Shown here piece after piece: positions 1 through 64,000 of a stretch of 64,000 nt of DNA (its first letter is position 1; every line of letters begins with the position of its first letter). This stretch comes from a phage. The position numbers were made by a program, and so were the translations under genes. The notes beneath the pieces are model-generated. The model was not told the origin of the DNA and did not search any database. It saw only the letters and a list, made by a program, of their open reading frames with translations. The stretch lies in sequence record NC_042307.1. The stretch is one strand, 5' to 3'.

Positions 1-115
1 GGGTGCTATACAAAAGCGGGGGGCACGAGTCCACCCCGTTTTTCACCCCACTTCCGGGAGAATACCCCCCTCTCTTTTTTGATAATCCCCCCCCCACAAT
101 GATAAACGGCGTGAG
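1..115. repeat. G/C homopolymer-rich noncoding leader (G6, C7, C9 tracts)
   Basis: Tracts 'gcggggggcac', 'taccccccctctc', 'aatcccccccccac' read directly; no credible ORF. Confidence 0.4.
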
Positions 116-336
116 GAATGGGGATCTCAAGAGCGCTTTTAACGCCTAATATTTGGGCTTATTCCACTAACATAGGCAGATCTCTGATATTTATAACCGG
201 TTGGGATAAGGGTGTGGGGAAAGTCTTGTTAATAAAGGGTTCCAAAAGGGGTAAGGATTCTGTCCAAATCCAAATCGTGCGTTTAAATAAAGTCTGTGGG
301 AGAACCTTAATAACCAATGTTTGTTCACTTCCATTT

Positions 337-515
337 TTAAAACGAGGATCATTATCATTTGCATTCCACTTTCTAAATTATAATCATTCCCCTTTCTAAA
401 TGAGAATCATTTCACTTCTTGGATAATTATCATTCCCTTTTTTAAATGAGGATCATTATCATTTGCATTTCACTTTTTAAATGAGATTGATTTTTATTAT
501 CATTTGCATTCAGGC
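337..515. repeat. Imperfect direct repeats (iteron-like): 'ATCATTATCATTTGCATT' at 348, 452, 496 and 'TTTAAATGAG(A/G)ATCAT' x3
   Basis: Repeat units read directly; AT-rich, non-coding. Confidence 0.5.
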
Positions 516-517
516 GA

Positions 518-541
518 GCAGGGCAATTGCCCTGCGCTTTT
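518..541 (+). terminator. Perfect palindrome 'GCAGGGCAATTGCCCTGC' followed by T-run (terminator-like or protein-binding palindrome)
   Basis: Inverted repeat with 'gcttttgtg' downstream. Confidence 0.35.
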
Positions 542-627
542 GTGCAAATTCGACATTGCTCCACGGGTTTTACGTTCGGGCATGTATTTTCAAATTCGAC
601 CCATTTTTGGTAGTGTGCCAATTCGAC
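542..627. repeat. Three copies of 'CAAATTCGAC' motif spaced about 35-45 bp
   Basis: Copies at 544-554, 590-600, 617-627. Confidence 0.45.
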
Positions 628-629
628 CC

Positions 630-1109
630 TTAAATTTTATTCCTCCATTTTACTAGGAATTTTAGATTATTTGGACAGTTAGGGTGGGTACCATTACTAG
701 TAGGGACATAAGCCCGGTTATTATTACCCTTTGAGGTAGTTCTAGCAACACGAATATATTTTGGAAGATTGGTTGTTTTACTGTTGGTATTTTTGCGATT
801 TCTAGCATTTTTATAGTCAGGTATTTGTCTTAGATTCTCAGGAGAATTATTAGTGGGATCCTGATCTATATGATCTACCTGCAACTCGGGATCAATACTG
901 CCGTTATGTAGGCAGAAAACAATCCGAGAAACTGCTAGGGTTCCCACCCCAGATACAAAGACCACATAAGACTTCCTACCTTTTCCGTCGTCCCTTAAAG
1001 TGCCTGTATGTTTTCTTTTAGGTAATCTACTCAGTCCACTGGGACTTGATGGGTCAATAAAAAATAAGTCTTTCATTTGTGCATATTCGATAGGTATATA
1101 TCTTGACAT
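630..1109 (-). CDS. HNH homing endonuclease (HNH_3-like)
   Basis: Motif 'VDHIDQDPTNNSPENLR'; ATG at 1109 preceded by AGGAGG; track ORF 630..1163 trimmed to RBS-supported start. Confidence 0.6.
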   Translation of the reverse strand: MSRYIPIEYAQMKDLFFIDPSSPSGLSRLPKRKHTGTLRDDGKGRKSYVVFVSGVGTLAVSRIVFCLHNGSIDPELQVDHIDQDPTNNSPENLRQIPDYKNARNRKNTNSKTTNLPKYIRVARTTSKGNNNRAYVPTSNGTHPNCPNNLKFLVKWRNKI

Positions 1110-1183
1110 AATAAAATTCCTCCTATGAAGTAATATTATAACAAAATTTTCGAAAGTGTGCAAGTGAAATTTTTATATTTGAA

Positions 1184-1212
1184 AATAACCGCCCTCCCTA
1201 TAACCGCCCTAT
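1184..1212. repeat. 29-bp direct repeat copy 1 'AATAACCGCCCTCCCTATAACCGCCCTAT'
   Basis: Identical copy at 1698-1726. Confidence 0.6.
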
Positions 1213-1239
1213 TCGAATCCTGTGGAATTAGCTAGAGTA

Positions 1240-1656
1240 TGTGCAAATCCGACATGTGTTGAGATGTGCGAATCCGATGAAATTTTTATGACTTCGATGA
1301 GAGGGTGTGTGATTGTATGGGTTTGTGGAGAAGATGAGAGAGCGAGAGAAATTTTGGGACTAGAAGGAAGTGGGCGCAGGATTGGTGCGGAGCACCTGAT
1401 TTGCGGGGATTTTGGGGAATAGTTGAGATAATTTGGGGAGATTTGAGATAGGTGCAGAAAAAGTAAAATTTTATTAGCAAAATGGGGCAAAATAGCTTGA
1501 CAAGTGAAAATTCTTGTGGCCCTAAAAACTCAGGCAATCATGGGCCTTCGGCCCGAAATAATGCTGCTATTTTCAAGAGATTATATGTTCCTAAAAACTT
1601 AGGCGTTTGTGCAAATCCGACCATAAATTTCTAGAAACACAATGTGCAAATCCGAC
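1240..1656. repeat. Dispersed 13-mer 'GTGCAAATCCGAC' copies (1240, 1266 variant, 1609, 1644) in ORF-poor region
   Basis: Motif read directly; related 'CAAATTCGAC' copies at 544-627 and one more copy at 3660. Confidence 0.5.
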
Positions 1657-1697
1657 AGTAAAATCCAGAAATGTGTTTTCAAAAAATGTCTCCTAGA

Positions 1698-1726
1698 AAT
1701 AACCGCCCTCCCTATAACCGCCCTAT
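1698..1726. repeat. 29-bp direct repeat copy 2
   Basis: Identical to 1184-1212. Confidence 0.6.
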
Positions 1727-2190
1727 ATTAACCGCCTATTGCTAGAGTTTCTAGGAACATGAAAACCGCCTGAGTTGGCTAGAGAAACAGATTTAAAGTT
1801 TAATGTAAACTCTAGAGTTAGTGCTCAACTATTCCTAGAAACTTAGGAGTCTAGAAGAAAGTGTTGTGCCATCCTAGCAGATGAGCGGCAACAAGTGTAT
1901 CATCTTGAACACAGATATTGCCTTTAAATATTTATCAGTTATTTAAAAGTTAATATACCCCCATTTCATGAGAGTTAGCCCCTCTAGGCGCGTGCGATTT
2001 GATACATCCTCCTAAGTCTCGGTGTGGAAGAACAATTGACGAGAACCTGCAAACAGAACCGTCATCAAGTGTTTTCCTACGAGGAATGATGTAAATCTAC
2101 GGCCTAGAGGTAAAAACAAGTTGATGTTTTTAATCTATGAGATTATTATAACATGCATTTGGATATCTGTCAAGAATTTTTCGTTAACGT

Positions 2191-2916
2191 TTATACATCG
2201 TGATTGACTTTGAGTATGACTCCCTTCGATGCCATGAAAAGGAATGTTGCTAGGTAAGATGACTCGGAATTTAGCGCAGAATAATCTACACTTCCTCTAG
2301 GTCTCGTATCCTGCATCGTATCAAGAATTGTTGAGATGTCAAACTTAACAGACTTCGCAACTTTTCTAGCCTGTTCAGGATCACGTAAGATTTCGAAATG
2401 TGCAGCATCTAGAATAGGGTTAGATGTTGTTGAGTCGTCAACTATACTTAGATGAACCTGCGCAAGTATAGATACAATTCCTAGCTTTAATTCAGATAGA
2501 GAAGAATAAGGTGGTTCTACTTTCTTTGTAAGTCTAGGAAGATGATCATACTTACATTGCTTAGGTGGAATTATCAAAATCTTAGGATAACATTCTAAGG
2601 CTGTCTTTGCACTTCCTTCTTTAAAATGTGGGAGTTCTTTATCCGCAAAGACATGGAATGAATCTGCTGAAAATCCTTTAATAGTAGGGTCAACAGTTTG
2701 AATCAGACGACGTATACTAATATATGAAGGAGCTAATGTAACTTCTTCCGCATCCTTATTATATTTAGGCTGTCCACTAGCATTAATGTACGCAGGATAA
2801 AACTCTGCACAAAACGCTACTGCATGTGTCTCTAGTTCATTAAGTTGAGAAACACATTTTCCATTACAAGCTCTAGCTAATTTAATAATCTCTGCTAAAT
2901 TCTTTTTAATACTCAT
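2191..2916 (-). CDS. hypothetical protein (241 aa)
   Basis: Long ORF, 4-bp overlap with next gene (operon-like). Confidence 0.5.
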   Translation of the reverse strand: MSIKKNLAEIIKLARACNGKCVSQLNELETHAVAFCAEFYPAYINASGQPKYNKDAEEVTLAPSYISIRRLIQTVDPTIKGFSADSFHVFADKELPHFKEGSAKTALECYPKILIIPPKQCKYDHLPRLTKKVEPPYSSLSELKLGIVSILAQVHLSIVDDSTTSNPILDAAHFEILRDPEQARKVAKSVKFDISTILDTMQDTRPRGSVDYSALNSESSYLATFLFMASKGVILKVNHDV

Positions 2917-3401
2917 ATGTCATCCGCCTGTCCACTAGCTGTTGCTGCTAATCTTCTTTCACGTTTCAAGATATTATTAATAATATCTTTTGCATCAGAT
3001 TTATTTTTGGCTGTTTTCTTTATTAATTCAAATAAGAATCTTGGGTTAGGAACTTCAAACTCTTCCTCTCCTAAACATATAGTATACTCTTTTAAGTGTA
3101 GCTGAGTATATTTAGTAAGAGGGAAAGATTCTAGTATTCCCGTACTATCAACAGGAATATGTTCTTTCATAGGGATCACAGCGCATTTCTGTTCTTTCAA
3201 GAAATTCAGGAATCCAATAGTTTGGACATCTTCTGAATCATAGGAGACTTTTCTGATAGTCTCAATAAGCGTAATAGCCTCAAAGGTTAATACAGTTAAA
3301 TAACGTCGTACGGTAGAACCATCGGTTATTTGTAGAAAGTAAACCGACGAATCCTCTGTTGGTTCAAACAGTATATTAGCAAACTTAAATGCTTCTTTCA
3401 T
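2913..3401 (-). CDS. hypothetical protein (162 aa)
   Basis: ORF translationally coupled to neighbours. Confidence 0.5.
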   Translation of the reverse strand: MKEAFKFANILFEPTEDSSVYFLQITDGSTVRRYLTVLTFEAITLIETIRKVSYDSEDVQTIGFLNFLKEQKCAVIPMKEHIPVDSTGILESFPLTKYTQLHLKEYTICLGEEEFEVPNPRFLFELIKKTAKNKSDAKDIINNILKRERRLAATASGQADDI

Positions 3402-4015
3402 TAACTACCTCTCTTATCTTCGTTAAGAGCAGCTCCCAGTGTTTCCATAATTGCATCTTCTAGACTTCCATGCTTACTAGGATTGCTTAAGTGAGTAACG
3501 TAGATGGGATTCCTAGAAACTCCAGAGTCCACAGGCGCTACGCTTTTCATGTCAGATTCAAAAGCTTCTTGAGTATGTTTCAACTGTGCAGATGGTCCAT
3601 AATCTTCACCAACTCGATATGAGGAATTATTTTCTATGACGCCACCACACGGAACATTGTGCAAATCCGACGTTGTTTTAGGACTGTTCCACATTGTAAT
3701 TGGCCCTGACTGCCACGGATCCCGAATAGTTACTGGAGTACTAGGGCGGTTCACCTCAGTCTTCACGAGTTTATAACCAGCATCTATTAATGCATTAATA
3801 AGGTTATCAGCTGGAATGCGAGCCTTGCCAAAAATCTTACGAGCGTTGTTGAGCTTACCTTCAAAATCTTTACATGCTTTAATATTAGTGTGTGCAAAGG
3901 TTAGCTTCATAGATTTGAATTGTACAGTGGCAGTTAAATCTTTGAAGCTATAATCCCACGTATTCAGTTCATGATCTGGTACTACTTGAATAGATTGTTG
4001 TGCATATAAAGTCAT
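3401..4015 (-). CDS. hypothetical protein (204 aa)
   Basis: ORF; start overlaps stop of upstream gene. Confidence 0.5.
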   Translation of the reverse strand: MTLYAQQSIQVVPDHELNTWDYSFKDLTATVQFKSMKLTFAHTNIKACKDFEGKLNNARKIFGKARIPADNLINALIDAGYKLVKTEVNRPSTPVTIRDPWQSGPITMWNSPKTTSDLHNVPCGGVIENNSSYRVGEDYGPSAQLKHTQEAFESDMKSVAPVDSGVSRNPIYVTHLSNPSKHGSLEDAIMETLGAALNEDKRGS

Positions 4016-4200
4016 TATTTATTCTCCAGTTTGTCTAACAGCTTATGAGCTGCTAGATTATATTGTTTAAGTTCACGGTTAAGGATTTGGTTCTCACACT
4101 TTAACTCTAAATTCTTATTATTAAGAATATTACAGATTAGTAGAAGTGCTAGTATAACTAGCAGGGAACCTACAAGCATTAAAAGAAAAAGAGTTTCCAT
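4015..4200 (-). CDS. small membrane protein (TM helix + coiled coil)
   Basis: Hydrophobic 'LFLLMLVGSLLVILALLLI' then charged heptad-like tail. Confidence 0.4.
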   Translation of the reverse strand: METLFLLMLVGSLLVILALLLICNILNNKNLELKCENQILNRELKQYNLAAHKLLDKLENK

Positions 4201-4445
4201 TATTTAATTCCCATGTAACGTTTGAGATATGTGATGAAGTCTTCTGTTGTATGTTTTAGGCTACCCTGAACCACAAACAACTTTAAAGCCTCACGCTGTA
4301 ATTTAAGAGCAGCTAACTCACCACGTAATTTTGTTAAATCTTCCGCTAGTTCCCTAGCTCTGCGCATAATAGCAAATGATACAAATGTTACAATAAATAA
4401 CATAACTGCTAAAATAATTACTATGATCTCCATATTAACATCCAA
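4200..4445 (-). CDS. small membrane protein (TM + coiled coil)
   Basis: Hydrophobic N-terminus 'IIVIILAVMLFIVTFVSFAI'. Confidence 0.4.
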   Translation of the reverse strand: MDVNMEIIVIILAVMLFIVTFVSFAIMRRARELAEDLTKLRGELAALKLQREALKLFVVQGSLKHTTEDFITYLKRYMGIK

Positions 4446-4704
4446 CTCTTATTATATATTTGGGCATGTTCTACTAATTCATTTATTGATGTAGAATTAT
4501 CGTAGATACCCTCTAGTAAACGTTTTCTGTCAAATTTATCAACTAAATACTCTGCGCCATTTATTACTACCCTATACAGCTTCTGGAACTAAGGGGTGTT
4601 TGTTTGGTATTGGGCGACTGCTTAAGTTTATTTCGTTTTTACCCCATTCTGTTTTAAATAGTTTGTTACTAAGTGCTGCTAGTGGGTTTGACCATACAAT
4701 ATAG

Positions 4705-5151
4705 CTACTCACTATTTATCTCCATTCTTAGCTTTGAAAACTTATTATACCAAACTATATGATTATCGTCAATTACAAATTTATGGTAACATGCTGGTAC
4801 GGTATAAGTTCCATAATCAGTGACACGCTGCACAACCTTGTGTGCGCACAGTCGACATCCATGCCCTTCTAAATGAGATCTAGCAGTTTGCCAGTAATAA
4901 CCCTTATGGTCTGGACAATAGATCTCGACTTGCTGTTGCATTGTCTTATAATTTACACGCTCATATCCGAAGAAAGCTCCATGAGCTGCAATGGCTTTCT
5001 TGATAAATATAAGGTTTAGTGCTTCTTGTTGAAAGTCGGGGTGTAGCTGCTTAATCTTAGTTCTATTAATAGACCCATCCGATTTGATGAATCTATTTAT
5101 TGGAAAGTTATTAGCTTCCTCGATTAATAATTCATTTACTTTCTCTCTCAT
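4705..5151 (-). CDS. zinc-ribbon protein ('CPDHKGYYW...GHGCRLC')
   Basis: Start ATG 5151 chosen to abut stop of upstream ORF; Cys/His motif like the repeats of the T5orf172-type proteins. Confidence 0.4.
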   Translation of the reverse strand: MREKVNELLIEEANNFPINRFIKSDGSINRTKIKQLHPDFQQEALNLIFIKKAIAAHGAFFGYERVNYKTMQQQVEIYCPDHKGYYWQTARSHLEGHGCRLCAHKVVQRVTDYGTYTVPACYHKFVIDDNHIVWYNKFSKLRMEINSE

Positions 5152-5152
5152 A

Positions 5153-5356
5153 TTAGATACTCTCACAACTAAGGTGGAAACATTCGTAAGCATCTCCAGT
5201 AAACTCTTTATCTTGTAGTATACACTTAGCCTGATCTTCCGGTACTCCAGCATCTAATAATTGTTGTTTACTTGGCTTTTCAGCGAATACTTTTACAAAA
5301 TACTCACCATCCTGATTATACTCATTTATATCCCTAGTAAGGACATACACTTGCAT
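5153..5356 (-). CDS. hypothetical protein (67 aa)
   Basis: ORF in gene-dense minus block. Confidence 0.35.
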   Translation of the reverse strand: MQVYVLTRDINEYNQDGEYFVKVFAEKPSKQQLLDAGVPEDQAKCILQDKEFTGDAYECFHLSCESI

Positions 5357-5365
5357 TTAAAGTTC

Positions 5366-5404
5366 CTTGAAAACACAAAAGGCCAGAACAATTAAGTCCT
5401 GGCC
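5366..5404 (-). terminator. Rho-independent terminator (stem GGCCAG/CTGGCC + T-run on minus strand)
   Basis: Hairpin then 'ttttgtgtttt' in minus sense, downstream of gene ending 5412. Confidence 0.5.
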
Positions 5405-5411
5405 CCTAGAA

Positions 5412-5783
5412 TTAATGAAGTTGTTTACCACTTCTTAACATAGTGGCCGTTTCCATAAGACCTAGCGTAGCATCACGCTTATTGATCTGTTTACCAAGTT
5501 CATCAGTACGTTTACTGATGTAAGCATTAATAGCCATATTCATAGCTGTAGCGAGATCTTCTTTGGTTATCTCTTCATCGTCTAAAGCTAATTTAGCCAA
5601 AGAATCAAATGTGTTAGAGAGTCCTATAAGATCTGAGGTTTCTCCAGCCAAAATAGGATTAATATTATCTACTGTTACTTCTAGCATGGAGTTGACAATA
5701 TCTTCACCGTCTATTAGACCAGATTCAATATTACTCTCCCACTCCTTCATCTGCTCCAATAATGGATTTTTCTTTTCTGTCAT
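5412..5783 (-). CDS. hypothetical acidic protein; start uncertain (5783 or 5750)
   Basis: Track ORF 5412..5849 overlaps upstream gene; internal ATGs with weak RBS. Confidence 0.35.
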   Translation of the reverse strand: MTEKKNPLLEQMKEWESNIESGLIDGEDIVNSMLEVTVDNINPILAGETSDLIGLSNTFDSLAKLALDDEEITKEDLATAMNMAINAYISKRTDELGKQINKRDATLGLMETATMLRSGKQLH

Positions 5784-6192
5784 GGTAGAGGTTTCCTGTG
5801 TCAGTCGGTAAGAAGGATGATTGCGTTTTAGGTGGATGTTGCTTAGCAATCCAGTTAAGAATCAGCACGCGACTAGGAACAATATCGGTGTTATACCAAA
5901 AATCGTGAACCCATTGACGAGCATCTTCAAACTTACCAAATTTATATGCTTTCTTAAACAATTCAAATCCAAAACAATCTAGTGTAAAGTCTACTTCGCG
6001 ATATTGAATTACTTTAGAACCAGTTAGGTCTTGGATCGCTGCATTAATTTCTGTATGTGAGAATTTTGTTTCATGAAACTTATTAAAGAATCGGTAGTTG
6101 AAGCGTCCGTTCGTTTCGACAAATAACTGGATGAAGAGATCGTTAAATTGGTTATCAAACCAGTAATTCTGTAGTTGTTGTAGTGCTGTCAT
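5731..6192 (-). CDS. hypothetical protein (153 aa)
   Basis: ORF. Confidence 0.45.
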   Translation of the reverse strand: MTALQQLQNYWFDNQFNDLFIQLFVETNGRFNYRFFNKFHETKFSHTEINAAIQDLTGSKVIQYREVDFTLDCFGFELFKKAYKFGKFEDARQWVHDFWYNTDIVPSRVLILNWIAKQHPPKTQSSFLPTDTGNLYHDRKEKSIIGADEGVGE

Positions 6193-6389
6193 TTACGAAC
6201 CCCGTTAATTGCCATAATGATGCCTTCGTACATAAAAGGAAGTAGTTCAGAAGTGTAGAAGATATTTTCCGTTATTCCTAGATGTCGAAAAAATATATTA
6301 AATAATGCTGTTAGAAATACAATCTGAGGCAGTAATATAAAATACTCAGTTACAATCTTTGGTGCCTGATAAACAAGACGTTTTATCAT
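6189..6389 (-). CDS. small membrane protein (66 aa)
   Basis: Hydrophobic segment 'ILLPQIVFLTALFNIFF'. Confidence 0.35.
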   Translation of the reverse strand: MIKRLVYQAPKIVTEYFILLPQIVFLTALFNIFFRHLGITENIFYTSELLPFMYEGIIMAINGVRK

Positions 6390-6488
6390 TGTTTTTAAGT
6401 CTCCTTATTACTTTGGCCTGCTCCACAATAATGAAAACTGCGAGCACTAATAGTGCTATTAGCCCCGCAGTAATTGGTACTAAATCAA

Positions 6489-6866
6489 TCATGGGAGACG
6501 CCATACATAATTAGCAGTCTGTAGAACTTCGGAAACACCATCGTGTTGCATCACTACAGACGTTGGAGAGTAACTATTCGCCAGTTCTGTACGAACCATC
6601 TCACATTCTTCTCCAGTTTCAATATTTTTAACAATCACTTTCATATTAAGGGGTGTTAATATAGAAAGTGGTTTCCAAGAATCCTCAATTTCAACCCCTA
6701 CCTTTTTCTCGATTAACATGAGAACTTCTAGTGTATCATCTGGAATACTAATATTATTATTTACAAACTGTAACAGCTCATGCAAAGTATTTAATTCGTT
6801 AAAATTAAGTTTCATCTTTAAGAATATCCTCAACCATATCACAGGACTGTTGCAATTCGTCAGCAA
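6489..6866 (-). CDS. hypothetical protein (125 aa)
   Basis: ORF. Confidence 0.4.
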   Translation of the reverse strand: MLTNCNSPVIWLRIFLKMKLNFNELNTLHELLQFVNNNISIPDDTLEVLMLIEKKVGVEIEDSWKPLSILTPLNMKVIVKNIETGEECEMVRTELANSYSPTSVVMQHDGVSEVLQTANYVWRLP

Positions 6867-7050
6867 TGCGCTTAATATCGGTTTTCGTCACTTTACCGAT
6901 TAACATCACCAGTAACATAGAAAGTATAATAAGTGGAACTGGGATAACAAATAGTGCTACCTTAACTATATTCTTTGGTGCCCATGTATGGTACTTAGTA
7001 ACTAGAACCCCTACCACGATTATATAAAATGCTAGAATAAACATCATCAT
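6805..7050 (-). CDS. small membrane protein (2 TM)
   Basis: Two hydrophobic stretches. Confidence 0.35.
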   Translation of the reverse strand: MMMFILAFYIIVVGVLVTKYHTWAPKNIVKVALFVIPVPLIILSMLLVMLIGKVTKTDIKRIADELQQSCDMVEDILKDET

Positions 7051-7328
7051 TTTTTAATCTCCGTGATTATCTGTGTACGCATTACTTTAGCAGGTAATTT
7101 ATTATTCCCAACTATTGCTTCTATATTATTTAATTTTTCCTTAAGAATATCCGAGCGTCTTTGGGCTATTTCAATATCTTGCTCTTGCTCTAGCAAGCGG
7201 TGGTGTAGTCCATCATTAGTAATAAGCATACTTTCCATGTTTTTTCGTGCGTTTATAATCCCAATAACTCCACCAATCGCTACTAGTGTAGTAAGAACTA
7301 GTAACCCAATAAGAATTTCTGTAATCAT
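7047..7328 (-). CDS. membrane-anchored coiled-coil protein (93 aa)
   Basis: N-terminal TM 'ILIGLLVLTTLVAIGGVIGI' then charged helix. Confidence 0.4.
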   Translation of the reverse strand: MITEILIGLLVLTTLVAIGGVIGIINARKNMESMLITNDGLHHRLLEQEQDIEIAQRRSDILKEKLNNIEAIVGNNKLPAKVMRTQIITEIKK

Positions 7329-7861
7329 TTATTTAATTCCTCTAAAGTAGGTAAGGGTTTTGTATGATCAAAAGTTTCTATAACAGCGTTAGACCCATGT
7401 AGTTCTAAACGTAGTTCATTAGCTCTTTGAACCGCTAATTCTAGATCTAAGAAATCAAAATACCCACCATGTACTAACTTTTTGTATGAATCTACAACCC
7501 TTACTTCCCATTTTTGCTTTTGTTTATGCCAAAAGATTCCCAAATACCCTGATTTGCTCCTTGCTGTTCTATTTCTAGAATTTTCTTGGTTGTTAGACTC
7601 TCTAAGGTTAGCCCACCTATTATCACTCCGTATACGATTTACGTGGTCTATTACTTCGGGAATATAACCTTCCATATAGAGGAAGGCTAGTCGATGTGCT
7701 TTGTAACCTACTTTATCTACTCTTATTTCTATATACCCAGTCTTTCTTAGACAGCCAGCAATACTACCAGCTTTTTGATTACCTATACTTACTAATCTAA
7801 TAAACTCGCCCGTTTCCGGGCGGTATTCCAATAATTCTTTTAATCTTTCTTGTGTTATCAT
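7325..7861 (-). CDS. HNH homing endonuclease (MITQERLKEL family)
   Basis: Motifs 'EVIDHVNRIRSDNRWANLRESNNQEN'; paralog of ORFs at 14934, 31921, 56828. Confidence 0.7.
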   Translation of the reverse strand: MITQERLKELLEYRPETGEFIRLVSIGNQKAGSIAGCLRKTGYIEIRVDKVGYKAHRLAFLYMEGYIPEVIDHVNRIRSDNRWANLRESNNQENSRNRTARSKSGYLGIFWHKQKQKWEVRVVDSYKKLVHGGYFDFLDLELAVQRANELRLELHGSNAVIETFDHTKPLPTLEELNK

Positions 7862-8133
7862 TTTTTCTTTAATTGCTTAACTTCACGCTCAAAGCTAGCT
7901 GCTCGGCGTTCTGCCACTGCTTGATGCTCCTTAGCAAAGCGTGCCTCTTGTTTTGCTAAGTTAAAGGCCATAGCGTTCTTGTTAAGAGAATCGTACATCT
8001 TTTTCATTGCTGGGATGGACATTTTCATCAGTTGCCCCTCAAATCCTTGCATGTCGAGGAAAATTGCTAATACATTGGCCATTTCAGTCTTGGTAAGGTT
8101 AGAGGCGTCGAAGTCTTTAGTCATGTTTTCCAT
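7858..8133 (-). CDS. hypothetical protein
   Basis: ATG 8133 preceded by GAGAGAGGAAA RBS. Confidence 0.45.
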   Translation of the reverse strand: MENMTKDFDASNLTKTEMANVLAIFLDMQGFEGQLMKMSIPAMKKMYDSLNKNAMAFNLAKQEARFAKEHQAVAERRAASFEREVKQLKKK

Positions 8134-8165
8134 TATAATTTCCTCTCTCATTAATTTATGAACTT

Positions 8166-8194
8166 ATTATACAGAATTTTGAGGTTTAAAGCAA
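8166..8194 (-). promoter_or_regulatory. Sigma70-like early promoter (-35 TTGCTT, 17 bp, -10 TATAAT on minus strand)
   Basis: Plus-strand 'attata'(8166-8171) and 'aagcaa'(8189-8194). Confidence 0.5.
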
Positions 8195-8211
8195 CTGAAT
8201 TTTTTAATTAC

Positions 8212-8643
8212 TTACCAATCGTTAACAACACCAGAGAACTCAGAAGCAAAAACTTTCTCAAATTTTTCTGCAATTTCAGGATGATCTTTACAGATTAACT
8301 CAATACATGCTTCTGGAGCCATTCCTTCGTCTTCAGGATCACCATAATACTTGTCCCAAAGATCGTCAGGGATGATATGCTCTGCCAAATCTTGGAAAGA
8401 GATTAGCTGATAACGTTCTGCTTCATCGGGGATAAGGATTTCACAAAGATCTTTATCTATATCACTACGGTAATCAGCAATTAGTAGGGCATTGCAAGCA
8501 TGACACTCCCAAACCATCAAGCGTTCAGAAATAGGATTAGACTTATCCTGAACGTAAGACTGAAACAGGGTTCGGAAAGTAGCTTTAACTTGTTCAAACT
8601 TATCTGCTGCTGCGAAAACTAGAGCTTTATCTACTTTGTTCAT
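8212..8643 (-). CDS. hypothetical acidic protein (143 aa)
   Basis: ORF with GAGAAGGAAA RBS. Confidence 0.45.
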   Translation of the reverse strand: MNKVDKALVFAAADKFEQVKATFRTLFQSYVQDKSNPISERLMVWECHACNALLIADYRSDIDKDLCEILIPDEAERYQLISFQDLAEHIIPDDLWDKYYGDPEDEGMAPEACIELICKDHPEIAEKFEKVFASEFSGVVNDW

Positions 8644-8810
8644 TTTGTTTCCTTCTCATCAATTTATAAGATAATTATACAGAAACTTAGGCATTTTAGC
8701 AAATAAAACTTTTAATTAAAATGCCTAGTCCTGTACCAATAGCAATACAAATAATTATAAGTATTGCTATTGCTTGTATGACTCGTTTAATGATAGCCTC
8801 AGCTATATAC

Positions 8811-9332
8811 TTAGACATTTAACATCCAGCTAGTTTTATCATGAGAAGTGTACTTACCATTCATGATGTCTTCCAGGCGTACTGGTGATTTTGCATACTC
8901 TACACAAACGTTAATATAACGGGGATCTCCCATTAACTCAAAGTGAGTATGCCCATGTAAGTTCTTCTTGCCCCTTAACTCTTCTGGGTGTACTGGAGCA
9001 TGGGAAAGCCAAAAGTTTTTATATTTAACTAGTGATTGTACGTTATCTACAACTCCCACTAAGTCTTTGAAAGATAACCCTTCTCGTTCTAAGTCGTGGT
9101 TCCCCAAAACTAAGGTAGTTCTAGCATTACTAAAGAGTTTTTCGAATTTCTCCAAACCATTTCTAGATACAAATGCATCCCCTAAAATATAAAATACTGT
9201 ACGCTTATCTTTCATGGATGTAATAGTATCCATAATAAATTCATCATGCTCTTCCATAGTAGAAAAGATTGGTCTGAATTTAGTAATATTTGCATGTCCT
9301 AAATGGAGATCACTCCAAAAGCAAACTTTCAT
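8811..9332 (-). CDS. calcineurin-like metallophosphoesterase
   Basis: 'DLHLGH', 'GDAF..RN', 'GNHD' motifs. Confidence 0.6.
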   Translation of the reverse strand: MKVCFWSDLHLGHANITKFRPIFSTMEEHDEFIMDTITSMKDKRTVFYILGDAFVSRNGLEKFEKLFSNARTTLVLGNHDLEREGLSFKDLVGVVDNVQSLVKYKNFWLSHAPVHPEELRGKKNLHGHTHFELMGDPRYINVCVEYAKSPVRLEDIMNGKYTSHDKTSWMLNV

Positions 9333-10196
9333 TTAAAGAATCCTCTGTACACCACAGCTATTATTTTTGTCAGTGGTAAATGTTGTGATTTTGCCAGTTT
9401 CATCATTAACCTGCGCAACCGTCAACTGCCCGTTGAAAACACCGCCAGTATCAAGATAAACACGGTTTTTATAAAGAAGTGGGTAAGGTACTCCAGTATG
9501 TCCGTGAAACACGAAATCTACTCCTTTAACTTCTGGCACTTCTACCATATATTTTTCTTTAAACCCAGAATAACGCTGGAAATACGGGTGTTCCTCACCA
9601 TTTTTAGACAAGTGGAAACCTATTTCTTGGATTACATCTCGATCCCATAGATATGGTTCAACAAGGTATCCCGGGTGATCACGTGGATCTTCCTTAGCTG
9701 CTTCTACTTGTGCAATAAGGTTATCCCATACTGGGGTTTCTACCTCATTACCACATTCTTTATACGTGAATGGTACACCACCATGAACAACACCATACTT
9801 CTTACCACGATGCAGCACAGTCAGGAATACTGGAAGTTTTTCAGCCATGTCTTCGGCAATATTTTTAATGGTATCTGCATCTAGTTCATTCATAGCCCAC
9901 ATACCACCGTTATACATCCAGTTAGCCCAATCTCCTACAATCATAAACTGGTCATGATTTCCACGAACGCTACAGAAACGTGGATTATATAAGAATTTAG
10001 CTAGAACTTGTAGATTCTGCGTGCCTCGGTCAATTAAATCCCCTACACATACAACGCAATCTTTCTTGCCGTTATAGCCAGCTAATTGTAGTGCATCTTC
10101 TAGTAAATCGTTGCATCCATGAATATCACCAACAAAGAATAAGTTAACATCATCAGGTACTACTAGTGTTTTATGTACATTAAATTCTTTTTTCAT
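9333..10196 (-). CDS. Ser/Thr protein phosphatase (PPP family)
   Basis: 'GDIHG', 'GDLIDRG', 'GNHD' motifs; ATG at 10196. Confidence 0.7.
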   Translation of the reverse strand: MKKEFNVHKTLVVPDDVNLFFVGDIHGCNDLLEDALQLAGYNGKKDCVVCVGDLIDRGTQNLQVLAKFLYNPRFCSVRGNHDQFMIVGDWANWMYNGGMWAMNELDADTIKNIAEDMAEKLPVFLTVLHRGKKYGVVHGGVPFTYKECGNEVETPVWDNLIAQVEAAKEDPRDHPGYLVEPYLWDRDVIQEIGFHLSKNGEEHPYFQRYSGFKEKYMVEVPEVKGVDFVFHGHTGVPYPLLYKNRVYLDTGGVFNGQLTVAQVNDETGKITTFTTDKNNSCGVQRIL

Positions 10197-10198
10197 AA

Positions 10199-10444
10199 TT
10201 ATTCCCAAATAACATTTAAAATAGTTGTACCATAATTATTTGATAGTTTTAGAGTATAACCCTCTTTATAAATGGATTTTATAGCTTCATAGCTAATTTC
10301 GTCACGGTTAAACTGCACATAAGAACCCCCAGCCTCTACAGAAGCTATAATCCGTCTTTTAACATACCTATATGGTTTCTTTCTGCTCTTAAGGAGTGCA
10401 GCCCTATTAATTCTAGATAAACGTTTTGCTTGCTCCGCTAACAT
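10199..10444 (-). CDS. hypothetical protein (81 aa)
   Basis: ORF. Confidence 0.4.
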   Translation of the reverse strand: MLAEQAKRLSRINRAALLKSRKKPYRYVKRRIIASVEAGGSYVQFNRDEISYEAIKSIYKEGYTLKLSNNYGTTILNVIWE

Positions 10445-10500
10445 TTAATCCTCCTATCAATCTATATAATTATTATACCAAAATTTTTAGCAAAAAGCAA

Positions 10501-10534
10501 GTAAAATAAAAGCCTGATCCGCTAAGATCAGGCT
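10501..10534 (-). terminator. Rho-independent terminator
   Basis: Stem AGCCTGATC/GATCAGGCT, T-run in minus sense. Confidence 0.55.
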
Positions 10535-10541
10535 TGGTTTA

Positions 10542-10832
10542 TTAATCTTCTGGATTATCATCCAGGAAGTTTTTAATAGCTTCGTGCATAGTTTCCTTAC
10601 GAAGCTGACGTCCAATCAAAATATGATTAGCTTCTATTCGACCATTAGGTAAGCGATCTGCCAGAACTACTACAGGTACTTGACGTACACCAAATTTCTG
10701 CATTAATTCTGTATTATCAGTCTCTTTATGGATTTCCAAATTATAGTCATTGACTACTTTATCAAATACTGGCTCAAACATTTTGCAAGGATTGCAAGTA
10801 GAACCTTTCAATAGATATACTAATTTACTCAT
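10542..10832 (-). CDS. thioredoxin/glutaredoxin-like protein
   Basis: Redox 'CNPC' motif near N-terminus, about 96 aa. Confidence 0.5.
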   Translation of the reverse strand: MSKLVYLLKGSTCNPCKMFEPVFDKVVNDYNLEIHKETDNTELMQKFGVRQVPVVVLADRLPNGRIEANHILIGRQLRKETMHEAIKNFLDDNPED

Positions 10833-11355
10833 TATTTAAATCCTCAATACTTGGAATAACTCCATTAAATACCTCTAAAACAGCACGCTCTCCGTGTAGT
10901 TTTTGTCTTAAAGTATTGGCTGATTTAACTGCCAATTCTAAATCTTTATGTTCAAAGCGCCCGCCGGATATACTTTCTCCATTTGAGTTCACGACGTAGA
11001 CTTGCCACTTACCTCGATTCCATGAAACTCCTAAATAGCCGGATTTACTCCATGCTTTCCTATTTCTTAGATTTTCCTGTTTAGTAGCATTACGAATATT
11101 ACACCACCTATTATCATAGGTTATGCGATTTTCATGGTCCATCTCATGCTCTGGCCATTCTCCAGTCATGTATAGACATGCTAATTGCTGCGCATAATAA
11201 GGGCGTTTATTAACGGTTATTCTAATGTATCCATCTTTAGTGAGTGTTCCTGCTATATCCCCCCTCTTTTTCGGTCCTCTACTTACTTTCCATGTAAAGA
11301 TTCCCGTTTCAGGGTCGTAATTGAACATCTGTTTAAGAGTATCCTGTGTAATCAT
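10825..11355 (-). CDS. HNH homing endonuclease
   Basis: 'HEMDHENRITYDNRWCNIRNATKQEN' motif. Confidence 0.65.
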   Translation of the reverse strand: MITQDTLKQMFNYDPETGIFTWKVSRGPKKRGDIAGTLTKDGYIRITVNKRPYYAQQLACLYMTGEWPEHEMDHENRITYDNRWCNIRNATKQENLRNRKAWSKSGYLGVSWNRGKWQVYVVNSNGESISGGRFEHKDLELAVKSANTLRQKLHGERAVLEVFNGVIPSIEDLNNE

Positions 11356-11780
11356 AGTTTATTAATAGCTTCTAAGAAGTTTTTCATGCACTTAACAGTT
11401 GCGGTGCTCAGATCAAGATTTACACCCAAACACTCGGTTAATGCTTCCTGATAAGGAGCCTTTAATCTGCCTTCTGGGACTTCTACCTTCTTATATTCTT
11501 TATTTTGGACCTTTTTAATCATAGTCTCTAGTACAAGAAGTGGTAATTTAGCACCTTCAATATCAGTACCCAAAAGTTCAGCTAAAATTTTATTAAGATC
11601 AAGACGAGTTAACTTTTTGCCCTTAGACATAGATGCACCTACCTTTGTATCAATAGATTTTCCCGCTTTCTTTTCGAGCTTTTTGTACTCAGGAGAGTCA
11701 TGATCACGGAGTGCAATGTTTAGCTCGTAATGTGGTATACGAAAATGTTCCGCCATTTGAGTGTAGAAACGATCAGACAT
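11352..11780 (-). CDS. hypothetical protein (142 aa)
   Basis: ORF. Confidence 0.45.
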   Translation of the reverse strand: MSDRFYTQMAEHFRIPHYELNIALRDHDSPEYKKLEKKAGKSIDTKVGASMSKGKKLTRLDLNKILAELLGTDIEGAKLPLLVLETMIKKVQNKEYKKVEVPEGRLKAPYQEALTECLGVNLDLSTATVKCMKNFLEAINKL

Positions 11781-11855
11781 AATATATACCTCTCTTAACT
11801 AATTTATGTATATATTATATAATAACTAGGGCTAAAAGTCAACTACTTTTTTATC

Positions 11856-12272
11856 TTAATCTACTGCATGTATAAATCTTTTCCTAACTAGATACATAGT
11901 TATTGGGTAAATTGAGTACATAAGTATCGGGGAGAAAAGGGTGAAATACGCTGTAACTCCCCCAGCTAACATCAAAGGTATTAATGCTAGAGTAAGGGCC
12001 ATAAGAATCATACCGAATGAAACAGCCAAAGCTATGGATATAGGATTCTCTAGTTCCATCCATAACCAACAATATTTCGTATCTCTATGGCAATTGCATT
12101 TACAAACGCCGAATGAACCCATAATTATATACTCTAGTCCGTGAATAACCTTTATTAATAAGCTATTTCGGGTAGTTAATGCAATGATAGTAAAGACTAT
12201 CATTAAAACGAATACTACTAGACTTATTTTCCAGATACCTAGCAGCATCATAGTGAATAGTTCTGCAAACAT
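11856..12272 (-). CDS. multi-pass membrane protein (138 aa)
   Basis: Several hydrophobic segments; lies downstream of endolysin. Confidence 0.4.
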   Translation of the reverse strand: MFAELFTMMLLGIWKISLVVFVLMIVFTIIALTTRNSLLIKVIHGLEYIIMGSFGVCKCNCHRDTKYCWLWMELENPISIALAVSFGMILMALTLALIPLMLAGGVTAYFTLFSPILMYSIYPITMYLVRKRFIHAVD

Positions 12273-12349
12273 GGCTTTCTCCTATCTTCAAAAATTATTA
12301 AAGCCCCCTTTGCCTAAAAAGGCGGGAATATTCCCGCCTAAGTTATTAA

Positions 12350-12763
12350 TTAAACTAGTTCGACATGACCGCCATCATAGGTACCACGTTTTATTTCATC
12401 GTGATAGTCTCCCGAAGCATTCCAATCAGCACCAAAACGAAGTTTAATGCCTAGTTCTTTACCAGCTTGTTCAAAAGCCTTTTTAACTGCCCAAAATGCT
12501 TCTAAGTCATTCCAGTCAATTTTGCCATTAATATATGGAGCAAAATCGATAGCATCTCCAGTAATATGTTTGCTTTTACTAGGATCTTTTAGAAATGAAG
12601 TACCATTAGCAATATTTTGGGCACTTTGTGCTACTGTACGAATACCTTGCACGATTGTGAAATCGTACGGAGATAATTCTAAAGCCCTACGAGCTACTTT
12701 TTGTAGTTCGGGCTTAACGGTAGCTAATTGTTTTTCACTATTTTTACCAAATTTAAAACTCAT
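12350..12763 (-). CDS. lys: endolysin, L-alanyl-D-glutamate peptidase (T5 Lys-like, 137 aa)
   Basis: Size and sequence recall of T5 endolysin; follows holin gene. Confidence 0.7.
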   Translation of the reverse strand: MSFKFGKNSEKQLATVKPELQKVARRALELSPYDFTIVQGIRTVAQSAQNIANGTSFLKDPSKSKHITGDAIDFAPYINGKIDWNDLEAFWAVKKAFEQAGKELGIKLRFGADWNASGDYHDEIKRGTYDGGHVELV

Positions 12764-13443
12764 ATTGATCTACCTAAAGATCTCTGTTGTGGGGAACAGA
12801 GCTTTGCTAAATATTCCTTGAACTGTTCAGAATCAGCTGTATCTACCGGATTATCTTTCCAAGCAATACCAATGTACCCAGCATAGATATTTTTTAGATT
12901 GAAATATGGACAAGTGTATATGTAATTAAAAGTAACGTTTTTAAACGCAGGTATATTTAACCCCATATATTTATTTACTCTTACACTTAAATCCGATGCG
13001 TAGTTAAAGCCCTCTAAATGACGTCTGTATAATTCAGACGTTTTATTTACCGCTTTATCGGCCAAGTCAGCCCTATCTAATTGCGCATTACTTTCCCATG
13101 CAATAATATTGGAATAGTCATTGATAGCATCTGGTTTATACTTGACTACAAAAACAGCATCTGCACCCGTCTGAGAGAAGAGAACCATGCTCTTTTCCCT
13201 CGCCACATCAGGGAAGTTATCTATCCTCTGGGTTTGTAAATCCTGTAAAACTGCAGACGTGGAAAAAGTCTTTAAGAATGACATCACTTCACTAGTATTA
13301 CTAACAAATAAGAAAATAATGACAGCAACTAAGATAGTTAGCAGACGTTTAAGAAGCGATGCTGGGTCTTTCGCTTCTTGGAGCAGTACTGTTAATAATT
13401 GTAAGAACTTTTCCAATTTGTAACCTCCTCTAACCAGTACCAT
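12760..13443 (-). CDS. holin (T5-type); start uncertain
   Basis: TM 'LLTILVAVIIFLFV', 4-bp overlap with endolysin. Confidence 0.55.
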   Translation of the reverse strand: MVLVRGGYKLEKFLQLLTVLLQEAKDPASLLKRLLTILVAVIIFLFVSNTSEVMSFLKTFSTSAVLQDLQTQRIDNFPDVAREKSMVLFSQTGADAVFVVKYKPDAINDYSNIIAWESNAQLDRADLADKAVNKTSELYRRHLEGFNYASDLSVRVNKYMGLNIPAFKNVTFNYIYTCPYFNLKNIYAGYIGIAWKDNPVDTADSEQFKEYLAKLCSPQQRSLGRSI

Positions 13444-13572
13444 TATACTAATTTTGGAGGAAAATTTCAATGGGTTTTTAAATGTTACACTTGGAGCACA
13501 AAATTATGTCGTTGTCAAGAAGAATTTTAGATAAAAGAAAAGCCAGGGTACTTAAACCTGGCTTAAAATTAC

Positions 13573-14172
13573 TTACTCTTCGTTGTGCTCCTCGGATTGA
13601 GGTAACTGGGCTTTATTATATTGCTCAGATCGATATTTTGCCAAGATTTCAATACGCTTATGGATTTCCTTGCTATCTAGATAGATATTTTTGTTGTCTT
13701 TTACCATCTCGTCGATTTCATCTATTGAGAAGAACGGATAGTAGACATCTAGCATCATATCTTCTACGAACTTGTTGTAAGATTCATAGGCTTTCTTGAT
13801 TTCTTGACCTTTCTCACAGAACCCACCAGAGAACGTGTGTCCCATTAGCGTAGCATGTGGATGTACTACCCATCCATGACAAGATAGGAAAATTGTGCAG
13901 TAAGCAGAAGCACTAGGACCAATCAGGTGCCCTATAACTGTTCCACGGCAATTAGCAATTAAGTTAGATAACTGTGCAGCAGTATCAACATAACCACCGG
14001 GGCCATTAATCATCAGATTAATTTCGTCGTCCTCATTTGCCTGCATAAGTACCATTGATAAATCACGGTATTCATCCGGCGGACCGATTTCTTCATCAAA
14101 GAAAAAGGTATACTCGTTACATAGGCGAATGGAGTGGAACAGGTTAGTCTTTTCTTCTTTTCTATTAGTCAT
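13573..14172 (-). CDS. ClpP-like serine protease
   Basis: 'INGPGG', 'GPSASAY', 'VVHPH' resemble ClpP INSPGG/Ser/His motifs. Confidence 0.55.
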   Translation of the reverse strand: MTNRKEEKTNLFHSIRLCNEYTFFFDEEIGPPDEYRDLSMVLMQANEDDEINLMINGPGGYVDTAAQLSNLIANCRGTVIGHLIGPSASAYCTIFLSCHGWVVHPHATLMGHTFSGGFCEKGQEIKKAYESYNKFVEDMMLDVYYPFFSIDEIDEMVKDNKNIYLDSKEIHKRIEILAKYRSEQYNKAQLPQSEEHNEE

Positions 14173-14184
14173 AGCGATCCTTGA

Positions 14185-14937
14185 TTACCCCACTAGTGGT
14201 TCTAGCTCTGAGTCACAGAAGTTATACACTTCTAGTGTGAGGTTATAGATACCATCGGGTGTATTAGCTAATTCGTGAGTGATATATTTTGCAGGAATAC
14301 CACTTTCAGATGGATGATCTGATTTAATAGTGAACTTCTGCTCAGCGGGCACTACATTTACTAGTAAAGAATCCATATCTAAATGGTTCGTTTCTCTGAG
14401 TAACTCTCCTTCATTGGGGAATCTCACATCTGTTATTACGGCGACATCTGGGTCGTCTTTAGCGATGGATTGCTCCAGAATTATGAGCCAAATGCGTTCA
14501 TGTACCAGCTGCCTTCCTAGCTCTGTTCCTACGAGCTGTAACATTTTTCTTGGAGAAATAAATAAACTATAAAGTCCGTCTTCTTTATTCTCTGAGATAA
14601 GTTGTTGAGGATTAAGATATTTTTCCTCAAAAATCGGCCAAAGGTACGAGAAGTCTTCAAACTTATCGATACCGTATTTAAACCATACGTCTCTAGCTCG
14701 CTCCAACTGAGATTGTGTGACTGTAAACCATTGGTCAATCTCTTTCCCTCTGCGCTCTCCTAGAAACTCTGGAGTTACACCGAGGATTACGGATGCAAGT
14801 TCATAAACGGGCTTAGCAAAACTGTAACGACGGGATAAACACGTTGGATACGTGTCATTACACCAATCGATAATTAATTTTGCAACGGTATCTTTTCCTG
14901 CACCTGCCCCGCCATGTAAACCTACTAGTACGCTCAT
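14185..14937 (-). CDS. dnk: deoxynucleoside-5'-monophosphate kinase (T5 Dnk-like, 250 aa)
   Basis: P-loop 'GGAGAGKDT'; size matches T5 enzyme. Confidence 0.6.
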   Translation of the reverse strand: MSVLVGLHGGAGAGKDTVAKLIIDWCNDTYPTCLSRRYSFAKPVYELASVILGVTPEFLGERRGKEIDQWFTVTQSQLERARDVWFKYGIDKFEDFSYLWPIFEEKYLNPQQLISENKEDGLYSLFISPRKMLQLVGTELGRQLVHERIWLIILEQSIAKDDPDVAVITDVRFPNEGELLRETNHLDMDSLLVNVVPAEQKFTIKSDHPSESGIPAKYITHELANTPDGIYNLTLEVYNFCDSELEPLVG

Positions 14938-15470
14938 TTATTAAGTTCCTCTAAAGTTGGTAAAGATTTTGTAGAATCAAAAGTTTCTACAACAGCATTT
15001 TCACCATGCAACTGTAAACGAAGTTCATTGGCTCTTTTAACTGCCAACTCTAAATCTAGGTATCTAAAGGAGCCTCCATACATATTAGTACCTCTAAAAT
15101 TAGCAACATTTACTTCCCACTTCTGGTCACGTTTCCTCCAGCTAATTCCTAGATAACCAGATTTACTTCTAGTAGCTTTATTTCTCTGGTTTTCTTGATT
15201 ATTAGACTCTCTAAGATTTACCCAACGATTGTCGCTCCTTACGCGGTTTATGTGATCTACCATCTCAGGAGTATAGCCCTCCATATAAAGGAATGCTAGC
15301 TGATGTGCCAGGTAGGGTTTTCCATCTACCTTTATTTGTATATATCCATCTTTCCTAAGTGTACCTGCGATATTACCAGCTTTTTGATTACCAACAGCCA
15401 CTAACCTAATAAATAATCCAGTATCAGGGTTATATTCAAGTAATTCCTTTAATCTTTCTTGTATTACCAC
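14934..15470 (-). CDS. HNH homing endonuclease (MVIQERLKEL family)
   Basis: Paralog of 7325..7861. Confidence 0.7.
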   Translation of the reverse strand: MVIQERLKELLEYNPDTGLFIRLVAVGNQKAGNIAGTLRKDGYIQIKVDGKPYLAHQLAFLYMEGYTPEMVDHINRVRSDNRWVNLRESNNQENQRNKATRSKSGYLGISWRKRDQKWEVNVANFRGTNMYGGSFRYLDLELAVKRANELRLQLHGENAVVETFDSTKSLPTLEELNK

Positions 15471-15471
15471 A

Positions 15472-15825
15472 TTAATCTTTCCTATTGTTAATTGGTGGAT
15501 AATATACTAAACAACGTTTTTCTTGCAAATCTTGGCGGTAGAAGCAAACCATACTTGTCAGTCGTGAGATATATGAATATTCTGCCTCGCGGCATTTTGC
15601 CAACATATTCCAATCTTTATATGGTACGACTACTAGTACGCCATCCTCCCCATTTGTAGCTAATTTCTTTTCAAACTTAAAGTCAAAGCTACAAGGTTGA
15701 AGTCCTTTAGGCCAGTCCACATGAGCTGTTGGTAGTTCATGGGTAGGTTCTGGCTTTATTTCTTGTGCACAGCCTGTGATTGTGATTGCGGCTGCGAGCA
15801 GTATTCCAAGTTTTATTTTGTGCAT
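15472..15825 (-). CDS. lipoprotein (possible o-spanin or exclusion lipoprotein)
   Basis: Signal peptide with lipobox 'ITGC'. Confidence 0.5.
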   Translation of the reverse strand: MHKIKLGILLAAAITITGCAQEIKPEPTHELPTAHVDWPKGLQPCSFDFKFEKKLATNGEDGVLVVVPYKDWNMLAKCREAEYSYISRLTSMVCFYRQDLQEKRCLVYYPPINNRKD

Positions 15826-16511
15826 CTACGCACCTCATAATGTGTTTCTATGTATTGTTCCACTTCTACTGGAGAAACATTGAAAAACTCTGTACTTCCA
15901 CTAAACCCCCCATAACTGCATCTTTTATTTTTATAGACACTATGTAGGTCAGCTTCGATCTTAGCTGTTTCTTCCTTAGAACCCTTGCCACAAATATAGT
16001 AAGATGATACTCTCAGATCTTTAAAACCACTACAAGACTTAACTTCTAGAAGTCTTTTCTGCACACTCTTACTTATACCTATTTTTATGCCTTTATCTGA
16101 AACAAATATGTATAAAAATCCTTGTGTATCCCAAGCTGTTTTGGCACAATTTGGGCACCCACTATGGTGTAAAACGTGGTTAGTGGTTGTCTCCCACTGA
16201 TGGGAACATGTATTACATAAAAACTTTAGCTTAGAAGTAGAATTAGTATATTCACTTAGTAATACGATTTTTCTAGGACTGAGGAGTGAGTTAATCCTGT
16301 CTTTGGTTAACTTTTCATTGCCTGCACATTTTGGGCATCCTCTACCTTTATTTCTGACATTTGTAGGGGCTGTTAACCATGTATTAGAGCATATAAGACA
16401 CTTAAATTGTGTCTTTGTCTTATTATGTTCATATTCCCCTACTAATCTTACTGTCCTACCTTGAGCTTCTAAATCTTTATTAAAGATTTCTTTATTTATT
16501 TTTACGCTCAT
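15813..16511 (-). CDS. T5orf172/GIY-YIG-like endonuclease with tandem zinc-ribbon repeats
   Basis: Repeated 'C..C..W....GCP.C' units then 'GFLYIFVSDKGIKIG' core. Confidence 0.55.
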   Translation of the reverse strand: MSVKINKEIFNKDLEAQGRTVRLVGEYEHNKTKTQFKCLICSNTWLTAPTNVRNKGRGCPKCAGNEKLTKDRINSLLSPRKIVLLSEYTNSTSKLKFLCNTCSHQWETTTNHVLHHSGCPNCAKTAWDTQGFLYIFVSDKGIKIGISKSVQKRLLEVKSCSGFKDLRVSSYYICGKGSKEETAKIEADLHSVYKNKRCSYGGFSGSTEFFNVSPVEVEQYIETHYEVRRCTK

Positions 16512-16917
16512 CCCTACAGTACTCCAAGCTACCAGAAAGACATGCTAATCTTTCCTCGAATTCCTTACTCTGCTTTTTAGCAATTAATGTAACCAATCCA
16601 GGCTTTGCAGCTATAATATCTTGACGACTAAGTGCTTTATCAAGCTGATTAATTTTCTTGTCTAGATCTGCTTGCGAAACATTATTCATTGTGAAATACT
16701 GATTCATTCGAGTCTCACGAAGTTCACTCTCAGCCCTCACATTATTAAGGGAAGTTTCTAGAGCAGAGATCTTTTTAGTAGCTACTGCAAGATCACCTGC
16801 TAGAGTCTCAACCTTATTAACTAAGTGATAAGCACCGAATCCGATGCCTATCGCCAAACCAGCTCCCAGGATATACATCTTGTTATTCCAAACTAAGTCT
16901 ACAAACCATTTCCGCAT
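16492..16917 (-). CDS. N-terminal TM + coiled-coil protein (possible i-spanin)
   Basis: 'ILGAGLAIGIGFGAY' TM then heptad-rich region. Confidence 0.4.
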   Translation of the reverse strand: MRKWFVDLVWNNKMYILGAGLAIGIGFGAYHLVNKVETLAGDLAVATKKISALETSLNNVRAESELRETRMNQYFTMNNVSQADLDKKINQLDKALSRQDIIAAKPGLVTLIAKKQSKEFEERLACLSGSLEYCRDERKNK

Positions 16918-17414
16918 TAGCCTGTACTCGCAAACTCACCGTGGAGTTCTTTGAGTTTGGTATCCCGCCATTTTATAGCCTCTTCCAAACTCTTAAGTGT
17001 TTTCGAAACTTGCTTACCATGTTTGGTAATTCTTACTTGGTAAGTCCCATTTGTTTTTCTATGGATATTTTTAACGCCTAAATGGTTATCGCTTCTTACT
17101 TTTTGGTTACAAGCATTATCAGATCTTGTAGCAGGCCTTAGATTCTCAAATCTATCATTAGTTGAGTCTTTGTCCTTGTGATCAACTATTTCAGGCCATT
17201 CTCCAGTATGCCATGCATAGATTAATCTATGTGCCCCTATAGCTATGGAACCATTATATAGTTCAACTACTCTATGCCCTGTACTTTGTCTAGATCCTGC
17301 TACTGTTCCGGCGAATATCTTATTAAAATGTTCGTCCCCTTCCCTGGGTTTCCAGATAAGATTACCATCTTCTTGGTAATCGAAGATTCTTCTTAGCTCT
17401 TCCTTACTGATCAT
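16917..17414 (-). CDS. HNH homing endonuclease
   Basis: 'EIVDHKDKDSTNDRFENLR' motif. Confidence 0.65.
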   Translation of the reverse strand: MISKEELRRIFDYQEDGNLIWKPREGDEHFNKIFAGTVAGSRQSTGHRVVELYNGSIAIGAHRLIYAWHTGEWPEIVDHKDKDSTNDRFENLRPATRSDNACNQKVRSDNHLGVKNIHRKTNGTYQVRITKHGKQVSKTLKSLEEAIKWRDTKLKELHGEFASTG

Positions 17415-17638
17415 CTTTTCATATTCCTAAAAGAAGTAACAGTATCAAATCCATGTGCAGCTAAGCGATCCTTATCGGAAATCGTAATAGTATTTGGTTC
17501 ACCGGTTCCTAACACGCCCCAGATATATTGCTCGATCATCTGGTGTAAACGGTATAAGTTACTTTCAATTTCCTGCCACGGAATACCTGACTGATGGAAA
17601 CGAATGTTAGTCTGAATCACGAAGTTACGAATCATCAT
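17411..17638 (-). CDS. hypothetical protein (75 aa)
   Basis: ORF. Confidence 0.35.
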   Translation of the reverse strand: MMIRNFVIQTNIRFHQSGIPWQEIESNLYRLHQMIEQYIWGVLGTGEPNTITISDKDRLAAHGFDTVTSFRNMKR

Positions 17639-18111
17639 CGTTATCGTTCTTCTTGATACCTTTCACATACGCAATCGGTACACGCAGTTCGGACAAGATA
17701 CGTTCTGCTTTAGGTTTTGCTTCAACGAGCAAATCACGCATTGTTTCACGAACATCTCCACGACTCTTATCCATTAGGTAGGAGCGAGCATGCAATCCCA
17801 TCTCTTCCATTTTATCGAACATAGTGTCGAGGTCGAACGTTTTAAAGCTAAACGCTGGATGCCAGCAGTACAACTCGGTGTAACCAGTAAACTTCACCTG
17901 CAACAAACAGTGGGTTTACAAAGTATTCGAAGTCGCCACGGAAAGATAGTGAACCTTCACGAAATACTTGGCGAGTATGCACAATGTTCTTTTCTGCATC
18001 ATCAGTTACCTTAACCAGTAACTCTTCAGTTTTACGCTCCCAAACACGATCGGGGTCAAACAAACTGTTCTGCAAATCATACACATCTGCGAATTTAGAA
18101 ATGATCCTCAT
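17625..18111 (-). pseudogene. hypothetical gene split across two overlapping frames (possible frameshift or two genes)
   Basis: ORFs 17848..18111 and 17625..17906 overlap in different frames; second begins with TTG. Confidence 0.3.
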
Positions 18112-18180
18112 ATTTAATCCTCTTGCCTCAATCTATGAATATATTATACAAAAGTTTGGGCATCTATGCAACTAAAATTT

Positions 18181-18220
18181 TATTACAAAAATAGCCCAGT
18201 CGCAAAAGTGCAGGCTGGGC
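18181..18220 (-). terminator. Rho-independent terminator
   Basis: Stem GCCCAG/CTGGGC with T-run in minus sense. Confidence 0.5.
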
Positions 18221-18265
18221 TTTGTCATTATTTGCTTTTGCTAGTAAGTTGACTTAGTGTCAATC

Positions 18266-18646
18266 TTATGTAATATTAGTTTCTCTAGCTTTGCGTAGTA
18301 CCCCTGCATTTCTCCATAACTTAATATCGTCTACTGTTTCTTTATAAGGAGCTATGGTAAAACCTAGTGGGCCAGCACTAAATAACCCTAAGAATCCTAT
18401 TGCACGCATATAGAATAAACATTCTTCGCCTGTCATTTCTTCAACTGCTTTTCTTTGTTTTTCGTTTTCAAACTCGTGATCCTTGTTGTCTATACGAAGG
18501 TGTTTAATAAACCATTCAGCAGAATATTCATCTAAGTGTCTAAGTATGGCTACTGCATACCCAGCGCCAATTAAAAACCAAGTGGTAACAAGAATTAGTA
18601 CTATGGTCATATCATCTCCAGTTAAGGTCAGCGACCAACTCACCAC
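18266..18646 (-). CDS. membrane protein (126 aa)
   Basis: Hydrophobic segments. Confidence 0.4.
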   Translation of the reverse strand: MVSWSLTLTGDDMTIVLILVTTWFLIGAGYAVAILRHLDEYSAEWFIKHLRIDNKDHEFENEKQRKAVEEMTGEECLFYMRAIGFLGLFSAGPLGFTIAPYKETVDDIKLWRNAGVLRKARETNIT

Positions 18647-18720
18647 TTACCGCACTAAGGGGCACGACTCCCTTATCCGTAACAGTTGCAGGTGACGCAA
18701 CTCGGTCCTACGCGAGTTCT

Positions 18721-19005
18721 TTACTTGCTCTGCATTTCAGCACGGAACTTTTTCATCTTACGAGTTTTACGGAAGAAGAAATAAGTAGCTACTGGCCCGA
18801 ACAAGGTGTCCATAATAAGCATACCTGACATAACGAATTTGAACATCTTTTCATCGTCAAATACTGCTAATTCTGGCGGACGATATTTGTTTATAACATA
18901 AAGAATAACATCTTTATTTTTAGAGATATACAGATCATCAATCAGACTGTAAATCGCGACAACTGCACCAATAACAAACCACAAAGCAAATGGAGAGATA
19001 ATCAT
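18721..19005 (-). CDS. membrane protein (94 aa)
   Basis: Hydrophobic segments. Confidence 0.4.
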   Translation of the reverse strand: MIISPFALWFVIGAVVAIYSLIDDLYISKNKDVILYVINKYRPPELAVFDDEKMFKFVMSGMLIMDTLFGPVATYFFFRKTRKMKKFRAEMQSK

Positions 19006-19331
19006 TTCAGATCCTTTTCATTAATTAAAATATTTGTAAATAATGGGGTATTCCCCAAGCACATGGTAGGGCCAAATGTATTCATGGCTACCCATAACTG
19101 CATGGTTATCATACCGTCTTTAATCGCCGGATCTTTATACTCCTCGATACGTTTCTTGGCAAAAGCAACTATGTCTGGATTATTTTTATTTTCCTGAATA
19201 TAGTCATGCCAAAACTGGGTATTCTCACTACGTAGGAATGTTAAAATATCCTTAGTTGCTGGAATCTGCACTGTGCTGTTGATGTTTAGTCTTTTCACGT
19301 TCTTCTCTCTGTTATTCTTTAGGAAACCCAT
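19002..19331 (-). CDS. hypothetical protein (109 aa)
   Basis: ORF. Confidence 0.4.
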   Translation of the reverse strand: MGFLKNNREKNVKRLNINSTVQIPATKDILTFLRSENTQFWHDYIQENKNNPDIVAFAKKRIEEYKDPAIKDGMITMQLWVAMNTFGPTMCLGNTPLFTNILINEKDLK

Positions 19332-19821
19332 TAAACTCTTCGATGACTGCTAGAGTTCCGTGCAATTCTAATCGTAATCCATTAGCTTTGTATACTGCAG
19401 ATTCTAAGTCTTCATAATCGAATAGACCACCGTAAACTCTAATACCTTCGTTATTATTAGTATAAACTCTCCATTTCTGGAGATGAGTATCCCAAGATAC
19501 TCCTAAGTATCCCGAATTGCTAGTAGCAGTCCTATTTCTATTATTTTCCTGCCTAGAACTATCTCTGAGATTACTCCACCTATTATCATCCCTAATTCTA
19601 TTGATATGATCAACAAATTCAGGAATATACCCTTCCATAAACAAGAAGGCTAATCTATGCGCTAGTTCCCTGTGTCCATCTCCAACTCTAATCTGAATAT
19701 ACCCATAGTTATTAGGCTTATTATTTATAGGTTTTATTCTACCACTTTTTAGACGTCTAGAAAATAATCCTGTTTCTGGATCATATATCAGCAGTTCTTT
19801 TAACCTTTCTTGTGTAATCAT
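19312..19821 (-). CDS. HNH homing endonuclease
   Basis: 'EFVDHINRIRDDNRWSNLRDSSRQEN'. Confidence 0.7.
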   Translation of the reverse strand: MITQERLKELLIYDPETGLFSRRLKSGRIKPINNKPNNYGYIQIRVGDGHRELAHRLAFLFMEGYIPEFVDHINRIRDDNRWSNLRDSSRQENNRNRTATSNSGYLGVSWDTHLQKWRVYTNNNEGIRVYGGLFDYEDLESAVYKANGLRLELHGTLAVIEEFNGFPKE

Positions 19822-20114
19822 TCTTCCATCTCAATATCACAGTCGTAACGGCAAGTGAAGGAATCTGAATTGTTCGAACGCTGGGTAGTAATATTACCAT
19901 TACGGTGAATAGTTACTGCCGGTGTAGAGAAATTTTTGTTAGTGTATACCTCTACTTTGCCATTACGTTCCTTAACATCACGCACTTTACCATACTCAGT
20001 GATAATGCCGTTCTGTTGTATCCTAACACTACCATTTTTCATAAAAACTTTGGTAGATGCCAGAGAACCGAAACTAACTGCGGAGATCATCAGTGCAATA
20101 ATAAACTTATTCAT
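19818..20114 (-). CDS. secreted protein with signal peptide
   Basis: ATG 20114 with GGAGG RBS; 'MNKFIIALMISAVSFGSLAS'. Confidence 0.45.
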   Translation of the reverse strand: MNKFIIALMISAVSFGSLASTKVFMKNGSVRIQQNGIITEYGKVRDVKERNGKVEVYTNKNFSTPAVTIHRNGNITTQRSNNSDSFTCRYDCDIEMEE

Positions 20115-20388
20115 CTTCATCCTCCCCACTACAATCACGACATACATCATAATCGTTGAAAGAACGTTCGTGAGCTTCACGCCACCAAGAACAAGAATCG
20201 CAGAGAAACATTTCGGTTTTCTCTAGTGCTTGACCTAAAAGATCATCAGCTTCCTTAACAGTAATCTTCAATCCGCACACATCTGCCACACGTTCTTTAA
20301 TTAAGCGACCTGCTTCGTGGTAAGACATACAGGTTCCCGCAACATCATGTTCAAGAACATGAATAGCACAGTCTAGACGAGTTTTCAT
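20107..20388 (-). CDS. Cys-rich small protein (possible zinc binding)
   Basis: 'CDSCSWW...CRDCSG'. Confidence 0.4.
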   Translation of the reverse strand: MKTRLDCAIHVLEHDVAGTCMSYHEAGRLIKERVADVCGLKITVKEADDLLGQALEKTEMFLCDSCSWWREAHERSFNDYDVCRDCSGEDEDE

Positions 20389-20418
20389 TTCAAACCTCTC
20401 TCATCAATTTATAAATAT

Positions 20419-20447
20419 ATTATAACAAGAAAAGAGAGGTTTAGCAA
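20419..20447 (-). promoter_or_regulatory. Sigma70-like early promoter (-35 TTGCTA, -10 TATAAT)
   Basis: Plus 'attata' 20419-20424, 'tagcaa' 20442-20447, 17-bp spacer. Confidence 0.5.
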
Positions 20448-20464
20448 ATGAATTATTTCAGAAG

Positions 20465-20812
20465 TTAGTCATAGCACCACCATAACCCACGCTTACGCAT
20501 GTCATGATCGCGATTATAATCATAATTTTCTGGATCTTTCATCACGCGGTGGAGTTCTTGACGATTCCCTTGACGAACCATTTTATTAGAATGCCACTTA
20601 ACATTCTTACTAATAGAATTCCAGTTATAACCATCCTTTTTCTCATTACGAATGGTTGCTTCCTTCATTTCTTTTTTGATGTCGTCCCAAGATTTGGCAT
20701 AAGTAACACGAATGTAGTAGCCACTTGCTTTGAGGAAAGTATATCCCTGGGTGTAATTAGCTTTAGACTTCCACCACTGATCACCAGTTTGTCTACGATA
20801 AGTACGGCTCAT
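20465..20812 (-). CDS. hypothetical protein (115 aa)
   Basis: ORF. Confidence 0.4.
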   Translation of the reverse strand: MSRTYRRQTGDQWWKSKANYTQGYTFLKASGYYIRVTYAKSWDDIKKEMKEATIRNEKKDGYNWNSISKNVKWHSNKMVRQGNRQELHRVMKDPENYDYNRDHDMRKRGLWWCYD

Positions 20813-20885
20813 ATTACCTCCATTAAGTCTTTTGAATTAACCTAATGTGGATGAATTTTATTATACATAAATTATCTACCTGTAT

Positions 20886-20922
20886 ACAGAAAAACCCCAG
20901 ACTACTTATTCAATAGCTGGGG
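20886..20922 (-). terminator. Rho-independent terminator
   Basis: Stem CCCCAG/CTGGGG, 'tttttctgt' in minus sense. Confidence 0.55.
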
Positions 20923-20933
20923 TTTGTTGTTAA

Positions 20934-21248
20934 TCACAGATCGGGGAGTTCATATTCGAAACAGCCTGAGCTAGTTCCTTCTCCGAATCCTACGAAGCCA
21001 TCAAATTCATCATTTGAAATATCCGTAATCATTGCTTCCATTTTCCTAATCTCCGAGATTTTCATGCCTGCTTTACTATTCTTATAATACTTGCGAGGAT
21101 TCCCGCACATCCAACAAGAACAGATACAAGGAGTAGTAGTGATAATACCTAACCGTTTAGGGCTTTCTTCATGTGGGAAGACTGTCCAATACTTCTTGCG
21201 GTTGTTCTTTACACGTTGCCGGTGATGACGTCTTAATGCTCGATCCAC
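20934..21248 (-). CDS. hypothetical protein (104 aa)
   Basis: ORF. Confidence 0.4.
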   Translation of the reverse strand: MDRALRRHHRQRVKNNRKKYWTVFPHEESPKRLGIITTTPCICSCWMCGNPRKYYKNSKAGMKISEIRKMEAMITDISNDEFDGFVGFGEGTSSGCFEYELPDL

Positions 21249-21329
21249 ACATTTCTCCTAAAACTTGGGAGATAAATGGAGTTTGCTCGACTACCTTACG
21301 TAGTTCGTAGAAACCGTATCCAAGCCCCA

Positions 21330-21698
21330 TTACATCGCCTGAGTAAATGTACGACTAATAACGTCGTTCTGCTGTTCACGCGTCAGTGAGTTAAAACGTA
21401 CAGCATACCCTGAAACACGGATAGTTAATTGAGGGTATTTTTCAGGATGTTTCTGTGCATCCAAAAGCTGATCACGACTTAACACATTGACATTTAGGTG
21501 CTGACCTCCCTCGATTTGAGGAACTACTTCCACCTTGACTTCACGGAAGGATTCGGGGTCAAAATGTGGTGTGATACCTTCTAGATCCTCAACCAGAACT
21601 TTTTGTTTAAGTTCACCATCTTTAGAGTACAGTTGAATAATCTGATTATCATGAACAAGATTAATTACGCCAGACTTAAGATTTTGATATGCTTTCAT
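21330..21698 (-). CDS. GrcA/YfiD-like autonomous glycyl-radical cofactor protein
   Basis: C-terminal '[11 protein letters not shown]...[23 protein letters not shown]'; ATG 21698 with GGAGAG RBS. Confidence 0.65.
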
Positions 21699-21883
21699 TA
21701 GCTCTCCTGTTTGGTAGTTAGTAGTGGATTTGAACCACTGTAGTCGCTCCGTATGAAGGAGGTGCATAACCACTCTGCCAACTAACTATTATGTTTTACT
21801 AGACTAAGTAAGTATTCTTTGTACTCTTTAGACCAATTAGCTTTTTTAAACTTTCCTGGACGCATAGTCTTAATTCCTAAATT

Positions 21884-21960
21884 TGGTACTCCGGGAGGGA
21901 TTTAAACCCCCGATCTCTCGGTTATCAGCCGAGTGCTTTAGATCGCTAAGCTACCGAAGT
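21884..21960 (-). tRNA. tRNA-Ile (anticodon GAU)
   Basis: Hand-folded cloverleaf; CCA encoded. Confidence 0.6.
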
Positions 21961-21975
21961 ATTAAAATATTTACA

Positions 21976-22266
21976 TCACACACTTTCTAAGTAAGAAGTA
22001 TAATGGAATTTAGTTTCTCCAGTCTTATCTACTTCTACCTCAGTTCGTGGTACTTGACGAACTACACCATGAATCATCTTATAGCGAATGCCTTTAGCTG
22101 GTTCATGATCTTTTGGAAATACTTGTTTAACCGTTACTACTTTATATCCTTCACGCGGTGTTAACACTACTACTTGATCACCCTCTTTGATTTTCCAGGA
22201 GGGTGGAAATTCATAGGTATATCTTTGACCACCAGTTTGGAATACTACAGAAAGATAACGTTTCAT
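21976..22266 (-). CDS. hypothetical protein (96 aa)
   Basis: ORF with upstream promoter-like sequence. Confidence 0.4.
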   Translation of the reverse strand: MKRYLSVVFQTGGQRYTYEFPPSWKIKEGDQVVVLTPREGYKVVTVKQVFPKDHEPAKGIRYKMIHGVVRQVPRTEVEVDKTGETKFHYTSYLESV

Positions 22267-22340
22267 TTGGTTTCCCTCTCATTAATTTATATAATTATTA
22301 TAACAAGAAATAAGAGAGAATGCAAATGAATTTTTAAATT

Positions 22341-22415
22341 TGGTGCTCCCACCAGGAATCGAACCCGGTTCAGATGCTTACAAGGCAACTGCATCGCCAG
22401 CAATGCTTTAGGAGC
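22341..22415 (-). tRNA. tRNA-Thr (anticodon UGU), one mismatch in anticodon stem
   Basis: Hand-folded; CCA encoded. Confidence 0.5.
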
Positions 22416-22435
22416 GATGATCCCGTTATTTCAAC

Positions 22436-22600
22436 GGGATTTCTTTTTCAATAACAGGAGACTTATCAGTCATAACTGTCATAGCCAACTGCTGAAGAAA
22501 CTCGAAAGTTAGCTTTAAACGTTCTTCACCTAATTCAATCTCAACGTATTTCTTTTGCTTGTCAACCTTTAATTTTAGGTTATCAGCCATCTTCTGATTC
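22436..22600 (-). CDS. small hypothetical protein (54 aa, below track cutoff)
   Basis: ATG 22600 to TAA 22436; 'MADNLKLKVDKQKKYVEIEL...'. Confidence 0.3.
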
Positions 22601-22804
22601 TCGTTGCTCGGCTACTGCTAGCCAGTCTGGTAAAAGAAACTTAGTACGAAACTCTTCATAAGATTCTTCTGGATAAAAGCTAAAACCTCCTTTCTCATCA
22701 TTCAAGATAACAGAGCCGTCAGTTTGTTCATACGCTCGATATGTTTCTCCAATAATGATAACTCGCTTATCAGTACTTTTATTACGAAACTCAAAAACGT
22801 GCAT
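22583..22804 (-). CDS. hypothetical protein (73 aa)
   Basis: ORF. Confidence 0.35.
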   Translation of the reverse strand: MHVFEFRNKSTDKRVIIIGETYRAYEQTDGSVILNDEKGGFSFYPEESYEEFRTKFLLPDWLAVAEQRESEDG

Positions 22805-22818
22805 TGTGTTTCCTTATT

Positions 22819-22893
22819 TGGTGCGGGATACGAGAGTCGAACTCGTGTTTACTGGTTGGAAGCCAGTTATTCTAGCCACTGAACTAATCACGC
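22819..22893 (-). tRNA. tRNA-Gly (anticodon UCC)
   Basis: Hand-folded; CCA encoded. Confidence 0.6.
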
Positions 22894-22900
22894 ATTAATT

Positions 22901-22984
22901 TGGCTGGAGAAGGAGGATTCGAACCTACGTACCTTCCGGTTATGAGCCGGGTGCTCATACCATATGGGCTTGAGAACCAGAATT
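22901..22984 (-). tRNA. tRNA-like element, anticodon loop 'CUCAUAA' (CAU), acceptor stem noncanonical
   Basis: T-arm and CCA present; 5' acceptor does not pair. Confidence 0.3.
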
Positions 22985-23073
22985 TGGCGGAAGAAGTGGG
23001 AATCGAACCCACAAGGCTATATTTCAAACCGACAGATTAGCAATCTGCTGCAAAACCGTTCTGCTATTTTTCC
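22985..23073 (-). tRNA. tRNA-Ser (anticodon GCU), class II with long variable arm
   Basis: Hand-folded; CCA encoded. Confidence 0.55.
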
Positions 23074-23093
23074 GGATTTATAAATATATTATA

Positions 23094-23612
23094 TTAGAAA
23101 TTTAGCTTCATGGCAAGAAAATTTTTCAAGTTTTCGGTAGACATCTCATCCACATCTATAGGAGAAACAAACCCATTTAATTGTTTAGCAAACTTTTCGC
23201 CAGCAGGATCATTATCCCCAACAGCTACCAATTTAAAAGGTAGTAATTTCAATTGCTTTAATAGCGGTTTTCCTGGAGAAGAACCCAACATTGCTAGAGC
23301 AGGATACCCAGCATTATGTAATGCTACAGCCTTAAATACAGATTCAGCAATTAATACTACTTTTTCATCCCCATTGAGAGTTTCTAGTCCCCATACACAC
23401 TGTGTAGTAGAATAAGTAAAATATCTAGCTTCAAAGGGGCACTTACCATGACCTTTTGGAGCAGAAGGATTATAAGTCTGATAGCCTCTCAACATTCCAG
23501 AGAAGTCATACAATGGGACTGTTAGCCATCCTTCTGGGCTTAACCAGCAGTGATATTTATCTGTATCAAACCCTCTAGATAAGAGATGTTCTGTTAGTTC
23601 ATCAATAGTCAT
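23094..23612 (-). CDS. Toprim-like domain protein
   Basis: 'VVLIAESVFKAVA...VAVGDNDPAGEKFA'; ATG 23612 with GAGAGG RBS. Confidence 0.4.
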   Translation of the reverse strand: MTIDELTEHLLSRGFDTDKYHCWLSPEGWLTVPLYDFSGMLRGYQTYNPSAPKGHGKCPFEARYFTYSTTQCVWGLETLNGDEKVVLIAESVFKAVALHNAGYPALAMLGSSPGKPLLKQLKLLPFKLVAVGDNDPAGEKFAKQLNGFVSPIDVDEMSTENLKNFLAMKLNF

Positions 23613-23831
23613 ACTAGATTCCTCTCTCAAATTTATAAATATATTATGCAGAGAATTTAGCATTCAAGCAATTGAATTTTTTAACTTTTTAGAGGAAAAT
23701 CACAGGATGCTTAAGGGTAGCAGGTAAGTGGGTAGACCCCAAAATTGTTATCCCCACTTGATTTTCAATGTGATATAGTGTAAAGTATTTGTCATAGCTG
23801 AGTGACCAAAGAGACACACTTATCCTCTACC

Positions 23832-23873
23832 TTAAAACAGAAAAGCCCTGCGCTCTCCAGGGAACACAGGGCT
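23832..23873 (-). terminator. Rho-independent terminator
   Basis: Stem AGCCCTG/CAGGGCT, 'tttctgtttt' in minus sense. Confidence 0.55.
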
Positions 23874-23897
23874 TACTTCGAATATTACGTGTGGGAA

Positions 23898-24845
23898 TTA
23901 CTTGTTACGCATATCCATAATCATCTGGCCATCGTAACCAGTGCCAACTACTGTTTGAGGTACACCGCCTTGATATTTCTGAGCACGAATCATTTCAACT
24001 TCTAGTTGTTTCCAGCGAATCATCTCAGGAGTAATAGTACGTTGCAGAGCGGCGTTAGCTTCGGCTTCCTTCTTAGCTGCGTACAGTTTAGCATCTGCAT
24101 CACGTTCGTTTGCAATAGCTTGGTTGTTACGAGCTTCACGATCTGCTTCTGCTTGTTTAACCTTCTGCTGTGCTTCTTGTTCAACACGAGCCAACTCAGC
24201 TTTCGCAGCATTAACTTGTTCCTCACGAACTTTGGTATTCTGTACCTGTTCCATGATTACAGGCGGCAAAGTAATATCCTGAAGGAACACTTGCTTAACT
24301 GTGTAACCATAAGGGCGTGCATACTCTTCAACTTCCTGTTGAATTGCGGTTTGTAATTGAGCCTGGATTTTAGCATCAAACAAATCTTGTGCTTTAGGAA
24401 CAGACTTACCGAACTCACGAATAGTGGACAGTAATTTTTCAGTTACATATTTGTCTAATGCTTGATCCTGGGTACCTGCGTTAATACGGTTAATCGGTGC
24501 CTTAGAACCATCAAACTGCAACATAACAGTCAGGTCAACAGTGGATTTAAACTTATCCTGACTAGGAACCTGAAGTTTATCTAATTTTACAGCAATGTCT
24601 TTTGTACTAAAAGTATCGAAAGATGCAAATGGGTTTACAAGATGAAAACCAGGTAATACAGGATTAGGGTCTACTTTACCCAGAAATGTTTGGGTTTTAA
24701 CCGTACCATCAGAAACAATAGTATATGAATTAAAAGCTAGGATTAAACCTGCTAAACCAACTACAGCACCAATACCCCAACGTTTAATAGTGCGGATTAC
24801 TTTTTGCTCAGAAGTCAGTTCTTTCATATTTTTAGTATTAAACAT
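23898..24845 (-). CDS. SPFH/band-7 (prohibitin/HflC-like) membrane protein
   Basis: N-terminal TM, long Ala/Glu/Gln-rich coiled coil; AAGGA RBS. Confidence 0.55.
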   Translation of the reverse strand: MFNTKNMKELTSEQKVIRTIKRWGIGAVVGLAGLILAFNSYTIVSDGTVKTQTFLGKVDPNPVLPGFHLVNPFASFDTFSTKDIAVKLDKLQVPSQDKFKSTVDLTVMLQFDGSKAPINRINAGTQDQALDKYVTEKLLSTIREFGKSVPKAQDLFDAKIQAQLQTAIQQEVEEYARPYGYTVKQVFLQDITLPPVIMEQVQNTKVREEQVNAAKAELARVEQEAQQKVKQAEADREARNNQAIANERDADAKLYAAKKEAEANAALQRTITPEMIRWKQLEVEMIRAQKYQGGVPQTVVGTGYDGQMIMDMRNK

Positions 24846-24879
24846 ATATTTCCTTTGTTTTAGTTACAGTTAATAAAAT

Positions 24880-24954
24880 TGGCCGAGGTGACAGGATTCG
24901 AACCTGCATAAAGGAATTTAGAAGACTCCTGCCTCTCCCTTAGACTACACCCCG
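24880..24954 (-). tRNA. tRNA-Arg (anticodon UCU)
   Basis: Hand-folded; CCA encoded. Confidence 0.55.
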
Positions 24955-25608
24955 TTTAAGTATTTTTAAGAACTCTCGTAAAAACCCTTAAAAATACAGA
25001 CGATACCGGGAGAGTCATAAGTCTCACTCATTAAGTATTTCAAGACAAAATACAGTAACGTCTATTATTTTCCAGTTTAAGTCAAGGTGACTTAGTGGTT
25101 ATGTCCTGCGGTATACTGAGGACTCGGTTAAGTTAGGGTCATGACTCCCCACCTTTTTGCTGCTACTCAACAGGAGTTATCGCGAATTACCTGTGCTATT
25201 GTGCACCATTAGTGGCATCTCTCATGCCATCATTTCCCACTCTCATATTCACGCGGTCTGTTAGAATCGCACCTCCGATTTTCGATGCGAAGCTGGATGC
25301 CTAGTCTCAAGTTAAACGGGGTACACACTAGGCAGTGATCCCGAGTTCCGAGTTTGGTTGAGGCCGTCAGGTTTCCTCGTGGTTTAGCTGTTTCGATTCT
25401 AACCTAATACTGATCAGGCGGCGTACCTCCTGAACCGTCATAGTATGTACTCCAGCAGCGAATGCTTATCCGGTATAAGCCCCGAGTTATCTGATTCTTT
25501 CCGACCGCAGGATTCGAACCTGCATCTTCCACCAGTTACGGTTTGATATTACCGTTTATACTAGGACGGCAGTGTTATCACATAAGTCAGTTCGACACCC
25601 CACTATTA

Positions 25609-26091
25609 CTAACCAAAGTTAGTAAATTCTTTATGTAAGGATTCTCTTAATATCTTAGAGGCCTCGAAAGCCTCTTCCGCAGTTTTAAACCCTCTTTTAC
25701 TGTAATTTTTTCCTTCATGTCTTACTTGGTATCTCCAGGAAGAGCCTTCCCAACTTACTCCTTTGTACCCAGAAGTATTATTGCATTGTTGGTTTCTATT
25801 CGCATTATTTTGCGATCTAGAGGCGTCCCTTAGATTATTTTTCCTATTATTTCTAGGATTAGTATCCTTATGATCTACTTCTTCAGGCCTATATCCATAG
25901 TACATAATAAATAATAAGACATGCAGTTGATAGGTGTCGCCCTGAAATCCCACATCTGGATGTGATTTCTTATTATTGGCACAACACTCTTTCAAACCTT
26001 TCTTTGTTTTCCTATATAGTATCCCATTATCAGGATCAGCTACAAAATATTTTTCAAGTATTTCTTTAGTAGGGTATTCTTTCCTTTTCAT
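25609..26091 (-). CDS. HNH homing endonuclease (F-Tfl-like, adjacent to tRNA cluster)
   Basis: 'EEVDHKDTNPRNNRKNNLR'. Confidence 0.6.
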   Translation of the reverse strand: MKRKEYPTKEILEKYFVADPDNGILYRKTKKGLKECCANNKKSHPDVGFQGDTYQLHVLLFIMYYGYRPEEVDHKDTNPRNNRKNNLRDASRSQNNANRNQQCNNTSGYKGVSWEGSSWRYQVRHEGKNYSKRGFKTAEEAFEASKILRESLHKEFTNFG

Positions 26092-26097
26092 GAATAT

Positions 26098-26126
26098 ATT
26101 ATACAGAATTTTGAAGCGTTTAGCAA
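26098..26126 (-). promoter_or_regulatory. Sigma70-like early promoter (-35 TTGCTA, -10 TATAAT)
   Basis: Plus 'attata' 26098-26103, 'tagcaa' 26121-26126. Confidence 0.5.
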
Positions 26127-26134
26127 ATTAATTT

Positions 26135-26578
26135 TTAATTAAATTCGCCAGCAACCTGAGCAGCAATGCCACCGTCGTAACGACCAGGAAACTCTTCCTT
26201 AATCGCTTTCATCAGCATACCCTTTGTAATCCCAGGATTCAGCTTAACTAATTCTGCGAAGTATTTGCGAATCTCAGAATCAGATAGCTGAGGAGGCAAA
26301 TACTGCTGTAACCACTTATTTAGAATGTATTCATACTGAGCGGACTGCAAGCTATAACTATCAAGATCTTGACCATGAAGTTTAGCTTTCGTCTGGTTAA
26401 TGCTTTTTAGTTGAGCTTTGAGATAAGACACAAATTGTTCAGAAGTGATGAAATCTTTATCAATACGCTGAAGATCCCCGATTATGGTCTGATAGCTTTT
26501 AGCGACTTCTTTATCAGAACCATTAAACTTAGAATCCTGCAAAGCTCTACGCAAAACATCTAAAATATTCTCTTCCAT
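26135..26578 (-). CDS. hypothetical protein, possibly GatB/YqeY-like
   Basis: Weak recall of YqeY-type helical protein. Confidence 0.3.
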   Translation of the reverse strand: MEENILDVLRRALQDSKFNGSDKEVAKSYQTIIGDLQRIDKDFITSEQFVSYLKAQLKSINQTKAKLHGQDLDSYSLQSAQYEYILNKWLQQYLPPQLSDSEIRKYFAELVKLNPGITKGMLMKAIKEEFPGRYDGGIAAQVAGEFN

Positions 26579-26748
26579 TATTTCATTCCTAACGCTTGGT
26601 TGAAAGATTGTTCTGTCATAACTGCTGAGACTTTGGCGAAATCAAACTTTTTAGGGTTCGTAGTGATTTCAGCAACGTTGGAAGTTTTAACAGTTTTCGT
26701 AGTACGAATACCGCGAGTGTTAACACCAATGACGATCAAGTTTTTCAT
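26578..26748 (-). CDS. small protein (56 aa, below track cutoff), translationally coupled
   Basis: ATG 26748 after GAGGAAG; stop overlaps downstream ATG. Confidence 0.4.
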   Translation of the reverse strand: MKNLIVIGVNTRGIRTTKTVKTSNVAEITTNPKKFDFAKVSAVMTEQSFNQALGMK

Positions 26749-26816
26749 ATTTCGCTTCCTCTCATTAATTTATGAAAGTATTATACAGAAGTTTAAGTAT
26801 TTAAGCAAATAAATTT

Positions 26817-27266
26817 TTAAGTTTTAGTGACAACAGGCTTATAAAATGTATGTCCCTTAATCTTAGTTGTTTTCTTAAACTTCTTTGTCCAGTACGGTTT
26901 ATCTTTACCACTATGGAAGTATAAGGCTCCATGTGTAGGATCTTGTGGTAAATCAACGTAGTATATCACTCTAGCTAAATTCTTGGCGGTTTTCCAAGCC
27001 TCATCGGTTTTATCAACTTTTGGTCTCTTAGATACCCAAGAGAACTGGTTAGACTGATATACTACTTTACAGTAGGAATCTGGGAATTTACCGGAGTTTA
27101 CACGGTTTTTAGTAACATGTGCAATCGCCGTCATTCCCTTTATGCCCTCACCACGACTTTCGAAATAGAAAATTTTAGCAATGCAATCTATTTTTTTTGC
27201 ATCGTGCGATGCCTGACTACTAAAGCTGAAGGTAAGGGCAGCTACTAAAAGCAAAGCTGCCTTCAT
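26817..27266 (-). CDS. secreted cell-wall hydrolase (SleB/CwlJ-like)
   Basis: Signal peptide; 'IFYFESRGEG...AIAHVTKNRV'. Confidence 0.55.
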   Translation of the reverse strand: MKAALLLVAALTFSFSSQASHDAKKIDCIAKIFYFESRGEGIKGMTAIAHVTKNRVNSGKFPDSYCKVVYQSNQFSWVSKRPKVDKTDEAWKTAKNLARVIYYVDLPQDPTHGALYFHSGKDKPYWTKKFKKTTKIKGHTFYKPVVTKT

Positions 27267-27278
27267 TCTTTTTACTCC

Positions 27279-28100
27279 TTAAAATAGATCATATTCTAAT
27301 CTATTGGGATTTTCTCGGTATCCATAAGACGTAAGAGTACCCCTCATATACTCTGCGTCAACAGGATTAGATGTTACTAGAACCACTTTTAGTGGTCTTT
27401 GACCTAAAAATAGTATATGATCTAATAAGTCTTTTCCTTGTACCTCTGGATCTCCTAAATCTGAGTCCATAAATAAATAGGATCCTGTGAAACTAAATAT
27501 ATCTGATAGCTCCAGCGCACCTATAACTGTACGACAAATAATGGACATTTCAGGTAGATCTCTAACATCGTCTATTAGAATATTGGTCTGCTTCCCAATT
27601 TCTGCATTACATAAACCATTTACTAGTTTTTCTCTTTCCCCTTTAGCTTGTTCGAAAGTGGTGAAGCCAGGAGATACGAAAAACTTTCCACCTAATGTAA
27701 TGCTATACACAAAACCCTCGGGGAGGAGTTCTACACCTACGGTTTTATTAGTATTAATCCTATTTAACTTAAAATTTGTCTCTCTTAGATTAATAATTCT
27801 GTTATCCCACGGTATAGTATTTATATGGTCGATCATATAAGGCGGCTCTTCACCATAATGGAGCAACCACGCTATTCGGTGTCCATAAATAATTGTGGGT
27901 TTATTATCTAAGAGCAAACTAACTCTGATGTACCCATCAGAGTTCTTACTACATATTTCTCTCCCAGCATATAGGGTGTGCCAAGTTTTATTCTTGTATT
28001 TATTAGGCCTATAAAATAATTTACCGGTATAAGGATTATACTCTATAATTTCTCGAATATAATCTATATATGGTAGTATTTGTTTTTGTAATTTACCCAT
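27279..28100 (-). CDS. HNH-like N-terminal domain fused to unknown C-terminal domain
   Basis: 'GHRIAWLLHYGEEPPYMIDHINTIPWDNRIINLRE' then about 120 aa with 'ILIDDVRD...LFMDSDLG...VVLVTSNP'. Confidence 0.5.
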   Translation of the reverse strand: MGKLQKQILPYIDYIREIIEYNPYTGKLFYRPNKYKNKTWHTLYAGREICSKNSDGYIRVSLLLDNKPTIIYGHRIAWLLHYGEEPPYMIDHINTIPWDNRIINLRETNFKLNRINTNKTVGVELLPEGFVYSITLGGKFFVSPGFTTFEQAKGEREKLVNGLCNAEIGKQTNILIDDVRDLPEMSIICRTVIGALELSDIFSFTGSYLFMDSDLGDPEVQGKDLLDHILFLGQRPLKVVLVTSNPVDAEYMRGTLTSYGYRENPNRLEYDLF

Positions 28101-28542
28101 AATAGCCTCGTTTCATCAATTTAAAAATATATTATACAGATAACTTAATAAATTAGCAAATACATTTTTAAATTGTGAAACTAGTAAACCGATAAACAGC
28201 CTAGAGGCGCCACAGGCCATATCTTATGAGCCATGTACCTTTGATCTAGGGTTTGAATCATCAACGAATACTTTGCATCTTTTAGCTTTAGAAGTTTAGA
28301 AGTTTGAGTTCTTTAAACTTTTCAGCTTTCATACTTAAATGTTGATCTTTGAAGTTGTGTCGGTAATATCAACGACGCTTTGTTCTTACGTGTCAGCTTA
28401 AAAGGCTGGTGTAATAAACATAATCTCCAATAGATTATACTTTATAGTATGGTCAGCGGTCTTATTTAACCTCGTATTTCAACCGCTGCTGCGAGGTAAG
28501 ATGCTTGGGCTTTCGTCTACCGATTTACTAGCTTTTAAATTA

Positions 28543-29181
28543 TTACTCTACTTCAATGAAGGTAGAGGCGTTAGACTCGGACAGAACAAAGTCAACATTT
28601 GTTGCAAAGTCCTGGTATTGCTCGTCATGCTGTTTAATCAGCTTCTCCAGCTCCAGCGGATCAATCAAGAATGGAGTATTCTTGAGTTCCAACAGGTTGA
28701 GCTGCATTTTAACTTCATCTTCGGAAGTTTTCTTATCGCGGGTAGCCATGCTATCCTGCAAACGCTCATATTTAGCATCAAACTGTGCTTTCTGCGTATT
28801 AAACTTAACCGTAGCGGCATGGAACTGCTTACGCATATTAGCCAGCAATTGAGCTTTAAGCTCCATAGAACGCTTAGCTTCAATTGCTTCTGCAACAGTC
28901 ATTTTACGAGAACCAATCTCAACGATTGTTTCCGCATTGCTCTTAATCAGAGCAGCTTTGATACGATCACGCTGGGACATCATATCCAGCAGAGACTGGA
29001 AATCAGTCTTAATACGAGTAGACAGGGCATCTACTTCGATTGCAGCGCCAACTACAACCTGGTTTTTATCCTTACCTTCACCAACAGCGATCAGAAGCTG
29101 TTGTTCAGTAGCTTTACGGATTTTAGCTTCCAGAGATTTGATGGTTGCCAGAGCACGGGTTTTAGAAATACGAGTGGTCAT
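28543..29181 (-). CDS. hypothetical protein (212 aa), host-like codon usage
   Basis: Chosen over antisense ORF 28501..29199 on composition and strand context. Confidence 0.5.
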   Translation of the reverse strand: MTTRISKTRALATIKSLEAKIRKATEQQLLIAVGEGKDKNQVVVGAAIEVDALSTRIKTDFQSLLDMMSQRDRIKAALIKSNAETIVEIGSRKMTVAEAIEAKRSMELKAQLLANMRKQFHAATVKFNTQKAQFDAKYERLQDSMATRDKKTSEDEVKMQLNLLELKNTPFLIDPLELEKLIKQHDEQYQDFATNVDFVLSESNASTFIEVE

Positions 29182-29233
29182 TGTTTCTTCCTTATATGAA
29201 GTTTAAGATTTGAATTTGTTTAAAGTTGGTCTA

Positions 29234-29416
29234 TTACAGACCAATTGCCAGTAAGGTACGCAGAACAGTATCTTTACTGTTATCAATTTTAGGATTAGCA
29301 CGATTTAGCAAATCAAAGATTTTCTGGACACCTGATTGACGTTCAACCATACGACGGATACCCAGATTACGAGTAGCTTTCTTACCATTTTTACGAACAT
29401 TTTTAGATACTGGCAT
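29234..29416 (-). CDS. small basic protein (60 aa)
   Basis: AGGGAG RBS. Confidence 0.4.
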   Translation of the reverse strand: MPVSKNVRKNGKKATRNLGIRRMVERQSGVQKIFDLLNRANPKIDNSKDTVLRTLLAIGL

Positions 29417-29486
29417 ATTTGTCTCCCTTTGGTTGTTCCCTCAAATTTATGAATATATAATACAGAATTTGGAAGCTGGAAGCAAA

Positions 29487-30188
29487 TCAAATTTTGATTT
29501 TTTCGACCATAGCTGCAACACAATAGCTCTCAACTAAGGCATCGAATGCTGGGTCATGTTTAACTGGGTAGATTCCATAACGAATGGTGTCCATCTTCTC
29601 CATCTTAGCTTTTGCCCAGCTAGCACCTTCGGCTTCTAGATCTTTATAGCTATAACCAGCTTGCATCCACTGATTACGGAAAGATCGAACGTTACCTAAG
29701 TTCCAGAATTTCCACGGAACTATTTCTTCATGGGTTCCGGCATGGAACGTATTTGCAGAGTAGATTGTCATATCAAACTCTGGGCCATTGCCATAATACA
29801 AAGCATTCTCTCCTAGAGCCAACTCCATAATGTTTTGAGCCATAGAGTAAGCAGCATAATTAGAGCCGAGTTTATTAGTACAATGATGTTTACCGTTTTG
29901 GAATGCAATCAGTTTTGGATTACGTTCCTTCATAGCTTCCATTATGTGAATAGCAGAGGGGCTATTTTTAGCTTGATCCATCCAGAATGCTAGAGTAGAT
30001 GCTGTAACTTTGGCACCAGAATTAAGCTGATCCTGCACATCCAAAGTAACAAACACTAGATCAGGATCTTTATCAATTCCGTGCATAGCCACAAAAGCGA
30101 AAGAAGGCATTACGATATGAGTAGTACCACAATCTCCCGGAGTTCCTAGAGATTCAATATCTAACATACCAAATGGTTTTACTTTCAT
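29487..30188 (-). CDS. putative DnaQ/DEDD-like 3'-5' exonuclease
   Basis: N-terminal 'MLDIESLG'. Confidence 0.4.
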   Translation of the reverse strand: MKVKPFGMLDIESLGTPGDCGTTHIVMPSFAFVAMHGIDKDPDLVFVTLDVQDQLNSGAKVTASTLAFWMDQAKNSPSAIHIMEAMKERNPKLIAFQNGKHHCTNKLGSNYAAYSMAQNIMELALGENALYYGNGPEFDMTIYSANTFHAGTHEEIVPWKFWNLGNVRSFRNQWMQAGYSYKDLEAEGASWAKAKMEKMDTIRYGIYPVKHDPAFDALVESYCVAAMVEKIKI

Positions 30189-30216
30189 AACTTATCCTTT
30201 ATTGTGTAGAAAACTA

Positions 30217-30453
30217 TTAAAGAGCTGTCTCTTTAATAGACTCCCACTTCTTGGGGTCTTTAAAACCAGGAAGCATGTCTTCACTAACATCCCAGTTTTC
30301 TTCCATAGAGAAGTCGGGCCATTCATTCCAACTACCTTCCAGCTCTTCATAACAGGTATCCATTACCTCATGACTAGAAAGTCGTGTATAATCTCTAGCG
30401 GACTTATGAGTGCTAGCACGGTTAAAATCATTCTTTGCTACAAAATTACGCAT
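30217..30453 (-). CDS. small acidic protein (78 aa)
   Basis: ORF. Confidence 0.35.
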   Translation of the reverse strand: MRNFVAKNDFNRASTHKSARDYTRLSSHEVMDTCYEELEGSWNEWPDFSMEENWDVSEDMLPGFKDPKKWESIKETAL

Positions 30454-30494
30454 AGTTTCTCCAAAATATGAGGGGCGAAAGCCCCTCTTATCTA

Positions 30495-31010
30495 TTACTT
30501 CGCTTTACGCTTACGAGCTGGTTTAGCAGATTTACGAGCAGAATCACCCGTAAATTTAATACCCACACCGTAACACAGAGCACGAACATTATCTTTACTA
30601 TACTCTACGCCAAAGATATTTGGCTTAACAGAACCAAACTGTCCACGAGTATCACGCAATACATCTGCCGTTGGTTTGCGTTTCTGGTTAACTGCTTTCT
30701 CGTAATCTTTCATGGCCATGCCATTACGAGGGAACAATTCTGCTCCAGCATTGAAACTCAGTGCTACGGGAACAGATTTGTGACCATAACCCTGTACATA
30801 GGTCACAAGGCGGGCTACAGAACGAGTAGCATTCTTAGCCTTCGGCTTTTGACGAATCGGAGCCGGACGATTCAGTGCCTGTGCAGCTTGAGCATCAGTA
30901 GGGTGCTTGCGCAGGTGGCGTTCCAGACGAGCTTTGCGGTTAGCCTCAGTCTGCGGGAAAGTTTTTACTGTAGTAGCTGCTTGAGTTTTTGCGTTTTTCT
31001 GCTTAGCCAT
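30495..31010 (-). CDS. basic protein, possible DNA-binding
   Basis: ATG 31010 with AAAGGAAAA RBS; Lys/Arg/Ala-rich. Confidence 0.45.
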   Translation of the reverse strand: MAKQKNAKTQAATTVKTFPQTEANRKARLERHLRKHPTDAQAAQALNRPAPIRQKPKAKNATRSVARLVTYVQGYGHKSVPVALSFNAGAELFPRNGMAMKDYEKAVNQKRKPTADVLRDTRGQFGSVKPNIFGVEYSKDNVRALCYGVGIKFTGDSARKSAKPARKRKAK

Positions 31011-31092
31011 TATTTGTTTTCCTTTTTGTTTATTTTTTATGAAGTATATTATACGGTAATTTGAAGCGTTTAGCAACTGAATTTTTTAAAAA

Positions 31093-31371
31093 TTATCTAC
31101 CAACCATCTTGGCTTGTTCTGCATCGGAAACATATTGATACGCTCCTTTATTATACGCTGGAGCAGTACACATTTTCTTACGCTCAATCTCTTCTTGAGC
31201 TTTTCTTTCGCGTTCAGCTAATTCTTCATCCAGATAAACTAAACGTTGTTCTGGAGGAGGTGGAAGACGTGTTTCTGGCTCACCAATATTAGCCTTTCTT
31301 ATTTGACGAGGTGATTGTGCACGTTTTCTCAATGGTTTAAATCCTAATGAATTTGAGTTATAAATTCGCAT
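31093..31371 (-). CDS. hypothetical protein (92 aa)
   Basis: ORF. Confidence 0.4.
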   Translation of the reverse strand: MRIYNSNSLGFKPLRKRAQSPRQIRKANIGEPETRLPPPPEQRLVYLDEELAERERKAQEEIERKKMCTAPAYNKGAYQYVSDAEQAKMVGR

Positions 31372-31447
31372 AAAGCCCTCCTCACTTTCAATGCGAATAT
31401 TATACTAAATTAGAGGGCTTTAAGCAAGAAGATTTTTAATTTATTTA

Positions 31448-31924
31448 TCACATCTCAGCCATTTCAGCTTCAGTAATAACTGTGTTACACAATGCATCTA
31501 CAGCTTCATTACCACTAATACCAGAATGTCCTTTAACCTTAATAAAGGTAGGGTTAGTATTATGAAAGTTGATATACTGCTGTGTTAATTTAAATGCTTC
31601 CTGCCAAAGTTCTAGATTAAGAGGAACTTCACCATCTGCTTTCTTCCAGCCTTTCCTTTGCCAAGAAAACATCCAACTTTCCATACCATTTTTGCAATAA
31701 GCAGAATCAGTATAGATAACAATTGGCCTATTATCTTTTTTAACTGACCAACGTAGAGCCTCTACAATAGCCGTGAGTTCCATCTCATTATTTGTAGTTT
31801 TAGGACTATATCCAGATTTAGAACCTAAACGATCGTCGTTATCATCATAGACAATAAAACCCCAAGCACCGGGACCTGGGTTAGACTTACAAGCACCATC
31901 TGTGTAAATGTGGAATGTACTCAT
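31448..31924 (-). CDS. rnh: ribonuclease H (RNase HI-like)
   Basis: 'IYTDGAC..NPGPGAWG', 'YTDS'. Confidence 0.7.
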   Translation of the reverse strand: MSTFHIYTDGACKSNPGPGAWGFIVYDDNDDRLGSKSGYSPKTTNNEMELTAIVEALRWSVKKDNRPIVIYTDSAYCKNGMESWMFSWQRKGWKKADGEVPLNLELWQEAFKLTQQYINFHNTNPTFIKVKGHSGISGNEAVDALCNTVITEAEMAEM

Positions 31925-32466
31925 TTATTAAGATCCTCTAAGGTAGGATAATAGTTATTATAAAATGTTTCTTCTACAGCATCTTTACCATGTAACTCAT
32001 GTCGCAAGGTATTTGCTTTTAATACGGCGTTCTCTAAATCTAGATATTCGAATATTCCACCATAAATATTCTTACCCTCACTATTTATTATCTGTACTTG
32101 CCACTTTTGTAGCTGCTTATTCCAATGTACTCCTAAGTACCCTGATTTGCTAGAGGCAGTGCAGTTTCTATTATTAATTTGACTAGTAGATTCTCTTAAA
32201 TTTTTCCATCTATTATCTGACCGTATACGATTTATATGATCTACTAAGTCAGGAATACTTCCTGTCATATACAGAAATGCCAGTCTATGGGCTAGATAAT
32301 CTACCTTATCTATTTTTATAGTTATATAACCATCTTTTCTTAAATAGCCAGCAACTGCTCCGGCTTTACCTCCCCTACCTCTACTTATTTTATTAGTAAA
32401 TATTCCAGTATCGGGATCATAATTTAGAAGTTCTTTTAATCTCTCTAGTGTCGGTTGTTTACTCAT
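31921..32466 (-). CDS. HNH homing endonuclease
   Basis: 'DLVDHINRIRSDNRWKNLR'. Confidence 0.7.
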   Translation of the reverse strand: MSKQPTLERLKELLNYDPDTGIFTNKISRGRGGKAGAVAGYLRKDGYITIKIDKVDYLAHRLAFLYMTGSIPDLVDHINRIRSDNRWKNLRESTSQINNRNCTASSKSGYLGVHWNKQLQKWQVQIINSEGKNIYGGIFEYLDLENAVLKANTLRHELHGKDAVEETFYNNYYPTLEDLNK

Positions 32467-32842
32467 CCAACCACCCTAAATCCATACTAAGAAGCGCTTT
32501 TAATCCAGTTATTCCACTTCCATAAGTATCATAACGAATAGCTGTTCTACTTTTCACTTCTAGAATATCTTCATGTTCTGTGTTTTCTAGGATTTCGGTA
32601 GAAATCCCCAAGTACCCTACTTGGTCCTCCTCATCCCACCCCATATCCTCTAGAAGATTTAGAGATAGTTCTACTCTTTCATCTCCATTACCTACGGAGT
32701 AGTATTCCTCTAGTTTTTTAAACTTTAAAACTAGAGAATCTAGAATTAGTAGGATTTGTTCCTTAGTAATAGTTTCTTTATCACCCTGCAAGTAATTGGA
32801 GTAATTCAGAAGGGCTTGTTCTAATTCAATTTCTTTACTCAT
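32459..32842 (-). CDS. hypothetical acidic protein (127 aa)
   Basis: ORF. Confidence 0.4.
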   Translation of the reverse strand: MSKEIELEQALLNYSNYLQGDKETITKEQILLILDSLVLKFKKLEEYYSVGNGDERVELSLNLLEDMGWDEEDQVGYLGISTEILENTEHEDILEVKSRTAIRYDTYGSGITGLKALLSMDLGWLDE

Positions 32843-32943
32843 TTTATTATCCTTTTGTACTTATTGAGTATATTATATTTAAAATTATACCTAATAAGCA
32901 AGTACAATTTCAAATATAATAGCCCCCGAAAGGGCTATTTAAG

Positions 32944-33783
32944 TTAAGAGGACATTTTAGCTTTAAGAGCTGGATGAGGATCGTACCCCTCTAAATGGAA
33001 TGACCAAGCTGCTGTATTATTTTCTAATAAATCGTAAAGATCTATAAACTCTGGCATTACTAGAGTTGGCAGAGGGCGTGGCTTGCGTTTTACCTGTTCT
33101 TCTACCTGTTCCATGTGGTCATTATAGATATGAGTATCACCGCCACTAAAGATAAGGTAACGAGGTTTTAATCCTGTCAGTTTTGCTAATATATGCGTTA
33201 ATAAAGCATAACTAGCAATATTGAAAGGTAAACCGAGGAAACAATCCACAGAGCGTTGTGCCCATTTAAGATCTAGGTATCCATCGTTACTTACATAGCA
33301 CTGGAAGCCGTAGTGACAAGGTGGTAATGCCATTTTATCAAGTTCAGCTACGTTCCACGCAGAAACTAGATGTCTGCGGCCATGAGGATTATTCTTGAGT
33401 CCTTCAATAAGCTCTAGAATCTGATCTCGCCCACCAAAGTTACGCCACTGTTTACCATATACTGGTCCTAGATTACCCTTATCATACCCCATACTTATAG
33501 CTTGGTCTTCATAATTTGGAGTCCAGATGGTCCACTGTCCTTCGTCACGCCCAAATGTGAATACACGTAGATCATGAAGATTTGTGGAACCAGACAAGAA
33601 CCATAATAGTTCTCCTACTACGGATTTCCAAGCTAGACGTTTGGTAGTGACGGCAGGAAACCCATCACGTAGGTCGAACTTAGCATAGGAATCAAAAATT
33701 GAAACTGTGCCTGTTCCTGTACGGTCATTACGGGGTTCACCCAGTAAAATTACATCTGTCAAAATTTTTAAGTATTGTTGCAT
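32944..33783 (-). CDS. thyA: thymidylate synthase
   Basis: 'MQQYLKILTDVILLGEPRNDRTGTGT', 'LPPCHYGFQ'. Confidence 0.8.
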   Translation of the reverse strand: MQQYLKILTDVILLGEPRNDRTGTGTVSIFDSYAKFDLRDGFPAVTTKRLAWKSVVGELLWFLSGSTNLHDLRVFTFGRDEGQWTIWTPNYEDQAISMGYDKGNLGPVYGKQWRNFGGRDQILELIEGLKNNPHGRRHLVSAWNVAELDKMALPPCHYGFQCYVSNDGYLDLKWAQRSVDCFLGLPFNIASYALLTHILAKLTGLKPRYLIFSGGDTHIYNDHMEQVEEQVKRKPRPLPTLVMPEFIDLYDLLENNTAAWSFHLEGYDPHPALKAKMSS

Positions 33784-34316
33784 TAATAAGTAACCAATTC
33801 CTGTACAAATCGCAGGCTGTTATCACTGTTTGCGCCAACTGCATAGACTAATCGAGTGGATTCATAGTTATAATCCAGTATCATACTATCTAGGTGTATA
33901 TCTGCCTCTAGCTTCTGTTCACTAAAGATTGTAGATACAAAAGCACTTTCAATATGCCCATGTTGATACATTTCTAGAAGAAGATTAGCTCCACCTAGAA
34001 CTACTGTTTGCTGATCTTTTAGAAAAGTAGGTAATGTATCACCTATCATTGATATGGGAGTGTAAATATCATGTGTAATATCGTCTGGCAGTGGACGATC
34101 AGCACGAATAAATAGGTCAGAAGCTCCAATCATACGTTCCCTAACGGCATATGGAAGAGCTAAATAAGTACCTGCCCCAATAATAATATTATCAGGATTT
34201 AGTACATCTAATTGTGAATAAAAAGCATCTAGTTCTTCTTTAAAAGAACCCCAGGGGAGCTTACCTCGGAGGCCGAACTCCCCATTCGGCCCAACTGCAT
34301 ACATTGCTGTAATCAT
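33783..34316 (-). CDS. frd: dihydrofolate reductase
   Basis: 'MITAMYAVGPNGEFGLRGKLPW'; position next to thyA. Confidence 0.7.
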   Translation of the reverse strand: MITAMYAVGPNGEFGLRGKLPWGSFKEELDAFYSQLDVLNPDNIIIGAGTYLALPYAVRERMIGASDLFIRADRPLPDDITHDIYTPISMIGDTLPTFLKDQQTVVLGGANLLLEMYQHGHIESAFVSTIFSEQKLEADIHLDSMILDYNYESTRLVYAVGANSDNSLRFVQELVTY

Positions 34317-35459
34317 AGGAAGTCTCCAAATTCATTACCCAAATCTTTCAAGGTATCAGTAGAGGTCTCAGTTACCTGACCTACACGGTAGGCTGCACCA
34401 ATCTGGATTTCTTGTGGGGCAGGCTGTAGAGAAGTAGTATCCAACCAGTTCATGATCCACGGAATAGGGTTTTTAGTGATTACTGGTAAGTGACTAGGCC
34501 ATTCTACACCAATGTGCATAAATGCGTTACGCCCCACAAAGTACAAGTATTCTTCTAGAAGTTCTGCATTCAAACCAATCAGACTACGACCTTTGAAGAT
34601 GAAATGACCCCATTCAATTTCAGTTTTAAGAGTTTTCAGGAGTTGTGCTGGTGCTTTAGCCACTGCTTCATCTACCAGATCTTTGTCAAACTGCTGGAAC
34701 ATAATCTGGATGATTGTTTTAGACATCTGAGTATGTAGGGCTTCATCTTTAGCAATCAATTGCAGATTTTTAGCAATACCTTGCAGAATATCGTTCTCTG
34801 CTAACGCAAAGGTACATGCAAAGGATGCGTAGAACTGCATTGCTTCCAGACCGTAGATTGCAAAATAAGCATCTAACAGTTTAGCCTGAGTTTCACGCTT
34901 AACCTCAGGGAACTCAGTTTCTGGATATGTATTGTCACCACGATGATCACGTACTGCGATGAAATACTGACCTAACTGGTACAGTTCATCGAACAGCTCA
35001 ACAGAATCAGCGATACGTGCGAATGCTTCTTGGTTTTTGGTTACAGAATCAATAAATTCTGCCGGATCAGTCAGCACATTACGAATAATATTACTATAAG
35101 CACGACTATGCAGGTCTTCAAAGTAGCTCCACTGCTTGAGCATACCTTCTAGTTCTGGACGACTTACAAGCGGCATAATAGCTGCTTCAGGCGCTCGACT
35201 GATAAAGGAATCAGTTTGGGTCTGCCATGCTAAGTTCAGGAGTGTGATTTCCTGAATTTCACGTGGGAGATTGGGCCATTGTTTCTTATCTGCTTCCAGA
35301 CTGATTTCAGTTTCAGTCCAAAATTGAGAGCGTTGCAGAAGTGCCAGACGTTCTAGTTCTGGATGTGCTACACGTACATAATCTGCGATACCTAGAGAAT
35401 CGCCCCAGGAAAAGATCAGCGTTAGTATGATCCCAATTCAGGTTTAGTAAAGTAGTCAT
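34313..35459 (-). CDS. nrdB: ribonucleotide reductase small subunit NrdB, interrupted by apparent +1 frameshift near 35401-35404
   Basis: Track ORF 34313..35176 carries 'FYASFACTFALAE', 'DEALH'; N-terminal homology continues upstream in same frame to 35437, but RBS+ATG at 35459 is in another frame. Confidence 0.6.
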
Positions 35460-35594
35460 TGATTTTCCTCTTTCTCACTATTTCAGGAATATTATAGCAA
35501 ATCAGGTAGCGATTAGCAGGTAAAATTATAAACTATCAAGCTCCAATAGTTTCATATCGCGCCACTCTATAGCATCCTCAAGTTCTTGGAATGT

Positions 35595-36017
35595 TTAAGT
35601 ATATTTTACACCTTTACGGGCTATCTGTACCTGGTAAGATCCGCTAGCTTTTGGATGAATATTTTTAATACCTAACTTATTATCTTTATGCGCCCCGACA
35701 TTCTTTCCGTTACTGAATCTATCAGAAGCTACTAGGTTAATAGCTCTATTATCATGTCGTATTCTATTGTCGTGGTCTACTTCAGGTGGCAGATACCCAT
35801 GAATTTTAGCAAAGATTACCCTATGTGCTAAGTAGGGGTATCCTTTAATATTTAATACTATATATCCTGTAGATTTATCTAAGGAGCCTGCTGGTTTTCC
35901 GGCATATTTGGTATTAAATGTTTTATTATCTCTAGGTCTATGAGTTAATATTCCAGTATATGGATCATAATCAAATAATTTAGCTACCTCTAGATGATCT
36001 TCTAATGTTTTTGACAT
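35595..36017 (-). CDS. HNH homing endonuclease inserted between nrdA and nrdB
   Basis: 'PEVDHDNRIRHDNRAINL'; ATG 36017. Confidence 0.6.
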   Translation of the reverse strand: MSKTLEDHLEVAKLFDYDPYTGILTHRPRDNKTFNTKYAGKPAGSLDKSTGYIVLNIKGYPYLAHRVIFAKIHGYLPPEVDHDNRIRHDNRAINLVASDRFSNGKNVGAHKDNKLGIKNIHPKASGSYQVQIARKGVKYT

Positions 36018-36082
36018 AATTATAATTTCCAACCAATTAGTATAAAAAATAAGAGGGTTATAATTAACCCTCTTTACTAGTT

Positions 36083-38410
36083 TTATAAGGTACAGCCACC
36101 TGAAGAACATCCTGTAGTTTCTCCAGCTCCTCCACCATTCGCAGTGTTAAAGTTAGCATAATACCAGGTTTTTATACCATACTTAACCGCAGTCATAAAG
36201 TCACGAACTACTACTGGGCCAGGGATGATTTCATTCTCGAATTTAGAGTAATCATAATACATCTGGAAACTTGATGACTGACTCAAGAATTTTTGGTAAA
36301 CGGCGTTCCATTTGATCCACTCAGTGCGATCAATATCATAAGCTAGTTTATAGCTCATTAACGTTTCCCAGTCGGTTGCACCTGGAGCAATTGCAATTAC
36401 TTTATTTACTGCACTACCTTTGATAGATACAATCTTACGAGGTGGTTCGATAGAGTTAGTAACACCTAACAGAACAGAAGAACTTTCTCCCGGCATCTGA
36501 GCAGTCAGAACAGAGTTACGCATACCATATTTCAGAATATCTGCACGCAGAGACTCCCAATCCATTTCTAGACCTACGGATACCAGTTCATCAACAGTTT
36601 TCTTGTACGTGTCGATTACCAGAGTTCCTTTAGATGGTTTAGTACGATCGAACCATTCACATGCACCTTGCTCTTTGGCTAGACGTACAGAGGCTTTATG
36701 CAGGAAGTAGGACAATTTTTCAGCTTCACGATGAATCCAGTTACGAGCCTCAATACCTTCATAAGCCAGACCTTCTGCTGCCATTGCACCTGCTGCGTTC
36801 ATCAGACCAATACCAACGTTACGACGTTTCTTAGCCGTATATTCCATAGTTGGGAACGGGTAATCCTGAATTTCAATGATGGTATCAACAAATTTCAGAA
36901 GAATATAGCAAGTCTTTTCCCACTCAGCCAGAGATTCCATGCGTCCTAATACAACACCACCTAAGTTACACAGAGATACTTCCCCAATATCCTCCGGCTT
37001 CATTTGATCGAGTTGTTCTTTTGTTTTATACAGTTCCGTGATATGATGGAACGGGCGTGTAGGCTGAGTAATTTCAACACAAAGGTTGGTCATACGAATC
37101 GGGTCAAGGAAGTTACCATGACGGTTAGATTCACCAATGTGATGAGCATACATACGCCCTGTTTCCATACGGATACGTAACCAAGTATCTAGGATTTCTT
37201 TTGCAGAGATTCTAGGAGCTGCTGGAATTGTTTTTCCTTCGTGGTCGGTCTTTGTAAGAGATGCCACACGTTTCTCCGCTGCCACGTAGATTTCTTCAAA
37301 CTTAGCCTCATCTTCACCATAAAACGCTTCATGAACTTCTGGTGCGTAGAAGTAGGACATTAGCGTAATATCTTCGTTTTTCAGGTAACGTTTTAACAGA
37401 AGGTTGTTAAAGCTCAGAGAATAATCCATCTTATCGATTTTATTCTCGTCTGTAGCACGTTGCTGCTTAACCTGCATCAACTGAATGATTTCAGGATCGA
37501 AGTATGGATAAGACACAGTAGCAGAACCGCCACGGGTTTGCTGAGTGTTAGCTTTTACTGAACGGTCAATGTGTCGATAATATGGCAGTTTTCCGGAATG
37601 CGGGAATGCCCCATTTCGCACCGGATCAGCAATTGATCGGCTTTCAAGATGATACCCGATTCCCGCTCTGGCTGCGACCATTTTGAAGACGATGTGCTCG
37701 GCTGTGTCGATTGAATCCAACGTGTCAGTGGAATCCACGAGGCAGCAACTAGCAAATCCACGGTCACTAGAACGCAAACCAACCAGTGGCGGCGTAGGAA
37801 CGTTGATTTTGTGGAGCGACATTGCATTGTAGAGATCGATTGCATCTAGAATTGTCCAGTTGGGTTGAGATAACATCGCCATTGCCATGCCCATATAGGC
37901 AAATTGCGGGGTTTCGTAAATTTCACCAGTGGCTATATTACGACGGGAATATTTATCAAAGAACTGTTTCAGTCCACCACTAGTAAAAAGACGGTCACGA
38001 TCGTGGTCTATAACCTGATTCAGAGCTTCAAATTGCTCATCGGTAATCCATGCACTCATGTCTTCCCATGCACCTACACTAACCATATGATCGTGGAAGA
38101 AGCGTAGAGAAGGTGGTTCGAAGGAATCATAAAGGCGTTTACGCATCTGCGCAAGACGTAATTCCTTTGCTGGCACGTCGTATGCTGGATTATCTTTAAT
38201 AAGACTTTCGGCAGCTTTAATTAACGCATCCATCAGAGTATCGGAATCTACAACCCCTTTAGGCAGAGTTTTTTGAGCAGCCATAGTAATGGCAGACCAA
38301 CTTACATCAACTGTTTTGCAACCATACTCTGCCCAACCATTGAGTTTTTCAGGAGCAAAGTCTTCTACAGTACCGTCACGTTTAATTACTTTTTCAATGC
38401 GATGGCTCAT
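36083..38410 (-). CDS. nrdA: ribonucleotide reductase large subunit NrdA
   Basis: ATP-cone N-terminus, 'CNLG', C-terminal Cys pair; ATG 38410 with AAGGA RBS. Confidence 0.8.
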   Translation of the reverse strand: MSHRIEKVIKRDGTVEDFAPEKLNGWAEYGCKTVDVSWSAITMAAQKTLPKGVVDSDTLMDALIKAAESLIKDNPAYDVPAKELRLAQMRKRLYDSFEPPSLRFFHDHMVSVGAWEDMSAWITDEQFEALNQVIDHDRDRLFTSGGLKQFFDKYSRRNIATGEIYETPQFAYMGMAMAMLSQPNWTILDAIDLYNAMSLHKINVPTPPLVGLRSSDRGFASCCLVDSTDTLDSIDTAEHIVFKMVAARAGIGYHLESRSIADPVRNGAFPHSGKLPYYRHIDRSVKANTQQTRGGSATVSYPYFDPEIIQLMQVKQQRATDENKIDKMDYSLSFNNLLLKRYLKNEDITLMSYFYAPEVHEAFYGEDEAKFEEIYVAAEKRVASLTKTDHEGKTIPAAPRISAKEILDTWLRIRMETGRMYAHHIGESNRHGNFLDPIRMTNLCVEITQPTRPFHHITELYKTKEQLDQMKPEDIGEVSLCNLGGVVLGRMESLAEWEKTCYILLKFVDTIIEIQDYPFPTMEYTAKKRRNVGIGLMNAAGAMAAEGLAYEGIEARNWIHREAEKLSYFLHKASVRLAKEQGACEWFDRTKPSKGTLVIDTYKKTVDELVSVGLEMDWESLRADILKYGMRNSVLTAQMPGESSSVLLGVTNSIEPPRKIVSIKGSAVNKVIAIAPGATDWETLMSYKLAYDIDRTEWIKWNAVYQKFLSQSSSFQMYYDYSKFENEIIPGPVVVRDFMTAVKYGIKTWYYANFNTANGGGAGETTGCSSGGCTL

Positions 38411-38554
38411 TTGGTTTTCCTTTTTATAGTTATCAGGATTTAGGAAATAGTTTACTTTATTCTCAGTCATTTGGCAAATAAAATTTTCTGATAGAAAAGG
38501 CCCGAGTATTTTCATACCCAGGCCTCCTGTGTTGTCAGTCTAGTTTTTGGCCAC

Positions 38555-38752
38555 TTAAGTTCTCAGCAGAATATCTATTGAGGTACTTAGTTCATTATAA
38601 TTGAAGGGCCGATTTGGATTTGAGGTTACAATTGTCCACGCTAGGGTAGTCTTAGGACTTTCTTCCCCTTCCTTACGTGTAATCATATTAGCAGCACTCA
38701 GTGAAGTACGATGTATTTTAGTTTGTCGGTGTAAATGTACAACGTCTCCCAT
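38555..38752 (-). CDS. small hypothetical protein (65 aa)
   Basis: ATG 38752 immediately after phoH stop. Confidence 0.3.
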   Translation of the reverse strand: MGDVVHLHRQTKIHRTSLSAANMITRKEGEESPKTTLAWTIVTSNPNRPFNYNELSTSIDILLRT

Positions 38753-38753
38753 A

Positions 38754-39515
38754 TTACACCTTCCCCATGTCTTTAAAAATATCGTAGAATGCTTTAGACT
38801 CAGCAGAACGAACGTTATCAATCAATTCGATCATTGAGAATGGAGCATTTTCATATTTCTCATAAACTTCCATAAGAAGTGCTAGACCTGAGTCACCTTT
38901 AATGTCTTTCTGAGCTATATCTCCGCAGATAATTAAACGGCAGTCTTGTCCTACACGAGTTAGGAGACAAACCATTGCCTCAACGGAAATATTCTGAGCT
39001 TCATCGACAATTACATAGGAGTTGTTGAAAGTTCTGCCACGAGCATGTTCTATAGCCAAAAATTTAATTTTCTGACGTTCGACATATCCCTTATAGGCAT
39101 GATCACCGATGGCCCATTTCATACCATCAGCTATTGGCTCCAACCAAGGCTCTAGCTTTTCTGCTAGATCACCAGGAAGCATACCAAGAGACTTACCTAG
39201 AGGTTCATTAGGACGTACGAGGATCACTTGCTCAATATCTGAGTGAATGTCTACGAGTTCCTGAGCTGCAAGAACAGACGGGATAAAGGTTTTACCTGTA
39301 CCTGGCTCACCGATACCCACAGTCACTGTGTTGTTCTTGATCATATTAATATATGATTTTTGCTCTCGGTTTTTACCTACTAGGGATTTAGCAACTGGGT
39401 TAGCGTAATCATTAGAAAAATCAGCCTGAATTACGTTATTCTCATATTTGTTGCCACGCTTTCTTGAACCATTGCGGTTCTCTCTTTTTTGACGTGCTTT
39501 TCCCATAAATAACAC
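38754..39515 (-). CDS. phoH: PhoH-like ATPase
   Basis: Walker A 'GEPGTGKTF'. Confidence 0.7.
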   Translation of the reverse strand: MLFMGKARQKRENRNGSRKRGNKYENNVIQADFSNDYANPVAKSLVGKNREQKSYINMIKNNTVTVGIGEPGTGKTFIPSVLAAQELVDIHSDIEQVILVRPNEPLGKSLGMLPGDLAEKLEPWLEPIADGMKWAIGDHAYKGYVERQKIKFLAIEHARGRTFNNSYVIVDEAQNISVEAMVCLLTRVGQDCRLIICGDIAQKDIKGDSGLALLMEVYEKYENAPFSMIELIDNVRSAESKAFYDIFKDMGKV

Positions 39516-39748
39516 TCCTATAGTGTACTTCGCTTCTAACAGAGGATCAACAAAGAGATCTTGTTTATCAACTTACAAATATATTATAACAAGGTTTACA
39601 GCAAAAAGCAAGTATAATTTTAAATAAACCTATGATATTGCTTTTAAATAAAAAATTTACTTGCTTATAAAGGTAGAAATATGATACTAGATAATCATTT
39701 ATTTATATGCGAAATATTACAGTATTAGATGGCGAAAGAAAATTTTAA

Positions 39749-39777
39749 TTGACATAGTGGATAATGTTTAGTATAAT
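39749..39777 (+). promoter_or_regulatory. Sigma70-like promoter (-35 TTGACA, 17 bp, -10 TATAAT)
   Basis: Read directly upstream of first plus-strand gene. Confidence 0.55.
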
Positions 39778-39800
39778 AGGTGTAAAAATTCTGTGGAGAA

Positions 39801-40670
39801 GTGGAATGCCCGAAAAAATTAACTCAAGAAGAAGTAGATAAATGCCTAGCCGAGCGTGGTTTTACTATGGTGGATAAGCCATATCAAAATTCTAGGTATA
39901 GGCATACGTATCAGTGTGAATACGGTCACCAATGGACAGCTAAATTTGACGCTATTAGGAATGGAAAGACCAATTGTCCTACTTGCTCTATTAGTAGCCG
40001 TAAACTAGATATTGATAAAATTAATACTATATTACAGGACAGAGGTATTACATTGTTGAACGGCTATAAAAATAGTGCCGATATAAATACTAAATTTAGG
40101 TGTGTTTGTGGTCATGAGTGGGCTACTACACTTAATAGTATAATTAATAGAGGTAGTGGCTGCCCATCTTGTGCTGCTAATAAACAGAAACTTAGTGTTA
40201 ATACTATAAATGATCGTCTTGCTGCCAGAAATATCAGAATAGTGGGTGAGTATAGTAATGCGAATACTAAGACCGCCTTTCTTTGTGGTGCAGGGCATAG
40301 GTGGGAAGCTACTCCAGGGTCTGTATTAAGGGGGAACGGTTGTCCTTACTGTAGTTATAGAGATTTAGAAAGTACTAGGATATATGTTATGTATAGCCCC
40401 TCACATGGGGTTAAAATAGGTAGGTCTAACAATCCAGAGCGTAGACTTCTACATATTAGATCTAGTAGCCACCTTATTGATTTGGAAATAATTAAAGTAT
40501 TTGAAATTGGGGAATATAGTAGTGCAGTTCGAATAGAAAAATTAGCCCATAACTACTTTAAAGAGCAGAATTGCCAGTACAAAGATTTTGACGGCGCTAC
40601 GGAATTCTTCAATATTGAACCAAAAGTAGCTATAAAGTTTATCGAGGAAATAATCAATGACAGAGAATGA
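39801..40670 (+). CDS. T5orf172/GIY-YIG-like endonuclease with four zinc-ribbon repeats (GTG start)
   Basis: Repeated 'C.C.H.W....GCP.C'; 'RIYVMYSPSHGVKIGRS'. Confidence 0.55.
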   Translation: MECPKKLTQEEVDKCLAERGFTMVDKPYQNSRYRHTYQCEYGHQWTAKFDAIRNGKTNCPTCSISSRKLDIDKINTILQDRGITLLNGYKNSADINTKFRCVCGHEWATTLNSIINRGSGCPSCAANKQKLSVNTINDRLAARNIRIVGEYSNANTKTAFLCGAGHRWEATPGSVLRGNGCPYCSYRDLESTRIYVMYSPSHGVKIGRSNNPERRLLHIRSSSHLIDLEIIKVFEIGEYSSAVRIEKLAHNYFKEQNCQYKDFDGATEFFNIEPKVAIKFIEEIINDRE

Positions 40671-42483
40671 ATTAATTGAGAATTGCAAAGGTCTGCTCAC
40701 TCTAACTGCGGATAAGGACTTACAGCATAATAATGCTAATAAGCCTAGTGAGATGTTCCATACTCAAAGAGACTTATTGGCCGGAGAAATCAACAAATAT
40801 TTAGTATCGCAGGAATTACCCAAACATCTATTAGACGCCCATAATCTAGGTAAGATACACATTCATGATATGGATTACAGGGCGCAGGGGTACACTAACT
40901 GTTGCTTAGTAGACCTTGGTGGCATGCTGAAGAATGGTACTAAAATTGGTAATGCAAATATTGAAACTCCTAAATCCATAACTACTGCATGTGCAATCAC
41001 TGCTCAGATTATTGCCCAAGTATCTGGTGCTCAGTATGGTGGCACCTCTATTGATCGTATCGACGAGGTTCTAGCCCCGTATGTCAGAAAGTCTTACAAT
41101 AAACATCTGGGTCGTGGGCTACGTTGGCTCAAGGATGAAAGAAAAGCTGCTGTGTATGCTACTGAGCTTACTGAAAAAGAGTGTTATGATGCATTCCAAG
41201 CTCTAGAGTATGAAACTAATTCATTATTTAACTCTAATGGGCAGACCCCTTTTGTTACGCTTGGCTTTGGATTAGGTCAGGAGTGGGAGGAAAGGATGAT
41301 TCAGAAAGCCATCCTCCAAAATCGTATTAAAGGTTTAGGTGCTGCTGAGTCAACCCCTATCTTCCCTAAACTAGTATTCTCAGTTAAAGAAGGGTTAAAT
41401 AAAAATCCAGGCGATCCTAACTACGATATAAAACAGCTAGCACTTGAGTGTTCTGCTACCCGTATGTACCCAGACTATTTAAGCTATGAGAAAGTTGTAG
41501 CTGTTACTGGTGATTTTAAAGCCCCTATGGGTTGTCGTAGCTTTTTATCTGCTATCCCCTCCGGAGAAATTGCAGGGCGCAATAATTTAGGTGTAGTGTC
41601 TATTAATCTACCTATGGTTGCTGCTGAGGCAGATGGGGTTTTTGAAGATTTCTGGGATATTCTGGACAAATATGTGGATGAGGCTTTTGAAGCTCATGAT
41701 TTTTTCTTGGATAGACTTAAGAAAGTGAAGGCTAAACAAGCCCCTATTCTTTATATGCACGGTGGTTTTGGTGTGCGTTTAGATGGGGAAGAGTATGTAT
41801 GGCCTATTTTTGAGGGTAGATCTTCTGTATCTCTTGGATACATTGGGGTCTATGAGATGTGCCAAATAATGTTTAGTCTACCACAAACCCATAGGGATTG
41901 TATTGAATTTACAGAAGAAGTTCTTACTCACCTAAAAAATCGTTGCGAAGTTAAAGCTAATGAGACTAATCTTGGATTTAGCTTATACGCTACCCCTAGT
42001 GAGTCTCTATGTAATCGTTTTAATAAATTACTAGAACGTAGATTCCCAGAGTATTCTTGGTTAACAGACAAAGGCTATCTTACTAATAGTCACCATTTGG
42101 ACGTAAGAGAGAAGGTAGCCCCAGATACTAAATTTGAGTACGAAGCTCATTTTACCAAAATAGCTAATGGTGGTAATATATCGTTTGTGGAATTACCACA
42201 AATGAAAAAATTCCATAAAGCTCTTGAATACGTAGTAGATAAGGGACTAGAGTGTAGCCATTATATCGGTGTTAATATACCGATTGACGAGTGTTTCAAC
42301 TGTGGATATATGGGTGAATCTATTGCCTCTGAGCGTGGGTTTGTATGTCCAAGTTGTGGGTCTGAAGAAATAGAGGTTACACGTAGGGTTTGCGGGTACC
42401 TGGGATCCCCGGGCAGTAGGCCTTTCAATTCTGGGAAACAAAAAGAAGTGCTTGGTAGAGTAAAACACTTAAATCTTAAGTAA
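40657..42483 (+). CDS. nrdD: anaerobic ribonucleoside-triphosphate reductase NrdD
   Basis: Glycyl radical 'RRVCGYLG', zinc site 'CFNCG...CPSCG'. Confidence 0.8.
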   Translation: MTENELIENCKGLLTLTADKDLQHNNANKPSEMFHTQRDLLAGEINKYLVSQELPKHLLDAHNLGKIHIHDMDYRAQGYTNCCLVDLGGMLKNGTKIGNANIETPKSITTACAITAQIIAQVSGAQYGGTSIDRIDEVLAPYVRKSYNKHLGRGLRWLKDERKAAVYATELTEKECYDAFQALEYETNSLFNSNGQTPFVTLGFGLGQEWEERMIQKAILQNRIKGLGAAESTPIFPKLVFSVKEGLNKNPGDPNYDIKQLALECSATRMYPDYLSYEKVVAVTGDFKAPMGCRSFLSAIPSGEIAGRNNLGVVSINLPMVAAEADGVFEDFWDILDKYVDEAFEAHDFFLDRLKKVKAKQAPILYMHGGFGVRLDGEEYVWPIFEGRSSVSLGYIGVYEMCQIMFSLPQTHRDCIEFTEEVLTHLKNRCEVKANETNLGFSLYATPSESLCNRFNKLLERRFPEYSWLTDKGYLTNSHHLDVREKVAPDTKFEYEAHFTKIANGGNISFVELPQMKKFHKALEYVVDKGLECSHYIGVNIPIDECFNCGYMGESIASERGFVCPSCGSEEIEVTRRVCGYLGSPGSRPFNSGKQKEVLGRVKHLNLK

Positions 42484-42490
42484 GCTAATC

Positions 42491-42525
42491 AGCCAGGTTG
42501 CTAGTCGACCTGGCTTTTATTTTAT
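42491..42525 (+). terminator. Rho-independent terminator after nrdD
   Basis: Stem AGCCAGGT/ACCTGGCT + 'TTTATTTTAT'. Confidence 0.6.
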
Positions 42526-42554
42526 TTGCTTTCAGCTAAAAATTTATGTATAAT
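42526..42554 (+). promoter_or_regulatory. Sigma70-like promoter (-35 TTGCTT, -10 TATAAT)
   Basis: 17-bp spacer; 'ataaatttgagagg' leader. Confidence 0.5.
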
Positions 42555-42582
42555 AGATTTATAAATTTGAGAGGAAAAGACT

Positions 42583-42960
42583 ATGAAAGTAAAACCCTAT
42601 ATCATTGTTTCAACCTGTGGGAGCTACCAATTAGCGGTAGAAACCATAGAAGAAGCTATTTTTGCTGCTACTGGTGATTATTCTCATCTTGAGGGGGTTG
42701 GTTATCCTACCATTATTGGTAATTGGGTGGAAACTAATTTAGATGTTAATCCATATAATTCTGATTATGAAGATGAAGAAGAGGTACAGGATAACATTGA
42801 ATTTGTATATAAAAGAATCTTAAGTATCTATGAGCATCAGGGCAGCCCTATTGAGTATGTGGATATTACTGAAGTAGCTAAGAAGCGCCTTAAATACGTT
42901 TATGCCAATTTTTCAAATGAAGACCTGGAAACAGTTGCAGTGGAGTTTAATAATGACTAA
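42583..42960 (+). CDS. hypothetical acidic protein (125 aa)
   Basis: ORF with GAGAGG RBS. Confidence 0.5.
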   Translation: MKVKPYIIVSTCGSYQLAVETIEEAIFAATGDYSHLEGVGYPTIIGNWVETNLDVNPYNSDYEDEEEVQDNIEFVYKRILSIYEHQGSPIEYVDITEVAKKRLKYVYANFSNEDLETVAVEFNND

Positions 42961-43159
42961 GAATGTAAAACACCTTAAATATCGCTTAATTTACAACGGA
43001 CGTATGGAAACAGAAGACCTAGCTCAATTAGCTATTAATTCTAATGAGGTCACGGTACGTGCGTTAGCTATTGAAAAGTTGCGGGCTTCTTATGAAAGTC
43101 GTATTATGGAACTAGAGGAGAAACTTTATGGCATTCTCGAAGCCGATGCTACCCGATAA
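42953..43159 (+). CDS. hypothetical protein (68 aa)
   Basis: ATG 42953 overlapping upstream stop. Confidence 0.35.
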   Translation: MTKNVKHLKYRLIYNGRMETEDLAQLAINSNEVTVRALAIEKLRASYESRIMELEEKLYGILEADATR

Positions 43160-43349
43160 TGGCTTAAATGCTGCGCTGGAAAATGCATTGATGCAGCAGT
43201 GGGAGGCTGGATATAAGGATGGGGTTGAATCTTGTGCAAAAATAATGGATATTATGGCTAATTCTGTAGTTGGGAAAGCCCATCCAGAAGTATCTGATAT
43301 ACTCCATAACCTTAGTAAAAACTTCAGAGAGCAGGTGAAAAATGCGTAG
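43128..43349 (+). CDS. hypothetical protein (73 aa)
   Basis: ORF. Confidence 0.35.
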   Translation: MAFSKPMLPDNGLNAALENALMQQWEAGYKDGVESCAKIMDIMANSVVGKAHPEVSDILHNLSKNFREQVKNA

Positions 43350-44166
43350 ATTAATTATTATTAGTGGTGCAGGTTTGAGCGTTGAAAGTGGTGTACGAGC
43401 CTTCCGTACTGATACTGCTAGTGGTAAAGCATTGTGGGATGATTATGACTTAGAAGAGGTATGTAATATTCATGCCTTTCGTGGTAGCTTTTACCACAAA
43501 ACTCACGAGTTCTACAACAAACGTCGTGAAGAGTTAGAAACTGTTGAACCCAATCTTGCACACTTGCGTATTGGTGAGTGGTATAAACAATACCCAGGTC
43601 AAGTAGTAAACTTGACTACCAACGTTGATGACCTTATTGAGCGTGCTGGTGTTCCGCATAGTGACATTCTACATATTCATGGGTATTTAAAAGAGGTTGT
43701 TGTAGCTGACAGCTACAATAGCAGTAATAAACGAGTTATTGATGTTGGGTATAGCTCTATTGACCCGGATGATTATAAATGGGTTAAACCTAATGTAATC
43801 TTCTTTGGGGAGCATGCTCCAGCGTACGCAGAAATGTACAATATTTTTGATGGTATTACTAGTCAAGATATGATAGTTGTAGTTGGTTGCTCTAACCAAG
43901 TAATTAATTTCTACTGGGAATTATTTCCTATTCTTAACCGTACTGCTGCGAAACTTATGGTAGTTAACTACTATGATAGTGCCCTAGCGGCAGAACCAGG
44001 CTATCAAGGTATGACTCGTAGTGATATGTACCAACTGGAAGATCGTGGTATTCCTTACTGGAGTAAAGGTGCGGTAGATGCTTTCAGTGACCCTGGTTTT
44101 ATCGCTCGTGTAGAAGCTCATCTAGAGGGTAGACCTTATATGCCGGGGAAACAGACATGTCCATAG
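43342..44166 (+). CDS. Sir2-like NAD-dependent deacylase/ADP-ribosyltransferase family protein
   Basis: 'IIISGAGLSVESGVRAFR' NAD-binding motif. Confidence 0.6.
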   Translation: MRRLIIISGAGLSVESGVRAFRTDTASGKALWDDYDLEEVCNIHAFRGSFYHKTHEFYNKRREELETVEPNLAHLRIGEWYKQYPGQVVNLTTNVDDLIERAGVPHSDILHIHGYLKEVVVADSYNSSNKRVIDVGYSSIDPDDYKWVKPNVIFFGEHAPAYAEMYNIFDGITSQDMIVVVGCSNQVINFYWELFPILNRTAAKLMVVNYYDSALAAEPGYQGMTRSDMYQLEDRGIPYWSKGAVDAFSDPGFIARVEAHLEGRPYMPGKQTCP

Positions 44167-44339
44167 TTAAATCTGTGTATACACATCCTGATGATATATT
44201 TGTATGGGCGGATGGTAGTTGGTGTTATCGATGTGAGCTATGGGAAATGGACTATAAATCTGATGACTATGGTGTCATATATGTTGATACGGTTGAGTAT
44301 GATACGTTCTTAGCAAGGGACAAAAATGGAAATAAGTAA
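44157..44339 (+). CDS. hypothetical protein (60 aa)
   Basis: ORF overlapping neighbours. Confidence 0.35.
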   Translation: MSIVKSVYTHPDDIFVWADGSWCYRCELWEMDYKSDDYGVIYVDTVEYDTFLARDKNGNK

Positions 44340-44832
44340 TACTCCAATTATTTTTCTAGATATTGATGGGGTGCTCAACTCGAGCATCTCTCATCACCAT
44401 GCACCTAATGATGAAAAGATTTTCTTTGGAAGTGACTGGGTTTTTAAACCGCTTCTCAAGGCTTTTCAGGACTTTATTCGTCCTTCTCCAATAATGATTG
44501 TTGGGGTATCTTCATGGTTCTCTGTCAGGAATGAGATGGAGAACGTTCAGATTATGACCGGATTAGATCTTATCGATCGTTTTCTTGGTACAACGGATTT
44601 TACTGGTGGTGGGCTATCTAGGGGTAATTCTGTTCTTCGCTTCGTTGAAAAGTATAAGCTCAAACATTGGTGTGTGCTGGATGACGCTGGTGCTATGATG
44701 TATCAGTATCCAACGGTTATAGTCAATGGTAGAACTGGAATAAATCTTCAAGATTTAAGAGCTGTTAGCTATATGTTAGAATTTAGTCCAGATCTTGAAA
44801 TGTGTAAAGCCCTACAACAATTTAAGGTGTAA
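44326..44832 (+). CDS. HAD-superfamily phosphatase-like protein
   Basis: Motif I 'FLDIDGVLN'. Confidence 0.5.
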   Translation: MEISNTPIIFLDIDGVLNSSISHHHAPNDEKIFFGSDWVFKPLLKAFQDFIRPSPIMIVGVSSWFSVRNEMENVQIMTGLDLIDRFLGTTDFTGGGLSRGNSVLRFVEKYKLKHWCVLDDAGAMMYQYPTVIVNGRTGINLQDLRAVSYMLEFSPDLEMCKALQQFKV

Positions 44833-44834
44833 AT

Positions 44835-45263
44835 ATGTTTAATAATGTATTCTCTAAAGAAGCTAACCCAATATTGGTTAATTTTTGGCGTACTCTTCCA
44901 GACAACCTGTACAATGAGGCTATTAATGCCCTGAAAATATGGTGTGATAATAATGAAATCTCCTTTGCTTTTAGAGGTGAGGTTGAAGAATCTCCCTGTA
45001 TTGGTTTAATTGTGCAGGTAGAGGATGGTTTTGAAGAGATTGTCGGCTGGAAAGAGTTAGATGAAATGGGCTTGGTTTTTGCATTAAACTATAAGCTATT
45101 TATGCCCAATAAACACCGTATTGTTGTTAACTATAAAACCGGTGAATCTCCTGGTTTTCAAGTTAACGAACATTACGGTTGGTCTTACTCACCGGAAGAG
45201 GTAAATGATGGTATCCAGAAACTTCGTCGTTTTGGTTATCAAATTCCGGGTTTAACTGCCTAA
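44835..45263 (+). CDS. hypothetical protein, paralog A
   Basis: Shares 'SF.F...PC.G', 'GL..ALN..LF', 'PGL' with next ORF. Confidence 0.5.
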   Translation: MFNNVFSKEANPILVNFWRTLPDNLYNEAINALKIWCDNNEISFAFRGEVEESPCIGLIVQVEDGFEEIVGWKELDEMGLVFALNYKLFMPNKHRIVVNYKTGESPGFQVNEHYGWSYSPEEVNDGIQKLRRFGYQIPGLTA

Positions 45264-45272
45264 GGAGGCACA

Positions 45273-45665
45273 ATGGAACAAGTATACTGGCGTCAGATAG
45301 ACCCTAGTTTGGTGAAGCGTGCGGAGAAGCTGCTACAACGTTGGTTGGGGGTAAGACAAGCCTCCTTCACTTTTCCGGAGCAGCAAATAGACGATCCCTG
45401 TGTTGGTGTTTTTCTATCAGGCTACGCTGGGGAATGGGAATTGGATTGGAATGAATTGTCTGCTATAGGTCTAATTGTTGCCCTAAATTTCTCTTTGTTC
45501 CATCCACGTGGTTTGGCCATATGTCGTGTGCCTGAGGACGGTTGTTCGCCCCATCTTTTACAGGTGGAAGATGATATTTGGGAGTACACTCCAGATATTC
45601 TCAAAGAAGCCAAAGAACAATTAAACCGTGTTGGGATTTATGTTCCAGGCCTGAATGATGAATGA
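45273..45665 (+). CDS. hypothetical protein, paralog B
   Basis: Tandem paralog of 44835..45263. Confidence 0.5.
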   Translation: MEQVYWRQIDPSLVKRAEKLLQRWLGVRQASFTFPEQQIDDPCVGVFLSGYAGEWELDWNELSAIGLIVALNFSLFHPRGLAICRVPEDGCSPHLLQVEDDIWEYTPDILKEAKEQLNRVGIYVPGLNDE

Positions 45666-45804
45666 TTTTTATTAGCTGAACTTTGTAATCCGGGCTATTA
45701 GTGCTCGGATTATTACATAATCTTTTCAGTCGATTGATAGTCAAAATAAATTGTCGTTGACAATTTGGATGGATTATGTAATAATATATGTATTGGAGGT
45801 GAGG

Positions 45805-46257
45805 ATGTCATTCACACAGCAAGAACTTTTAGATAACTTCCGGTATGAAGAGGGTAAGTTATTTAGAACTACAGGAAGAAATGCAGGGAAAGAATGTTGT
45901 GTTTCTACGGGTAACGGATATTATCGTATATCTCTAGGGAATAGGACTATGCTTCGGCATAGAGCAATATTTTTAATGCATCATGGATACTTACCTGATT
46001 TAGTAGACCATGTGAATACTATAAAAGGTGATGATCGTATTGAAAATCTTAGAGAGCAGACAGTATCCGGTAATCTAAGAAATATCAAATATAAGAAAGG
46101 AATGCATGTTTACCCTTCTGGTAGTAAGAACTGGCAAGTGGTATTTACTATTAACCGTAAACGTATAGTTAAAGGAACATATGACAACTATGAGGTTGCA
46201 TGTTCTATGGCCAAGATGTTTAGAGGTCAATTATACGGTAGGGAATCAATCCAGTAA
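45805..46257 (+). CDS. HNH homing endonuclease
   Basis: 'HRAIFLMHHGYLPDLVDHVNTIKGDDRIENLR'; ATG 45805 with GGAGGTGAGG RBS. Confidence 0.6.
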   Translation: MSFTQQELLDNFRYEEGKLFRTTGRNAGKECCVSTGNGYYRISLGNRTMLRHRAIFLMHHGYLPDLVDHVNTIKGDDRIENLREQTVSGNLRNIKYKKGMHVYPSGSKNWQVVFTINRKRIVKGTYDNYEVACSMAKMFRGQLYGRESIQ

Positions 46258-46790
46258 AATTTCATTTGCAAGGGAGTATTATTTTATAGTATAATATTCC
46301 CATAAATGAGAGACATTAGTAAAAATTGATTTTGCTAATTTTTCTTGTTTACAATCCGCGATACGGAACAGTTAGGCTGCCCCATTAAGGGTTGTTTTAA
46401 CTATTACTAGTGTTTATATTGCATTAGTTAATCTTCAATTAAGTGATCTGTGTACCCTGAATTCGGAAAGGTAAATCCAAACCGTGCATATTTAGCTCGT
46501 TATATAGGCAGAGTTTTATATGGGGGTGCGAACGAAAAGAGCAGCGAATGGCGGCACGTACAGTAGTCACCTACCAATAGGATAGTGAGGACAAATAGAA
46601 TCGGCTTAGCGGCCAATGACCTAGGTTCTATTCTGTATATGAGCGAAGAGAGCACAGCACTGAGATATGATAACTTATTCATATTGTTTGATGATAATTG
46701 ATGTTTACGTAAATAGTAGTAATAGTTGTTCTATTCTTTCTGAATAGTCCTAAAGAAAAGATTTCGATTAACCAACACAGGAGTATTGTT

Positions 46791-49580
46791 GTGTTTTCTA
46801 TCCTCCAAGGTCACGCCGGATTTTCTCGTGATTTAGCAACAGGTATTTGGCGAGAAATCAAAGCGGAAGATTATACCTTTGCCAAGCGATTCTCGAAAGA
46901 GCATCCAGAAGGTAAACCAGCTTCTATGCCCTTCAAATTTGATGTAATAGAAGAGCACGACCCACAAAGCCTTGCCGAAATGTTACCCCTTATGAGACGT
47001 TTAACGTCTGATCCTCATATCGTTGCGGTACGAGGTCGATGTCTTGCACCAAAAAATAATGTGCGACGTAAGAAAGGTAACTTTAATGTATCTAATCCTA
47101 GTAATATTATTGCTATGGACGTGGATGGTATCCTAGATACCGGTGGGTACGACAAATTTAATCTTGTTGGTATGGCCCGCCACATTATTAAGATGTTGAA
47201 TAGTATTAGTGAGGATATGTTTCCTCTTGATGCAGGCTTTATAGCTCATGCATCGTCTTCGGCTGGGCTAAAACCAGGTATCCGAATGCACTTAATGCTA
47301 GAATCTAACGTCAAGGTAACTCAGGGTCAGCTAAAGTTCTTATTTACATCTATCAACGATAGCAGTAAGCAAAAATTTGGTTTTGATATTGCCGACCTAG
47401 CTTATTATTCATCTGTCCAGCTCCACTATTTTGCCGACCCCTTATTTAGCGATGGTATTGTTGATCCGTTTAAAGCGGAGAGTAAGCCACGTCTGGTGTA
47501 TGTTAAAGGTTCGAAAGTAAATTTGCCCAATAATCTGGTTGACTATGAAACAACTAGAGGGGAGTTTAAGGAAGAGTTTTATTCCTTACTTGATCAAATT
47601 AAAGGCAAAAAGATTGCTTCTGATAAAGTAGAAGAAACCATCAGCGAGTTAGAAGAGGCTGATGATGGAGTGTATTTGCGTATTATCCCCAAACTATATC
47701 ATAGAGCATTAGAGGATGGGGTTGATTTTGCATGGCTAGAACGTGAGATTAAACCAGCTTTATCTGAATATATTGCAACTAAAGATAACAGTCGTAATAT
47801 TCAAGATTACTTTAATAACGGTCGTAAGCAGGCTCTCAAAGCGTTTGTGAATAACTCCAAACGTGAGATTCCATTAAATCTGAAAGGTGTTCCACTTAAG
47901 AAATTAGAAGTGGATTCTCCACCAGAAGTTCCATACCTGAAGATTAACATTGTGCCCCCAAAAGGCCATATAACATTTGTTAAGGCAAGTCTTGGTACTG
48001 GTAAAACTACGGCAGTAACTAAATGGCTGGACGCAGGTGTTCTTCCTGGCAACTTTTTAGCAGTTACAAATACTAGAGCACTAGTGTCTTCAAATGCTAA
48101 GAAATTTAGTGCAGGACAATATGATAAGTCTGTAGATATGCTTAATTTCAAGCGTGGTGCTATTGACCGTATGTCCACAACTATTCACTCTTTGCACAAG
48201 TTTAAGAGTTTTATTGGTCAAATTGATGCAATCTTTATCGATGAATGTGATGCAGTAATGAATGACTTATTATTCGCCCCCGTTGTTAAACAACGTCGTG
48301 AATGTATTCAGGTTCTTCGGGATATTCTTGCAACTGCAAAAATAATTATATTATCTGATGGTGATATTAGTGCAGAAACAATTGAAGCCTATGGTTCTTT
48401 GATTGATTTTGATAAACCAGTAGCATTTTATAATCATCATCGTAAGATGCTGTCAAAAGCTCACGCTTATGAGTTTCCTGATGAATCCAGTATTTGGGTT
48501 GCACTTCAGACTTCTCTAGAAATGGGTGAGAAGTCCATTCTAGTATCTGATTGTGGGCCTGATGAGCTGAATGAGAAGGGTATGGCACTACGTCGTAATA
48601 CTGGTGCGTTAGTTAAGGAAATCCATTCAAACTCTACCTCAGATGTGGATATTCGACGTATTCTGGATTATACAACTAATGAGCTAATTGATCAACAAAT
48701 TGATTGCTTATTATGTAGTCCATCCGTAACGAGTGGCGTTGACTTCAACTATTTCGATAATGTATTTGTTATTACTAGAACCAGTAATCAGGCGCCGAAC
48801 ATGCGTTTCCAAGCAATCAGGCGCGACCGTGGTGCTCAGAACATCTATTATTTTATTGATAAATCCACTAGTGGGTTCTCCGCAGGTTCTGAACAATATA
48901 ATATTGATGAAGGTTGGCTGGAGTTAGCACAGCAATTATACGCACGTCGTAGAGAGCTGGAATCTAGAAACTATACTAGTACCTTACGTTATTATTTGCT
49001 TGATCAGGGCGCAACTATTGATATTTTCAGCGAAAGCTGGGGAACTATTGAAGGTGCTGGTAAAGAATATACAGAAGAGCGAATCAAAGCTATTCTGCAT
49101 TCAACTCCAGATTATTGTGCCCCACGTCATGCAGATGCATATGAAGCTAAACTACTTCTTGTTCGCTATTATCATCTTGAGTCTATTAAAGATGTAACAG
49201 TTGAGCATGTTGAACAATATATCAAAGATAAACCGAATGATCGAGCTGCATTCTTCCATAAGATGCACGAGATGTTCTGGGAAGATATTAAGAAGTGTTC
49301 AAATGTAACCATTAAACCATTCATAGAAGCTCTGAAAGGTAAGAAGAAAGACTTCTTCCTTAAAACAGGTCAGAGTGCTAACCCAAAATATGCTAGAATG
49401 TATCTTGGTATGATGGGTATTGGTAAGGATATGAACACTGAAAATATCGTAGACTGGTACAGAACCTATTGTAAAATCGAGTGTATGCCGATTCCTTTCA
49501 AATTCATGACTGACGAGGAAAAACATATGCATGATGAAGCAATGTCAGAGCTAGGTGCTAGAAATGACAGTGAAGAATAA
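46791..49580 (+). CDS. P-loop NTPase, putative replication origin-binding/helicase-like protein (929 aa, GTG start)
   Basis: Walker A 'SLGTGKTTAV', 'FIDECD' Walker B-like. Confidence 0.5.
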   Translation: MFSILQGHAGFSRDLATGIWREIKAEDYTFAKRFSKEHPEGKPASMPFKFDVIEEHDPQSLAEMLPLMRRLTSDPHIVAVRGRCLAPKNNVRRKKGNFNVSNPSNIIAMDVDGILDTGGYDKFNLVGMARHIIKMLNSISEDMFPLDAGFIAHASSSAGLKPGIRMHLMLESNVKVTQGQLKFLFTSINDSSKQKFGFDIADLAYYSSVQLHYFADPLFSDGIVDPFKAESKPRLVYVKGSKVNLPNNLVDYETTRGEFKEEFYSLLDQIKGKKIASDKVEETISELEEADDGVYLRIIPKLYHRALEDGVDFAWLEREIKPALSEYIATKDNSRNIQDYFNNGRKQALKAFVNNSKREIPLNLKGVPLKKLEVDSPPEVPYLKINIVPPKGHITFVKASLGTGKTTAVTKWLDAGVLPGNFLAVTNTRALVSSNAKKFSAGQYDKSVDMLNFKRGAIDRMSTTIHSLHKFKSFIGQIDAIFIDECDAVMNDLLFAPVVKQRRECIQVLRDILATAKIIILSDGDISAETIEAYGSLIDFDKPVAFYNHHRKMLSKAHAYEFPDESSIWVALQTSLEMGEKSILVSDCGPDELNEKGMALRRNTGALVKEIHSNSTSDVDIRRILDYTTNELIDQQIDCLLCSPSVTSGVDFNYFDNVFVITRTSNQAPNMRFQAIRRDRGAQNIYYFIDKSTSGFSAGSEQYNIDEGWLELAQQLYARRRELESRNYTSTLRYYLLDQGATIDIFSESWGTIEGAGKEYTEERIKAILHSTPDYCAPRHADAYEAKLLLVRYYHLESIKDVTVEHVEQYIKDKPNDRAAFFHKMHEMFWEDIKKCSNVTIKPFIEALKGKKKDFFLKTGQSANPKYARMYLGMMGIGKDMNTENIVDWYRTYCKIECMPIPFKFMTDEEKHMHDEAMSELGARNDSEE

Positions 49581-49792
49581 AAAATGGGAAACAAGGAAGT
49601 TTCCAGTAAAAGAACGTAAAGTTCCTGTTTATGATACTTCGGAGAAGCTATGTAGGGTGGTTCCTGCTAGACTAGCATCCATAAATGGCATAGGCGCATG
49701 GTTGCTAAAGCAGAGAAAGCAAAGCATATCATTACGTATATCTTTTGAGTTAGACCAAATCTATAGAGAATTGGGAGAATTGATTAAAGAAA

Positions 49793-50251
49793 ATGATAAC
49801 ACAGGAAGAGGTTAGAGAGGCTTTTGAGTATGATCCTGAAACAGGCCATCTTAAATGGAAGAAAACAAGACAGAAGAGTCTAGTAGGTAAGTTTGCCGGT
49901 GGTAAACATAAAGGGTATATAAGAATAGGGTTTAAGCGTAGGCACTGGGGAGAACATCAGCTGGTATTCTTATATCATAAGGGGTACATACCAGAAGAGA
50001 TAGACCACAAAAACAGGATTAAAGATTGCAACTTTATAGAGAATTTAGAAGACTCCAATAGATCTAAGCAAATGCACAATATTAATGTACGTAAAGACAA
50101 TAAGTTGGGTGAGCCTAATATCTACATGAGGGGCGATAAATATTGTGTGCTAATGCAGAAAGGATCTATTCGTAAGTACCAGCAGTGCAATACTATAGAA
50201 GAGGCTAAAAAAGTTAGGGCTAATTTTAAGTCCGAACTCTATCCAAATTAA
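49793..50251 (+). CDS. HNH homing endonuclease
   Basis: 'EEIDHKNRIKDCNFIENL'. Confidence 0.55.
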   Translation: MITQEEVREAFEYDPETGHLKWKKTRQKSLVGKFAGGKHKGYIRIGFKRRHWGEHQLVFLYHKGYIPEEIDHKNRIKDCNFIENLEDSNRSKQMHNINVRKDNKLGEPNIYMRGDKYCVLMQKGSIRKYQQCNTIEEAKKVRANFKSELYPN

Positions 50252-50259
50252 AAATTTAT

Positions 50260-50288
50260 TTGCTTTCAGGAAAAATTTTCTGTATAAT
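50260..50288 (+). promoter_or_regulatory. Sigma70-like promoter (-35 TTGCTT, -10 TATAAT)
   Basis: 17-bp spacer. Confidence 0.5.
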
Positions 50289-50319
50289 AGATTCATAAAT
50301 TTGAGAGAGGAGTTTAAAT

Positions 50320-51024
50320 ATGGCTGGTTCTCGCAGAAAGAAACATATCCATGAAATCCCGGATGAAGTCTTTAAAAAAGTTATAGAGCATCTGGAAAAC
50401 GGTGGTACTAAGAAAGCAGCATGCGAAATGCTCGGCGTATCATCCAACCCAACTATGGAAAGGATGATAGAAGAGTGGCAAGACCGTCAGATCCAAGTTG
50501 CCGAGATGAAGAAAAAGAAACGTGGTACACTCATTGAAGGTATTGAGTTGGCCAACGTTATTGAACAGTATCTATCTGGTGATTCTTTTGAAGAGATTGC
50601 CGATCGTAATTACCGCTCCGTAGCAATGGTTAAATCTGTTCTGGAACGCTATGGTGCTCTGCTTCGTTTGAATGATATTGTAGATCCATTGAATCCACCA
50701 ATTATTCCTGATGATGCTGTGGCAGAAGAATTTGAGGTTGGAGAACTAGTTTGGGTTCCTGGATACCAGTGTATCGGTGAAATCAAAAAAGCAATGGATA
50801 ATCCTGTTGGTTGTTACCGTGTCTGGCTTCTATCAGAAGGCAAACAACAGAACGTTCATTATATGAATTACGAGCTGGCTTCTGTTAAACATCTGGAAAA
50901 GTTAGGGGTTGACGTAAAATCCCTGGGGTACAAGTGGACTCGTGAAGAAGTTATTACGTTGATTAACGAAGCTGTTAAGGCTGCCTTGAAACTTGATAAA
51001 GAAAAAGGAAAACGCCGTGAGTAG
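50320..51024 (+). CDS. putative DNA-binding protein with HTH-like segments
   Basis: 'TKKAACEMLGVSSNPTMERM'. Confidence 0.4.
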   Translation: MAGSRRKKHIHEIPDEVFKKVIEHLENGGTKKAACEMLGVSSNPTMERMIEEWQDRQIQVAEMKKKKRGTLIEGIELANVIEQYLSGDSFEEIADRNYRSVAMVKSVLERYGALLRLNDIVDPLNPPIIPDDAVAEEFEVGELVWVPGYQCIGEIKKAMDNPVGCYRVWLLSEGKQQNVHYMNYELASVKHLEKLGVDVKSLGYKWTREEVITLINEAVKAALKLDKEKGKRRE

Positions 51025-51268
51025 ACTAACTGATTTACTTAAAGATGGGGAAGTAAAAACACTATATCGTAGAAGCTGGGATAACGATAATAACGGCTTA
51101 GTGTTACTAACTTTAGATGCTGACTCGGATGTAGCTACTCAGCATACCTGGGTAGCCGGTAACTATCCATATAGCGAGGTTGTTTCATTAACAGTATGCG
51201 AAGCTATTGCAGATGATTGGGAGGTTGCCAGCATCGAGGATATGCTCGCTGTTGGCCTGGTGGAGTAA
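51017..51268 (+). CDS. hypothetical protein (GTG start)
   Basis: AAGGAAAA RBS before GTG 51017. Confidence 0.35.
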   Translation: MSRLTDLLKDGEVKTLYRRSWDNDNNGLVLLTLDADSDVATQHTWVAGNYPYSEVVSLTVCEAIADDWEVASIEDMLAVGLVE

Positions 51269-51371
51269 CTACTTAAAAATTTCAGTTGCTTAATCCTACA
51301 ATTCTTGATATAATATTCTCATAGTTTGAAAGAACTATTCTGTTTAATTCTTAATTAAGGAAATATAAAAT

Positions 51372-51782
51372 ATGACTACTCCAACTCAGTGGACTGATGA
51401 ACTGTTCGAAAAAATGTCTTCCGAATACGTTGCTCGTATGGAGCAATTCCCAGAGGATGAACGTCCGGGTGTTAGCATGGAAATTGTTAGCGAAATTGCC
51501 CAGGAAAATGGTGTAACTCCGAACGGTTTTCGTATGAAGCTGACTAAAGCAGGTTTGTATATTAAGAAAGCTGCTGGTTCTACTTCTAAATCTAGCGCAT
51601 CTACTGGAGAAAAAGCTTCCGGTGGTTCTCGTACCTCCAAAGCTCAAGCCCATGCCGACCTTCGCGCAGCATTCTCTGACGCTGGCTTAGCACCAGATTT
51701 TATGGATGATGCAATTATCGACAAACTGACTGGTAAAGCGGCCGCTCATCTGGCAGAAGCAATTCGAGCTATCACTAAGTAA
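51372..51782 (+). CDS. hypothetical protein (136 aa)
   Basis: ORF with AAGGAAAT RBS. Confidence 0.5.
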   Translation: MTTPTQWTDELFEKMSSEYVARMEQFPEDERPGVSMEIVSEIAQENGVTPNGFRMKLTKAGLYIKKAAGSTSKSSASTGEKASGGSRTSKAQAHADLRAAFSDAGLAPDFMDDAIIDKLTGKAAAHLAEAIRAITK

Positions 51783-51818
51783 TTTTAGATAAATCCACCA
51801 ACAAAAGGAACTACAGTT

Positions 51819-52116
51819 ATGACCAAAGCTGAAATTATCGCACAATGTGAAAAATTTGGTGAGTTTTATCTTCATTACGAGAAACTTCGTCAGAAAGGAA
51901 CCACGTACCTTCAGGGTACGATGGAATTTGATCCAGCTCAGGATAAATACCTGGCTGAGCGTATTAAACAGTGAACGTATTCGTAAAGCGAAAGATGATG
52001 AAATCCTTGTCTTCTCTCGTACTAATGATAGCTTCCGTTTTATTCCTGTCGAGAAAGTTCGTCGTGTGACTAGCCTCCAATCAGAGTTAGATCGTGCTTC
52101 TCCAGTAGGCCGATAA
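51819..52116 (+). pseudogene. small gene apparently split by frameshift near 51960-51975
   Basis: ATG 51819 ORF (51 aa) ends at TGA; protein-like sequence continues in +1 frame to 52116. Confidence 0.3.
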
Positions 52117-52126
52117 GAAAACAATT

Positions 52127-52150
52127 AGCCCCTATATGGGGCTTTTTGTG
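52127..52150 (+). terminator. Rho-independent terminator
   Basis: Stem AGCCCC/GGGGCT + TTTTGT. Confidence 0.6.
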
Positions 52151-52166
52151 TATTTGGGATGTGTAA

Positions 52167-52475
52167 ATGAGCGAACAGGTAAATCAAAACTATGAAGGAC
52201 ACGTTGATGACCAGTCCATCATACTTTGGGAGAAGGAGGGGGAACAAGTAAGATTAACAGTATCTGAATTTCGTGGGAATCTATACATGGGTATTCGTTA
52301 CTGGCTTCTTGATATTAATGATGAATGGTTTCCAACGAAATCTGGCTTCTCTTTTCCTTACACCCTAGAAACAACATCACAGCTTTTCTATGCGTTTACA
52401 CAGATTCTTAGCGAATCTGAGGTTTTACATGAAGTACAGAAACGAGCTGAAGAACTAAAAGCCAAGAATGCCTAG
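52167..52475 (+). CDS. hypothetical protein, possibly PC4/YdbC-like ssDNA-binding
   Basis: Weak motif recall only. Confidence 0.4.
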   Translation: MSEQVNQNYEGHVDDQSIILWEKEGEQVRLTVSEFRGNLYMGIRYWLLDINDEWFPTKSGFSFPYTLETTSQLFYAFTQILSESEVLHEVQKRAEELKAKNA

Positions 52476-52492
52476 TTCTTGGCTTTTTCTTT
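52461..52492 (+). terminator. Rho-independent terminator
   Basis: Stem GCCAAGAA/TTCTTGGC + TTTTTCTTT. Confidence 0.55.
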
Positions 52493-52502
52493 ATAAATGT
52501 AT

Positions 52503-52531
52503 TTGCTTTCAACTCAGTTTTGTTATATAAT
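52503..52531 (+). promoter_or_regulatory. Sigma70-like promoter (-35 TTGCTT, -10 TATAAT)
   Basis: 17-bp spacer. Confidence 0.5.
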
Positions 52532-52562
52532 ATTTATATAAATTAATGAGAGATATAAATAA

Positions 52563-53534
52563 ATGACTAATGTAAAAGAATTTATTAAACGCTGTCAAGA
52601 AGCATATTATCAAGGCATGTCTTTAATCTCAGATGAAGAATATGATCGCCTGGTAAAACGCTTCCCGTTAGAGGAAGAGATCGGGCCTAAGGGTGATATT
52701 CCACATCTATATCGTATGTATTCTTTACAGAAAGTTTACTATAACCGCGGTGATAAACCACCATTCAATCCGTTAGGTCAAGTAGAAACTGATAAGTTAG
52801 ATGGTTGTGCAATTTCTCTGCTATATATTAATGGCGAATTTGTTCAAGCACTAACTCGTGGTAATGGTATTCTGGGGAATGATGTCACAAGCAACGTAAG
52901 ATTGCTGAACATTCCTAAAAAGATTTCCCAAAAAGTACCTACTCAAATCACTGGTGAAGTTCTAATTACAAAAGAAGTAGAAAATAAACGTAACTTTGCC
53001 TCTGGTGCTATTAACCTCAAAGATAGCGATGATTTCGTACAACGTATCGGGGAAGGTGGTTTAATCTTCGTTGCATATGGTATCCAGTGTTCTGCTGAAT
53101 CTGTAGGTATTACAGAAGCATATTTAAAAGATATGCTTTGGCTAGAGAATGAGAACTTCTTAACAGTTGTTAATGTGCGTTCCTTCTTTAAATGGATTCC
53201 GACGGACGGTAAAGTTGTTCGTATTAATGACAACAACAAATTCTTCCGCGAAGGCTGGACTAATAAATTTCCTCGTGGAGCATTCGCTGTTAAAGAGGAT
53301 GAAGAAGGCGAGATTACAACTCTTACTAAAGTTGAATGGCAGGTAGGGGCTTCTGGTAAAGTAACTCCAGTTGGTTATTTCGAACCGGTAATTATTGATG
53401 ATGCTACAATTGTTAAGGCGACTCTTAATAACGTTGATTATATTAACTCTCTCGATCTAGAGATCGGTTGCCAGATTCGAGTGATTCGTGCTGGTGGTGT
53501 AATCCCATGCATAGTAGAGCGAGTATACGATTAA
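52563..53534 (+). CDS. lig: NAD-dependent DNA ligase, N-terminal adenylation part
   Basis: 'KLDGCA' KxDG motif. Confidence 0.65.
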   Translation: MTNVKEFIKRCQEAYYQGMSLISDEEYDRLVKRFPLEEEIGPKGDIPHLYRMYSLQKVYYNRGDKPPFNPLGQVETDKLDGCAISLLYINGEFVQALTRGNGILGNDVTSNVRLLNIPKKISQKVPTQITGEVLITKEVENKRNFASGAINLKDSDDFVQRIGEGGLIFVAYGIQCSAESVGITEAYLKDMLWLENENFLTVVNVRSFFKWIPTDGKVVRINDNNKFFREGWTNKFPRGAFAVKEDEEGEITTLTKVEWQVGASGKVTPVGYFEPVIIDDATIVKATLNNVDYINSLDLEIGCQIRVIRAGGVIPCIVERVYD

Positions 53535-53677
53535 TACATAACCCTTTGCTACCCATCTACCATATCGGAATTATAAAGTGGTTATTGACATTTTCGCCGC
53601 TTAGGTATATACTATTATCATTCAGTTGAGGGATAGAAAGTTATGGCGAGGGTAAGCAAAGTTAGTTAAAATTGTAG

Positions 53678-53706
53678 TTGCTAAATGCTTAAATACTTGC
53701 TATAAT
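53678..53706 (+). promoter_or_regulatory. Sigma70-like promoter between the two ligase ORFs
   Basis: -35 TTGCTA, 17 bp, -10 TATAAT. Confidence 0.45.
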
Positions 53707-53733
53707 ATTTATATAAATTGATAAGGAAGAAAT

Positions 53734-54516
53734 TTGATGAAAATCGAAATTCCAACACAATGTCCCTCTTGTGGTTCTAAGCTAGATCTTGTCAACGGAC
53801 AATTATTCTGTCGTAATAAGTCCAACTGTCCAGCGCAATCAAGTAAGTTAATTGAGAACTTCTGTACAAAAATGAAGTTAAAGGGCTTTGGCCCAAAAAC
53901 TATTGAGAAGCTGGAGCTGACGAAGATTTCAGAACTATTTTACCTAACCGAAGAAGATTTGGTTAGAGCCGTGGGTAGCAAGGTTGCCGCTAAGTTAATT
54001 AGCGAATTAAATACTAAAGTTCGCGGAGACATTGACTTTGGTTCAGTTCTCGGTTCTTTAGGAATCACTCTAATTGGAGAGGTTGCAGCAAAGAAATTAT
54101 CCCAAAATTGCACTAGCTTCCATGATGTGAAGGCTGACGGCAAGGCTGGAGAAAATTACAAAGCCTGGCTAAATTCCCCACAAGGCAAGGATGTTATTGA
54201 ACTACCGTGGAAATTTTCAACTGGTATTAAGGGCACTAAAGCTGACGTCATCATTACAGATGAATTAGTTGCCCAGCCAAATGGAATCGCGGTATGTATT
54301 ACCGGATCTTTGCAAGATTTTGCAAATAGAACGGATGCAACAAACTATTTAGAAAGTCTAGGGTATACGGTTAAGAAATCCGTTACCAAAGACGTCAAAT
54401 ACCTAATCTGTGAGGATGAATCGAAGCGTTCCTCCTCATCTTATAAGAAAGCCGAAACGAATGGGATAGAAATCCTGTCGATTAAAGAACTATTGGAGAA
54501 AAATAATAATGTCTAA
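53734..54516 (+). CDS. lig: NAD-dependent DNA ligase, C-terminal part (Zn finger, HhH, BRCT-like)
   Basis: 'CPSCGSKL...C..KSNC'. Confidence 0.6.
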   Translation: MMKIEIPTQCPSCGSKLDLVNGQLFCRNKSNCPAQSSKLIENFCTKMKLKGFGPKTIEKLELTKISELFYLTEEDLVRAVGSKVAAKLISELNTKVRGDIDFGSVLGSLGITLIGEVAAKKLSQNCTSFHDVKADGKAGENYKAWLNSPQGKDVIELPWKFSTGIKGTKADVIITDELVAQPNGIAVCITGSLQDFANRTDATNYLESLGYTVKKSVTKDVKYLICEDESKRSSSSYKKAETNGIEILSIKELLEKNNNV

Positions 54517-55276
54517 ACTGAACTGGAACGTAGAAGGTGTAACCGAGTCTCTGAAAGCAAAAGCCACTGCTCTGGGTGTTGCTGTAATCTCTCAAGAACA
54601 AGTAGCTGCTATCGCTGCTGAACTGGCTGCTGAAACTGGCAAAGATGTTACTGCTCGCTCTGTTGGCTCTAAGCTGCGTAAAGAAGGTTTTGAAGTACAA
54701 AAAGCTAACGAAGTACAGAAATCCCCGTGGACTCCTGAGCAGGAAGCTGAACTGGTTGATTTCCTGAACGCTCATGCTGGTCAGTATACCTATGCTGAAA
54801 TCGCTGCTGCTGTAGCTGGTGGTCAGTTCGGTGCTAAACAGGTACAGGGTAAGATCCTGAGTCTGGAAATGACCGCTTCTGTTAAACCAACTGAAAAAGC
54901 TGCTGCTGTTCGTTCCTTCACTCCGGATGAAGAAACTGATTTTGTTAATCAGGTTGTTGCTGGAGCTACTATTGAAGCTATCGCTGCTCACTTCGGTCGC
55001 AATATTAAGCAGATCCGTGGTAAAGCTCTGAGCCTGCTTCGTGAAGGTCGTATCGCCGCTATGCCGGTACAGGAAACTTCAAGTGCTAAAACTCGTGAAG
55101 ATCTGTTAGAAGGTCTGGATCTGGCTAACATGACTGTTGCTGAGATCGCTGAGAAAACTGGTAAGTCTGAGCGCGGTGTTAAATCTATGCTGTCTCGTCG
55201 TGGTCTGGTTGCTAAGGACTATGATGGTGCCGCTAAGCGTGCTAAACTGGATGCAAAAGCTGCGGCTGCTGAATAA
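54509..55276 (+). CDS. protein with three internal about 70-aa repeats, host-like codon usage
   Basis: Repeats starting 'TPEQEAELVDF', 'TPDEETDFVNQ', 'TREDLLEGLDL'. Confidence 0.5.
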   Translation: MSKLNWNVEGVTESLKAKATALGVAVISQEQVAAIAAELAAETGKDVTARSVGSKLRKEGFEVQKANEVQKSPWTPEQEAELVDFLNAHAGQYTYAEIAAAVAGGQFGAKQVQGKILSLEMTASVKPTEKAAAVRSFTPDEETDFVNQVVAGATIEAIAAHFGRNIKQIRGKALSLLREGRIAAMPVQETSSAKTREDLLEGLDLANMTVAEIAEKTGKSERGVKSMLSRRGLVAKDYDGAAKRAKLDAKAAAAE

Positions 55277-55292
55277 TCTGGTAAATTAAACC

Positions 55293-55326
55293 TAAGGGGA
55301 GGGGGCTATGCTCCTTCCCCTTTTTG
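55293..55326 (+). terminator. Rho-independent terminator (imperfect G/C stem + T5)
   Basis: 'AAGGGGAGGGGGC...GCTCCTTCCCCTTTTT'. Confidence 0.5.
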
Positions 55327-55358
55327 CATTTAGAAGGCACGAAAGCGTGCAAAGGAGA

Positions 55359-56831
55359 ATGACCTTGTTTAACGTGCAAGCTGTAGTGTTGAAGATGCTT
55401 CTAGCTTCCGAACAGAAGCAAATAGCATTGGAAACATTCTCAAAACTGCATAAAGATCATTTTAATGACGCTTTCTCCTCAATTTACCAAGCCGTCCAGA
55501 ATTATTATAAAAAATATAACACAATGCCGTCCATTGACGCACTGATGCTTGAGGCTAATAGGAACGCCCGCCTTTCTCAAGCTCTAGTCGTTTTAGCTAA
55601 CACTCAAATTCCAGAAGTTAGCATGGAACAGGCACTTGAAGTCCTAGAGGCCGAGTATACGCAGGATTTATTCCTGAAGCTTCTAGAAACAGACGTGCTT
55701 CAAGATTTAACAATGCTGGATCAGGGAGAAATTCTTAACCGAGTTGCCTCCCTTCACTTAAAATTAGAAGAGAAAGTAACGAATACTGGAAAAGTATTCA
55801 ACGCAGATAACATGCGTATTTTCCAGAGAGAAGAAGATACCAAACTGAACTTAATCGCTCTTGGTATTTGTAATGAGTTCGACGCTCAAATTGGTTTAGC
55901 TCGCACAGAAACGTTACTGCTTGGTGGTTGGCGTGGTACTGGTAAATCCATTATCTGTTCAAACATACAGGTTCAGCAATATTTGAATGGAGATATTGCT
56001 CCATACTTCTCAATTGAGATGAAAGAACATGAAGTATTTAGACGTAATCTAGCCATGTTAGCTGGTGTATCAGCACTAGCAATGCGTAATAATACTCTAG
56101 AAGGTGCAGCTCTGTTGAGATTAGCCAGAACTAGAGCTAGAATGTTTAACGGTGGTGAAGAGCTTTTCGATAACTTCGTTAAACAATACACAATGGCTAA
56201 GATGAGTGATTTCTACGATATGGAAAGTAAGCTAATAGAAGGATATGAGCTACATACTCCTATGATTATTGTTTATGATCCTGAGCTGTCTATTACAACA
56301 GTTGACGTAGAATTAAATAAATTAGTTGCTAGATATGGGGATAAAGTTACAGTAGCTTTACTTGACTATATTAACCAAACCCGACTTCCAGATTCTAAAA
56401 CCATTGATATGTATGACTGGAAAGAACAGATGGTTGTTAGCTCGTCTTTCAAATCCCTCTGCCAGAAACATAACGTGGCTGGTGTAGCTCCTTACCAGAT
56501 TGATCAAGATGGTAGAACACGTATGTCAAAAGGGATTCTTGATTCCGCAGACATGGCTGCTAATCTTAATGCTGCAAAAGCTGATAATGGTCAAGGTGCT
56601 ATTATGTTTGACTTCGTTAAGACCCGTTCTTCTGATAGCGTGAAGTTTATGCCTAAAATGAACTGGGAAACCCTGCGGATGGATAACACTACCAACCTAG
56701 CAATGGAAGATATATCTCAAATGGAAGCTGAGTTCGTTATCCCTATTGAGAAGGATAAGCCAGCTCAATCTAAACGTGCTAAGAAAGACAAAGCTGAAAA
56801 TTCAACAGGTGAACAGGCCAGCGATATATGA
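55359..56831 (+). CDS. DnaB-like replicative helicase
   Basis: Walker A 'GGWRGTGKS'; ATG 55359 with AAGGAGA RBS. Confidence 0.6.
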   Translation: MTLFNVQAVVLKMLLASEQKQIALETFSKLHKDHFNDAFSSIYQAVQNYYKKYNTMPSIDALMLEANRNARLSQALVVLANTQIPEVSMEQALEVLEAEYTQDLFLKLLETDVLQDLTMLDQGEILNRVASLHLKLEEKVTNTGKVFNADNMRIFQREEDTKLNLIALGICNEFDAQIGLARTETLLLGGWRGTGKSIICSNIQVQQYLNGDIAPYFSIEMKEHEVFRRNLAMLAGVSALAMRNNTLEGAALLRLARTRARMFNGGEELFDNFVKQYTMAKMSDFYDMESKLIEGYELHTPMIIVYDPELSITTVDVELNKLVARYGDKVTVALLDYINQTRLPDSKTIDMYDWKEQMVVSSSFKSLCQKHNVAGVAPYQIDQDGRTRMSKGILDSADMAANLNAAKADNGQGAIMFDFVKTRSSDSVKFMPKMNWETLRMDNTTNLAMEDISQMEAEFVIPIEKDKPAQSKRAKKDKAENSTGEQASDI

Positions 56832-57361
56832 TAACACAGGAACGACTAAAAGAACTGTTTGACTACTCCCCAGAGACTGGGGAGTTTATTAGAAAAGTAT
56901 CTAGAGGCAACCAGAAAGCCGGGAGTATAGTAACTAGAAAGGATTCAAACGGTTATATAATTATCGGTATAGATGGTAGGGATTATAAAGCCCATCGTAT
57001 GGCCTTCCTATTTATGGAAAACACGTTACCTGAAAAAGTAGACCATATAAACCGTATACGAAGTGATAATCGATGGTGTAATCTAAGAGACGCCACAGCC
57101 CAGGAAAATAGTAGAAATAAAACCGCATGTAGTAAGTCTGGATATTTGGGAGTTGCTTGGGATATAGAAAAACAAAGATGGAGAGTTCAAGTAAGAGACT
57201 CTAATAGCACTCTTAAAAATGGTGGCAGATTTAAGTATGAAGAGCTAGAGCTAGCTGTAAATTCAGCAAATATATTAAGGACTAAGTTACATGGAGAACG
57301 TGCTGTTATAGAATTTTTTGATACATCTAATTATCCTTCACTGGAGGAGTTAAATTCATGA
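56828..57361 (+). CDS. HNH homing endonuclease (MITQERLKEL family)
   Basis: 'EKVDHINRIRSDNRWCNLRDATAQEN'. Confidence 0.7.
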   Translation: MITQERLKELFDYSPETGEFIRKVSRGNQKAGSIVTRKDSNGYIIIGIDGRDYKAHRMAFLFMENTLPEKVDHINRIRSDNRWCNLRDATAQENSRNKTACSKSGYLGVAWDIEKQRWRVQVRDSNSTLKNGGRFKYEELELAVNSANILRTKLHGERAVIEFFDTSNYPSLEELNS

Positions 57362-58248
57362 GTAGAATAACAGAGTTACTTGATCTAAAAGGAATTGAGT
57401 ACAAGGATACAGGCGGGGATATTCTTATATGCTGCCTGAATCCTGAACACGAGGATAAACACCCAAGTTTGCGTATTGATCCTGAAACCGGGATTATGCA
57501 CTGCTTGAGTTGCGGTTTTGGCAAAGGTATACCTAGTATTTATCATTATTTTAATGAGACTCAATATAGACAATCTCCAAGACTATCCCAAGTACGTAAA
57601 AAAATTTCTGAGATTAGAAATGGATCTACGAATCTTGCAATCCCAGAATCTGCTTTTCTTTTTGAAGGTGATTTCCGAGGTATCAGTTCTAAGACCTTAA
57701 AGAAATATTTTGCTTTCCAACACCAAGAGGACTGGGAAGGCAGAATTGTATTCCCAATCACAGATGCTGTTGGACGCAATATCCTATTTTTGGGTCGTTC
57801 TATAAACAGTTCTGCCCCTCCTAAATACTTAGTAAAACCAAAACAAGTTTCACCGCCAATTTTTCCTGTACGATATAATACTCCAGTTCTTATTCTAGTT
57901 GAAGGCATCTTTGATATGCTGAACCTAGAGGATAATGGTATAGACTATGCTTCTTGCTGCTTTGGTACACATCAGTTTACATCTGATAACATTGCTGATA
58001 AGTTCAGTCCTTACATTATTGCTGGAGTAAGAGTAGTTGTTATCTTGCTAGATAATGATGCCTCTGGTAATAAAGCTGCTCAAGCACTAGCGAAGCTAAT
58101 TCGTACAAAAACACGTTTAACACCTGTAGTTGGTAACTTCCTTCTTCCAGAAGGTAAAGACCCAGGTGATTTAAATAAAGAAGAGATCGATATGTTGGCT
58201 CAACGTATTGAAATTTTAGTTGCCGAATCGCTCAAAGATTTGGTATAA
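57358..58248 (+). CDS. DNA primase (DnaG-like zinc-binding + Toprim)
   Basis: 'CCLNPEHEDKHPS...CLSCG'; 'LVEGIFD', 'LLDNDASG'. Confidence 0.65.
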   Translation: MSRITELLDLKGIEYKDTGGDILICCLNPEHEDKHPSLRIDPETGIMHCLSCGFGKGIPSIYHYFNETQYRQSPRLSQVRKKISEIRNGSTNLAIPESAFLFEGDFRGISSKTLKKYFAFQHQEDWEGRIVFPITDAVGRNILFLGRSINSSAPPKYLVKPKQVSPPIFPVRYNTPVLILVEGIFDMLNLEDNGIDYASCCFGTHQFTSDNIADKFSPYIIAGVRVVVILLDNDASGNKAAQALAKLIRTKTRLTPVVGNFLLPEGKDPGDLNKEEIDMLAQRIEILVAESLKDLV

Positions 58249-58310
58249 TATATTGGTAAGTTAGAGAAGAAACACTGAAGTTATACTTACTTACCAAAAG
58301 GAGACTAAAT

Positions 58311-60878
58311 TTGAAAATTGCAGTAGTTGATAAAGCTCTAAATAACACTCGTTATGATAAACACTTCCAGCTTTATGGTGAGGAAGTTGATGTATTCCAT
58401 ATGTGTAACGAGAAGTTATCTGGTCGTTTGCTGAAAAAGCATATTACAATCGGAACTCCAGATAACCCGTTCGATCCGAACGATTACGATTTTGTTGTGC
58501 TAGTCGGTGCTGAACCTTTCCTGTATTTCGCAGGTAAGAAAGGTATCGGTGATTATACTGGTAAACGTGTAGAGCATGGTGGCTATGCCAACTGGATTGC
58601 AAGTATTAGTCCAGCTCAGCTACACTTTAAACCTGAAATGAAACCAGTTTTCGATGCTACTGTTGAAAGTATTCACGACATTATTAATGGTCGTGAGAAG
58701 ATTGCAAAAGCTGGTGATTATCGTCCTATTACTGATCCAGACGAAGCTGAAGAATACATCAAGATGGTGTATAACATGGTTATCGGACCTATCGCATTCG
58801 ACTCCGAAACCTCAGCTCTGTATGCTCGTGATGGTTATCTTCTTGGTGTTTCTATGTCTCACCAAGAGTATCAGGGTGTCTATATTGACTCTGACAGCAT
58901 CACCGAAGTAGCTGTACATTATCTCCAGAAAATTCTGGATAGTGAAAACCACACTATTGTTTTTCACAACTTGAAGTTTGATATGCACTTTTATAAGTAC
59001 CATCTGGGACTTTCCTTTGAGAAAGCGCATAAAGAGCGTAGACTTCACGATACCATGTTACAACACTATGTTCTCGATGAACGTCGTGGTACTCACGGCT
59101 TGAAATCTCTAGCAATGAAGTATACCGATATGGGTGACTATGACTTCGAACTAGATAAGTTCAAGGATGATTATTGCAAGGCACATAAGATCAAAAAAGA
59201 GGATTTCAGCTATGATCTGATTCCTTTTGATATTATGTGGCCATATGCTGCAAAAGATACCGATGCTACTCTGCGTCTGCATAACTTCTTCTTACCAAAA
59301 ATTGAGAAGAACGAAAAGCTTTGCAGTCTATACTACGAAGTTCTGATGCCTGGTTGTGTATTCCTGCAACGTGTTGAAGATCGTGGTGTACCGATTTCCG
59401 TTGATCGCTTGAAAGAAGCTCAGTATCAGTTGACTCATAATTTGAATAAAGCCCGGGAGAAACTGTACACTTATCCAGAAGTCGTTCAGCTGGAGAAGGA
59501 TCAGAACGAAGCGTTTAACCCGAACTCTGTTAAGCAACTCCGTGTTCTTCTGTTTGATTATGTTGGTTTGACTCCAACTGGTAAACTGACGGATACAGGT
59601 GCAGATTCTACAAATGCAGAAGCTCTGAATGAACTGGCTACTCAGCACCCGATTGCTAAAACTCTGCTAGAGATTCGTAAGCTGACTAAGCTGATTTCTA
59701 CTTATGTTGAGAAGATTCTTCTGAGCATCGATGCAGATGGTTGCATTCGTACAGGTTTCCACGAACACATGACTACTTCTGGTCGTCTGAGTTCTTCTGG
59801 TAAGCTGAACCTGCAACAGTTACCACGTGATGAATCTATTATCAAGGGTTGTGTAGTAGCTCCTCCTGGATATCGTGTAATCGCATGGGACTTAACAACT
59901 GCGGAAGTTTACTATGCTGCTGTTCTATCTGGTGACAGAAATATGCAACAAGTATTTATCAACATGAAGAATGAGCCTGATAAATACCCTGACTTCCACT
60001 CAAACATCGCACACATGGTATTTAAACTGACTTGTGAACCACGTGATGTTAAGAAGCTGTTCCCAGCTCTGCGTCAGGCTGCTAAGGCAATTACCTTCGG
60101 TATTCTGTATGGTTCTGGCCCAGCGAAAGTAGCTCATTCTGTTAACGAAGCTCTTCTGGAACAGGCTGCTAAGACAGGCGAACCGTTTGTTGAATGTACC
60201 GTTGCAGATGCGAAGGACTATATCGAAACTTACTTCGGTCAGTTCCCTCAGCTTAAGCGTTGGATTGATAAGTGCCACGATCAGATCAAGAATCATGGAT
60301 TTATCTATAGTCACTTTGGTCGTAAACGTCGTCTGCATAATATCCATTCCGAAGACCGTGGCGTTCAGGGTGAAGAAATTCGTTCTGGATTTAATGCAAT
60401 CATTCAGTCTGCTTCTTCTGATAGTCTCCTTTTAGGTGCTGTAGATGCAGATAATGAGATCATTTCTCTTGGCTTAGAACAAGAGATGAAGATTGTTATG
60501 TTGGTTCATGACTCCGTAGTTGCTATTGTTCGTGAAGACTTGATTGATCAATACAATGAAATTCTGATTCGTAATATTCAGAAAGACCGTGGTATCAGTA
60601 TTCCTGGCTGTCCGATTGGTATTGATTCAGATTCTGAAGCTGGAGGTTCTCGTGACTATTCTTGTGGTAAGATGAAGAAACAGCACCCATCAATCGCTTG
60701 TATTGATGATGATGAATATACTCGTTACGTTAAAGAAATGTTACTTGACGCAGATTTCGAGTATAAGAAATTAGCTGCAATGGATAAAGAGCATCCAGAC
60801 CACAGCAAGTACAAGGATGATAAGTTTATTGCTGTATGTAAAGATTTGGATAATGTAAGAAGGATTCTCGGTGCTTAA
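58311..60878 (+). CDS. DNA polymerase, family A with 3'-5' exonuclease (TTG start)
   Basis: 'FDSETSALY', 'RQAAKAITFGILYGSG', 'VHDS'; 855 aa. Confidence 0.8.
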   Translation: MKIAVVDKALNNTRYDKHFQLYGEEVDVFHMCNEKLSGRLLKKHITIGTPDNPFDPNDYDFVVLVGAEPFLYFAGKKGIGDYTGKRVEHGGYANWIASISPAQLHFKPEMKPVFDATVESIHDIINGREKIAKAGDYRPITDPDEAEEYIKMVYNMVIGPIAFDSETSALYARDGYLLGVSMSHQEYQGVYIDSDSITEVAVHYLQKILDSENHTIVFHNLKFDMHFYKYHLGLSFEKAHKERRLHDTMLQHYVLDERRGTHGLKSLAMKYTDMGDYDFELDKFKDDYCKAHKIKKEDFSYDLIPFDIMWPYAAKDTDATLRLHNFFLPKIEKNEKLCSLYYEVLMPGCVFLQRVEDRGVPISVDRLKEAQYQLTHNLNKAREKLYTYPEVVQLEKDQNEAFNPNSVKQLRVLLFDYVGLTPTGKLTDTGADSTNAEALNELATQHPIAKTLLEIRKLTKLISTYVEKILLSIDADGCIRTGFHEHMTTSGRLSSSGKLNLQQLPRDESIIKGCVVAPPGYRVIAWDLTTAEVYYAAVLSGDRNMQQVFINMKNEPDKYPDFHSNIAHMVFKLTCEPRDVKKLFPALRQAAKAITFGILYGSGPAKVAHSVNEALLEQAAKTGEPFVECTVADAKDYIETYFGQFPQLKRWIDKCHDQIKNHGFIYSHFGRKRRLHNIHSEDRGVQGEEIRSGFNAIIQSASSDSLLLGAVDADNEIISLGLEQEMKIVMLVHDSVVAIVREDLIDQYNEILIRNIQKDRGISIPGCPIGIDSDSEAGGSRDYSCGKMKKQHPSIACIDDDEYTRYVKEMLLDADFEYKKLAAMDKEHPDHSKYKDDKFIAVCKDLDNVRRILGA

Positions 60879-61368
60879 TTTCAAATTGCCCGTCTATGCG
60901 TTACGGGCGTTTGTATCAATTGAGCAGGAAGGTGATTATTCCATAATTACAACAAGATATAATAAATATGTGTTAGATAACAGGGAGTTGCCTGGCACAT
61001 TCTCTCAACGTAGGTTAGCCTTATTTGAGAAGCGGAAAGAATTACCGTACAAGCTCTATCCTATTAGAGGTAGAATATCAATGTTGTCTCAATTAGTTGG
61101 GTCAAAGCGTAGCCAATTTATAGATTCTGATGGAAATCTTATTAACTGGAAGAAAACTACGTTCTATGATGTTGTCACCGCTAAAGTTTTGCATTCAGCT
61201 AGAATTTATAACGGAAAATACCAATGCTATGTAGCTAAAGTTCCATATCCATTTGTATTATCCTATGTTCCAGCTTATATAAGCTATATTCTGGTAAATA
61301 ATAGCCCTGTTATTTATCAAGTCCATCAAGAGGAGCCTGAAATTCCTAGACTTAGAATAAAATTATGA
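60871..61368 (+). CDS. hypothetical protein (165 aa)
   Basis: ORF. Confidence 0.45.
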   Translation: MLNFKLPVYALRAFVSIEQEGDYSIITTRYNKYVLDNRELPGTFSQRRLALFEKRKELPYKLYPIRGRISMLSQLVGSKRSQFIDSDGNLINWKKTTFYDVVTAKVLHSARIYNGKYQCYVAKVPYPFVLSYVPAYISYILVNNSPVIYQVHQEEPEIPRLRIKL

Positions 61369-62711
61369 AGGTTGTTATATCTAATAAAGCCTATTTCAAG
61401 CCCGATGATGAACTTTGGGATTATTGTAGTAAGCAAACCACTTATCACATAGAGACAATGACTAGTAAATACCCTATTATGTATAAGAATAGTGGTGTTG
61501 TTGCCAAAGAGATTAAGTGGATTCCTATTACGCGTCTGGACTTATTAGATGCTAAAGGAATAAAATACGAATTAGTCGATAAACGCACATTAGCTCCGGT
61601 AGATATACCAGAACCGTCGTTTAAACTGCGTGAAGAAGATCAGCTTCCAATATACGAAGAATGCGATGATACCTGTATTATTAATGGTAAGCCTGGGTTT
61701 GGTAAAACTATCCTAGCACTTGCACTTGCGTATAAATTTGGCCAGAAAACTTTGGTAATCTGTACGAATACATCCATTCGTGAAATGTGGGCGGCAGAAG
61801 TTCGTAAATGGTTTGGGTTTGAACCAGGCATCATAGGTTCTGGAAAGTACAATATTGATCCACCCATTGTGGTCAGTAATATTCAAACAGTGAATAAACA
61901 TGCGAATAATCTTTCTAAAGTATTCGGTACTGTTATAGTTGATGAAGTTCACCATTGTGTGGCTACAACTTTCACTAACTTCCTAGAAATATCATGTGCT
62001 CGCTATAAAATTGGACTATCCGGTACACTAAAACGAAAAGATGGTCTACAAGTTATGTTCAAAGATTTCTTTGGATATAAGATATTTAGCCCACCGGTTA
62101 ATAATACTGTTGCACCTACAATCCATAGGTACTCCGTGCCTGTTGAGCTATCAGGAAACCAAAACGTACCGTGGGCATTACGTGCTAACGATGTGTATAA
62201 CCATCCTGAATACCGAGAGACTATTATAAACCTAGCACATCTATATGTGAATATGGGGCATAAAGTACTCATTCTAAGTGATAGAACAGAGTTAATCCAA
62301 ACAGTACTAGAAGCTCTTGCACAGCGTGGTGTTACAACCTATGAGATTATAGGTGCAACCCACTTAGATGACAGATTAAAAATTCAGGAAGATATAGCAA
62401 AAGGTGGGCCGTGTGTGCTTGCAGCAGCTCAAAGCATCTTCTCCGAAGGTATTTCACTTAACGAGCTGTCTTGTTTAATAATGGGGAGCCTCATTAATAA
62501 TGAATCTCTCATTGAACAGCTTGCAGGCCGTGTTCAACGTATTGTCGAGGGTAAACTCGACCCAATCGTTGTAGATCTAATTATGAAAGGTGGCACTGGG
62601 TTAAGGCAGGCTTCTGGACGTATGGCCGTGTATCGCAATAACGCGTGGAAAGTAATCACAATGACCCCTGAGAAAGCTGTGAGATTAGCACAAGAAATAT
62701 TTAAAACTTGA
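61365..62711 (+). CDS. SF2 DNA/RNA helicase (DEAH-type)
   Basis: Walker A 'GKPGFGKT', 'VDEVHH'. Confidence 0.65.
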   Translation: MKVVISNKAYFKPDDELWDYCSKQTTYHIETMTSKYPIMYKNSGVVAKEIKWIPITRLDLLDAKGIKYELVDKRTLAPVDIPEPSFKLREEDQLPIYEECDDTCIINGKPGFGKTILALALAYKFGQKTLVICTNTSIREMWAAEVRKWFGFEPGIIGSGKYNIDPPIVVSNIQTVNKHANNLSKVFGTVIVDEVHHCVATTFTNFLEISCARYKIGLSGTLKRKDGLQVMFKDFFGYKIFSPPVNNTVAPTIHRYSVPVELSGNQNVPWALRANDVYNHPEYRETIINLAHLYVNMGHKVLILSDRTELIQTVLEALAQRGVTTYEIIGATHLDDRLKIQEDIAKGGPCVLAAAQSIFSEGISLNELSCLIMGSLINNESLIEQLAGRVQRIVEGKLDPIVVDLIMKGGTGLRQASGRMAVYRNNAWKVITMTPEKAVRLAQEIFKT

Positions 62712-62712
62712 C

Positions 62713-63246
62713 ATGATAACTCAACAAAGATTAAAAGAATTACTAATATATGATCCAGATTCTGGCCACTTTATTAACAAGGTGTCCAGGGGCAGAGGAG
62801 GTAAAATTGGGGCTATTGCTGGAAGTCCTGATAAAGATGGATATATAATCATAGGTATAGATAGGAAATCTTATAAAGCCCATCGCTTAGCCTTCTTGTA
62901 CATGGAAGGCTATATGCCTACTGAAGTAGACCACGATAATAGAATACCTTATGATAATAAATGGAGTAACTTAAAAGATTCTTCTCATTCGGAAAATATG
63001 AAAAACCGTAACCCTTATAGTAAATCTGGTTATAAAGGAGTTACGTGGAATAAGGTTAAGAAGAAATGGCAAGTACAAGTGTGTAGGTCAGATGGTTCTA
63101 CAGTTTATGGTGGGTTATTCCCTTATGAAGAATTAGAGTTAGCTATAAATAAAGCTAATGAACTTAGAGTACAGCATCTAGGTATGGATTCCAGGCAAGA
63201 ACTATTTAAAGGATATATTTGCCGACGTGAGGACTTAGATAAGTAA
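62713..63246 (+). CDS. HNH homing endonuclease
   Basis: 'TEVDHDNRIPYDNKWSNLKDSSHSEN'. Confidence 0.7.
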   Translation: MITQQRLKELLIYDPDSGHFINKVSRGRGGKIGAIAGSPDKDGYIIIGIDRKSYKAHRLAFLYMEGYMPTEVDHDNRIPYDNKWSNLKDSSHSENMKNRNPYSKSGYKGVTWNKVKKKWQVQVCRSDGSTVYGGLFPYEELELAINKANELRVQHLGMDSRQELFKGYICRREDLDK

Positions 63247-63254
63247 AATTGCAT

Positions 63255-63283
63255 TTGGCAACTGCTCATAATTATTGTATAAT
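63255..63283 (+). promoter_or_regulatory. Sigma70-like promoter (-35 TTGGCA, -10 TATAAT)
   Basis: 17-bp spacer. Confidence 0.45.
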
Positions 63284-63354
63284 ATACACATAAATTTGAG
63301 AGAGAAAGTTTCGGATTGATAAGAAAGTCCGAAGCAGAAAAATAAAAATTGTAC

Positions 63355-63384
63355 TTGTCAAATCCTCCCGATTTAATGTATAAT
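63355..63384 (+). promoter_or_regulatory. Sigma70-like promoter (-35 TTGTCA, -10 TATAAT)
   Basis: 18-bp spacer. Confidence 0.45.
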
Positions 63385-63411
63385 ATATACATAAATTGAT
63401 GAGAGACAAAA

Positions 63412-63774
63412 ATGAAATTCTTTGATTACGAGAGAATTTACCTCTTAGCTAGAGGAAACTCCGACCTGATTGTCAAGCTATTTAATAGAATGCTTGCAGA
63501 GCCTGATGCTCACCAACTACTGGTCGGTTATTCATTCATCTTGAATGAATCAACTATTGTTGATAACCCTTACAAATTGTCTAATAGACAACTGGCAGAA
63601 TATCTAGGAATTCTAAGTCTACGAAATTATGCCGAATATAAGTTTACAAACGATCCGAGTTTGGACATGCAATATGTTCCCATATGGATACCACGTTCTG
63701 TAATCGACACTAACCCACTAATTGCAATCAATAAATCGAAGATAATCTTTAAAGAGGAAATAAAATATGGCTAA
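63412..63774 (+). CDS. hypothetical protein (120 aa)
   Basis: ORF with GAGAGA RBS. Confidence 0.5.
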   Translation: MKFFDYERIYLLARGNSDLIVKLFNRMLAEPDAHQLLVGYSFILNESTIVDNPYKLSNRQLAEYLGILSLRNYAEYKFTNDPSLDMQYVPIWIPRSVIDTNPLIAINKSKIIFKEEIKYG

Positions 63775-64000
63775 GTCTTGGGGCGAAACTACTGGCGGTT
63801 CTAACGATAAAATCGACTTCCTGAAATTCAACAACGGTGTAACTCGCGTTCGTATCGTTTCTGGTGTTCTTCCACGTTATGTCTACTGGCTGACTAACAA
63901 AGATGGTAATGCAGCTCCATTTGAGTGCCTGCGTTTCAACCGTACTAAAGAGAGCTTCGTTCGCGGTAAAGCTGACCCGATTCACGAAATGGGCTTCTTC
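63767..64000 (+). CDS. hypothetical protein, 3'-truncated by window end; host-like codon usage
   Basis: ATG 63767 after GAGGAAATAAAAT; 'MAKSWGETTGGSNDKIDFLKF...'. Confidence 0.45.
   Translation, partial: MAKSWGETTGGSNDKIDFLKFNNGVTRVRIVSGVLPRYVYWLTNKDGNAAPFECLRFNRTKESFVRGKADPIHEMGFF

Follow-up and report, generated by a model that had tools for sequence, protein, structure and literature searches.

An SPFH/Band-7 Membrane Protein Encoded in the tRNA Cluster of a T5-Like Phage: The T5.080 Orthologue as a Putative Inner-Membrane Cage Protein

A gene embedded in the tRNA cluster of a T5-like phage encodes a single-pass membrane protein with the complete architecture of an SPFH protomer, and alignment identifies it as the orthologue of T5.080 of the T5-like phages (Tequintavirus). 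The DNA analyzed, hereafter the window, is a 64-kb stretch of phage sequence record NC_042307.1. In the preferred reading, which is given a rough probability of 0.55, T5.080 is an accessory early gene that is co-transcribed with neighboring stable RNAs, and its product would build a homo-oligomeric, periplasm-facing cage in the inner membrane that confers a conditional benefit. The annotation as such is correct and already known, as the Band-7 domain of T5.080 has been noted for two decades; the Band-7 Pfam matches of its T4-like homologues were tabulated in 2006 (PMC1524935).

Identity of the Gene

The coding sequence and the signals that immediately flank it are listed below by their positions in the window.

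23833..23874, minus strand: intrinsic terminator 3′ of the CDS, with a 13-bp stem and a T-tract (terminator scan)
23898..24845, minus strand: CDS of the SPFH/Band-7 protein, orthologue of T5.080 and of BF23 ORF trn 1.1 (ORF list, Pfam, identity to AAS77126 and CAE53207)
24851..24855, minus strand: Shine-Dalgarno sequence AAGGA, 6 nt 5′ of the ATG (upstream sequence)

The 315-aa ORF, which starts with ATG, is genuine and not a chance reading frame, since 22 homologues align with it at 57-88% identity and share 62 invariant columns. This degree of conservation in the alignment indicates that the gene is under strong constraint where it is kept. A ribosome-binding site is annotated in the BF23 record at the position equivalent to the AAGGA of the window. 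The surrounding 3-kb region shows 88-99% identity to Tequintavirus genomes of Salmonella, Escherichia and Shigella phages, and the protein matches its counterparts in phages EC122 and SP15 at 100% identity and T5.080 (AAS77126) at 99.4% over all 315 residues. It belongs to phrog_200 (E 1.7e-86, residues 4-314 covered). The T5 record describes T5.080 as a “conserved hypothetical protein” that “contains single transmembrane domain” and mentions its similarity to Aeh1ORF064c and 44RRORF098c, and the name “SPFH domain-containing protein” is already used in phages JLBYU43, Kenya-K15, fuchur and polluks.

Domain Architecture and Fold

From the N-terminus to the C-terminus, the protein is divided into the following segments.

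24780..24845, minus strand: basic N-terminal tail, codons 1-22, with 6 K/R and 2 D/E (composition)
24723..24779, minus strand: single hydrophobic TM segment, codons 23-41, the WGIGAVVGLAGLILAFNSY region (Kyte-Doolittle)
24171..24692, minus strand: SPFH/Band_7 domain, codons 52-225 (Pfam envelope; invariant columns)
23976..24263, minus strand: long charged helices 195-270 and 273-290, codons 195-290 (DSSP of the model; Foldseek alignments)
23901..23975, minus strand: Gly-rich conserved C-terminal tail with two short strands, codons 291-315 (model; invariant columns)

An earlier note, made from the letters of the DNA and proposing a Band_7 HMM search as its check, had called the product an SPFH/Band-7 protein with an N-terminal TM segment and a long charged coiled coil, and all three statements are borne out. 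Over residues 52-225, the protein scores 64.2 bits (E 2e-17) with Pfam Band_7 (PF01145), for which the gathering cutoff is 23.6 bits. The VPSQDK motif at residues 93-98, which also served as a search pattern for relatives, is invariant and lies inside this domain. Hydropathy analysis places the TM segment at about residues 23-41, the Kyte-Doolittle score reaching its maximum of 1.79 in the 19-residue windows that begin at residues 25-27, and the AlphaFold2 model has a helix at residues 12-38. Regarding the coiled coil, the 85 residues from 206 to 290 contain 16 K/R, 16 D/E and 28 A/Q, that is, 38% charged residues and 33% Ala/Gln, and they lie in the two long helices of the model. The AlphaFold2 monomer model, built with the 22 homologues, has a mean pLDDT of 78 and arranges the chain as helix 12-38, an alpha/beta domain at 41-192, helices 195-270 and 273-290, and two C-terminal strands. 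These strands (299-302 and 308-311) have low pLDDT in the monomer model. In the same tail, Y291 is invariant, and little or no variation is seen at G293, V295, P296, T298, G301, G306, D311 and R313. By analogy with published SPFH cage structures, the C-terminal tail is named here as a candidate cap-forming segment; its conserved strands are compatible with a cap and do not amount to proof of one.

In a Foldseek search, the model aligned over 265-313 columns with the full-length protomers of solved SPFH cages, each with a probability of 1.0. The matches comprise erlin1/2 (E 5.7e-15), prohibitin 1/2 (E 3.5e-13), HflK/C (E 3.2e-12), stomatin (E 3.2e-12), QmcA (E 9.8e-11), flotillin (E 3e-8) and the major vault protein (E about 2e-6). 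In these alignments, helices 195-290 correspond to the CC1/CC2 helices that form the walls of SPFH cages. At the level of sequence, the only matches to solved structures are QmcA, the prohibitins and Pyrococcus stomatin. QmcA is the closest of these (E 1.8e-6 with the single sequence and 1.9e-7 with the profile), and prohibitin-2 is matched at E 8.6e-5 and 7.6e-5, respectively.

The family placement takes up the suggestion of the earlier note that the protein is HflK/C- or prohibitin-like. The likeness holds for the fold, as both HflK/C and prohibitin are matched structurally over their full length, and it does not extend to the HflK/HflC models: the NCBIfam models, including HflK and HflC, gave no match at E<=1, and HflK/C are absent from the sequence matches to solved structures. 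An HflK or HflC orthologue is rejected because no NCBIfam model matches and because there is one SPFH gene instead of two paralogous subunits. An SPFH-NfeD pair of the stomatin/QmcA type is rejected as well, as a Pfam scan of the immediate neighborhood found no NfeD partner among the nine flanking ORFs. The PADLOC defense models likewise gave no match at E<=1, and a known defense-system protein is therefore not a candidate. The protein is accordingly assigned to a stand-alone, prohibitin-like branch of the SPFH superfamily, and none of HflK, HflC and QmcA is its orthologue.

Membrane Topology and Cage Assembly

Six K/R residues precede the TM segment, as against one K in the 15 residues after it, and 109 of 118 close homologues also carry more K/R before the segment than after it. 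By the positive-inside rule, the N-terminal tail is predicted to be cytoplasmic. The orientation would then be N-in/C-out and the cage would face the periplasm, the arrangement of HflK/C, prohibitin and erlin, and this is considered probable. It is not placed higher, because the charge count is a crude measure that mis-scores E. coli HflC and because the best sequence match, QmcA, faces the cytoplasm. The principal alternative is that the same scaffold is turned toward the cytoplasm, in the orientation of QmcA, stomatin or flotillin. This arrangement is rather unlikely, despite the rank of QmcA as the best sequence match among solved structures: no basic residue precedes the TM segment of QmcA, compared with six here, no NfeD-type partner is present among the adjacent ORFs, and the best structural matches are exoplasm-facing members, the top three of which all belong to the type II class.

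To our knowledge, all SPFH proteins with solved full-length structures are closed rings or cages on a membrane, in which the helices form the wall and the C-termini form the cap. The conserved helix and the Gly-rich C-terminal tail of the phage protein fit this picture, and the cage discussed here is extrapolated from those other SPFH families, the AlphaFold2 model covering a single protomer. A tblastn search with the protein found only its own locus in the 64-kb window and no second SPFH gene. As there is a single SPFH gene, the assembly would be a homo-oligomer.

Genomic Context and Expression

The gene is surrounded by stable RNA genes and small ORFs, with the following elements nearest to it.

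22985..23073, minus strand: tRNA-Ser (GCU), past the next ORF downstream of the SPFH gene (ARAGORN)
23094..23663: Toprim gene, counterpart of T5.076, adjoining the SPFH gene
24880..24954, minus strand: tRNA-Arg (UCU), ending 34 nt before the SPFH ATG (ARAGORN; Rfam tRNA 49.3 bits)
24955..25612, minus strand: region homologous to T5 “RNAX” (stable RNA), upstream in the SPFH transcription unit (blastn against the T5 locus; T5 and BF23 annotation)
25499..25570, minus strand: tRNA-like element inside the RNAX-homologous region (Rfam tRNA 29.3 bits; 38.3 bits in T5)
25609..26091: HNH endonuclease ORF, between the promoter-like site and the RNAX-homologous sequence (alignment to T5)
26098..26126, minus strand: sigma-70-type promoter-like site TTGCTA-17-TATAAT (promoter scan, 10/12 matches)
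26135..26578: YqeY-like ORF (Pfam scan of flanking ORFs)
26817..27266: Hydrolase_2 ORF, a secreted SleB-type cell-wall hydrolase, about 2 kb upstream of the SPFH gene (Pfam scan of flanking ORFs)

ARAGORN detected six tRNA genes, all of which lie on the strand of the SPFH gene; beyond tRNA-Ser, going downstream, they are the Gly, Thr, Ile and Met tRNAs. With tRNA-Arg on one side and tRNA-Ser and four more on the other, the gene is indeed embedded in a tRNA cluster, as had been noted earlier. Its neighbors are the Toprim, tRNA, HNH and YqeY-like genes, and no holin or endolysin gene is found next to it in the window.

The promoter-like site aligns with P16-17 of T5, which is the annotated promoter of the RNAX - tRNA-Arg - T5.080 unit in both T5 and BF23, and T5 annotation classes T5.080 with the early-transcribed genes, not with the late ones. 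Transcription of the gene would start at a P16-17-type promoter, and the gene would be the final cistron of a unit comprising RNAX, tRNA-Arg and, in the window, the inserted HNH gene. A promoter scan between tRNA-Arg and the SPFH ATG revealed no promoter-like site; for this reason, the SPFH mRNA would be part of a tRNA-containing precursor, from which tRNA processing probably frees it. The unit ends at the GC-rich terminator hairpin, which the scan places with its T-tract at 23874..23843, 23 nt beyond the SPFH stop codon, and which has a predicted RNA fold of -23.1 kcal/mol (z -2.67 against shuffles). According to T5 and BF23 annotation, this hairpin is the counterpart of the bidirectional terminator ter1, and its loop contains the GCGC motif that is the site of an annotated major DNA nick in T5.

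Distribution and Gene Transfer

The earlier note had regarded such proteins as uncommon in phages, a view that does not hold. A tblastn search retrieved a homologue in 725 of 50,697 phage records (at least 90% identity in 431 and 60-80% in 216), the protein is a member of PHROG 200, and SPFH folds also occur in phages of Vibrio, Rhizobium and Streptomyces and in many giant viruses. The homologues of high identity belong to T5-like phages of Salmonella, Escherichia and Shigella. T4-like phages of the RB43/GAP161 type that infect Klebsiella, Enterobacter and Cronobacter carry homologues at 73-78% identity, those of Aeromonas at about 60%, and distant ones of about 35% are found in Vibrio and Aeromonas phages, so that the family spans T5-like phages and several T4-like genera. 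An identity of 75-78% is common to the unrelated families Demerecviridae and Straboviridae. An exhaustive search of representative sequences returned 36 clusters at E<=1e-30 and 955 at E<=1e-3, and a 42%-identical member was recovered among small unannotated ORFs in a phage-like setting.

A profile-guided scan of bacteria, with one genome per species, revealed chromosomal homologues in Morganella and Providencia (57-59% identity) and in Methylococcales, Methylophagaceae and other, mostly gammaproteobacterial, MAGs (33-41%). These genes stand alone, lack an NfeD partner and occupy cellular, non-prophage contexts. For example, the Morganella locus contains genes for an amino-acid permease, a TetR regulator, an alcohol dehydrogenase, the SPFH protein, HlyD and an ABC-C39 exporter, and the Methylophagaceae locus has the order trpB - trpA - accD - folC - SPFH. 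A neighbor-joining tree without support values has the methylotroph genes as its outgroup and places the Morganellaceae genes within the clade of the phages. The latter are adjacent in the tree to two metagenomic proteins, P0113 and P0110, to which they are 79-80% identical and whose contigs are T5-like in gene order (DHFR - ThyA - RNase H ... Hydrolase_2 - YqeY ... Band_7). Judging from this placement, the chromosomal copy of the Morganellaceae looks like a capture from a T5-like phage. The order Hydrolase_2 - YqeY - ... - Band_7 is kept even in T5-like contigs in which the protein is only about 60% identical. As the window shares the Hydrolase_2 - YqeY - SPFH order with these contigs, the arrangement is old within the T5-like phages.

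Dispensability, Proposed Function and Alternatives

The gene can be lost without abolishing growth and is thus an accessory one: in the natural Epseptimavirus isolate NG_S8, an in-frame internal deletion fuses residues 1-17 to residues 275-315. In a transcriptome-wide CRISPRi-ART screen of T5 with dCas13d, T5.080 was scored “Not Fit” (7 guides, fitness -4.28, p 0.85; PMC11879866, supplementary file 16). As the authors of that screen caution that guides are less consistent beyond the pre-early region of T5 (PMC11879866), this score is weak negative evidence. The T5Mos deletion (30661-38625) was considered as further evidence of dispensability and set aside as uninformative, since it ends before T5.080 (39791-40738). 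T5-like phages are outside the scope of the HIDEN-SEQ preprint. In the literature searched, no functional study of a phage SPFH protein was found, and mentions of such proteins are at the level of annotation only.

In the proposed mechanism, which is modeled on the solved SPFH proteins, the protomers would line up side by side on the host inner membrane and close into a homo-oligomeric ring or cage, with the tail in the cytoplasm and the SPFH domain and helical wall in the periplasm. Such a cage could fence off a patch of membrane and either shield the enclosed proteins and lipids or withhold them from the remaining membrane. For cages of this kind, the textbook example of a client is an FtsH-type protease. 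The benefit would come with particular hosts or stresses and would lie outside the core lytic program. More specific links to FtsH and to lysis timing, both of which the earlier note had raised and neither of which is taken up in the literature searched, and to counter-defense are speculative and are associations at most, and they are considered below in turn.

HflK/C and prohibitins capture their AAA proteases, and the phage cage may accordingly be imagined as a mimic of HflK/C that captures host FtsH hexamers and alters the turnover of FtsH substrates or phage membrane proteins. The structural match to HflK/C (7vhq, 7wi3, 9cz2) and prohibitin with a probability of 1.0, the predicted N-in/C-out topology, which is that of HflK/C, and the established connection of HflK/C with phage lambda via FtsH are consistent with this role. 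It is nevertheless improbable, given that the HflK/HflC models and the sequence matches to solved structures fail to recover HflK/C, that one gene is present and not a heteromeric pair, and that T5 is strictly lytic, so that the CII logic of lambda is inapplicable.

A role in counter-defense or membrane protection is doubtful to the same degree. Here, the cage would stabilize the inner membrane, or insulate it from effectors of abortive infection that target membranes or sense the envelope, or would contain the damage caused by the T5 DNA-injection channel. The tRNA region of T5 is rich in anti-defense functions, including a tRNA-Lys that neutralizes PARIS (PMC11464382), and the product of the adjacent Toprim gene T5.076 is listed as anti-retron (PMC11879866, supplementary files 1 and 8). 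In addition, the gene is dispensable on laboratory K-12 and lost in one isolate, and its 75-78% identity across Demerecviridae and Straboviridae is typical of accessory genes. An SPFH protein of Bacillus serves as the membrane tether of the phage-shock protein PspA (PMC8581546). On the other hand, the argument is one of guilt by association alone, and the housekeeping contexts of the bacterial chromosomal relatives suggest a general membrane role and not one devoted to anti-defense. The lack of a PADLOC match also counts against it, though PADLOC covers defense systems and not anti-defense genes.

Control of lysis timing, in which the periplasm-facing scaffold would restrain or organize the action of holin/antiholin or of envelope hydrolases, is more improbable still. 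The Pseudotevenvirus GAP161 has the order tk - rI (lysis inhibition) - rI.-1 - SPFH, and the SleB-type hydrolase about 2 kb upstream is a conserved arrangement in T5-like phages. However, T4-like phages have in tk-rI a general hyperplastic region, and the Aeromonas Tulanevirus has its rI-like gene 3 kb from the SPFH gene, which is flanked there by a pilin-like ORF and a PHROG of unknown function. A conserved rI neighbor, as an argument for lysis inhibition, thus holds in GAP161 and fails in the Aeromonas phage, and it was rejected. Moreover, the window has no holin or endolysin gene next to the SPFH gene, and the annotated transcription class in T5 is early, not late.

The description of PHROG 200 reads “lipoprotein” and this name is found in several phage records and many GenBank entries; however, this reading has next to no chance of being right, as the protein contains zero cysteines, which makes a lipobox impossible, 112 of 118 close homologues lack Cys as well, a lipobox-like motif occurs in 3 of 269 relatives, and the label is consequently refuted by the sequence. 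For curation, the appropriate name would be SPFH/prohibitin-like membrane protein, in place of “lipoprotein” or “hypothetical protein”, and the family should not be called rare.

The preferred reading thus remains that of an accessory, early-transcribed, homo-oligomeric cage that is anchored in the inner membrane, faces the periplasm and is useful under certain conditions. As a bolder version with an outside chance of being correct, a phage-built, periplasm-facing SPFH cage in the host inner membrane may serve as a conditional weapon, which sequesters FtsH or another envelope protein or insulates the membrane from membrane-acting or envelope-sensing abortive-infection effectors. If true, it would represent a new class of structural anti-defense or host-takeover factor that is traded between T5-like and T4-like phages and was captured by Morganellaceae chromosomes. 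The gene shows no unusual sequence feature, would be unsurprising to a specialist and is a routine candidate for follow-up. It is conserved, strongly constrained and mobile between unrelated families of virulent phages, and T5 is a tractable model for asking what a viral SPFH cage does.

Comparison with Known Systems

The closest counterparts are found in T5 and BF23, where the gene occupies the same place, after RNAX and tRNA-Arg and before ter1. The curated order in these phages is P16-17, RNAX, tRNA-Arg, the ORF, a mapped DNA nick and the bidirectional terminator ter1. The window differs from T5 in two respects: an HNH gene is inserted between the promoter and RNAX, and the three-gene cassette T5.077-079, which lies downstream on the opposite strand in T5, is absent. 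Among T4-like phages, RB43ORF139c, 44RRORF098c, Aeh1ORF064c and GAP161_127 have the same length and architecture at 60-78% identity. These homologues belong to Straboviridae and are set in the tk-rI region, in contrast to the tRNA cluster of the window. The chromosomal SPFH genes of Morganella/Providencia and of methylotrophs belong to the same family and encode proteins of the same length; they are cellular genes, unlike that of the window.

With regard to the structurally characterized systems, E. coli QmcA (PDB 8z5g, the QmcA-YbbJ complex) is similar in size and likewise consists of an N-terminal TM helix, an SPFH domain and a helical wall. At about 20% identity, however, QmcA is paired with the NfeD protein YbbJ, whereas no NfeD gene is among the neighbors in the window, and it lacks the basic N-terminal tail, the predicted orientation of the phage protein being opposite to that of QmcA. 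HflK/HflC-FtsH (7vhq, 7wi3, 9cz2) and PHB1/PHB2 (8rrh, 9o9z) are matched structurally over the full length at 16-19% identity. They have a type II anchor, an exoplasmic SPFH domain and the ability to form cages, and the same is predicted for the phage protein. HflK/C and prohibitin are heterodimeric pairs, in contrast to the single gene of the window, whose product matches neither the HflK nor the HflC model and is expected to form its putative cage from one kind of subunit.

SPFH homologues outside the named phages

Chromosomal SPFH genes of the Morganellaceae (loci L010-L022, from Morganella and Providencia) nest inside the phage clade in a neighbour-joining tree without support values, and they share 79-80% identity with genes from the distant T5-like contigs L070 and L072, which suggests that a bacterial lineage captured the SPFH gene from a virulent phage. 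A homologue with 73% identity to the window protein is found on NZ_JBHSCL010000010.1, a contig of 178,077 bp in an assembly of Flagellimonas marina (Flavobacteriia). In the neighbour-joining tree, this homologue clusters tightly with the homologue from Cronobacter phage GAP161, and contamination by the genome of a T4-like enterobacterial phage most likely accounts for the contig. P0028, another homologous protein, is encoded on a 174-kb Klebsiella "plasmid" record, which may likewise be a phage genome.

Loss of the SPFH gene in a natural isolate

Internal loss of the gene is seen in NG_S8, a natural Epseptimavirus isolate.

L003 2750..3129, internally deleted SPFH gene of phage NG_S8 (LC788711)

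The deletion is in frame and joins residues 1-17 to residues 275-315. The same phage carries an unrelated 66-aa ORF inserted after tRNA-Arg.

Upstream side of the SPFH gene

Two ORFs with HNH_3 endonuclease domains, a stable-RNA region and a cell-wall hydrolase gene lie upstream of the SPFH gene.

25499..25570, minus strand, tRNA-like element (Rfam tRNA) in the 5' portion of the RNAX region (stable RNA)
L001 3236..3307, tRNA-like element (Rfam tRNA) in RNAX of T5
25609..26091, minus strand, HNH_3 endonuclease ORF, 160 aa, downstream of the P16-17-type promoter and ahead of the sequence homologous to RNAX
26817..27266, minus strand, SleB-type cell-wall hydrolase (Pfam Hydrolase_2), 149 aa, T5.083 homologue
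27279..28100, minus strand, two-domain ORF (HNH_3 and C-terminal cREC_REC), 273 aa

Against the Rfam tRNA model, whose gathering score is 29, the RNAX element reaches 29.3 bits in the window and its T5 counterpart 38.3 bits; ARAGORN makes no tRNA call at this element. RNAX may, at least partly, be a degenerate tRNA. Between the promoter and RNAX, the window phage has the 160-aa HNH_3 ORF, whereas T5 has none at the same place; therefore, this ORF looks like a mobile homing-endonuclease insertion within the SPFH transcription unit. In the 273-aa ORF, the HNH_3 domain occupies residues 73-107, and residues 173-257 form a cREC_REC ("cyclic-phosphate processing receiver") domain, which also occurs as a stand-alone ORF on a related T5-like contig (L070 11468..11806). 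In the 273-aa ORF, an HNH insertion may be fused to a resident gene or lie directly against it.

The 149-aa hydrolase matches Pfam Hydrolase_2 with an E-value of 2.4e-25 and has a signal-peptide-like N-terminus, and the arrangement in which its gene precedes the YqeY-like gene and the SPFH gene is conserved in distant T5-like contigs. This T5.083 homologue is a predicted early-region secreted muramidase, apart from the lysis cassette.

Downstream side and comparison with T5 and BF23

21330..21773, minus strand, mechanical ORF with a glycyl-radical-like motif at its end
21712..21787, minus strand, tRNA-Met
23094..23663, minus strand, Toprim protein, 189 aa, T5.076 homologue, just downstream of the SPFH gene
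about 23758..23820, junction where the T5.077-T5.079 cassette is missing (comparison with T5 and BF23)
about 23850..23856, minus strand, nick-site motif GAGCGC in the terminator hairpin loop (alignment to T5 and BF23)

The 5' extension of the ORF at 21330..21773 overlaps tRNA-Met, and the true start of this gene probably lies further downstream. As T5.076 is listed as an anti-retron protein and as "Semi-Fit" in a published T5 re-annotation (PMC11879866), the SPFH gene adjoins a reported counter-defence gene. The GAGCGC motif aligns with the annotated major single-strand DNA interruption of T5 and BF23, in whose records Pu-GCGC is the consensus of such major interruptions; the terminator and the nick site overlap. 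T5 and BF23 carry an opposite-strand cassette of three genes, T5.077-T5.079 (about 1.8 kb), between terminator ter1 and promoter P12, whereas in the window this cassette is absent and its flanks are joined directly.

Follow-up and report, generated by a model that had tools for sequence, protein, structure and literature searches.

A large non-coding RNA homologous to T5 rnaX beside tRNA-Arg in a T5-like phage, with candidate kissing loops

The rnaX locus and its transcription unit

The window analyzed in this study is a stretch of 64,000 nucleotides (NC_042307.1), which was recognized by BLAST as DNA of a T5-like phage of the Demerecviridae. Positions 24955-25608 hold a block in which the longest ORF on either strand was 42 aa, and the GC content reached 0.49-0.50 at 25100-25549, against 0.31-0.38 (about 36%) in the flanks (300-nt windows). 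The block is bounded on one side by a tRNA-Arg(UCU) gene (tct in the DNA; 24880-24954, minus strand) with an encoded CCA, and on the other by an HNH homing-endonuclease ORF of 160 aa (25609-26091, minus strand; Pfam HNH_3, E=1.2e-11). The first-pass annotation had described a GC-richer block without ORFs of 60 aa or more, set between tRNA-Arg and an HNH gene, and this description held. With so short a longest ORF, a coding reading of the block was rejected because no ORF was conserved among 27 representatives, in which the largest ORFs differed in strand, position and length.

The block matched 525 phage records by BLAST, and the matches fell on features named 'rnaX: RNAX' in NC_005859, AJ604530 and NC_027356. 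In T5, BF23 and DT57C, rnaX is annotated as a 'stable RNA with unknown functions' (GenBank misc_RNA), an annotation from which its status as a stable RNA derives. Sequence homology identifies the block as orthologous to T5/BF23 rnaX and hence as a large non-coding RNA (RNAX), and it adds a member to a family that is already annotated but uncharacterized. RNAX was found in T5 and in hundreds of phages of E. coli, Salmonella and Klebsiella. Its retention in 525 phage records, together with strong base-pair covariation, exceeds chance. The literature searched on RNAX/rnaX, T5 stable RNAs and T5 RNA-seq held no paper on RNAX. Rfam 15 had no family for RNAX and returned only a borderline tRNA match; the lack of a covariance-model hit, which the first-pass annotation had named as counting against a structured RNA, is weakly informative because Rfam has no model for RNAX.

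Based on the homology to T5/BF23 rnaX, the 525 records and covariation, the RNAX core was placed at 24955-25607 on the minus strand (653 nt). All RNA features given below lie on that strand, and the sense position s equals 25608 minus the window coordinate. The first-pass annotation had proposed one or several small structured RNAs, of which the structured, non-coding character was confirmed, and a single large RNA takes the place of the small ones. RNAX is about 650 nt long here and 720-900 nt in relatives, with annotated lengths of 719 nt in T5 (AY543070 40848-41566) and 784 nt in BF23 (AJ604530 13651-14434). Compared with annotated rnaX, the 5' 140 nt were 84-87% identical and the 3' 290 nt 95-99% identical. 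The block is a mosaic, in which the 3' 390 nt were 97-99% identical to Tequintavirus and the middle resembled Epseptimavirus, the middle third (s188-409) being the Epseptimavirus version and not the T5 version. T5 rnaX also differs by an insertion of about 87 nt, flanked by duplicated AGUCACCUUGAC-UAAACUGGAA.

T5 rnaX, BF23 rnaX and the window copy share their strand, promoter P16-17 and a location directly 5' of tRNA-Arg(UCU). This synteny is kept downstream of a YqeY-like gene, running from promoter P16-17 through RNAX to tRNA-Arg(UCU), with the HNH ORF inserted after the promoter. The strong sigma-70-type promoter-like site of the window (TTGCTA-17-TATAAT; 26098-26126, minus strand; 10/12 matches in a consensus scan) is homologous to P16-17, the driver of rnaX in T5 and BF23, and in T5 and Stitch the same promoter sequence immediately precedes RNAX. 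The interval between promoter and core spans about 215 nt in Stitch and a 40-nt hairpin in T5; in the window, the HNH ORF replaces the 5' module that relatives lacking the HNH gene carry there, and the motif CAGCGGGCWGACTAYGCTGAG of this upstream module was absent from the window. The window-type HNH arrangement was common to mar003J3, rokbiter, KFSSM and RA40. At the other end, the annotated 3' boundary of RNAX is the 5' end of tRNA-Arg. An intrinsic-terminator-like hairpin after the SPFH gene (23843-23874, minus strand) marks the end of the transcription unit, and no terminator-like sites were seen from the promoter up to where the SPFH gene ends.

Covariation, helices and invariant motifs of RNAX

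Base pairing was assessed in about 30 non-redundant relatives, in which 58 of the 65 modelled pairs co-varied or were invariant. In the 5' module, both sides had changed in 22 of 36 pairs and 93.9% of cells were paired, compared with shuffle counts of 11.9±1.7 (0/500 reached 22), which are not probabilities because the sequences are related, and with at most 5 in slid controls. The central/3' module gave both-side changes in 22 of 29 pairs, with 90.9% of cells paired (shuffles 14.3±1.7; slid controls at most 12). For the 91 pairs outside the 5' module in the full-length anchored alignment, 31 changed on both sides, compared with 24.1±1.8 in shuffles and 8-17 in slid controls. Alignments A4 and A5 are biased towards structure because they were fitted to the models; the MAFFT alignment of the 5' module, which is independent of any structure model, contained 16 both-side-changing pairs against 9.9±1.6. 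Many G.U states occurred on the sense strand (two pairs, for example, read UG in 12 and in 17 sequences), which supports the minus-strand reading, since they would be A.C mismatches on the opposite strand. The single-sequence folding energy was unremarkable (z = -1.1 sense, -2.4 antisense), and MFE z-scores did not discriminate.

In total, at least 11 helices of RNAX co-vary, and seven invariant motifs keep a fixed order and persist where flanking identity drops to about 70%. The order UAAACCACG, AUCGAAAAUCGGAGG, AGUGGGAAA, GAUAAC, GGAGUCAUGACC, AUAACCAC, AGUCACCUUGACU-UAAACUGGA was constant across variants, and the helices between the motifs varied in sequence and kept their pairing. Following a tRNA-like domain, the hairpin GCUUAU-ACCGG-AUAAGC (s128-144; 25464-25480) showed both-side changes in 3 of 5 pairs with 100% of cells paired. 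The single-stranded motif UAAACCACG (25378-25386) was collinear in all variants, AUCGAAAAUCGGAGG (25272-25286), an alignment anchor, is flanked by the co-varying stem UCGCA/UGCGA, and the conserved AGUGGGAAA lies at 25233-25241. Further towards the 3' end, hairpin P_a (UGGCAU-GAGAG-AUGCCA; 25213-25229) had changed on both sides in all 6 pairs, and hairpin P_b, ACAGG-(UAAU UCGCGA UAACU)-CCUGU, at 25170-25194 has a co-varying stem. Hairpin P_d (25130-25154), the outer stem of which co-varied in 4 of 4 pairs, presents the invariant GGAGUCAUGACC, and P_e (GUCCU-...-AGGAC; 25103-25123), with both-side changes in 5 of 5 pairs and 96.8% of cells paired, is followed by the conserved AUAACCAC.

In the 3' part, CCACUA (25093-25098) was predicted by RNAalifold on the anchored full-length alignment to pair with UAGUGG at the 5' end (25600-25605). 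These strands would tentatively form a long-range closing helix, for which compensation was partial on inspection (L057 and the Klebsiella phages). The hairpin AAGUCA-CCU-UGACUU (25079-25093), closed by A-U in 20 sequences and by U-A in 8, precedes the conserved UAAACUGGA. A 3' junction domain (24999-25078) was outlined in the alignment by an outer stem GAUA.../...UAUC, inner helices and a conserved loop CUUAAU, with stems CGGAAGG/CCUACCG, CAGUAG/CUACUG and UACUG/CGGUA that appeared compensatory by eye. Directly 5' of tRNA-Arg stands a terminal hairpin of 16-18 bp (24959-24998), the most conserved stretch of the family, which was 92-100% identical between Pectobacterium DU_PP_V and the phages of E. 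coli, Salmonella and Klebsiella.

Matches of model R1 extended to other genera and subfamilies, the 5' module being detected in Pantoea AAS21 (162 bits), Pectobacterium DU_PP_V (106 bits) and Providencia PR1 (60 bits). R1 found no RNAX 5' module in loci of other phage families, and the SPFH-gene neighbourhoods of other phage families (L030-L046) were without RNAX. Across the T5 tRNA region, it found no second module of this type, its matches there being true tRNAs that scored no more than 26 bits. Motif scans of IMG/VR, metagenomes and GTDB with AGTCACCNTGACTNNAACTGGA recovered mostly the same T5-like phages. Three GTDB motif hits were discarded as GC-rich coding sequence, and additional phage-like hits (L082/L101, L089/L095/L105, L090, L096 and L102) were set aside, as neither the R1 5' module nor R2 matched them and their number was near chance.

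The tRNA-like domain and the palindromic loops

A tRNA-like cloverleaf at 25499-25570 is one domain only within RNAX. Of the checks proposed in the first-pass annotation, ARAGORN called no tRNA in the window copy and Rfam scored it as tRNA at 29.3 bits, with a gathering score of 29; no second tRNA-like unit was found in the block by Rfam, even at E<=10. Acceptor, D and T arms were all present and co-varying, with an acceptor stem of 7 bp in which the mismatches G1.A72 and U5.U68 were conserved, and because these arms are kept, the D-loop GG and the T-loop of the tRNA elbow are retained. The T arm GCAGGTTCGAATCCTGC, which had been noticed in the first pass at about 25503-25521 of the minus strand, is on that strand and lies at 25507-25523, 2-4 nt away; it is part of a non-decoding tRNA-like element, in line with the degenerate or tRNA-like RNA that had been considered there. 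The missing CCA and canonical anticodon arm were likewise noted correctly. The acceptor 3' strand reads GGTCGGA-AAGAA, so that CCA is not encoded, unlike in the adjoining tRNA-Arg, and the place of the 'anticodon' is taken by a 3-bp stem and a 6-nt loop GUAACU, an arm that the Rfam tRNA alignment leaves out. In orthologs, this arm is mostly a 3-4-bp stem with a 6-nt loop, and it ends in a tetraloop in DU_PP_V and has a long extra hairpin in Klebsiella phages. Some GenBank records label the ortholog tRNA-Sec(tca) or tRNA-OTHER.

The flanks of the element pair with each other in a 12-bp helix predicted by RNAalifold, with a leader strand at 25577-25590 (s18-31) and a trailer strand at 25481-25495 (s113-127) that contains the GAUAAC motif. 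Both sides had changed in 8 of these 12 pairs, and 99.4% of cells were paired. In L027, L043 and PR1, a plain hairpin substitutes for the tRNA-like domain, which rules out tRNA mimicry as the core function of RNAX.

The loop of P_b is a candidate for symmetric kissing and carries the palindrome UCGCGA (25180-25185). Its lineage versions of 6-8 nt (TCGCGA, CGCGCG, CTCGAG, CCGCGG, TCCGCGGA and GTGCGCAC) all stand on co-varying stems, and the loop has stayed palindromic across these six versions; palindromes of at least 6 nt arise in 10-29% of single-loop shuffles. The palindrome is present once per RNA; L024 and AAS21 keep only CGCG of it, and DU_PP_V gave no match. The P_d loop presents an 8-nt palindrome GUCAUGAC (25138-25145), and the P_d motif GGAGUCAUGACC was invariant in all 32 R2-aligned sequences and also in DU_PP_V and AAS21.

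An intramolecular partner for the P_b palindrome was sought in the variants, and no second copy was found. The CGCG of the conserved ACCGCGU could contribute 4 bp in some variants, though not in those of the CTCGAG type. The RNAalifold pairing of UCGCGAU with AUGACC of the invariant motif was unsupported, since UCGCGAU changes among the variants and AUGACC stays fixed. In L055 only, a 7-bp match of the palindrome to a UGCGCAC loop was observed.

The co-varying palindrome of P_b and the invariant GUCAUGAC suggest self-association. Since two loops present self-complementary sequences, RNAX probably pairs with its own copies through symmetric kissing loops, which would give a dimer or a larger assembly. 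Co-varying palindromes have been the basis of the same argument in OLE and GOLLD, where symmetric kissing loops were deduced (PMC12286853).

Alternative readings, related RNAs and a proposed model

Considering all the above results, the best explanation overall is an rnaX core that is multi-domain, probably self-associating and accessory, to which we give a probability of roughly 0.72. Some chance, though a small one, was left to RNAX being a processing platform or spacer for tRNA-Arg, its structures only guiding cleavage of the polycistronic transcript by RNase P, RNase E or RNase III and stabilizing tRNA-Arg or neighbouring mRNAs, with no function of its own. RNAX does abut tRNA-Arg, its annotated 3' end coinciding with the tRNA 5' end, the nearly invariant terminal hairpin could be a nuclease site, and the tRNA-like element might serve as an RNase P site that splits the HNH mRNA from the downstream RNA. 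However, an RNA of about 650 nt with this number of co-varying helices and ordered invariant motifs is far beyond the needs of processing, and the leader that precedes the tRNA-like element shows conservation and pairing of its own. RNAX is conserved, moreover, where an ORF parts it from tRNA-Arg (oselot, rokbiter, KFSSM and RA40) and in Klebsiella phages, in which about 0.5 kb with annotated small ORFs lies between the two.

The other three readings were considered much less probable. Decayed tRNA genes, as pseudogene debris conserved only through the close kinship of T5-like phages, would fit the tRNA-cluster location, the tRNA-like GC content, the one degenerate tRNA match and the several 'tRNA-like' RNAs annotated in T5; this reading is disfavoured and very unlikely, as the block holds a single tRNA-like unit, its pairing is kept through both-side changes across genera, and its invariant motifs survive amid flanks of about 70% identity. 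Equally improbable is conservation at the DNA level, as a homing-endonuclease target, recombination hotspot or set of palindromic protein sites. Depending on the phage, HNH or other inserted ORFs do lie to one side or the other of RNAX, and the mosaic block contains palindromes, but G.U-tolerant compensatory changes are a strand-specific signature of RNA, the DNA target of a dimeric protein would stay the same and not exchange one palindrome for another, the region is driven by a promoter, and the T5 record has an RNA annotated at this place. The slightest chance was given to 25499-25570 being a functional unusual tRNA (for example, suppressor or Sec-like) with the rest as its leader and trailer. 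In its favour are the GenBank labels on orthologs, ARAGORN calls of tRNA-Leu(tag) in DU_PP_V and tRNA-Ser(aga) in AAS21, and ortholog Rfam tRNA scores of 27-40 bits. Against it, each lineage is assigned another 'anticodon' (tca, tag, aga or none) and the form of its arm varies, CCA is lacking, the two acceptor mismatches are conserved, the leader-trailer pairing would bury the ends, and the whole domain is missing in L027, L043 and PR1.

Among known RNAs, YrlA and mascRNA (MALAT1) have a tRNA-like module with T and D arms and an acceptor, without a functional anticodon arm, at the end of a flank-formed helix. RNAX is similar in placing an anticodon-less tRNA-like module atop a helix of its 5' and 3' flanks, and it differs from the YrlA type in being 5-8 times larger and in the dispensability of the tRNA-like unit in some variants. 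Salmonella, a host of many T5-like phages with RNAX, has the Rsr/YrlA system. Membership among YrlA or bacterial Y RNAs was rejected, with no match to the Rfam covariance models and no Ro-binding helix identified. A tmRNA was rejected as well, ARAGORN and Rfam giving no tmRNA match and the tRNA-like unit being contiguous, not split. In the window and eight relatives, Rfam matched tRNA only, whether run at the gathering threshold or by E-value, with no match to tmRNA, RNase P, group I introns, Y-RNA-like RNAs or riboswitches. T5 RNAI, RNAIII, RNAIV, RNA1, RNA2 and RNA2H belong, like RNAX, to the uncharacterized RNAs annotated as stable in the tRNA cluster, and the T4 species 1 and 2 RNAs are comparable. 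These T5 and T4 RNAs are co-transcribed with tRNAs and matured from cluster transcripts, and they measure 70-170 nt, whereas RNAX is larger.

GOLLD and ROOL are large 'ornate' RNAs (about 600-800 nt or more) of phages and prophages, often beside tRNA islands and functionally uncharacterized; ROOL is reported to be non-essential, tRNAs are sometimes covalently linked to GOLLD, and the homo-oligomers of both rest on symmetric kissing loops inferred from co-varying palindromes (PMC12286853). RNAX resembles them in tRNA context, size class, dispensability, the embedded tRNA-like unit and the co-varying palindromic loop, its assembly being a candidate proposed from sequence. It differs in its conserved motifs and in its Enterobacterales hosts, and in Rfam 15 neither GOLLD, ROOL nor any other large RNA family matched the window (E<=10) or the eight relatives (E<=5).

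We have proposed a plausible model for RNAX. Transcription on the minus strand would run from the sigma-70 site through the HNH ORF and RNAX into tRNA-Arg(UCU), and the RNAX 3' end would be freed when RNase P trims the 5' end of the tRNA. In the conserved architecture, the tRNA-like cloverleaf caps the 12-bp leader-trailer helix and the 3' junction domain ends in the nearly invariant hairpin, and the candidate kissing loops UCGCGA and GUCAUGAC could join RNAX copies. The T5 st0 genome, deposited from a viable deletion mutant, is without the rnaX region, and rnaX is regarded as accessory because of this loss. T5 and SP15 can spontaneously lose a tRNA-rich region of about 8 kb from this part of their genomes, and the loss makes them less infective on hosts that carry retrons (10.1101/2023.03.15.532788; PMC11555353). 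Considering its dispensability in the laboratory and its tRNA-rich, anti-defence location, we therefore propose that RNAX may have an accessory role during infection. The preferred, speculative form of this role is a self-associating scaffold that would show its tRNA-like elbow to a host factor binding or targeting tRNA. It is possible, although doubtful as a whole, that RNAX represents a third, sequence-unrelated class of giant ornate tRNA-island phage RNA beside GOLLD and ROOL and the first in a classical tractable coliphage (T5), combining kissing-loop self-assembly with a tRNA-like elbow and acting as an accessory host-range or anti-defence factor, such as a decoy or scaffold for tRNA-binding or tRNA-cleaving factors.

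In many genomes, RNAX is mis-annotated as tRNA-Sec, tRNA-OTHER or short hypothetical proteins, an error that a covariance model would remove. RNA-only cages are formed by GOLLD and ROOL, giant phage RNAs that are abundant but occur in organisms that are awkward to study. The phages carrying RNAX are editable, libraries of defence systems exist, and mutants without the region are already available. Should RNAX self-assemble or counter tRNA-directed defence, the role of giant phage RNAs would become directly testable.

Identity of the block and its transcription unit

The window derives from a T5-like phage of the Demerecviridae (BLAST), and the block at 24955-25607 (-) matched 525 phage records. 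As the first-pass annotation had described it, the block is free of ORFs (the longest on either strand of 24955-25608 is 42 aa), is richer in GC (up to 0.49-0.50 vs 0.31-0.38 in the flanks) and lies between tRNA-Arg(tct) at 24880-24954 (-) and an ORF with a Pfam HNH_3 match at 25609-26091 (-). In T5 (AY543070), the homologous stretch is a misc_RNA, rnaX (40848-41566, minus strand), annotated in 2004 as "RNAX, stable RNA with unknown functions", with promoter P16-17 at its start and tRNA-Arg beginning exactly at its end; rnaX is annotated in the same way in BF23 and DT57C. A literature search found no paper on RNAX and Rfam 15 holds no family for it, so the RNA is known by name only. The block agrees with RNAX in homology, synteny and strand, and the locus belongs to this known but uncharacterized family; the architecture described here and a hint of self-association appear to be new. 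The window copy is a mosaic of lineages, with ~85% identity to Tequintavirus in its first 140 nt, 97-99% in its last ~390 nt including tRNA-Arg, and a middle third of the Epseptimavirus version (88-90% identity to Stitch and oselot).

The promoter (TTGCTA-17-TATAAT, 26126-26098 (-)) is the homolog of P16-17, and promoter, order and strand are those of the annotated rnaX-tRNA-Arg unit. A terminator-like hairpin lies 3' of the SPFH gene (23874-23843 (-)). From the promoter, the HNH position and the placement of this hairpin, we infer a transcript carrying the HNH ORF, RNAX core, tRNA-Arg and SPFH ORF in that order. HNH-less phages have an extra RNA module between promoter and RNAX core, which is ~215 nt long in Stitch and shrunk in T5 to a 40-nt hairpin (AAAUUAGAGAG-UAAU-UCUUCUCUAAUUU); AAS21, DU_PP_V and PR1 carry a related module too. 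In the window, the 483-nt HNH ORF stands exactly in its place (region 25609-26126 (-)), and the upstream-module motif was absent. The promoter-HNH-RNAX arrangement also occurs in mar003J3, rokbiter, KFSSM and RA40. Because the HNH ATG (26091) is at ~+1 of the promoter, ~7 nt past the -10 box, and lacks a Shine-Dalgarno sequence, the HNH mRNA may be leaderless.

Other ORFs were observed near RNAX. In several Epseptimavirus phages (L002, at 1609-2118, and L048, L049, L051, L055 and L057 at the same position), an inserted 169-aa ORF without a Pfam match separates tRNA-Arg from the RNAX 3' hairpin; it may be another mobile gene targeting the RNAX/tRNA-Arg junction. A 273-aa ORF at window 27279-28100 (-) joins HNH_3 to a C-terminal cREC_REC (PF20274), a cyclic-phosphate processing receiver domain, a fusion unusual for a homing-endonuclease-like gene.

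The 5' module and its tRNA-like cloverleaf

The T arm noticed in the first reading is present on the minus strand, a few bases from where it had been placed, at 25507-25523; the rest of that observation is confirmed. The Rfam tRNA model matched 25499-25570 (-) with 29.3 bits (gathering score 29) and left the anticodon arm, already described as non-canonical, unaligned; ARAGORN called no tRNA at 25499-25570. Failure of the anticodon arm rules the block out as a tRNA; it was rejected as a tmRNA as well.

Forty-nine distinct homologs were cut to 27 representatives at <97.5% identity. In a plain MAFFT alignment, RNAalifold paired the leader (s18-31, where s = 25608 - window coordinate) with the trailer (s113-127) around the cloverleaf, followed by a hairpin. 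With D-stem, acceptor and "anticodon"-stem pairs added to this prediction, 92.7% of cells were paired and 16 pairs changed on both sides, compared with 9.9±1.6 in shuffles (0/500 reached 16) and ≤3 in slid controls; as the sequences are related, shuffle counts here and below are not probabilities. R1, a covariance model derived from this alignment, matched the module in more distant genera (Pantoea AAS21, Pectobacterium DU_PP_V and Providencia PR1), and found no 5' module in other phage families. In the R1 alignment of 31 sequences, which, being model-fitted, leans towards the modelled structure, 93.9% of cells were paired and 22/36 pairs changed on both sides (shuffles 11.9±1.7, slid ≤5).

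Acceptor, D and T arms of the cloverleaf are all kept. The D stem changes with compensation from GUAU/AUAU to AGUU/GACU or GGCU/AGCC, and the T stem from GCAGG to GUAGG or GUGGG, the 3' strand matching each time. Acceptor pair 5:68 is U.U in 23/29 sequences, A-U in T5 and U-A in BF23, and both 4:69 and 7:66 are swapped in DU_PP_V. Family-wide, two non-canonical acceptor oppositions have been conserved instead of repaired, namely 1:72 (window 25570/25500; G.A or G.U) and 5:68 (window 25566/25504; U.U); DU_PP_V retains both despite its swapped neighbouring pairs. The "anticodon arm" is merely a variable hairpin, with a 3-bp stem and 6-nt loop in the window, a tetraloop in DU_PP_V and an extended two-part arm in Klebsiella phages, which explains the contradictory labels given to orthologs by annotators and ARAGORN (Sec-tca, Leu-tag, Ser-aga, "OTHER"). 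In three loci (L027, 1780-1825; L043, 2108-2153; PR1, L111, 4300-4330), a short, unrelated hairpin takes exactly the place of the cloverleaf, with the enclosing helix and next hairpin retained, a pattern resembling a domain swap at the tip of this conserved helix. The replacement marks the tRNA look-alike as a cap that is maintained yet can be exchanged, rather than as a tRNA that decodes.

Central and 3' hairpins and their self-complementary loops

All variants share ordered invariant motifs, UAAACCACG, (AUCGAAAA)UCGGAGG, AGUGGGAAA, GAUAAC, GGAGUCAUGACC, AUAACCAC, AGUCACCUUGACU-UAAACUGGA and GGUAUCUUUAAG, separated by segments that vary in length and sequence and still form helices. A second covariance model, R2, spans five hairpins (P_a, P_b, P_d, P_e and the AGUCA hairpin). 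In its alignment, which is likewise model-fitted, 90.9% of cells were paired and 22/29 pairs changed on both sides (shuffles 14.3±1.7, slid ≤12). In an anchored full-length alignment, 31 of the 91 pairs that RNAalifold predicted outside the 5' module did so (shuffles 24.1±1.8, slid 8-17). Single-sequence folding energies were unremarkable, and a long-range helix predicted between UAGUGG at the 5' end and CCACUA beside AUAACCAC showed only partial compensation. RNAX ends in a 16-18-bp hairpin directly before tRNA-Arg (window 24959-24998 (-)), the most conserved stretch of the family, with 92-100% identity between the Pectobacterium phage and E. coli, Salmonella and Klebsiella phages, compared with only ~70% in neighbouring sequence. 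Since conservation lies in the sequence itself, beyond pairing, this hairpin may serve as a recognition site for a protein or nuclease.

An ~87-nt insertion inside RNAX, bordered by a direct duplication of AGTCACCTTGAC-TAAACTGGAA, was seen in T5 (L003, 12849-13085) and one metagenome contig (L097, 7352-7588), which would fit a role of this motif as a point of recombination or insertion. A 22-nt RNAX motif, AGTCACCYTGACTWWAACTGGA, was found as well in AT-rich, non-coding parts of unrelated phage-like contigs from metagenomes and IMG/VR (L082/L101, L089/L095/L105, L090, L096 and L102), where R1 and R2 found no RNAX and motif hits were near the number expected by chance; between L089/L095 and L105, it marks the start of a conserved block.

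The loop of hairpin P_b (hairpin at window 25170-25194 (-)) contains UCGCGA, replaced by CGCGCG in T5, CUCGAG in a third lineage, CCGCGG in a fourth, GUGCGCAC in RA40 and UCCGCGGA in Klebsiella phages, on differing compensated stems (ACAGG/CCUGU, CUAGGAAG/CUUCCUAG, CUUAG/CUAAG, AUAUGC/GCAUAU and GUAUACAGCU/AGCUCGUAUAC). A palindrome is unable to pair inside its own loop; the P_b palindrome had no second copy within the same RNA and no intramolecular partner consistent across lineages. P_d (window 25130-25154 (-)) displays the invariant GGAGUCAUGACC, with the 8-nt palindrome GUCAUGAC inside. Kretsch et al. (PMC12286853) took palindrome-for-palindrome loop swaps as evolutionary evidence for symmetric intermolecular kissing loops, the kind of contact that cryo-EM shows in OLE and GOLLD; P_b shows such swaps too. 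The P_b palindrome is cut to CGCG in two lineages and absent at this loop site in DU_PP_V, and a palindrome of at least 6 nt arises in 10-29% of shuffles of any single loop. The evidence for RNAX self-association is suggestive, not conclusive.

Deletion mutants, counter-defence context and possible roles

The T5 st0 deletion mutant (AY692264) has a gap from within T5.068 to within T5.081 and lacks RNAX, tRNA-Arg and the SPFH and Toprim genes, so laboratory growth does not require RNAX. Azam et al. (10.1101/2023.03.15.532788; PMC11555353) reported that similar spontaneous ~8 kb deletions in T5 and SP15, in a zone they called the "tRNA-rich region" or "anti-defence island", are viable and lower infectivity on retron-carrying hosts; T5n also performed less well on AVAST 2. 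In that work the retron effects were attributed to two factors, tRNA-Tyr and the retron anti-defence protein Rad, a Toprim protein of 189 aa (SP15 ORF75). RNAX is ~3 kb from ORF75 in SP15, and the window has a 189-aa Toprim ORF at 23094-23663 (-), of the same length as and syntenic with SP15 ORF75 (E0157_075, "Rad"), without the two plus-strand ORFs that T5 and SP15 have between this ORF and the SPFH gene. RNAX thus adjoins an accessory region of tRNAs and counter-defence genes.

None of the GOLLD, ROOL or YrlA covariance models matched the block, and membership of these families was rejected. RNAX resembles GOLLD and ROOL in context, size class, dispensability, tRNA link and palindrome signal, and YrlA in bearing a tRNA-like module on a stem made by flanking sequences.

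The analysis shows RNAX to be a structured RNA of several domains, conserved, non-coding and strand-specific, in which a tRNA-like domain is embedded. Four other readings are all disfavoured by the extensive covariation, the non-conserved "anticodon" and the swapping loop palindromes. That RNAX is purely a processing platform for tRNA-Arg is unlikely; debris of a tRNA pseudogene and an element acting at the DNA level are very improbable, and an odd functional tRNA is the least probable.

In the mechanism that we favour, RNase P cleavage at tRNA-Arg would free the RNAX 3' end, and RNAX copies would self-associate via one or two symmetric kissing loops. Speculatively, RNAX might act as an RNA scaffold or decoy, presenting the elbow of a tRNA to some tRNA-binding or tRNA-targeting host factor, as part of the counter-defence and translation toolkit of the phage. 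If the assembly or decoy reading is true (probability of about 0.3), T5 would offer a tractable system for studying giant phage RNAs, whose biology is unsolved.

Follow-up and report, generated by a model that had tools for sequence, protein, structure and literature searches.

A fused open reading frame in a T5-like phage

Why should a phage gene that encodes an HNH nuclease carry on, in the same reading frame and with no stop codon in between, into a domain of quite another kind? The open reading frame (ORF) that raises this question lies on the minus strand at 27279..28100 of the window, a 64-kb stretch (64,000 nt) of phage record NC_042307.1. The phage is T5-like (family Demerecviridae); the 3 kb around the gene are 98% identical to Salmonella phage Shivani and Shigella phage SHSML-45, and the ORF itself is a 100% match to an ORF of Salmonella phage vB_Sen_SG_WM_RUS_R2. 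Comparison of the sequences makes it fairly probable that the gene is a mobile homing-endonuclease cassette, in which an HNH/AP2-type endonuclease gene has been joined, without a break in the reading frame, to a much diverged copy of a cREC (cyclic-phosphate processing receiver) gene. We refer to the fusion as HNH-cREC; its parts and expression signals are as follows.

27279..28100, minus strand: whole HNH-cREC ORF (822 nt), uninterrupted from an ATG start, 273 aa plus stop; the mobile cassette
27588..28100, minus strand: homing-endonuclease module, aa 1-171 (phrog_99 at aa 11-163; alignment with 12 paralogues)
27780..27884, minus strand: HNH_3 catalytic motif, aa 73-107 (GHR...IDHIN...WDNRIINLRE; Pfam PF13392)
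27594..27746, minus strand: probable AP2-like DNA-binding element and linker helix, aa 119-169 (predicted secondary structure)
27282..27587, minus strand: cREC domain, aa 172-273, by sequence a diverged T5.084 orthologue
28131..28159, minus strand: predicted sigma-70-type promoter (TTGCTA, 17 nt, TATAAT; consensus scan, 10/12 matches)
28106..28109, minus strand: Shine-Dalgarno sequence GAGG, 5 nt upstream of the ATG (read from the sequence)

Two family collections divide the protein in the same way. Pfam assigns PF13392 (HNH_3) to aa 73-107 (E 2.3e-11, 43.6 bits, cut-off 24.8) and PF20274 (cREC_REC) to aa 173-257 (E 1.8e-12, 48.2 bits, cut-off 27; 51.0 bits when scanned alone), the latter match being full-length, i.e. 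spanning positions 2-87 of the 88-position model. In PHROGs, aa 11-163 fall to phrog_99 (HNH endonuclease) and aa 170-263 to phrog_1479, a family of unknown function. NCBIfam and PADLOC scans of HNH-cREC returned zero matches. The original prediction, made from the letters of the sequence, had proposed an HNH_3 signature in the N-terminal part and a loosely receiver- or Rossmann-like C-terminal region, and the two Pfam matches bear out both. Its description of the C-terminal domain as uncharacterised holds for the biochemistry of the family, but the domain is not anonymous, as it already bears the name cREC_REC.

The neighbours of the gene are typical of the T5 early region. On the same strand, genes for an Rv2179c-like exonuclease and a T5.085-like protein lie upstream, and those for a SleB-like hydrolase, a DUF7616 protein, a YqeY/GatB-like protein and another HNH protein lie downstream, together with tRNA genes.

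The nuclease half

In size and motif pattern, residues 1-171 match a complete, free-standing HNH endonuclease. Twelve further HNH_3 paralogues lie in the window, all free-standing and 155-190 aa long; because none of them is extended at its C-terminus and the window has no second cREC, the fusion is unique among the HNH genes of the window, just as had been claimed. In an L-INS-i alignment, H74, D91, H92, N100, N104 and N113 of HNH-cREC are conserved in at least 10 of the 13 paralogues, and the residues of the beta-beta-alpha-metal site (the His general base in 'DH', the Asn in 'DNR' and in 'NLR', and the distal Asn) have all been kept. The catalytic and structural HNH residues are also invariant in P0001 and in P0002, a 75%-identical homologue. 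The closest HNH proteins outside the fused set are all less than 60% identical to this half (at most ~46% among the matches listed), and all of them are annotated as HNH homing endonucleases. A PDB sequence search with the HNH-cREC protein gave no significant match.

Beyond the catalytic motif, strands are predicted at residues 119-126, 129-136 and 139-142, followed by a helix at 149-169 (model pLDDT 57-74 there) that, in the predicted model, runs straight into the first strand of cREC. A GV..W.V..GG pattern is common to HNH-cREC and the window paralogues, and an HNH domain followed by AP2 is a described architecture of homing endonucleases in phages (PMC10448857). Residues 119-169 are therefore probably an AP2-like DNA-binding element with a linker helix, an assignment that draws on secondary structure, PHROG coverage, the separate L-INS-i alignment and the literature; it is put no higher than probable because the Pfam AP2 model finds no match in HNH-cREC and model confidence is low in the N-terminal half. 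Single-sequence AlphaFold prediction was uninformative (pLDDT 35). Prediction from a 90-sequence alignment produced an excellent C-terminal domain and a poor N-terminal half, the latter because the MAFFT alignment had left the HNH paralogues unaligned under the query.

The cREC half

The family PF20274 cREC_REC was defined computationally by the Aravind group, who predict that its substrates are cyclic phosphates, either at RNA ends or in ADP-ribose derivatives, which it would hydrolyse, and who call it experimentally uncharacterised (PMC7824862, PMC9503650). Elsewhere the domain is fused to other enzymes, e.g. Nudix, and NAD, sirtuin and ligase partners have been named for it (PMC9503650).

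Word-indexed protein searches, run for the full protein and for its two halves separately, found only two fused proteins or nothing. As they were silent on architecture, an exhaustive HMMER search with aa 166-273 as the query was carried out against 1.84 billion representative proteins. The 87 matches are stand-alone proteins of 98-153 aa, bar a few very long, multi-stretch proteins in which the match spans only part of the domain and looks spurious. The query's own cluster is the only 273-aa protein among them and the only fusion to an HNH domain.

All 77 aligned family members match PF20274, and every invariant residue of the family is present in the fused protein (D177, D178, R180, R190, D212, D214, G216, G222, P236, N245 and P246). 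These positions coincide with the motifs ILIDDVRD, FMDSDLGDPEVQG and KVVLVTSNP, which had been picked out beforehand from the sequence and are indeed present. The acidic residues D177, D178, D212 and D214 (the DD after strand 1 and the D after strand 3) are invariant or nearly so across the 77 members. The domain thus matches proteins such as T5.084 and the KVP40.0304-like members (Iyer et al. 2021, PMC7824862) from end to end, including the DD...D acidic site, and it sits at the orthologous phage locus, with no histidine kinase. What sets it apart from the family is the N-terminal nuclease, which HNH-cREC alone carries, nearly all of the other 86 representatives being stand-alone.

The domain has a receiver-like Rossmannoid fold, but differs from the REC/CheY-like receivers of PF00072: similarity to these is marginal (E 0.002-0.1 for the cREC profile against PDB receivers), PF00072 is matched by just 1 of the 77 family members, there is no kinase partner and the domain is shorter, at ~100 aa. 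The top PDB match of the cREC profile, the TALE repeat protein Hax3, was discarded as a repeat artefact. The surroundings of cREC are those of a phage early region that has tRNA genes, genes for a YqeY/GatB-like protein and an Rv2179c-like exoribonuclease, and no kinase.

Within the family, the cREC half of the fusion forms a separate, deep branch, 46-52% identical to the T5-type protein and to a further free-standing, Demerecviridae-like homologue, these two sharing 63% identity. Among the 1.84 billion representative proteins, no free-standing cREC is more than 55% identical to it. Judged by its sequence, this half represents a core gene that belongs to the phage itself, i.e. a diverged orthologue of T5.084, and the fusion is therefore best read as an endonuclease welded to a host gene rather than as a designed enzyme.

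Two alleles at one locus

A cREC match is found at this locus in ~443 T5-like records, which makes cREC effectively a core gene. The fused 822-nt allele accounts for 28 of these records (~6%), in which it is 93-100% identical at the DNA level. The remaining >400, T5 included (T5.084), have a free-standing cREC of ~105 aa that is ~50-51% identical to the C-terminal half of the fusion. In 27 of the 28 fused-allele records, which come from many laboratories, and in two metagenome/SRA assemblies the 822-nt ORF is intact; scans of IMG/VR and of JGI metagenomes yielded one further near-identical copy each. The only intermediate comes from a truncated record of 42 kb, which matches partially and in two pieces (67%, covering 59% of the query).

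The boundaries of the two alleles are sharp. Up to the ATG, the sequence is 94-100% identical to IrisVonRoten and T5; inside the ORF the value falls to 0-60%, and from the stop codon it returns to 90-100%, the match resuming downstream at GGAGTAA, which overlaps the ribosome-binding site (RBS) of the next gene. The alleles thus differ over exactly one interval, codon 2 through stop, in which the cassette stands in place of the resident 105-aa gene while using its promoter, RBS and ATG. A promoter upstream of T5.084 is annotated at the same position in the T5 record, and promoter and RBS are common to the fused and free-standing alleles of four lineages. Even two distant lineages, of which one has the fused and the other the free-standing allele, keep the TTGC core of the -35 element and the -10 element TATAAT unchanged; the Shine-Dalgarno sequence differs between these two.

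GAGG marks the sole translation start that can be recognised for the fusion as a whole. From the end of the endonuclease module to strand 1 of cREC, the reading frame contains no ATG, GTG or TTG, and the next methionine, M185, lies inside the domain; an internal start for cREC was accordingly rejected, as no such codon with a Shine-Dalgarno sequence precedes strand 1. The cREC domain is therefore made only as part of the fusion.

The two versions of cREC are also far apart at the DNA level, with ~53% identity between the fused and the T5-type sequence and a longest common run of 8 nt. Recombinants between the two allele classes are absent from the ~443 T5-like records, as expected from the shortness of these common runs.

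Mobility and selection

If the cassette were inherited with its surroundings, the two should be related in the same way, and they are not. Phages bux, KKP_3831 and JLBYU43 resemble the cassette-free Epseptimavirus atrejo in their flanks, which for the most part are 92-100% identical to it and match the window at only 76-90%, yet their cassette is 95-100% identical to that of the window. Conversely, T5, IrisVonRoten, SP15 and DT57C have flanks that are 96-99% identical to the window, yet they are without the cassette. In RN29, an upstream flank of Epseptimavirus type is joined to a downstream flank (SleB gene) of Tequintavirus type, as expected of a co-conversion tract. The free-standing allele, in contrast, follows its flanks, as in vertical inheritance (T5 versus atrejo, 86%). 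These comparisons show that the cassette has moved between T5-like lineages of two genera independently of its flanks.

A presence/absence polymorphism at one locus and a history discordant with the flanks are thus both found here, and such comparative signatures are the ones accepted for phage homing endonucleases (PMC2988022, PMC10448857). As the reading frame is continuous into cREC with no stop in between, however, the gene is not a 'free-standing' homing endonuclease in the strict sense.

Both parts of the cassette are complete, intact and under purifying selection. In all comparisons with enough substitutions, dN/dS is 0.04-0.2 in each half, and purifying selection spans the HNH/cREC junction. 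Between the window and HildyBeyeler, the HNH half shows 33 synonymous and 8 non-synonymous differences (omega ~0.05). The synonymous divergence of the two halves is unequal, with dS values of 0.41 and 0.10 for the window versus HildyBeyeler and of 0.21 and 0.53 for the window versus RN29, which indicates recombination among fused alleles.

The original prediction had suggested looking for the fusion in relatives, and this search succeeded: besides the 28 GenBank records, the homologue P0002, of equal length and in syntenic position, is found in a far more distant phage contig, the flanking proteins of which are ~56% identical. Its two halves have diverged equally (74.7% and 76.7% identity; dN 0.14-0.16, dS saturated), and the linker EREKLVNGLCNAEI is unchanged. 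The one interrupted copy, that of vB_EcoS_HZ_ZJUN2, is frameshifted by +2 through two extra nucleotides in a GA repeat at nucleotide 137 of the ORF. It is otherwise undamaged, and may therefore reflect a sequencing error or a very recent change.

How the cassette may spread

HNH endonucleases of T5 are documented as site-specific, and free-standing endonucleases of phages carry out intronless homing with co-conversion (PMC2330249, PMC2988022, PMC10448857). From comparative genomics, we infer a homing step in which, during mixed infection, the HNH half would nick or cut the DNA of a cassette-free phage in or close to T5.084. Candidate cleavage targets are the stretches of T5.084 that are invariant among free-standing alleles, namely nt 137-173, 43-68, 205-224 and 17-35. 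Recombinational repair from the cassette-bearing genome would then copy the whole cassette, sometimes together with flanking DNA, and the cREC half would supply the core function of the gene that has been replaced, namely the predicted resolution of 2',3'- or 1'',2''-cyclic phosphates.

Because the cREC of the cassette is only ~53% identical in DNA to the resident allele, it would lack the resident-type recognition site, rendering the cassette immune to its own nuclease. The same low identity should keep the cREC copy from recombining away from the endonuclease, so that the two halves would be inherited as one unit. Additionally, since the sole translation start precedes the endonuclease, loss of the endonuclease would mean loss of cREC expression, unless the deletion were exact and in frame.

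Several observations temper this proposal. Literature searches found no report of site-specific cleavage or super-Mendelian inheritance for this element, and the rarity of the cassette is not what a very efficient driver would give. Recombination without the help of an endonuclease could in principle also spread the cassette between co-infecting phages, and the strong constraint on the HNH half and the persistence of the fusion would fit a co-opted, cooperative function equally well.

Alternative readings

Such a cooperative two-domain enzyme is the main rival to a homing cassette, though rather unlikely in our estimation. Here, HNH/AP2 and cREC would work together and the spread of the cassette would reflect selection for their function rather than homing; the nuclease could, for example, be gated by the receiver-like domain upon binding of a cyclic-phosphate or ADP-ribose-derived ligand, or a DNA/RNA-binding module could tether a phosphoesterase to its substrate. 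Constraint on the nuclease, long persistence and low frequency sustain this possibility: dN/dS is equally low in both halves, the fusion and its linker have been kept in a 75%-identical homologue with saturated dS, the continuous helix predicted at aa 149-169 leads into strand 1 of cREC, no internal start would allow separate expression, and there is the precedent of cREC fusions to other enzymes such as Nudix (PMC9503650). Yet the fusion to HNH occurs only once among the 87 cREC representatives drawn from the 1.84 billion proteins, the N-terminal half is a complete copy of a module that 12 genes in the window carry in free-standing, selfish-type form, and >90% of the sister phages do without the nuclease part. 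HNH nucleases, moreover, leave 5'-phosphate and 3'-OH ends. As these are not the cyclic phosphates that cREC is predicted to process, there is no obvious reaction common to the two domains.

Two more specific ideas, which we regard together as doubtful, take the fusion to be more than a selfish gene parked at this site. It might be a single regulated machine in which, for example, cREC controls DNA cutting by the nuclease upon binding or hydrolysing a signal that derives from cyclic phosphates or ADP-ribose and arises in host defence, or it might embody an 'anchoring' strategy. In the latter, the endonuclease would have made itself undeletable by capturing the sole translation start of a core phage gene, and would carry a cREC copy too diverged to recombine with the resident one, as a phage analogue of a gene drive with a recoded rescue copy.

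It is more doubtful still that the gene is a domesticated or decaying remnant, with an HNH domain that no longer cuts and is kept only for the start codon that it provides to cREC, while ordinary recombination spreads the cassette. The rarity of the cassette and the frameshifted copy in vB_EcoS_HZ_ZJUN2 would agree with decay, but the catalytic residues are intact in every allele examined, the frameshifted copy shows no other damage, and a mere spacer would not stay as conserved as the HNH half, with its omega of ~0.05, has done.

The records of HildyBeyeler and SelmaRatti (MZ501074, MZ501103) annotate aa 3-171 as an intein, the splicing of which would leave a cREC protein of ~104 aa. According to the BASEL paper, comparative genomics served to identify inteins (PMC8594841), and the segment is indeed inserted in frame relative to the free-standing allele, with a threonine (Thr172) as the +1 residue. 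However, the first residue of the putative intein is Lys3 rather than Cys, Ser, Thr or Ala, its last two are Lys170-Gln171 rather than His-Asn, and no Hint or intein family is found in Pfam even at E <= 1. The HNH_3/AP2-type endonuclease fully accounts for the inserted segment and leaves no splicing domain, the N-extein would consist of just Met-Gly, and the supposed extein is ~50% diverged instead of near-identical. The junction residues and the absent Hint domain led us to reject the annotation, and splicing is very improbable.

Finally, spurious read-through with a foldless, poorly conserved C-terminal region, which the original prediction had named as the outcome that would undo it, or mis-assembly of two separate genes can practically be dismissed, as nothing beyond the single frameshifted record speaks for an artefact and against it stand the identical intact 822-nt ORF in 27 of 28 independent records and two metagenome/SRA assemblies and the purifying selection (dN/dS 0.04-0.2) across the junction.

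Relation to known systems

[quoted passage not shown] HNH-cREC has in common with them an HNH_3 motif, an inferred C-terminal DNA-binding part and a size of ~160-170 aa, as well as a presence/absence polymorphism at a fixed locus among close relatives (PMC2988022, PMC10448857), discordant histories of cassette and flanks, tracts resembling co-conversion and a phage rich in such genes. In contrast to them, its nuclease has no stop codon of its own and forms one polypeptide with the neighbouring host gene, the promoter, RBS and ATG of which it has taken over, and it travels with a ~50%-diverged copy of that gene.

Like endonuclease-bearing inteins, HNH-cREC has an endonuclease-coding segment that is inserted into the frame of a host gene and that most orthologues lack. 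Unlike inteins, it has neither a Hint domain nor catalytic junction residues, no splicing is expected, and the insertion follows codon 2 instead of interrupting a conserved active-site motif.

Organellar endonuclease ORFs fused to exons ('core creep') similarly borrow the expression signals of a host gene by in-frame fusion (PMC10448965). There, intron splicing normally removes the fused segment, or the segment lies at the 3' end of the gene, whereas the nuclease of HNH-cREC is a permanent, N-terminal part of the protein, and the host is a phage. There are also mobile elements that bring along a foreign copy of part of their target gene, e.g. in Allomyces atp6. HNH-cREC resembles elements of this type in carrying its own diverged copy of host coding sequence.

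Novelty and meaning

The gene itself is already in public records, with its two Pfam domains precomputed there, and HNH-cREC is not a new enzyme class. We found no paper that describes the HNH-cREC architecture or its mobility. What is new, in the best-supported reading, is a homing endonuclease that is neither free-standing nor intron-borne nor intein-borne, but forms a permanent fusion with a recoded version of a core host gene. For annotation, this offers a concrete reading of a gene that is publicly labelled 'hypothetical', 'HNH endonuclease' or 'intein-containing', the last of these labels being unsupported.

More broadly, the locus would provide a natural case, accessible to experiment, in which an endonuclease is joined through translation to a recoded host-gene copy. 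The design is similar to that of engineered 'cleave-and-rescue' drives and may account for the persistence of such elements in the genomes of phages. Homing is directly testable here, because the public BASEL collection contains phages with the cassette (HildyBeyeler and SelmaRatti) and without it (IrisVonRoten). Additionally, the two classes of cREC alleles, ~50% identical and with every invariant residue kept, constitute a map of the positions that matter in this family.

A structured RNA upstream of the gene

The 442-nt intergenic region upstream of HNH-cREC (28101-28542) contains no ORF of more than 34 aa, and the T5 record annotates only the promoter there. Its RNA folds far better than shuffled sequence (z = -4.8). 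The structured part, ~357 nt long, is multi-branched and closed by a long-range helix of 20 bp, in which 28534-28515 pair with 28197-28178; the corresponding stretch of T5 lies at 43,140-43,500. No Rfam family matches this RNA. A link between HNH and the RNA of the omega-RNA/IscB kind was considered and rejected, as the RNA also occurs in phages free of the HNH part and gives no HEARO match in Rfam; being present with or without the cassette, it is not part of the HNH-cREC finding. In an alignment of 10 sequences that includes two distant lineages, standard pairs occupy 95.9% of cells, and compensatory double changes are seen in 26 of 96 pairs, compared with 6.5 +/- 1.9 in shuffles (none of 500 reaching the observed number) and 2-9 in slid controls.

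A conserved structured RNA upstream of the HNH-cREC gene

The intergenic region between the T5.085-like gene and the HNH-cREC promoter harbors a conserved structured RNA that may be of greater interest than the HNH-cREC fusion itself:

28178-28534, minus strand: structured RNA of ~357 nt

Its minimum free energy has a z-score of -4.8, and in the RNAalifold consensus a 20-bp long-range stem closes a structure of 15 helices. Across the alignment, 95.9% of cells form standard pairs, and 26 of the 96 pairs carry compensatory changes; shuffles gave 6.5 +/- 1.9 and slid controls 2-9. The element occurs in cassette-bearing and cassette-free phages alike, and also in two distant lineages (locus sequences L004, 731-1157, and L019, 3534-4000). 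The region contains no ORF longer than 34 aa, the RNA matched no Rfam family and it is left without annotation in the T5 record.

RNA-related genes and a tRNA-like element nearby

Two neighboring genes match RNA-related families, and a borderline tRNA-like element lies in the same region:

25499-25570, minus strand: borderline tRNA-like element (Rfam tRNA, 29.3 bits; gathering score 29)
26135-26578, minus strand: YqeY/GatB-like gene (PF09424; phrog_1460 'tRNA amidotransferase')
29487-30188, minus strand: Rv2179c-like 3'-5' exoribonuclease gene (PF16473, 28.1 bits; cut-off 27)

Several records label the two genes 'recombination-related exonuclease' and 'metallopeptidase', but the matches are in fact to the YqeY/GatB-like and Rv2179c-like families. 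Such neighbors are consistent with the predicted RNA-end role of cREC. The tRNA-like element, in which ARAGORN called no tRNA, lies directly 3' of the HNH gene at 25609-26091 and falls in a region annotated in T5 as the stable 'RNAX', with no function assigned there; the homologous position is annotated as 'tRNA-OTHER' in phage bux and as 'tRNA-SeC(tca)' in KKP_3831.

Variants and annotation of the fused allele

Two relatives stand out at the fused locus, one for its allele and one for its flanks:

L005, 3001-3824: broken fused allele of Escherichia phage vB_EcoS_HZ_ZJUN2 (PP216084.1)
L010, around 3001-3822: mosaic flanks in Salmonella phage vB_STy-RN29

Among the fused alleles, that of vB_EcoS_HZ_ZJUN2 alone is broken: at ORF nucleotide 137, an extra GA in a GGGAGAGA repeat shifts the frame, leaving one ORF of 64 aa and another of 185 aa. 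Since its reading frame is otherwise undamaged, the frameshift either arose very recently or reflects an error in sequencing. RN29 has an Epseptimavirus-type T5.085-like gene on the upstream side (97% to the cassette-free atrejo) and a Tequintavirus-type SleB-like gene on the downstream side (96-99% to the cassette-free IrisVonRoten). The mosaic suggests that a co-conversion tract at least 450 nt long was brought in with the cassette.

In HildyBeyeler (MZ501074.1, 66243-67064) and SelmaRatti (MZ501103.1, 66172-66993), residues 3-171 of the HNH-cREC protein are labeled 'intein' with a joined mature peptide, a reading we reject because the sequence lacks any defining intein feature.

HNH_3-type genes in the window

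A further twelve free-standing genes for HNH_3-type endonucleases, each 155-190 aa long, lie within the 64-kb window, an unusually large number of homing-endonuclease-like genes. Their coordinates are mostly stop-to-stop ORF stretches, with three counted from the start codon:

633-1172, minus strand: HNH_3-type gene
7328-7876, minus strand: HNH_3-type gene
10828-11358, minus strand: HNH_3-type gene
14937-15506, minus strand: HNH_3-type gene
19315-19830, minus strand: HNH_3-type gene
25609-26091, minus strand: HNH_3-type gene
31921-32466, minus strand: HNH_3-type gene
35595-36110, minus strand: HNH_3-type gene
45721-46254, plus strand: HNH_3-type gene
49784-50248, plus strand: HNH_3-type gene
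56813-57358, plus strand: HNH_3-type gene
62689-63243, plus strand: HNH_3-type gene

Follow-up and report, generated by a model that had tools for sequence, protein, structure and literature searches.

The nrdB gene of phage H8 is divided between two frames

In the genome sequence deposited for H8, a T5-like phage, nrdB lies on the minus strand in two reading frames joined at CTGGGGCGAT, which corresponds to CCCC at positions 35403-35406 of the plus strand. The question raised by this locus is whether the phage changes frame at this site in order to make the beta subunit of its ribonucleotide reductase (RNR), has lost the subunit through mutation, or carries an intact gene that the record misrepresents. 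A preliminary description of this DNA had named all three causes and leaned, in its title, towards read-through. We examined the gene within a window of 64,000 nucleotides (sequence record NC_042307.1), to which all positions refer. H8 is reportedly a FepA/TonB-dependent T5-like phage, the genome of which is said to have been published by Rabsch et al. in 2007, a reference that PMC3326045 cites.

The elements of nrdB are the following.

35463..35470, minus strand: Shine-Dalgarno-like GAGGAAAA, 3 nt (GAGG 7 nt) 5' of the nrdB ATG
35459-35457, minus strand: nrdB start codon ATG, read from the sequence
35403..35459, minus strand: nrdB codons 1-19, MTTLLNLNWDHTNADLFLG, in frame 0, with the last codon in the GGGG run
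35403..35406, minus strand: the lesion, GGGG on the coding strand, a 1-nt insertion where relatives carry GGG and then C or A
35313..35402, minus strand: out-of-frame tail RFSRYRR...SILD of the frame-0 ORF, ending at TGA 35315-35313
34313..35402, minus strand: nrdB codons 20-381 in the +1 frame, DSLGIADY...GDFL, ending at TGA 34315-34313
34313..35176, minus strand: longest ORF with a conventional start in the downstream frame, beginning at Met95 (ATG 35176) and 287 aa in length
nrdB, minus strand: DLFLGDSLGIADY, the residue stretch that would span the frame junction in a full-length NrdB (43-44 kDa) read in a single frame

The ribosome-binding site and the ATG at 35459 had been proposed to give the N-terminus of NrdB, and we found that residues 1-19 of frame 0 match the intact relatives exactly, while GAGGAAAA is unchanged in 5/5 aligned relatives. 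After codon 19 the frame-0 ORF continues with RFSRYRRLCTCSTSRTRTSGTSATLSILD, 29 residues unrelated to NrdB, to a total of 48 aa; a single uninterrupted nrdB reading frame is therefore not present, as frame 0 ends after 48 codons. Translation in the +1 frame gave (W)GDSLGIADY...GNEFGDFL, with the 362 NrdB codons that the preliminary description had counted. The frames do meet at 'cgCCCCagg', as it had reported; its range of 35401-35406 covers 'cgCCCC', the C4 run itself being 35403-35406. From ATG to stop, nrdB measures 1147 nt in the H8 window and 1146 nt in relatives, and deletion of one G produces a continuous NrdB of 381 aa, in agreement with the earlier figure of about 380. RefSeq lists the two pieces of the H8 gene separately, as YP_009966037.1 (48 aa, a singleton cluster) and YP_009966036.1 (287 aa), both identified by exact-sequence match.

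Runs of C4/G4 are not unusual in the 64-kb window (200 observed against 212 expected). The match to NrdB at this site is not due to chance, since the 150 nt around it are the same as in phage oldekolle except for the extra G. We also considered, and rejected, an alternative start for the downstream frame, because none of the codons from the upstream TGA to Met95 is an ATG, GTG or TTG; those that occur are ATT, ATC, ATA and CTG, far from the Shine-Dalgarno sequence.

Gene neighbourhood of nrdB

The gene belongs to a nucleotide-metabolism block composed of nrdA, an HNH gene, nrdB, frd and thyA, all on the minus strand. The neighbours of nrdB are as follows.

36083..38515, minus strand: nrdA, RNR large subunit, intact; translation probably begins within the listed ORF, at MSHRIEK...
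35595..36110, minus strand: gene for a free-standing HNH homing endonuclease, separating nrdA from nrdB (Pfam HNH_3, E = 8e-9)
33783..34316, minus strand: frd, dihydrofolate reductase, next after nrdB, the stop codon of which overlaps the frd start in ATGA
32944-33783, minus strand: thyA, after frd, from the ORF list and the annotations of relatives

An HNH gene is also found between nrdA and nrdB in phages FFH1 and Kenya-K44, in which nrdB is intact, as well as in T5; it is absent from oldekolle and JLBYU43. In the window, the listed HNH ORF overlaps the nrdA stop and its start is probably the internal MSKTLEDH. The nrdA gene of the window is ~2.4 kb long and has no intein; those of Shivani and SHSML-45 are 3243 nt long with an annotated intein splice site, and the alignment of nrdA with positions 36973-40215 of L005 breaks at window 37535/37539.

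The repaired product is a predicted class Ia RNR beta subunit

After deletion of one G, the nrdB product matched Pfam PF00268 (Ribonuc_red_sm) over residues 28-319 at 125.4 bits (cut-off 33.6, E = 3.7e-36). A phmmer search aligned its residues 6-371 with residues 7-371 of E. coli NrdB (1jpr/1piy, E ~1e-62), pairing residues 6-19 with residues 7-20 of the E. coli protein, and this end-to-end alignment with the solved E. coli NrdB indicates that the first 19 codons specify the true N-terminus. The iron ligands and radical tyrosine of E. coli NrdB are D84, E115, H118, Y122, E204, E238 and H241, and the roles of Trp48 and of the iron ligand Asp84 are established. Reading the repaired protein on its sequence and on the alignment, we found D83 in QTDSF and E114-x-x-H117...Y121 in FEDLHSRAY, with further ligands in GLEAMQFY (the E) and KDEALH (the E-x-x-H). 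Judged by these signatures, the repaired product is predicted to be the beta subunit (NrdB) of a class Ia ribonucleotide reductase. The 287-aa ORF starting at Met95 lacks residues 1-94, including Trp47 and the iron ligand Asp83, and the deposited sequence, if translated as it stands with no change of frame, cannot yield an active beta subunit.

The absence of Asp83 and Trp47 from the Met95 ORF means that the allele, if real, would be a true null, which agrees with a reading in which the extra G is a very recent slippage mutation that knocked out the RNR beta subunit in the sequenced H8 stock. The nrdB products would then be limited to the 48-aa peptide and, perhaps, a 287-aa fragment without activity, and the phage would depend on its anaerobic NrdD and on the NrdAB of its host. 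In laboratory culture such a loss could be neutral; alternatively, it could be selected because it blunts defences that sense the dNTP surge driven by the phage. There is precedent for the latter, as escapers of the DRT9 defence isolated from T5 and Bas37 carry frameshift or missense mutations in nrdA and, in Bas37, also in nrdB; these mutants arise readily, form plaques and plate well (PMC12483538). Because T5-like phages with a frameshifted nrdA or nrdB are viable, an nrdB null would be tolerated and selectable, making a real mutation plausible. A short homopolymer, such as the one that holds the insertion, is also a natural place for slippage. Weighing these points with those presented below, we consider a knock-out by a real extra G possible but rather unlikely.

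The G4 allele is private to the H8 record

Among phage records, 441 match the 1311-nt nrdB region at 80-97% identity, and almost all of these are Tequintavirus; the region has no match in E. coli complete genomes or PLSDB plasmids. In 4/4 annotated relatives nrdB is a single 1146-nt ORF, and a five-way alignment shows the 150 nt around the site to be almost invariant, with one extra G in the window only: oldekolle reads CTGGGCGAT and the other aligned relatives CTGGGAGAT. All relatives read at this position (26/26) have GGG with C or A as the next base, and every complete one has an nrdB of 381 codons. Matches to a 65-nt probe with the site at its centre came from 84 phage records, none of them at 100% (0/84), the best 25 being 64/65 matches with one G fewer. 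A 21-mer containing GGGG had 0 exact matches in IMG/VR, JGI metagenome contigs and GTDB genomes, while the in-frame 20-mer (the GGG version) was found in 6 IMG/VR genomes. The GGGG allele is private to the H8 record. It had been suggested that homologous phages with the same CCCC and an intact nrdB would speak against a lesion in this gene; none was seen among the homologues examined, all of which have CCC and then a different base. An intron, intein or inserted element was rejected, as the flanks are contiguous with those of relatives and the difference is exactly one base.

The comparison with T5-family NrdB that had been proposed as a check gave 381/381 identity between the repaired protein and the NrdB proteins of oldekolle (QIN99323.1), a chee24-like phage and VSe12. 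At the nucleotide level the repaired gene differs from these three at 33, 37 and 41 positions, respectively, all of them synonymous. The lineage has been under full purifying selection in the repaired nrdB frame. With 0 nonsynonymous changes among 33-41 differences, the insertion, if real, must be extremely recent. Selection on nrdB is thus not relaxed, and this argues against a knock-out, as does the fact that the allele occurs in no other record or contig searched.

Recoding at the G4 run

A programmed or exploited +1 frameshift would have the ribosome read CUG GGG, slip by one base (either by movement of the peptidyl-tRNA-Gly from GGG to GGC or by decoding of GGGG as a quadruplet) and continue on GAU, giving full-length NrdB. 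This possibility draws on the frames meeting exactly at the G4 run with both parts intact, and on the frame-0 A-site codon, CGA, which is not a favoured codon in E. coli. In addition, mutant glycine tRNAs of the sufD type, which are classical suppressors, can read GGGG as one codon. Nevertheless, the A-site codon specifies Arg and is not a stop. Moreover, programmed frameshift sites are conserved among homologues, and this one is not: every homologue examined is single-frame and the allele occurs only in the H8 record.

We found no Shine-Dalgarno-like element in the 20 nt upstream of the shift site (AACGCTGATCTTTTCCTG) and no AGGAGG-like element in the upstream sequence GCTGATCTTTTCCTG. The 141 nt of RNA around the site are no more stably folded than shuffled sequence (z = -0.72), and no Rfam match was obtained there at E <= 1. 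The sole tRNA-Gly (UCC) of the window, at 22819-22893, has an ordinary 7-nt anticodon loop, so that no quadruplet decoder of GGGG is visible in the window. Transcriptional slippage was rejected because it needs a long run, typically of 7-9 or more A/T, and the run here, G4, is too short.

A programmed +1 frameshift of the prfB type is not supported by the conservation of the site or by the search for stimulators, and we regard recoding of any kind at this run as extremely improbable. The leaning of the preliminary description towards read-through is therefore not borne out, given relatives that all have GGG and a single-frame nrdB, and a site with no +1 stimulators. The programmed frameshift drops out of its three proposed causes, as the site is unconserved, whereas sequencing error and inactivating mutation both stand, the former being favoured.

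Three further private insertions in the window

For a screen of frameshifts, the window was aligned to Shivani (53.6 kb alignable), SHSML-45 and JLBYU43. Three further private 1-nt insertions, which had not figured in the earlier observation on nrdB, break conserved genes at ~4582, 39811 and 51970.

4424-4712, minus strand, site ~4581-4582: 96-aa hypothetical gene, homologue of Shivani gp22; AGCT has become AGCTT, leaving a 46-aa stub
39806-40667, plus strand, site 39809-39811: 287-aa endonuclease-like gene; ATGCCG has become ATGCCCG right after the start, giving MPEKINSRRSR and a stop
51819-52116, plus strand, site 51970: 98-aa hypothetical gene; AAACG has become AAACAG, leaving a 51-aa stub, an exact match to RefSeq YP_009966059.1 of H8

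Deletion of one T in the first gene gave a protein 91/96 identical to its Shivani homologue. The repaired second gene is 287/287 identical to Shivani gp89, which relatives annotate as a GIY-YIG or homing endonuclease, and the repaired third is 97/98 identical to Shivani gp102. The insertion at 51970 does not extend a homopolymer. With probes of 76-77 nt over ~4582, 39811 and 51970, no 100% match was obtained among 26, 380 and 38 records, respectively; in the best 8 records listed per site, the match fell one base short of the probe length. Including nrdB, the window has 4 frameshifts relative to Shivani over 53.6 kb, or ~0.75 per 10 kb, as compared with 0 net frameshifts over 65.5 kb in the control pair, Shivani against SHSML-45. 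That three unrelated genes of the window have the same kind of defect also weighs against recoding at nrdB.

Other flags raised by the screen, such as 25484, 26549, 30486/31035 and most comparisons with JLBYU43, were due to wrong-strand ORFs, alignment edges or gene termini and were not counted. Compensating indel pairs in coding sequence were seen relative to Shivani and SHSML-45 at 49677-49688 (4+4 nt), 61015-61021 (1+1) and 12554-12566 (1+1); their members are 6-13 nt apart and the frame is regained after a few codons, which may reflect real local divergence or paired errors.

Positions 1-130 hold an unusual cluster of G/C homopolymers (GGGGGG at 18-23, CCCCCC at 65-70 and CCCCCCCCC at 87-95) in a phage that is otherwise AT-rich. 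The first ~430 nt do not align to Shivani, and the cluster may adjoin the terminal-repeat boundary or the injection-stop region of T5-like genomes. ARAGORN identified six tRNA genes at 21712-24954 on the minus strand (Met, Ile, Thr, Gly-UCC, Ser and Arg-UCU); the equivalent stretch of JLBYU43 has more than 20, indicating that the tRNA region of H8 is reduced, in the manner of del-1.

Origin of the extra base

We favour a technical origin: the extra G in the GGG run at codon 19 would be an error of base calling or assembly in the H8 record, and the phage would use a single frame to make a normal RNR beta subunit of class Ia, 381 aa long. The nrdB insertion is private to the record and lies in a homopolymer; taking it out gives back a conserved ORF. 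The strongest pointer to an error process acting across the record is the presence of the three further private insertions in conserved genes, the same kind of indel being absent from the control pair. Four private single-base insertions in the same direction, each of which can be removed to restore a conserved protein, favour error, and we conclude that the nrdB extra base probably arose in this way. The finishing standard of the mid-2000s was 1 error per 10 kb, and the indel rate of the window is close to that ceiling. A literature search for comments on the H8 frameshifts found none.

Some observations point the other way. The four disrupted genes (nrdB, the endonuclease-like gene and two small ORFs) are plausibly all dispensable, which fits a knock-out, and by a rough estimate the chance that random errors would miss the large replication genes is ~0.2-0.3. 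Furthermore, the insertion at 51970 lies outside any homopolymer extension, and the viability of nrdA and nrdB frameshift mutants (PMC12483538) counts on the same side. On the other hand, a real origin would need four independent +1 insertions to have been fixed in one stock, and the control pair shows none. That H8 is an RNR-beta knock-out arisen outside selection experiments, perhaps leaky through rare +1 slippage at GGG-G and with the other three losses also real, seems to us unlikely.

If the error reading holds, the splitting of at least 4 genes in the RefSeq H8 record is artificial. The split fragments pass into protein databases and into comparative analyses of T5-like phages, and the value of the observation is mainly one of housekeeping; the finding is accurate but ordinary and opens no new mechanism. 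Should the base prove real, H8 would be a T5-like phage with a null RNR-beta allele, which would have a modest bearing on the dispensability of phage RNR and on escape from dNTP-sensing defences; the nrdA/nrdB losses by which T5-like phages evade DRT9 and other dNTP-linked defences would then have an example from outside screens.

Comparison with known systems

The prfB gene, which encodes RF2, resembles H8 nrdB in that an early +1 shift is needed for the full-length protein. It differs in its conserved CUU UGA C, which places a stop codon in the A site, and in its Shine-Dalgarno-like stimulator 3 nt upstream; the H8 site has neither and is not conserved.

A second comparison is with the RNR genes in pieces of Aeromonas phage Aeh1, in which nrdA is split by mobE (Friedrich et al. 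2007, cited in PMC3326045). Aeh1 shares with H8 an RNR gene that stands beside a free-standing HNH endonuclease and appears as two ORFs. However, the Aeh1 pieces reportedly cover the whole protein and assemble, and it is nrdA that is split, by an inserted gene; in H8 a 1-nt frameshift splits nrdB, and the pieces with canonical starts cover only residues 1-19 and 95-381, omitting residues 20-94 with an iron ligand. We therefore rejected an arrangement of the Aeh1 type.

The DRT9-selected nrdA/nrdB escapers of T5 and Bas37 share with a putative H8 mutant the loss of the phage class Ia RNR through one gene in a viable phage, but they were selected and confirmed by re-sequencing (PMC12483538), whereas the H8 lesion is known from the deposited sequence alone.

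The closest likeness is to the intact nrdB of Tequintavirus (oldekolle, chee24, VSe12 and T5), with which H8 shares the gene order nrdA, (HNH), nrdB, frd, thyA, the ribosome-binding site, the start codon and, once one G is removed, all 381 of 381 residues of the protein. The difference lies at codons 19-20, where these phages have GGG followed by C or A in a gene of 1146 nt and the H8 window has GGGG in one of 1147 nt.
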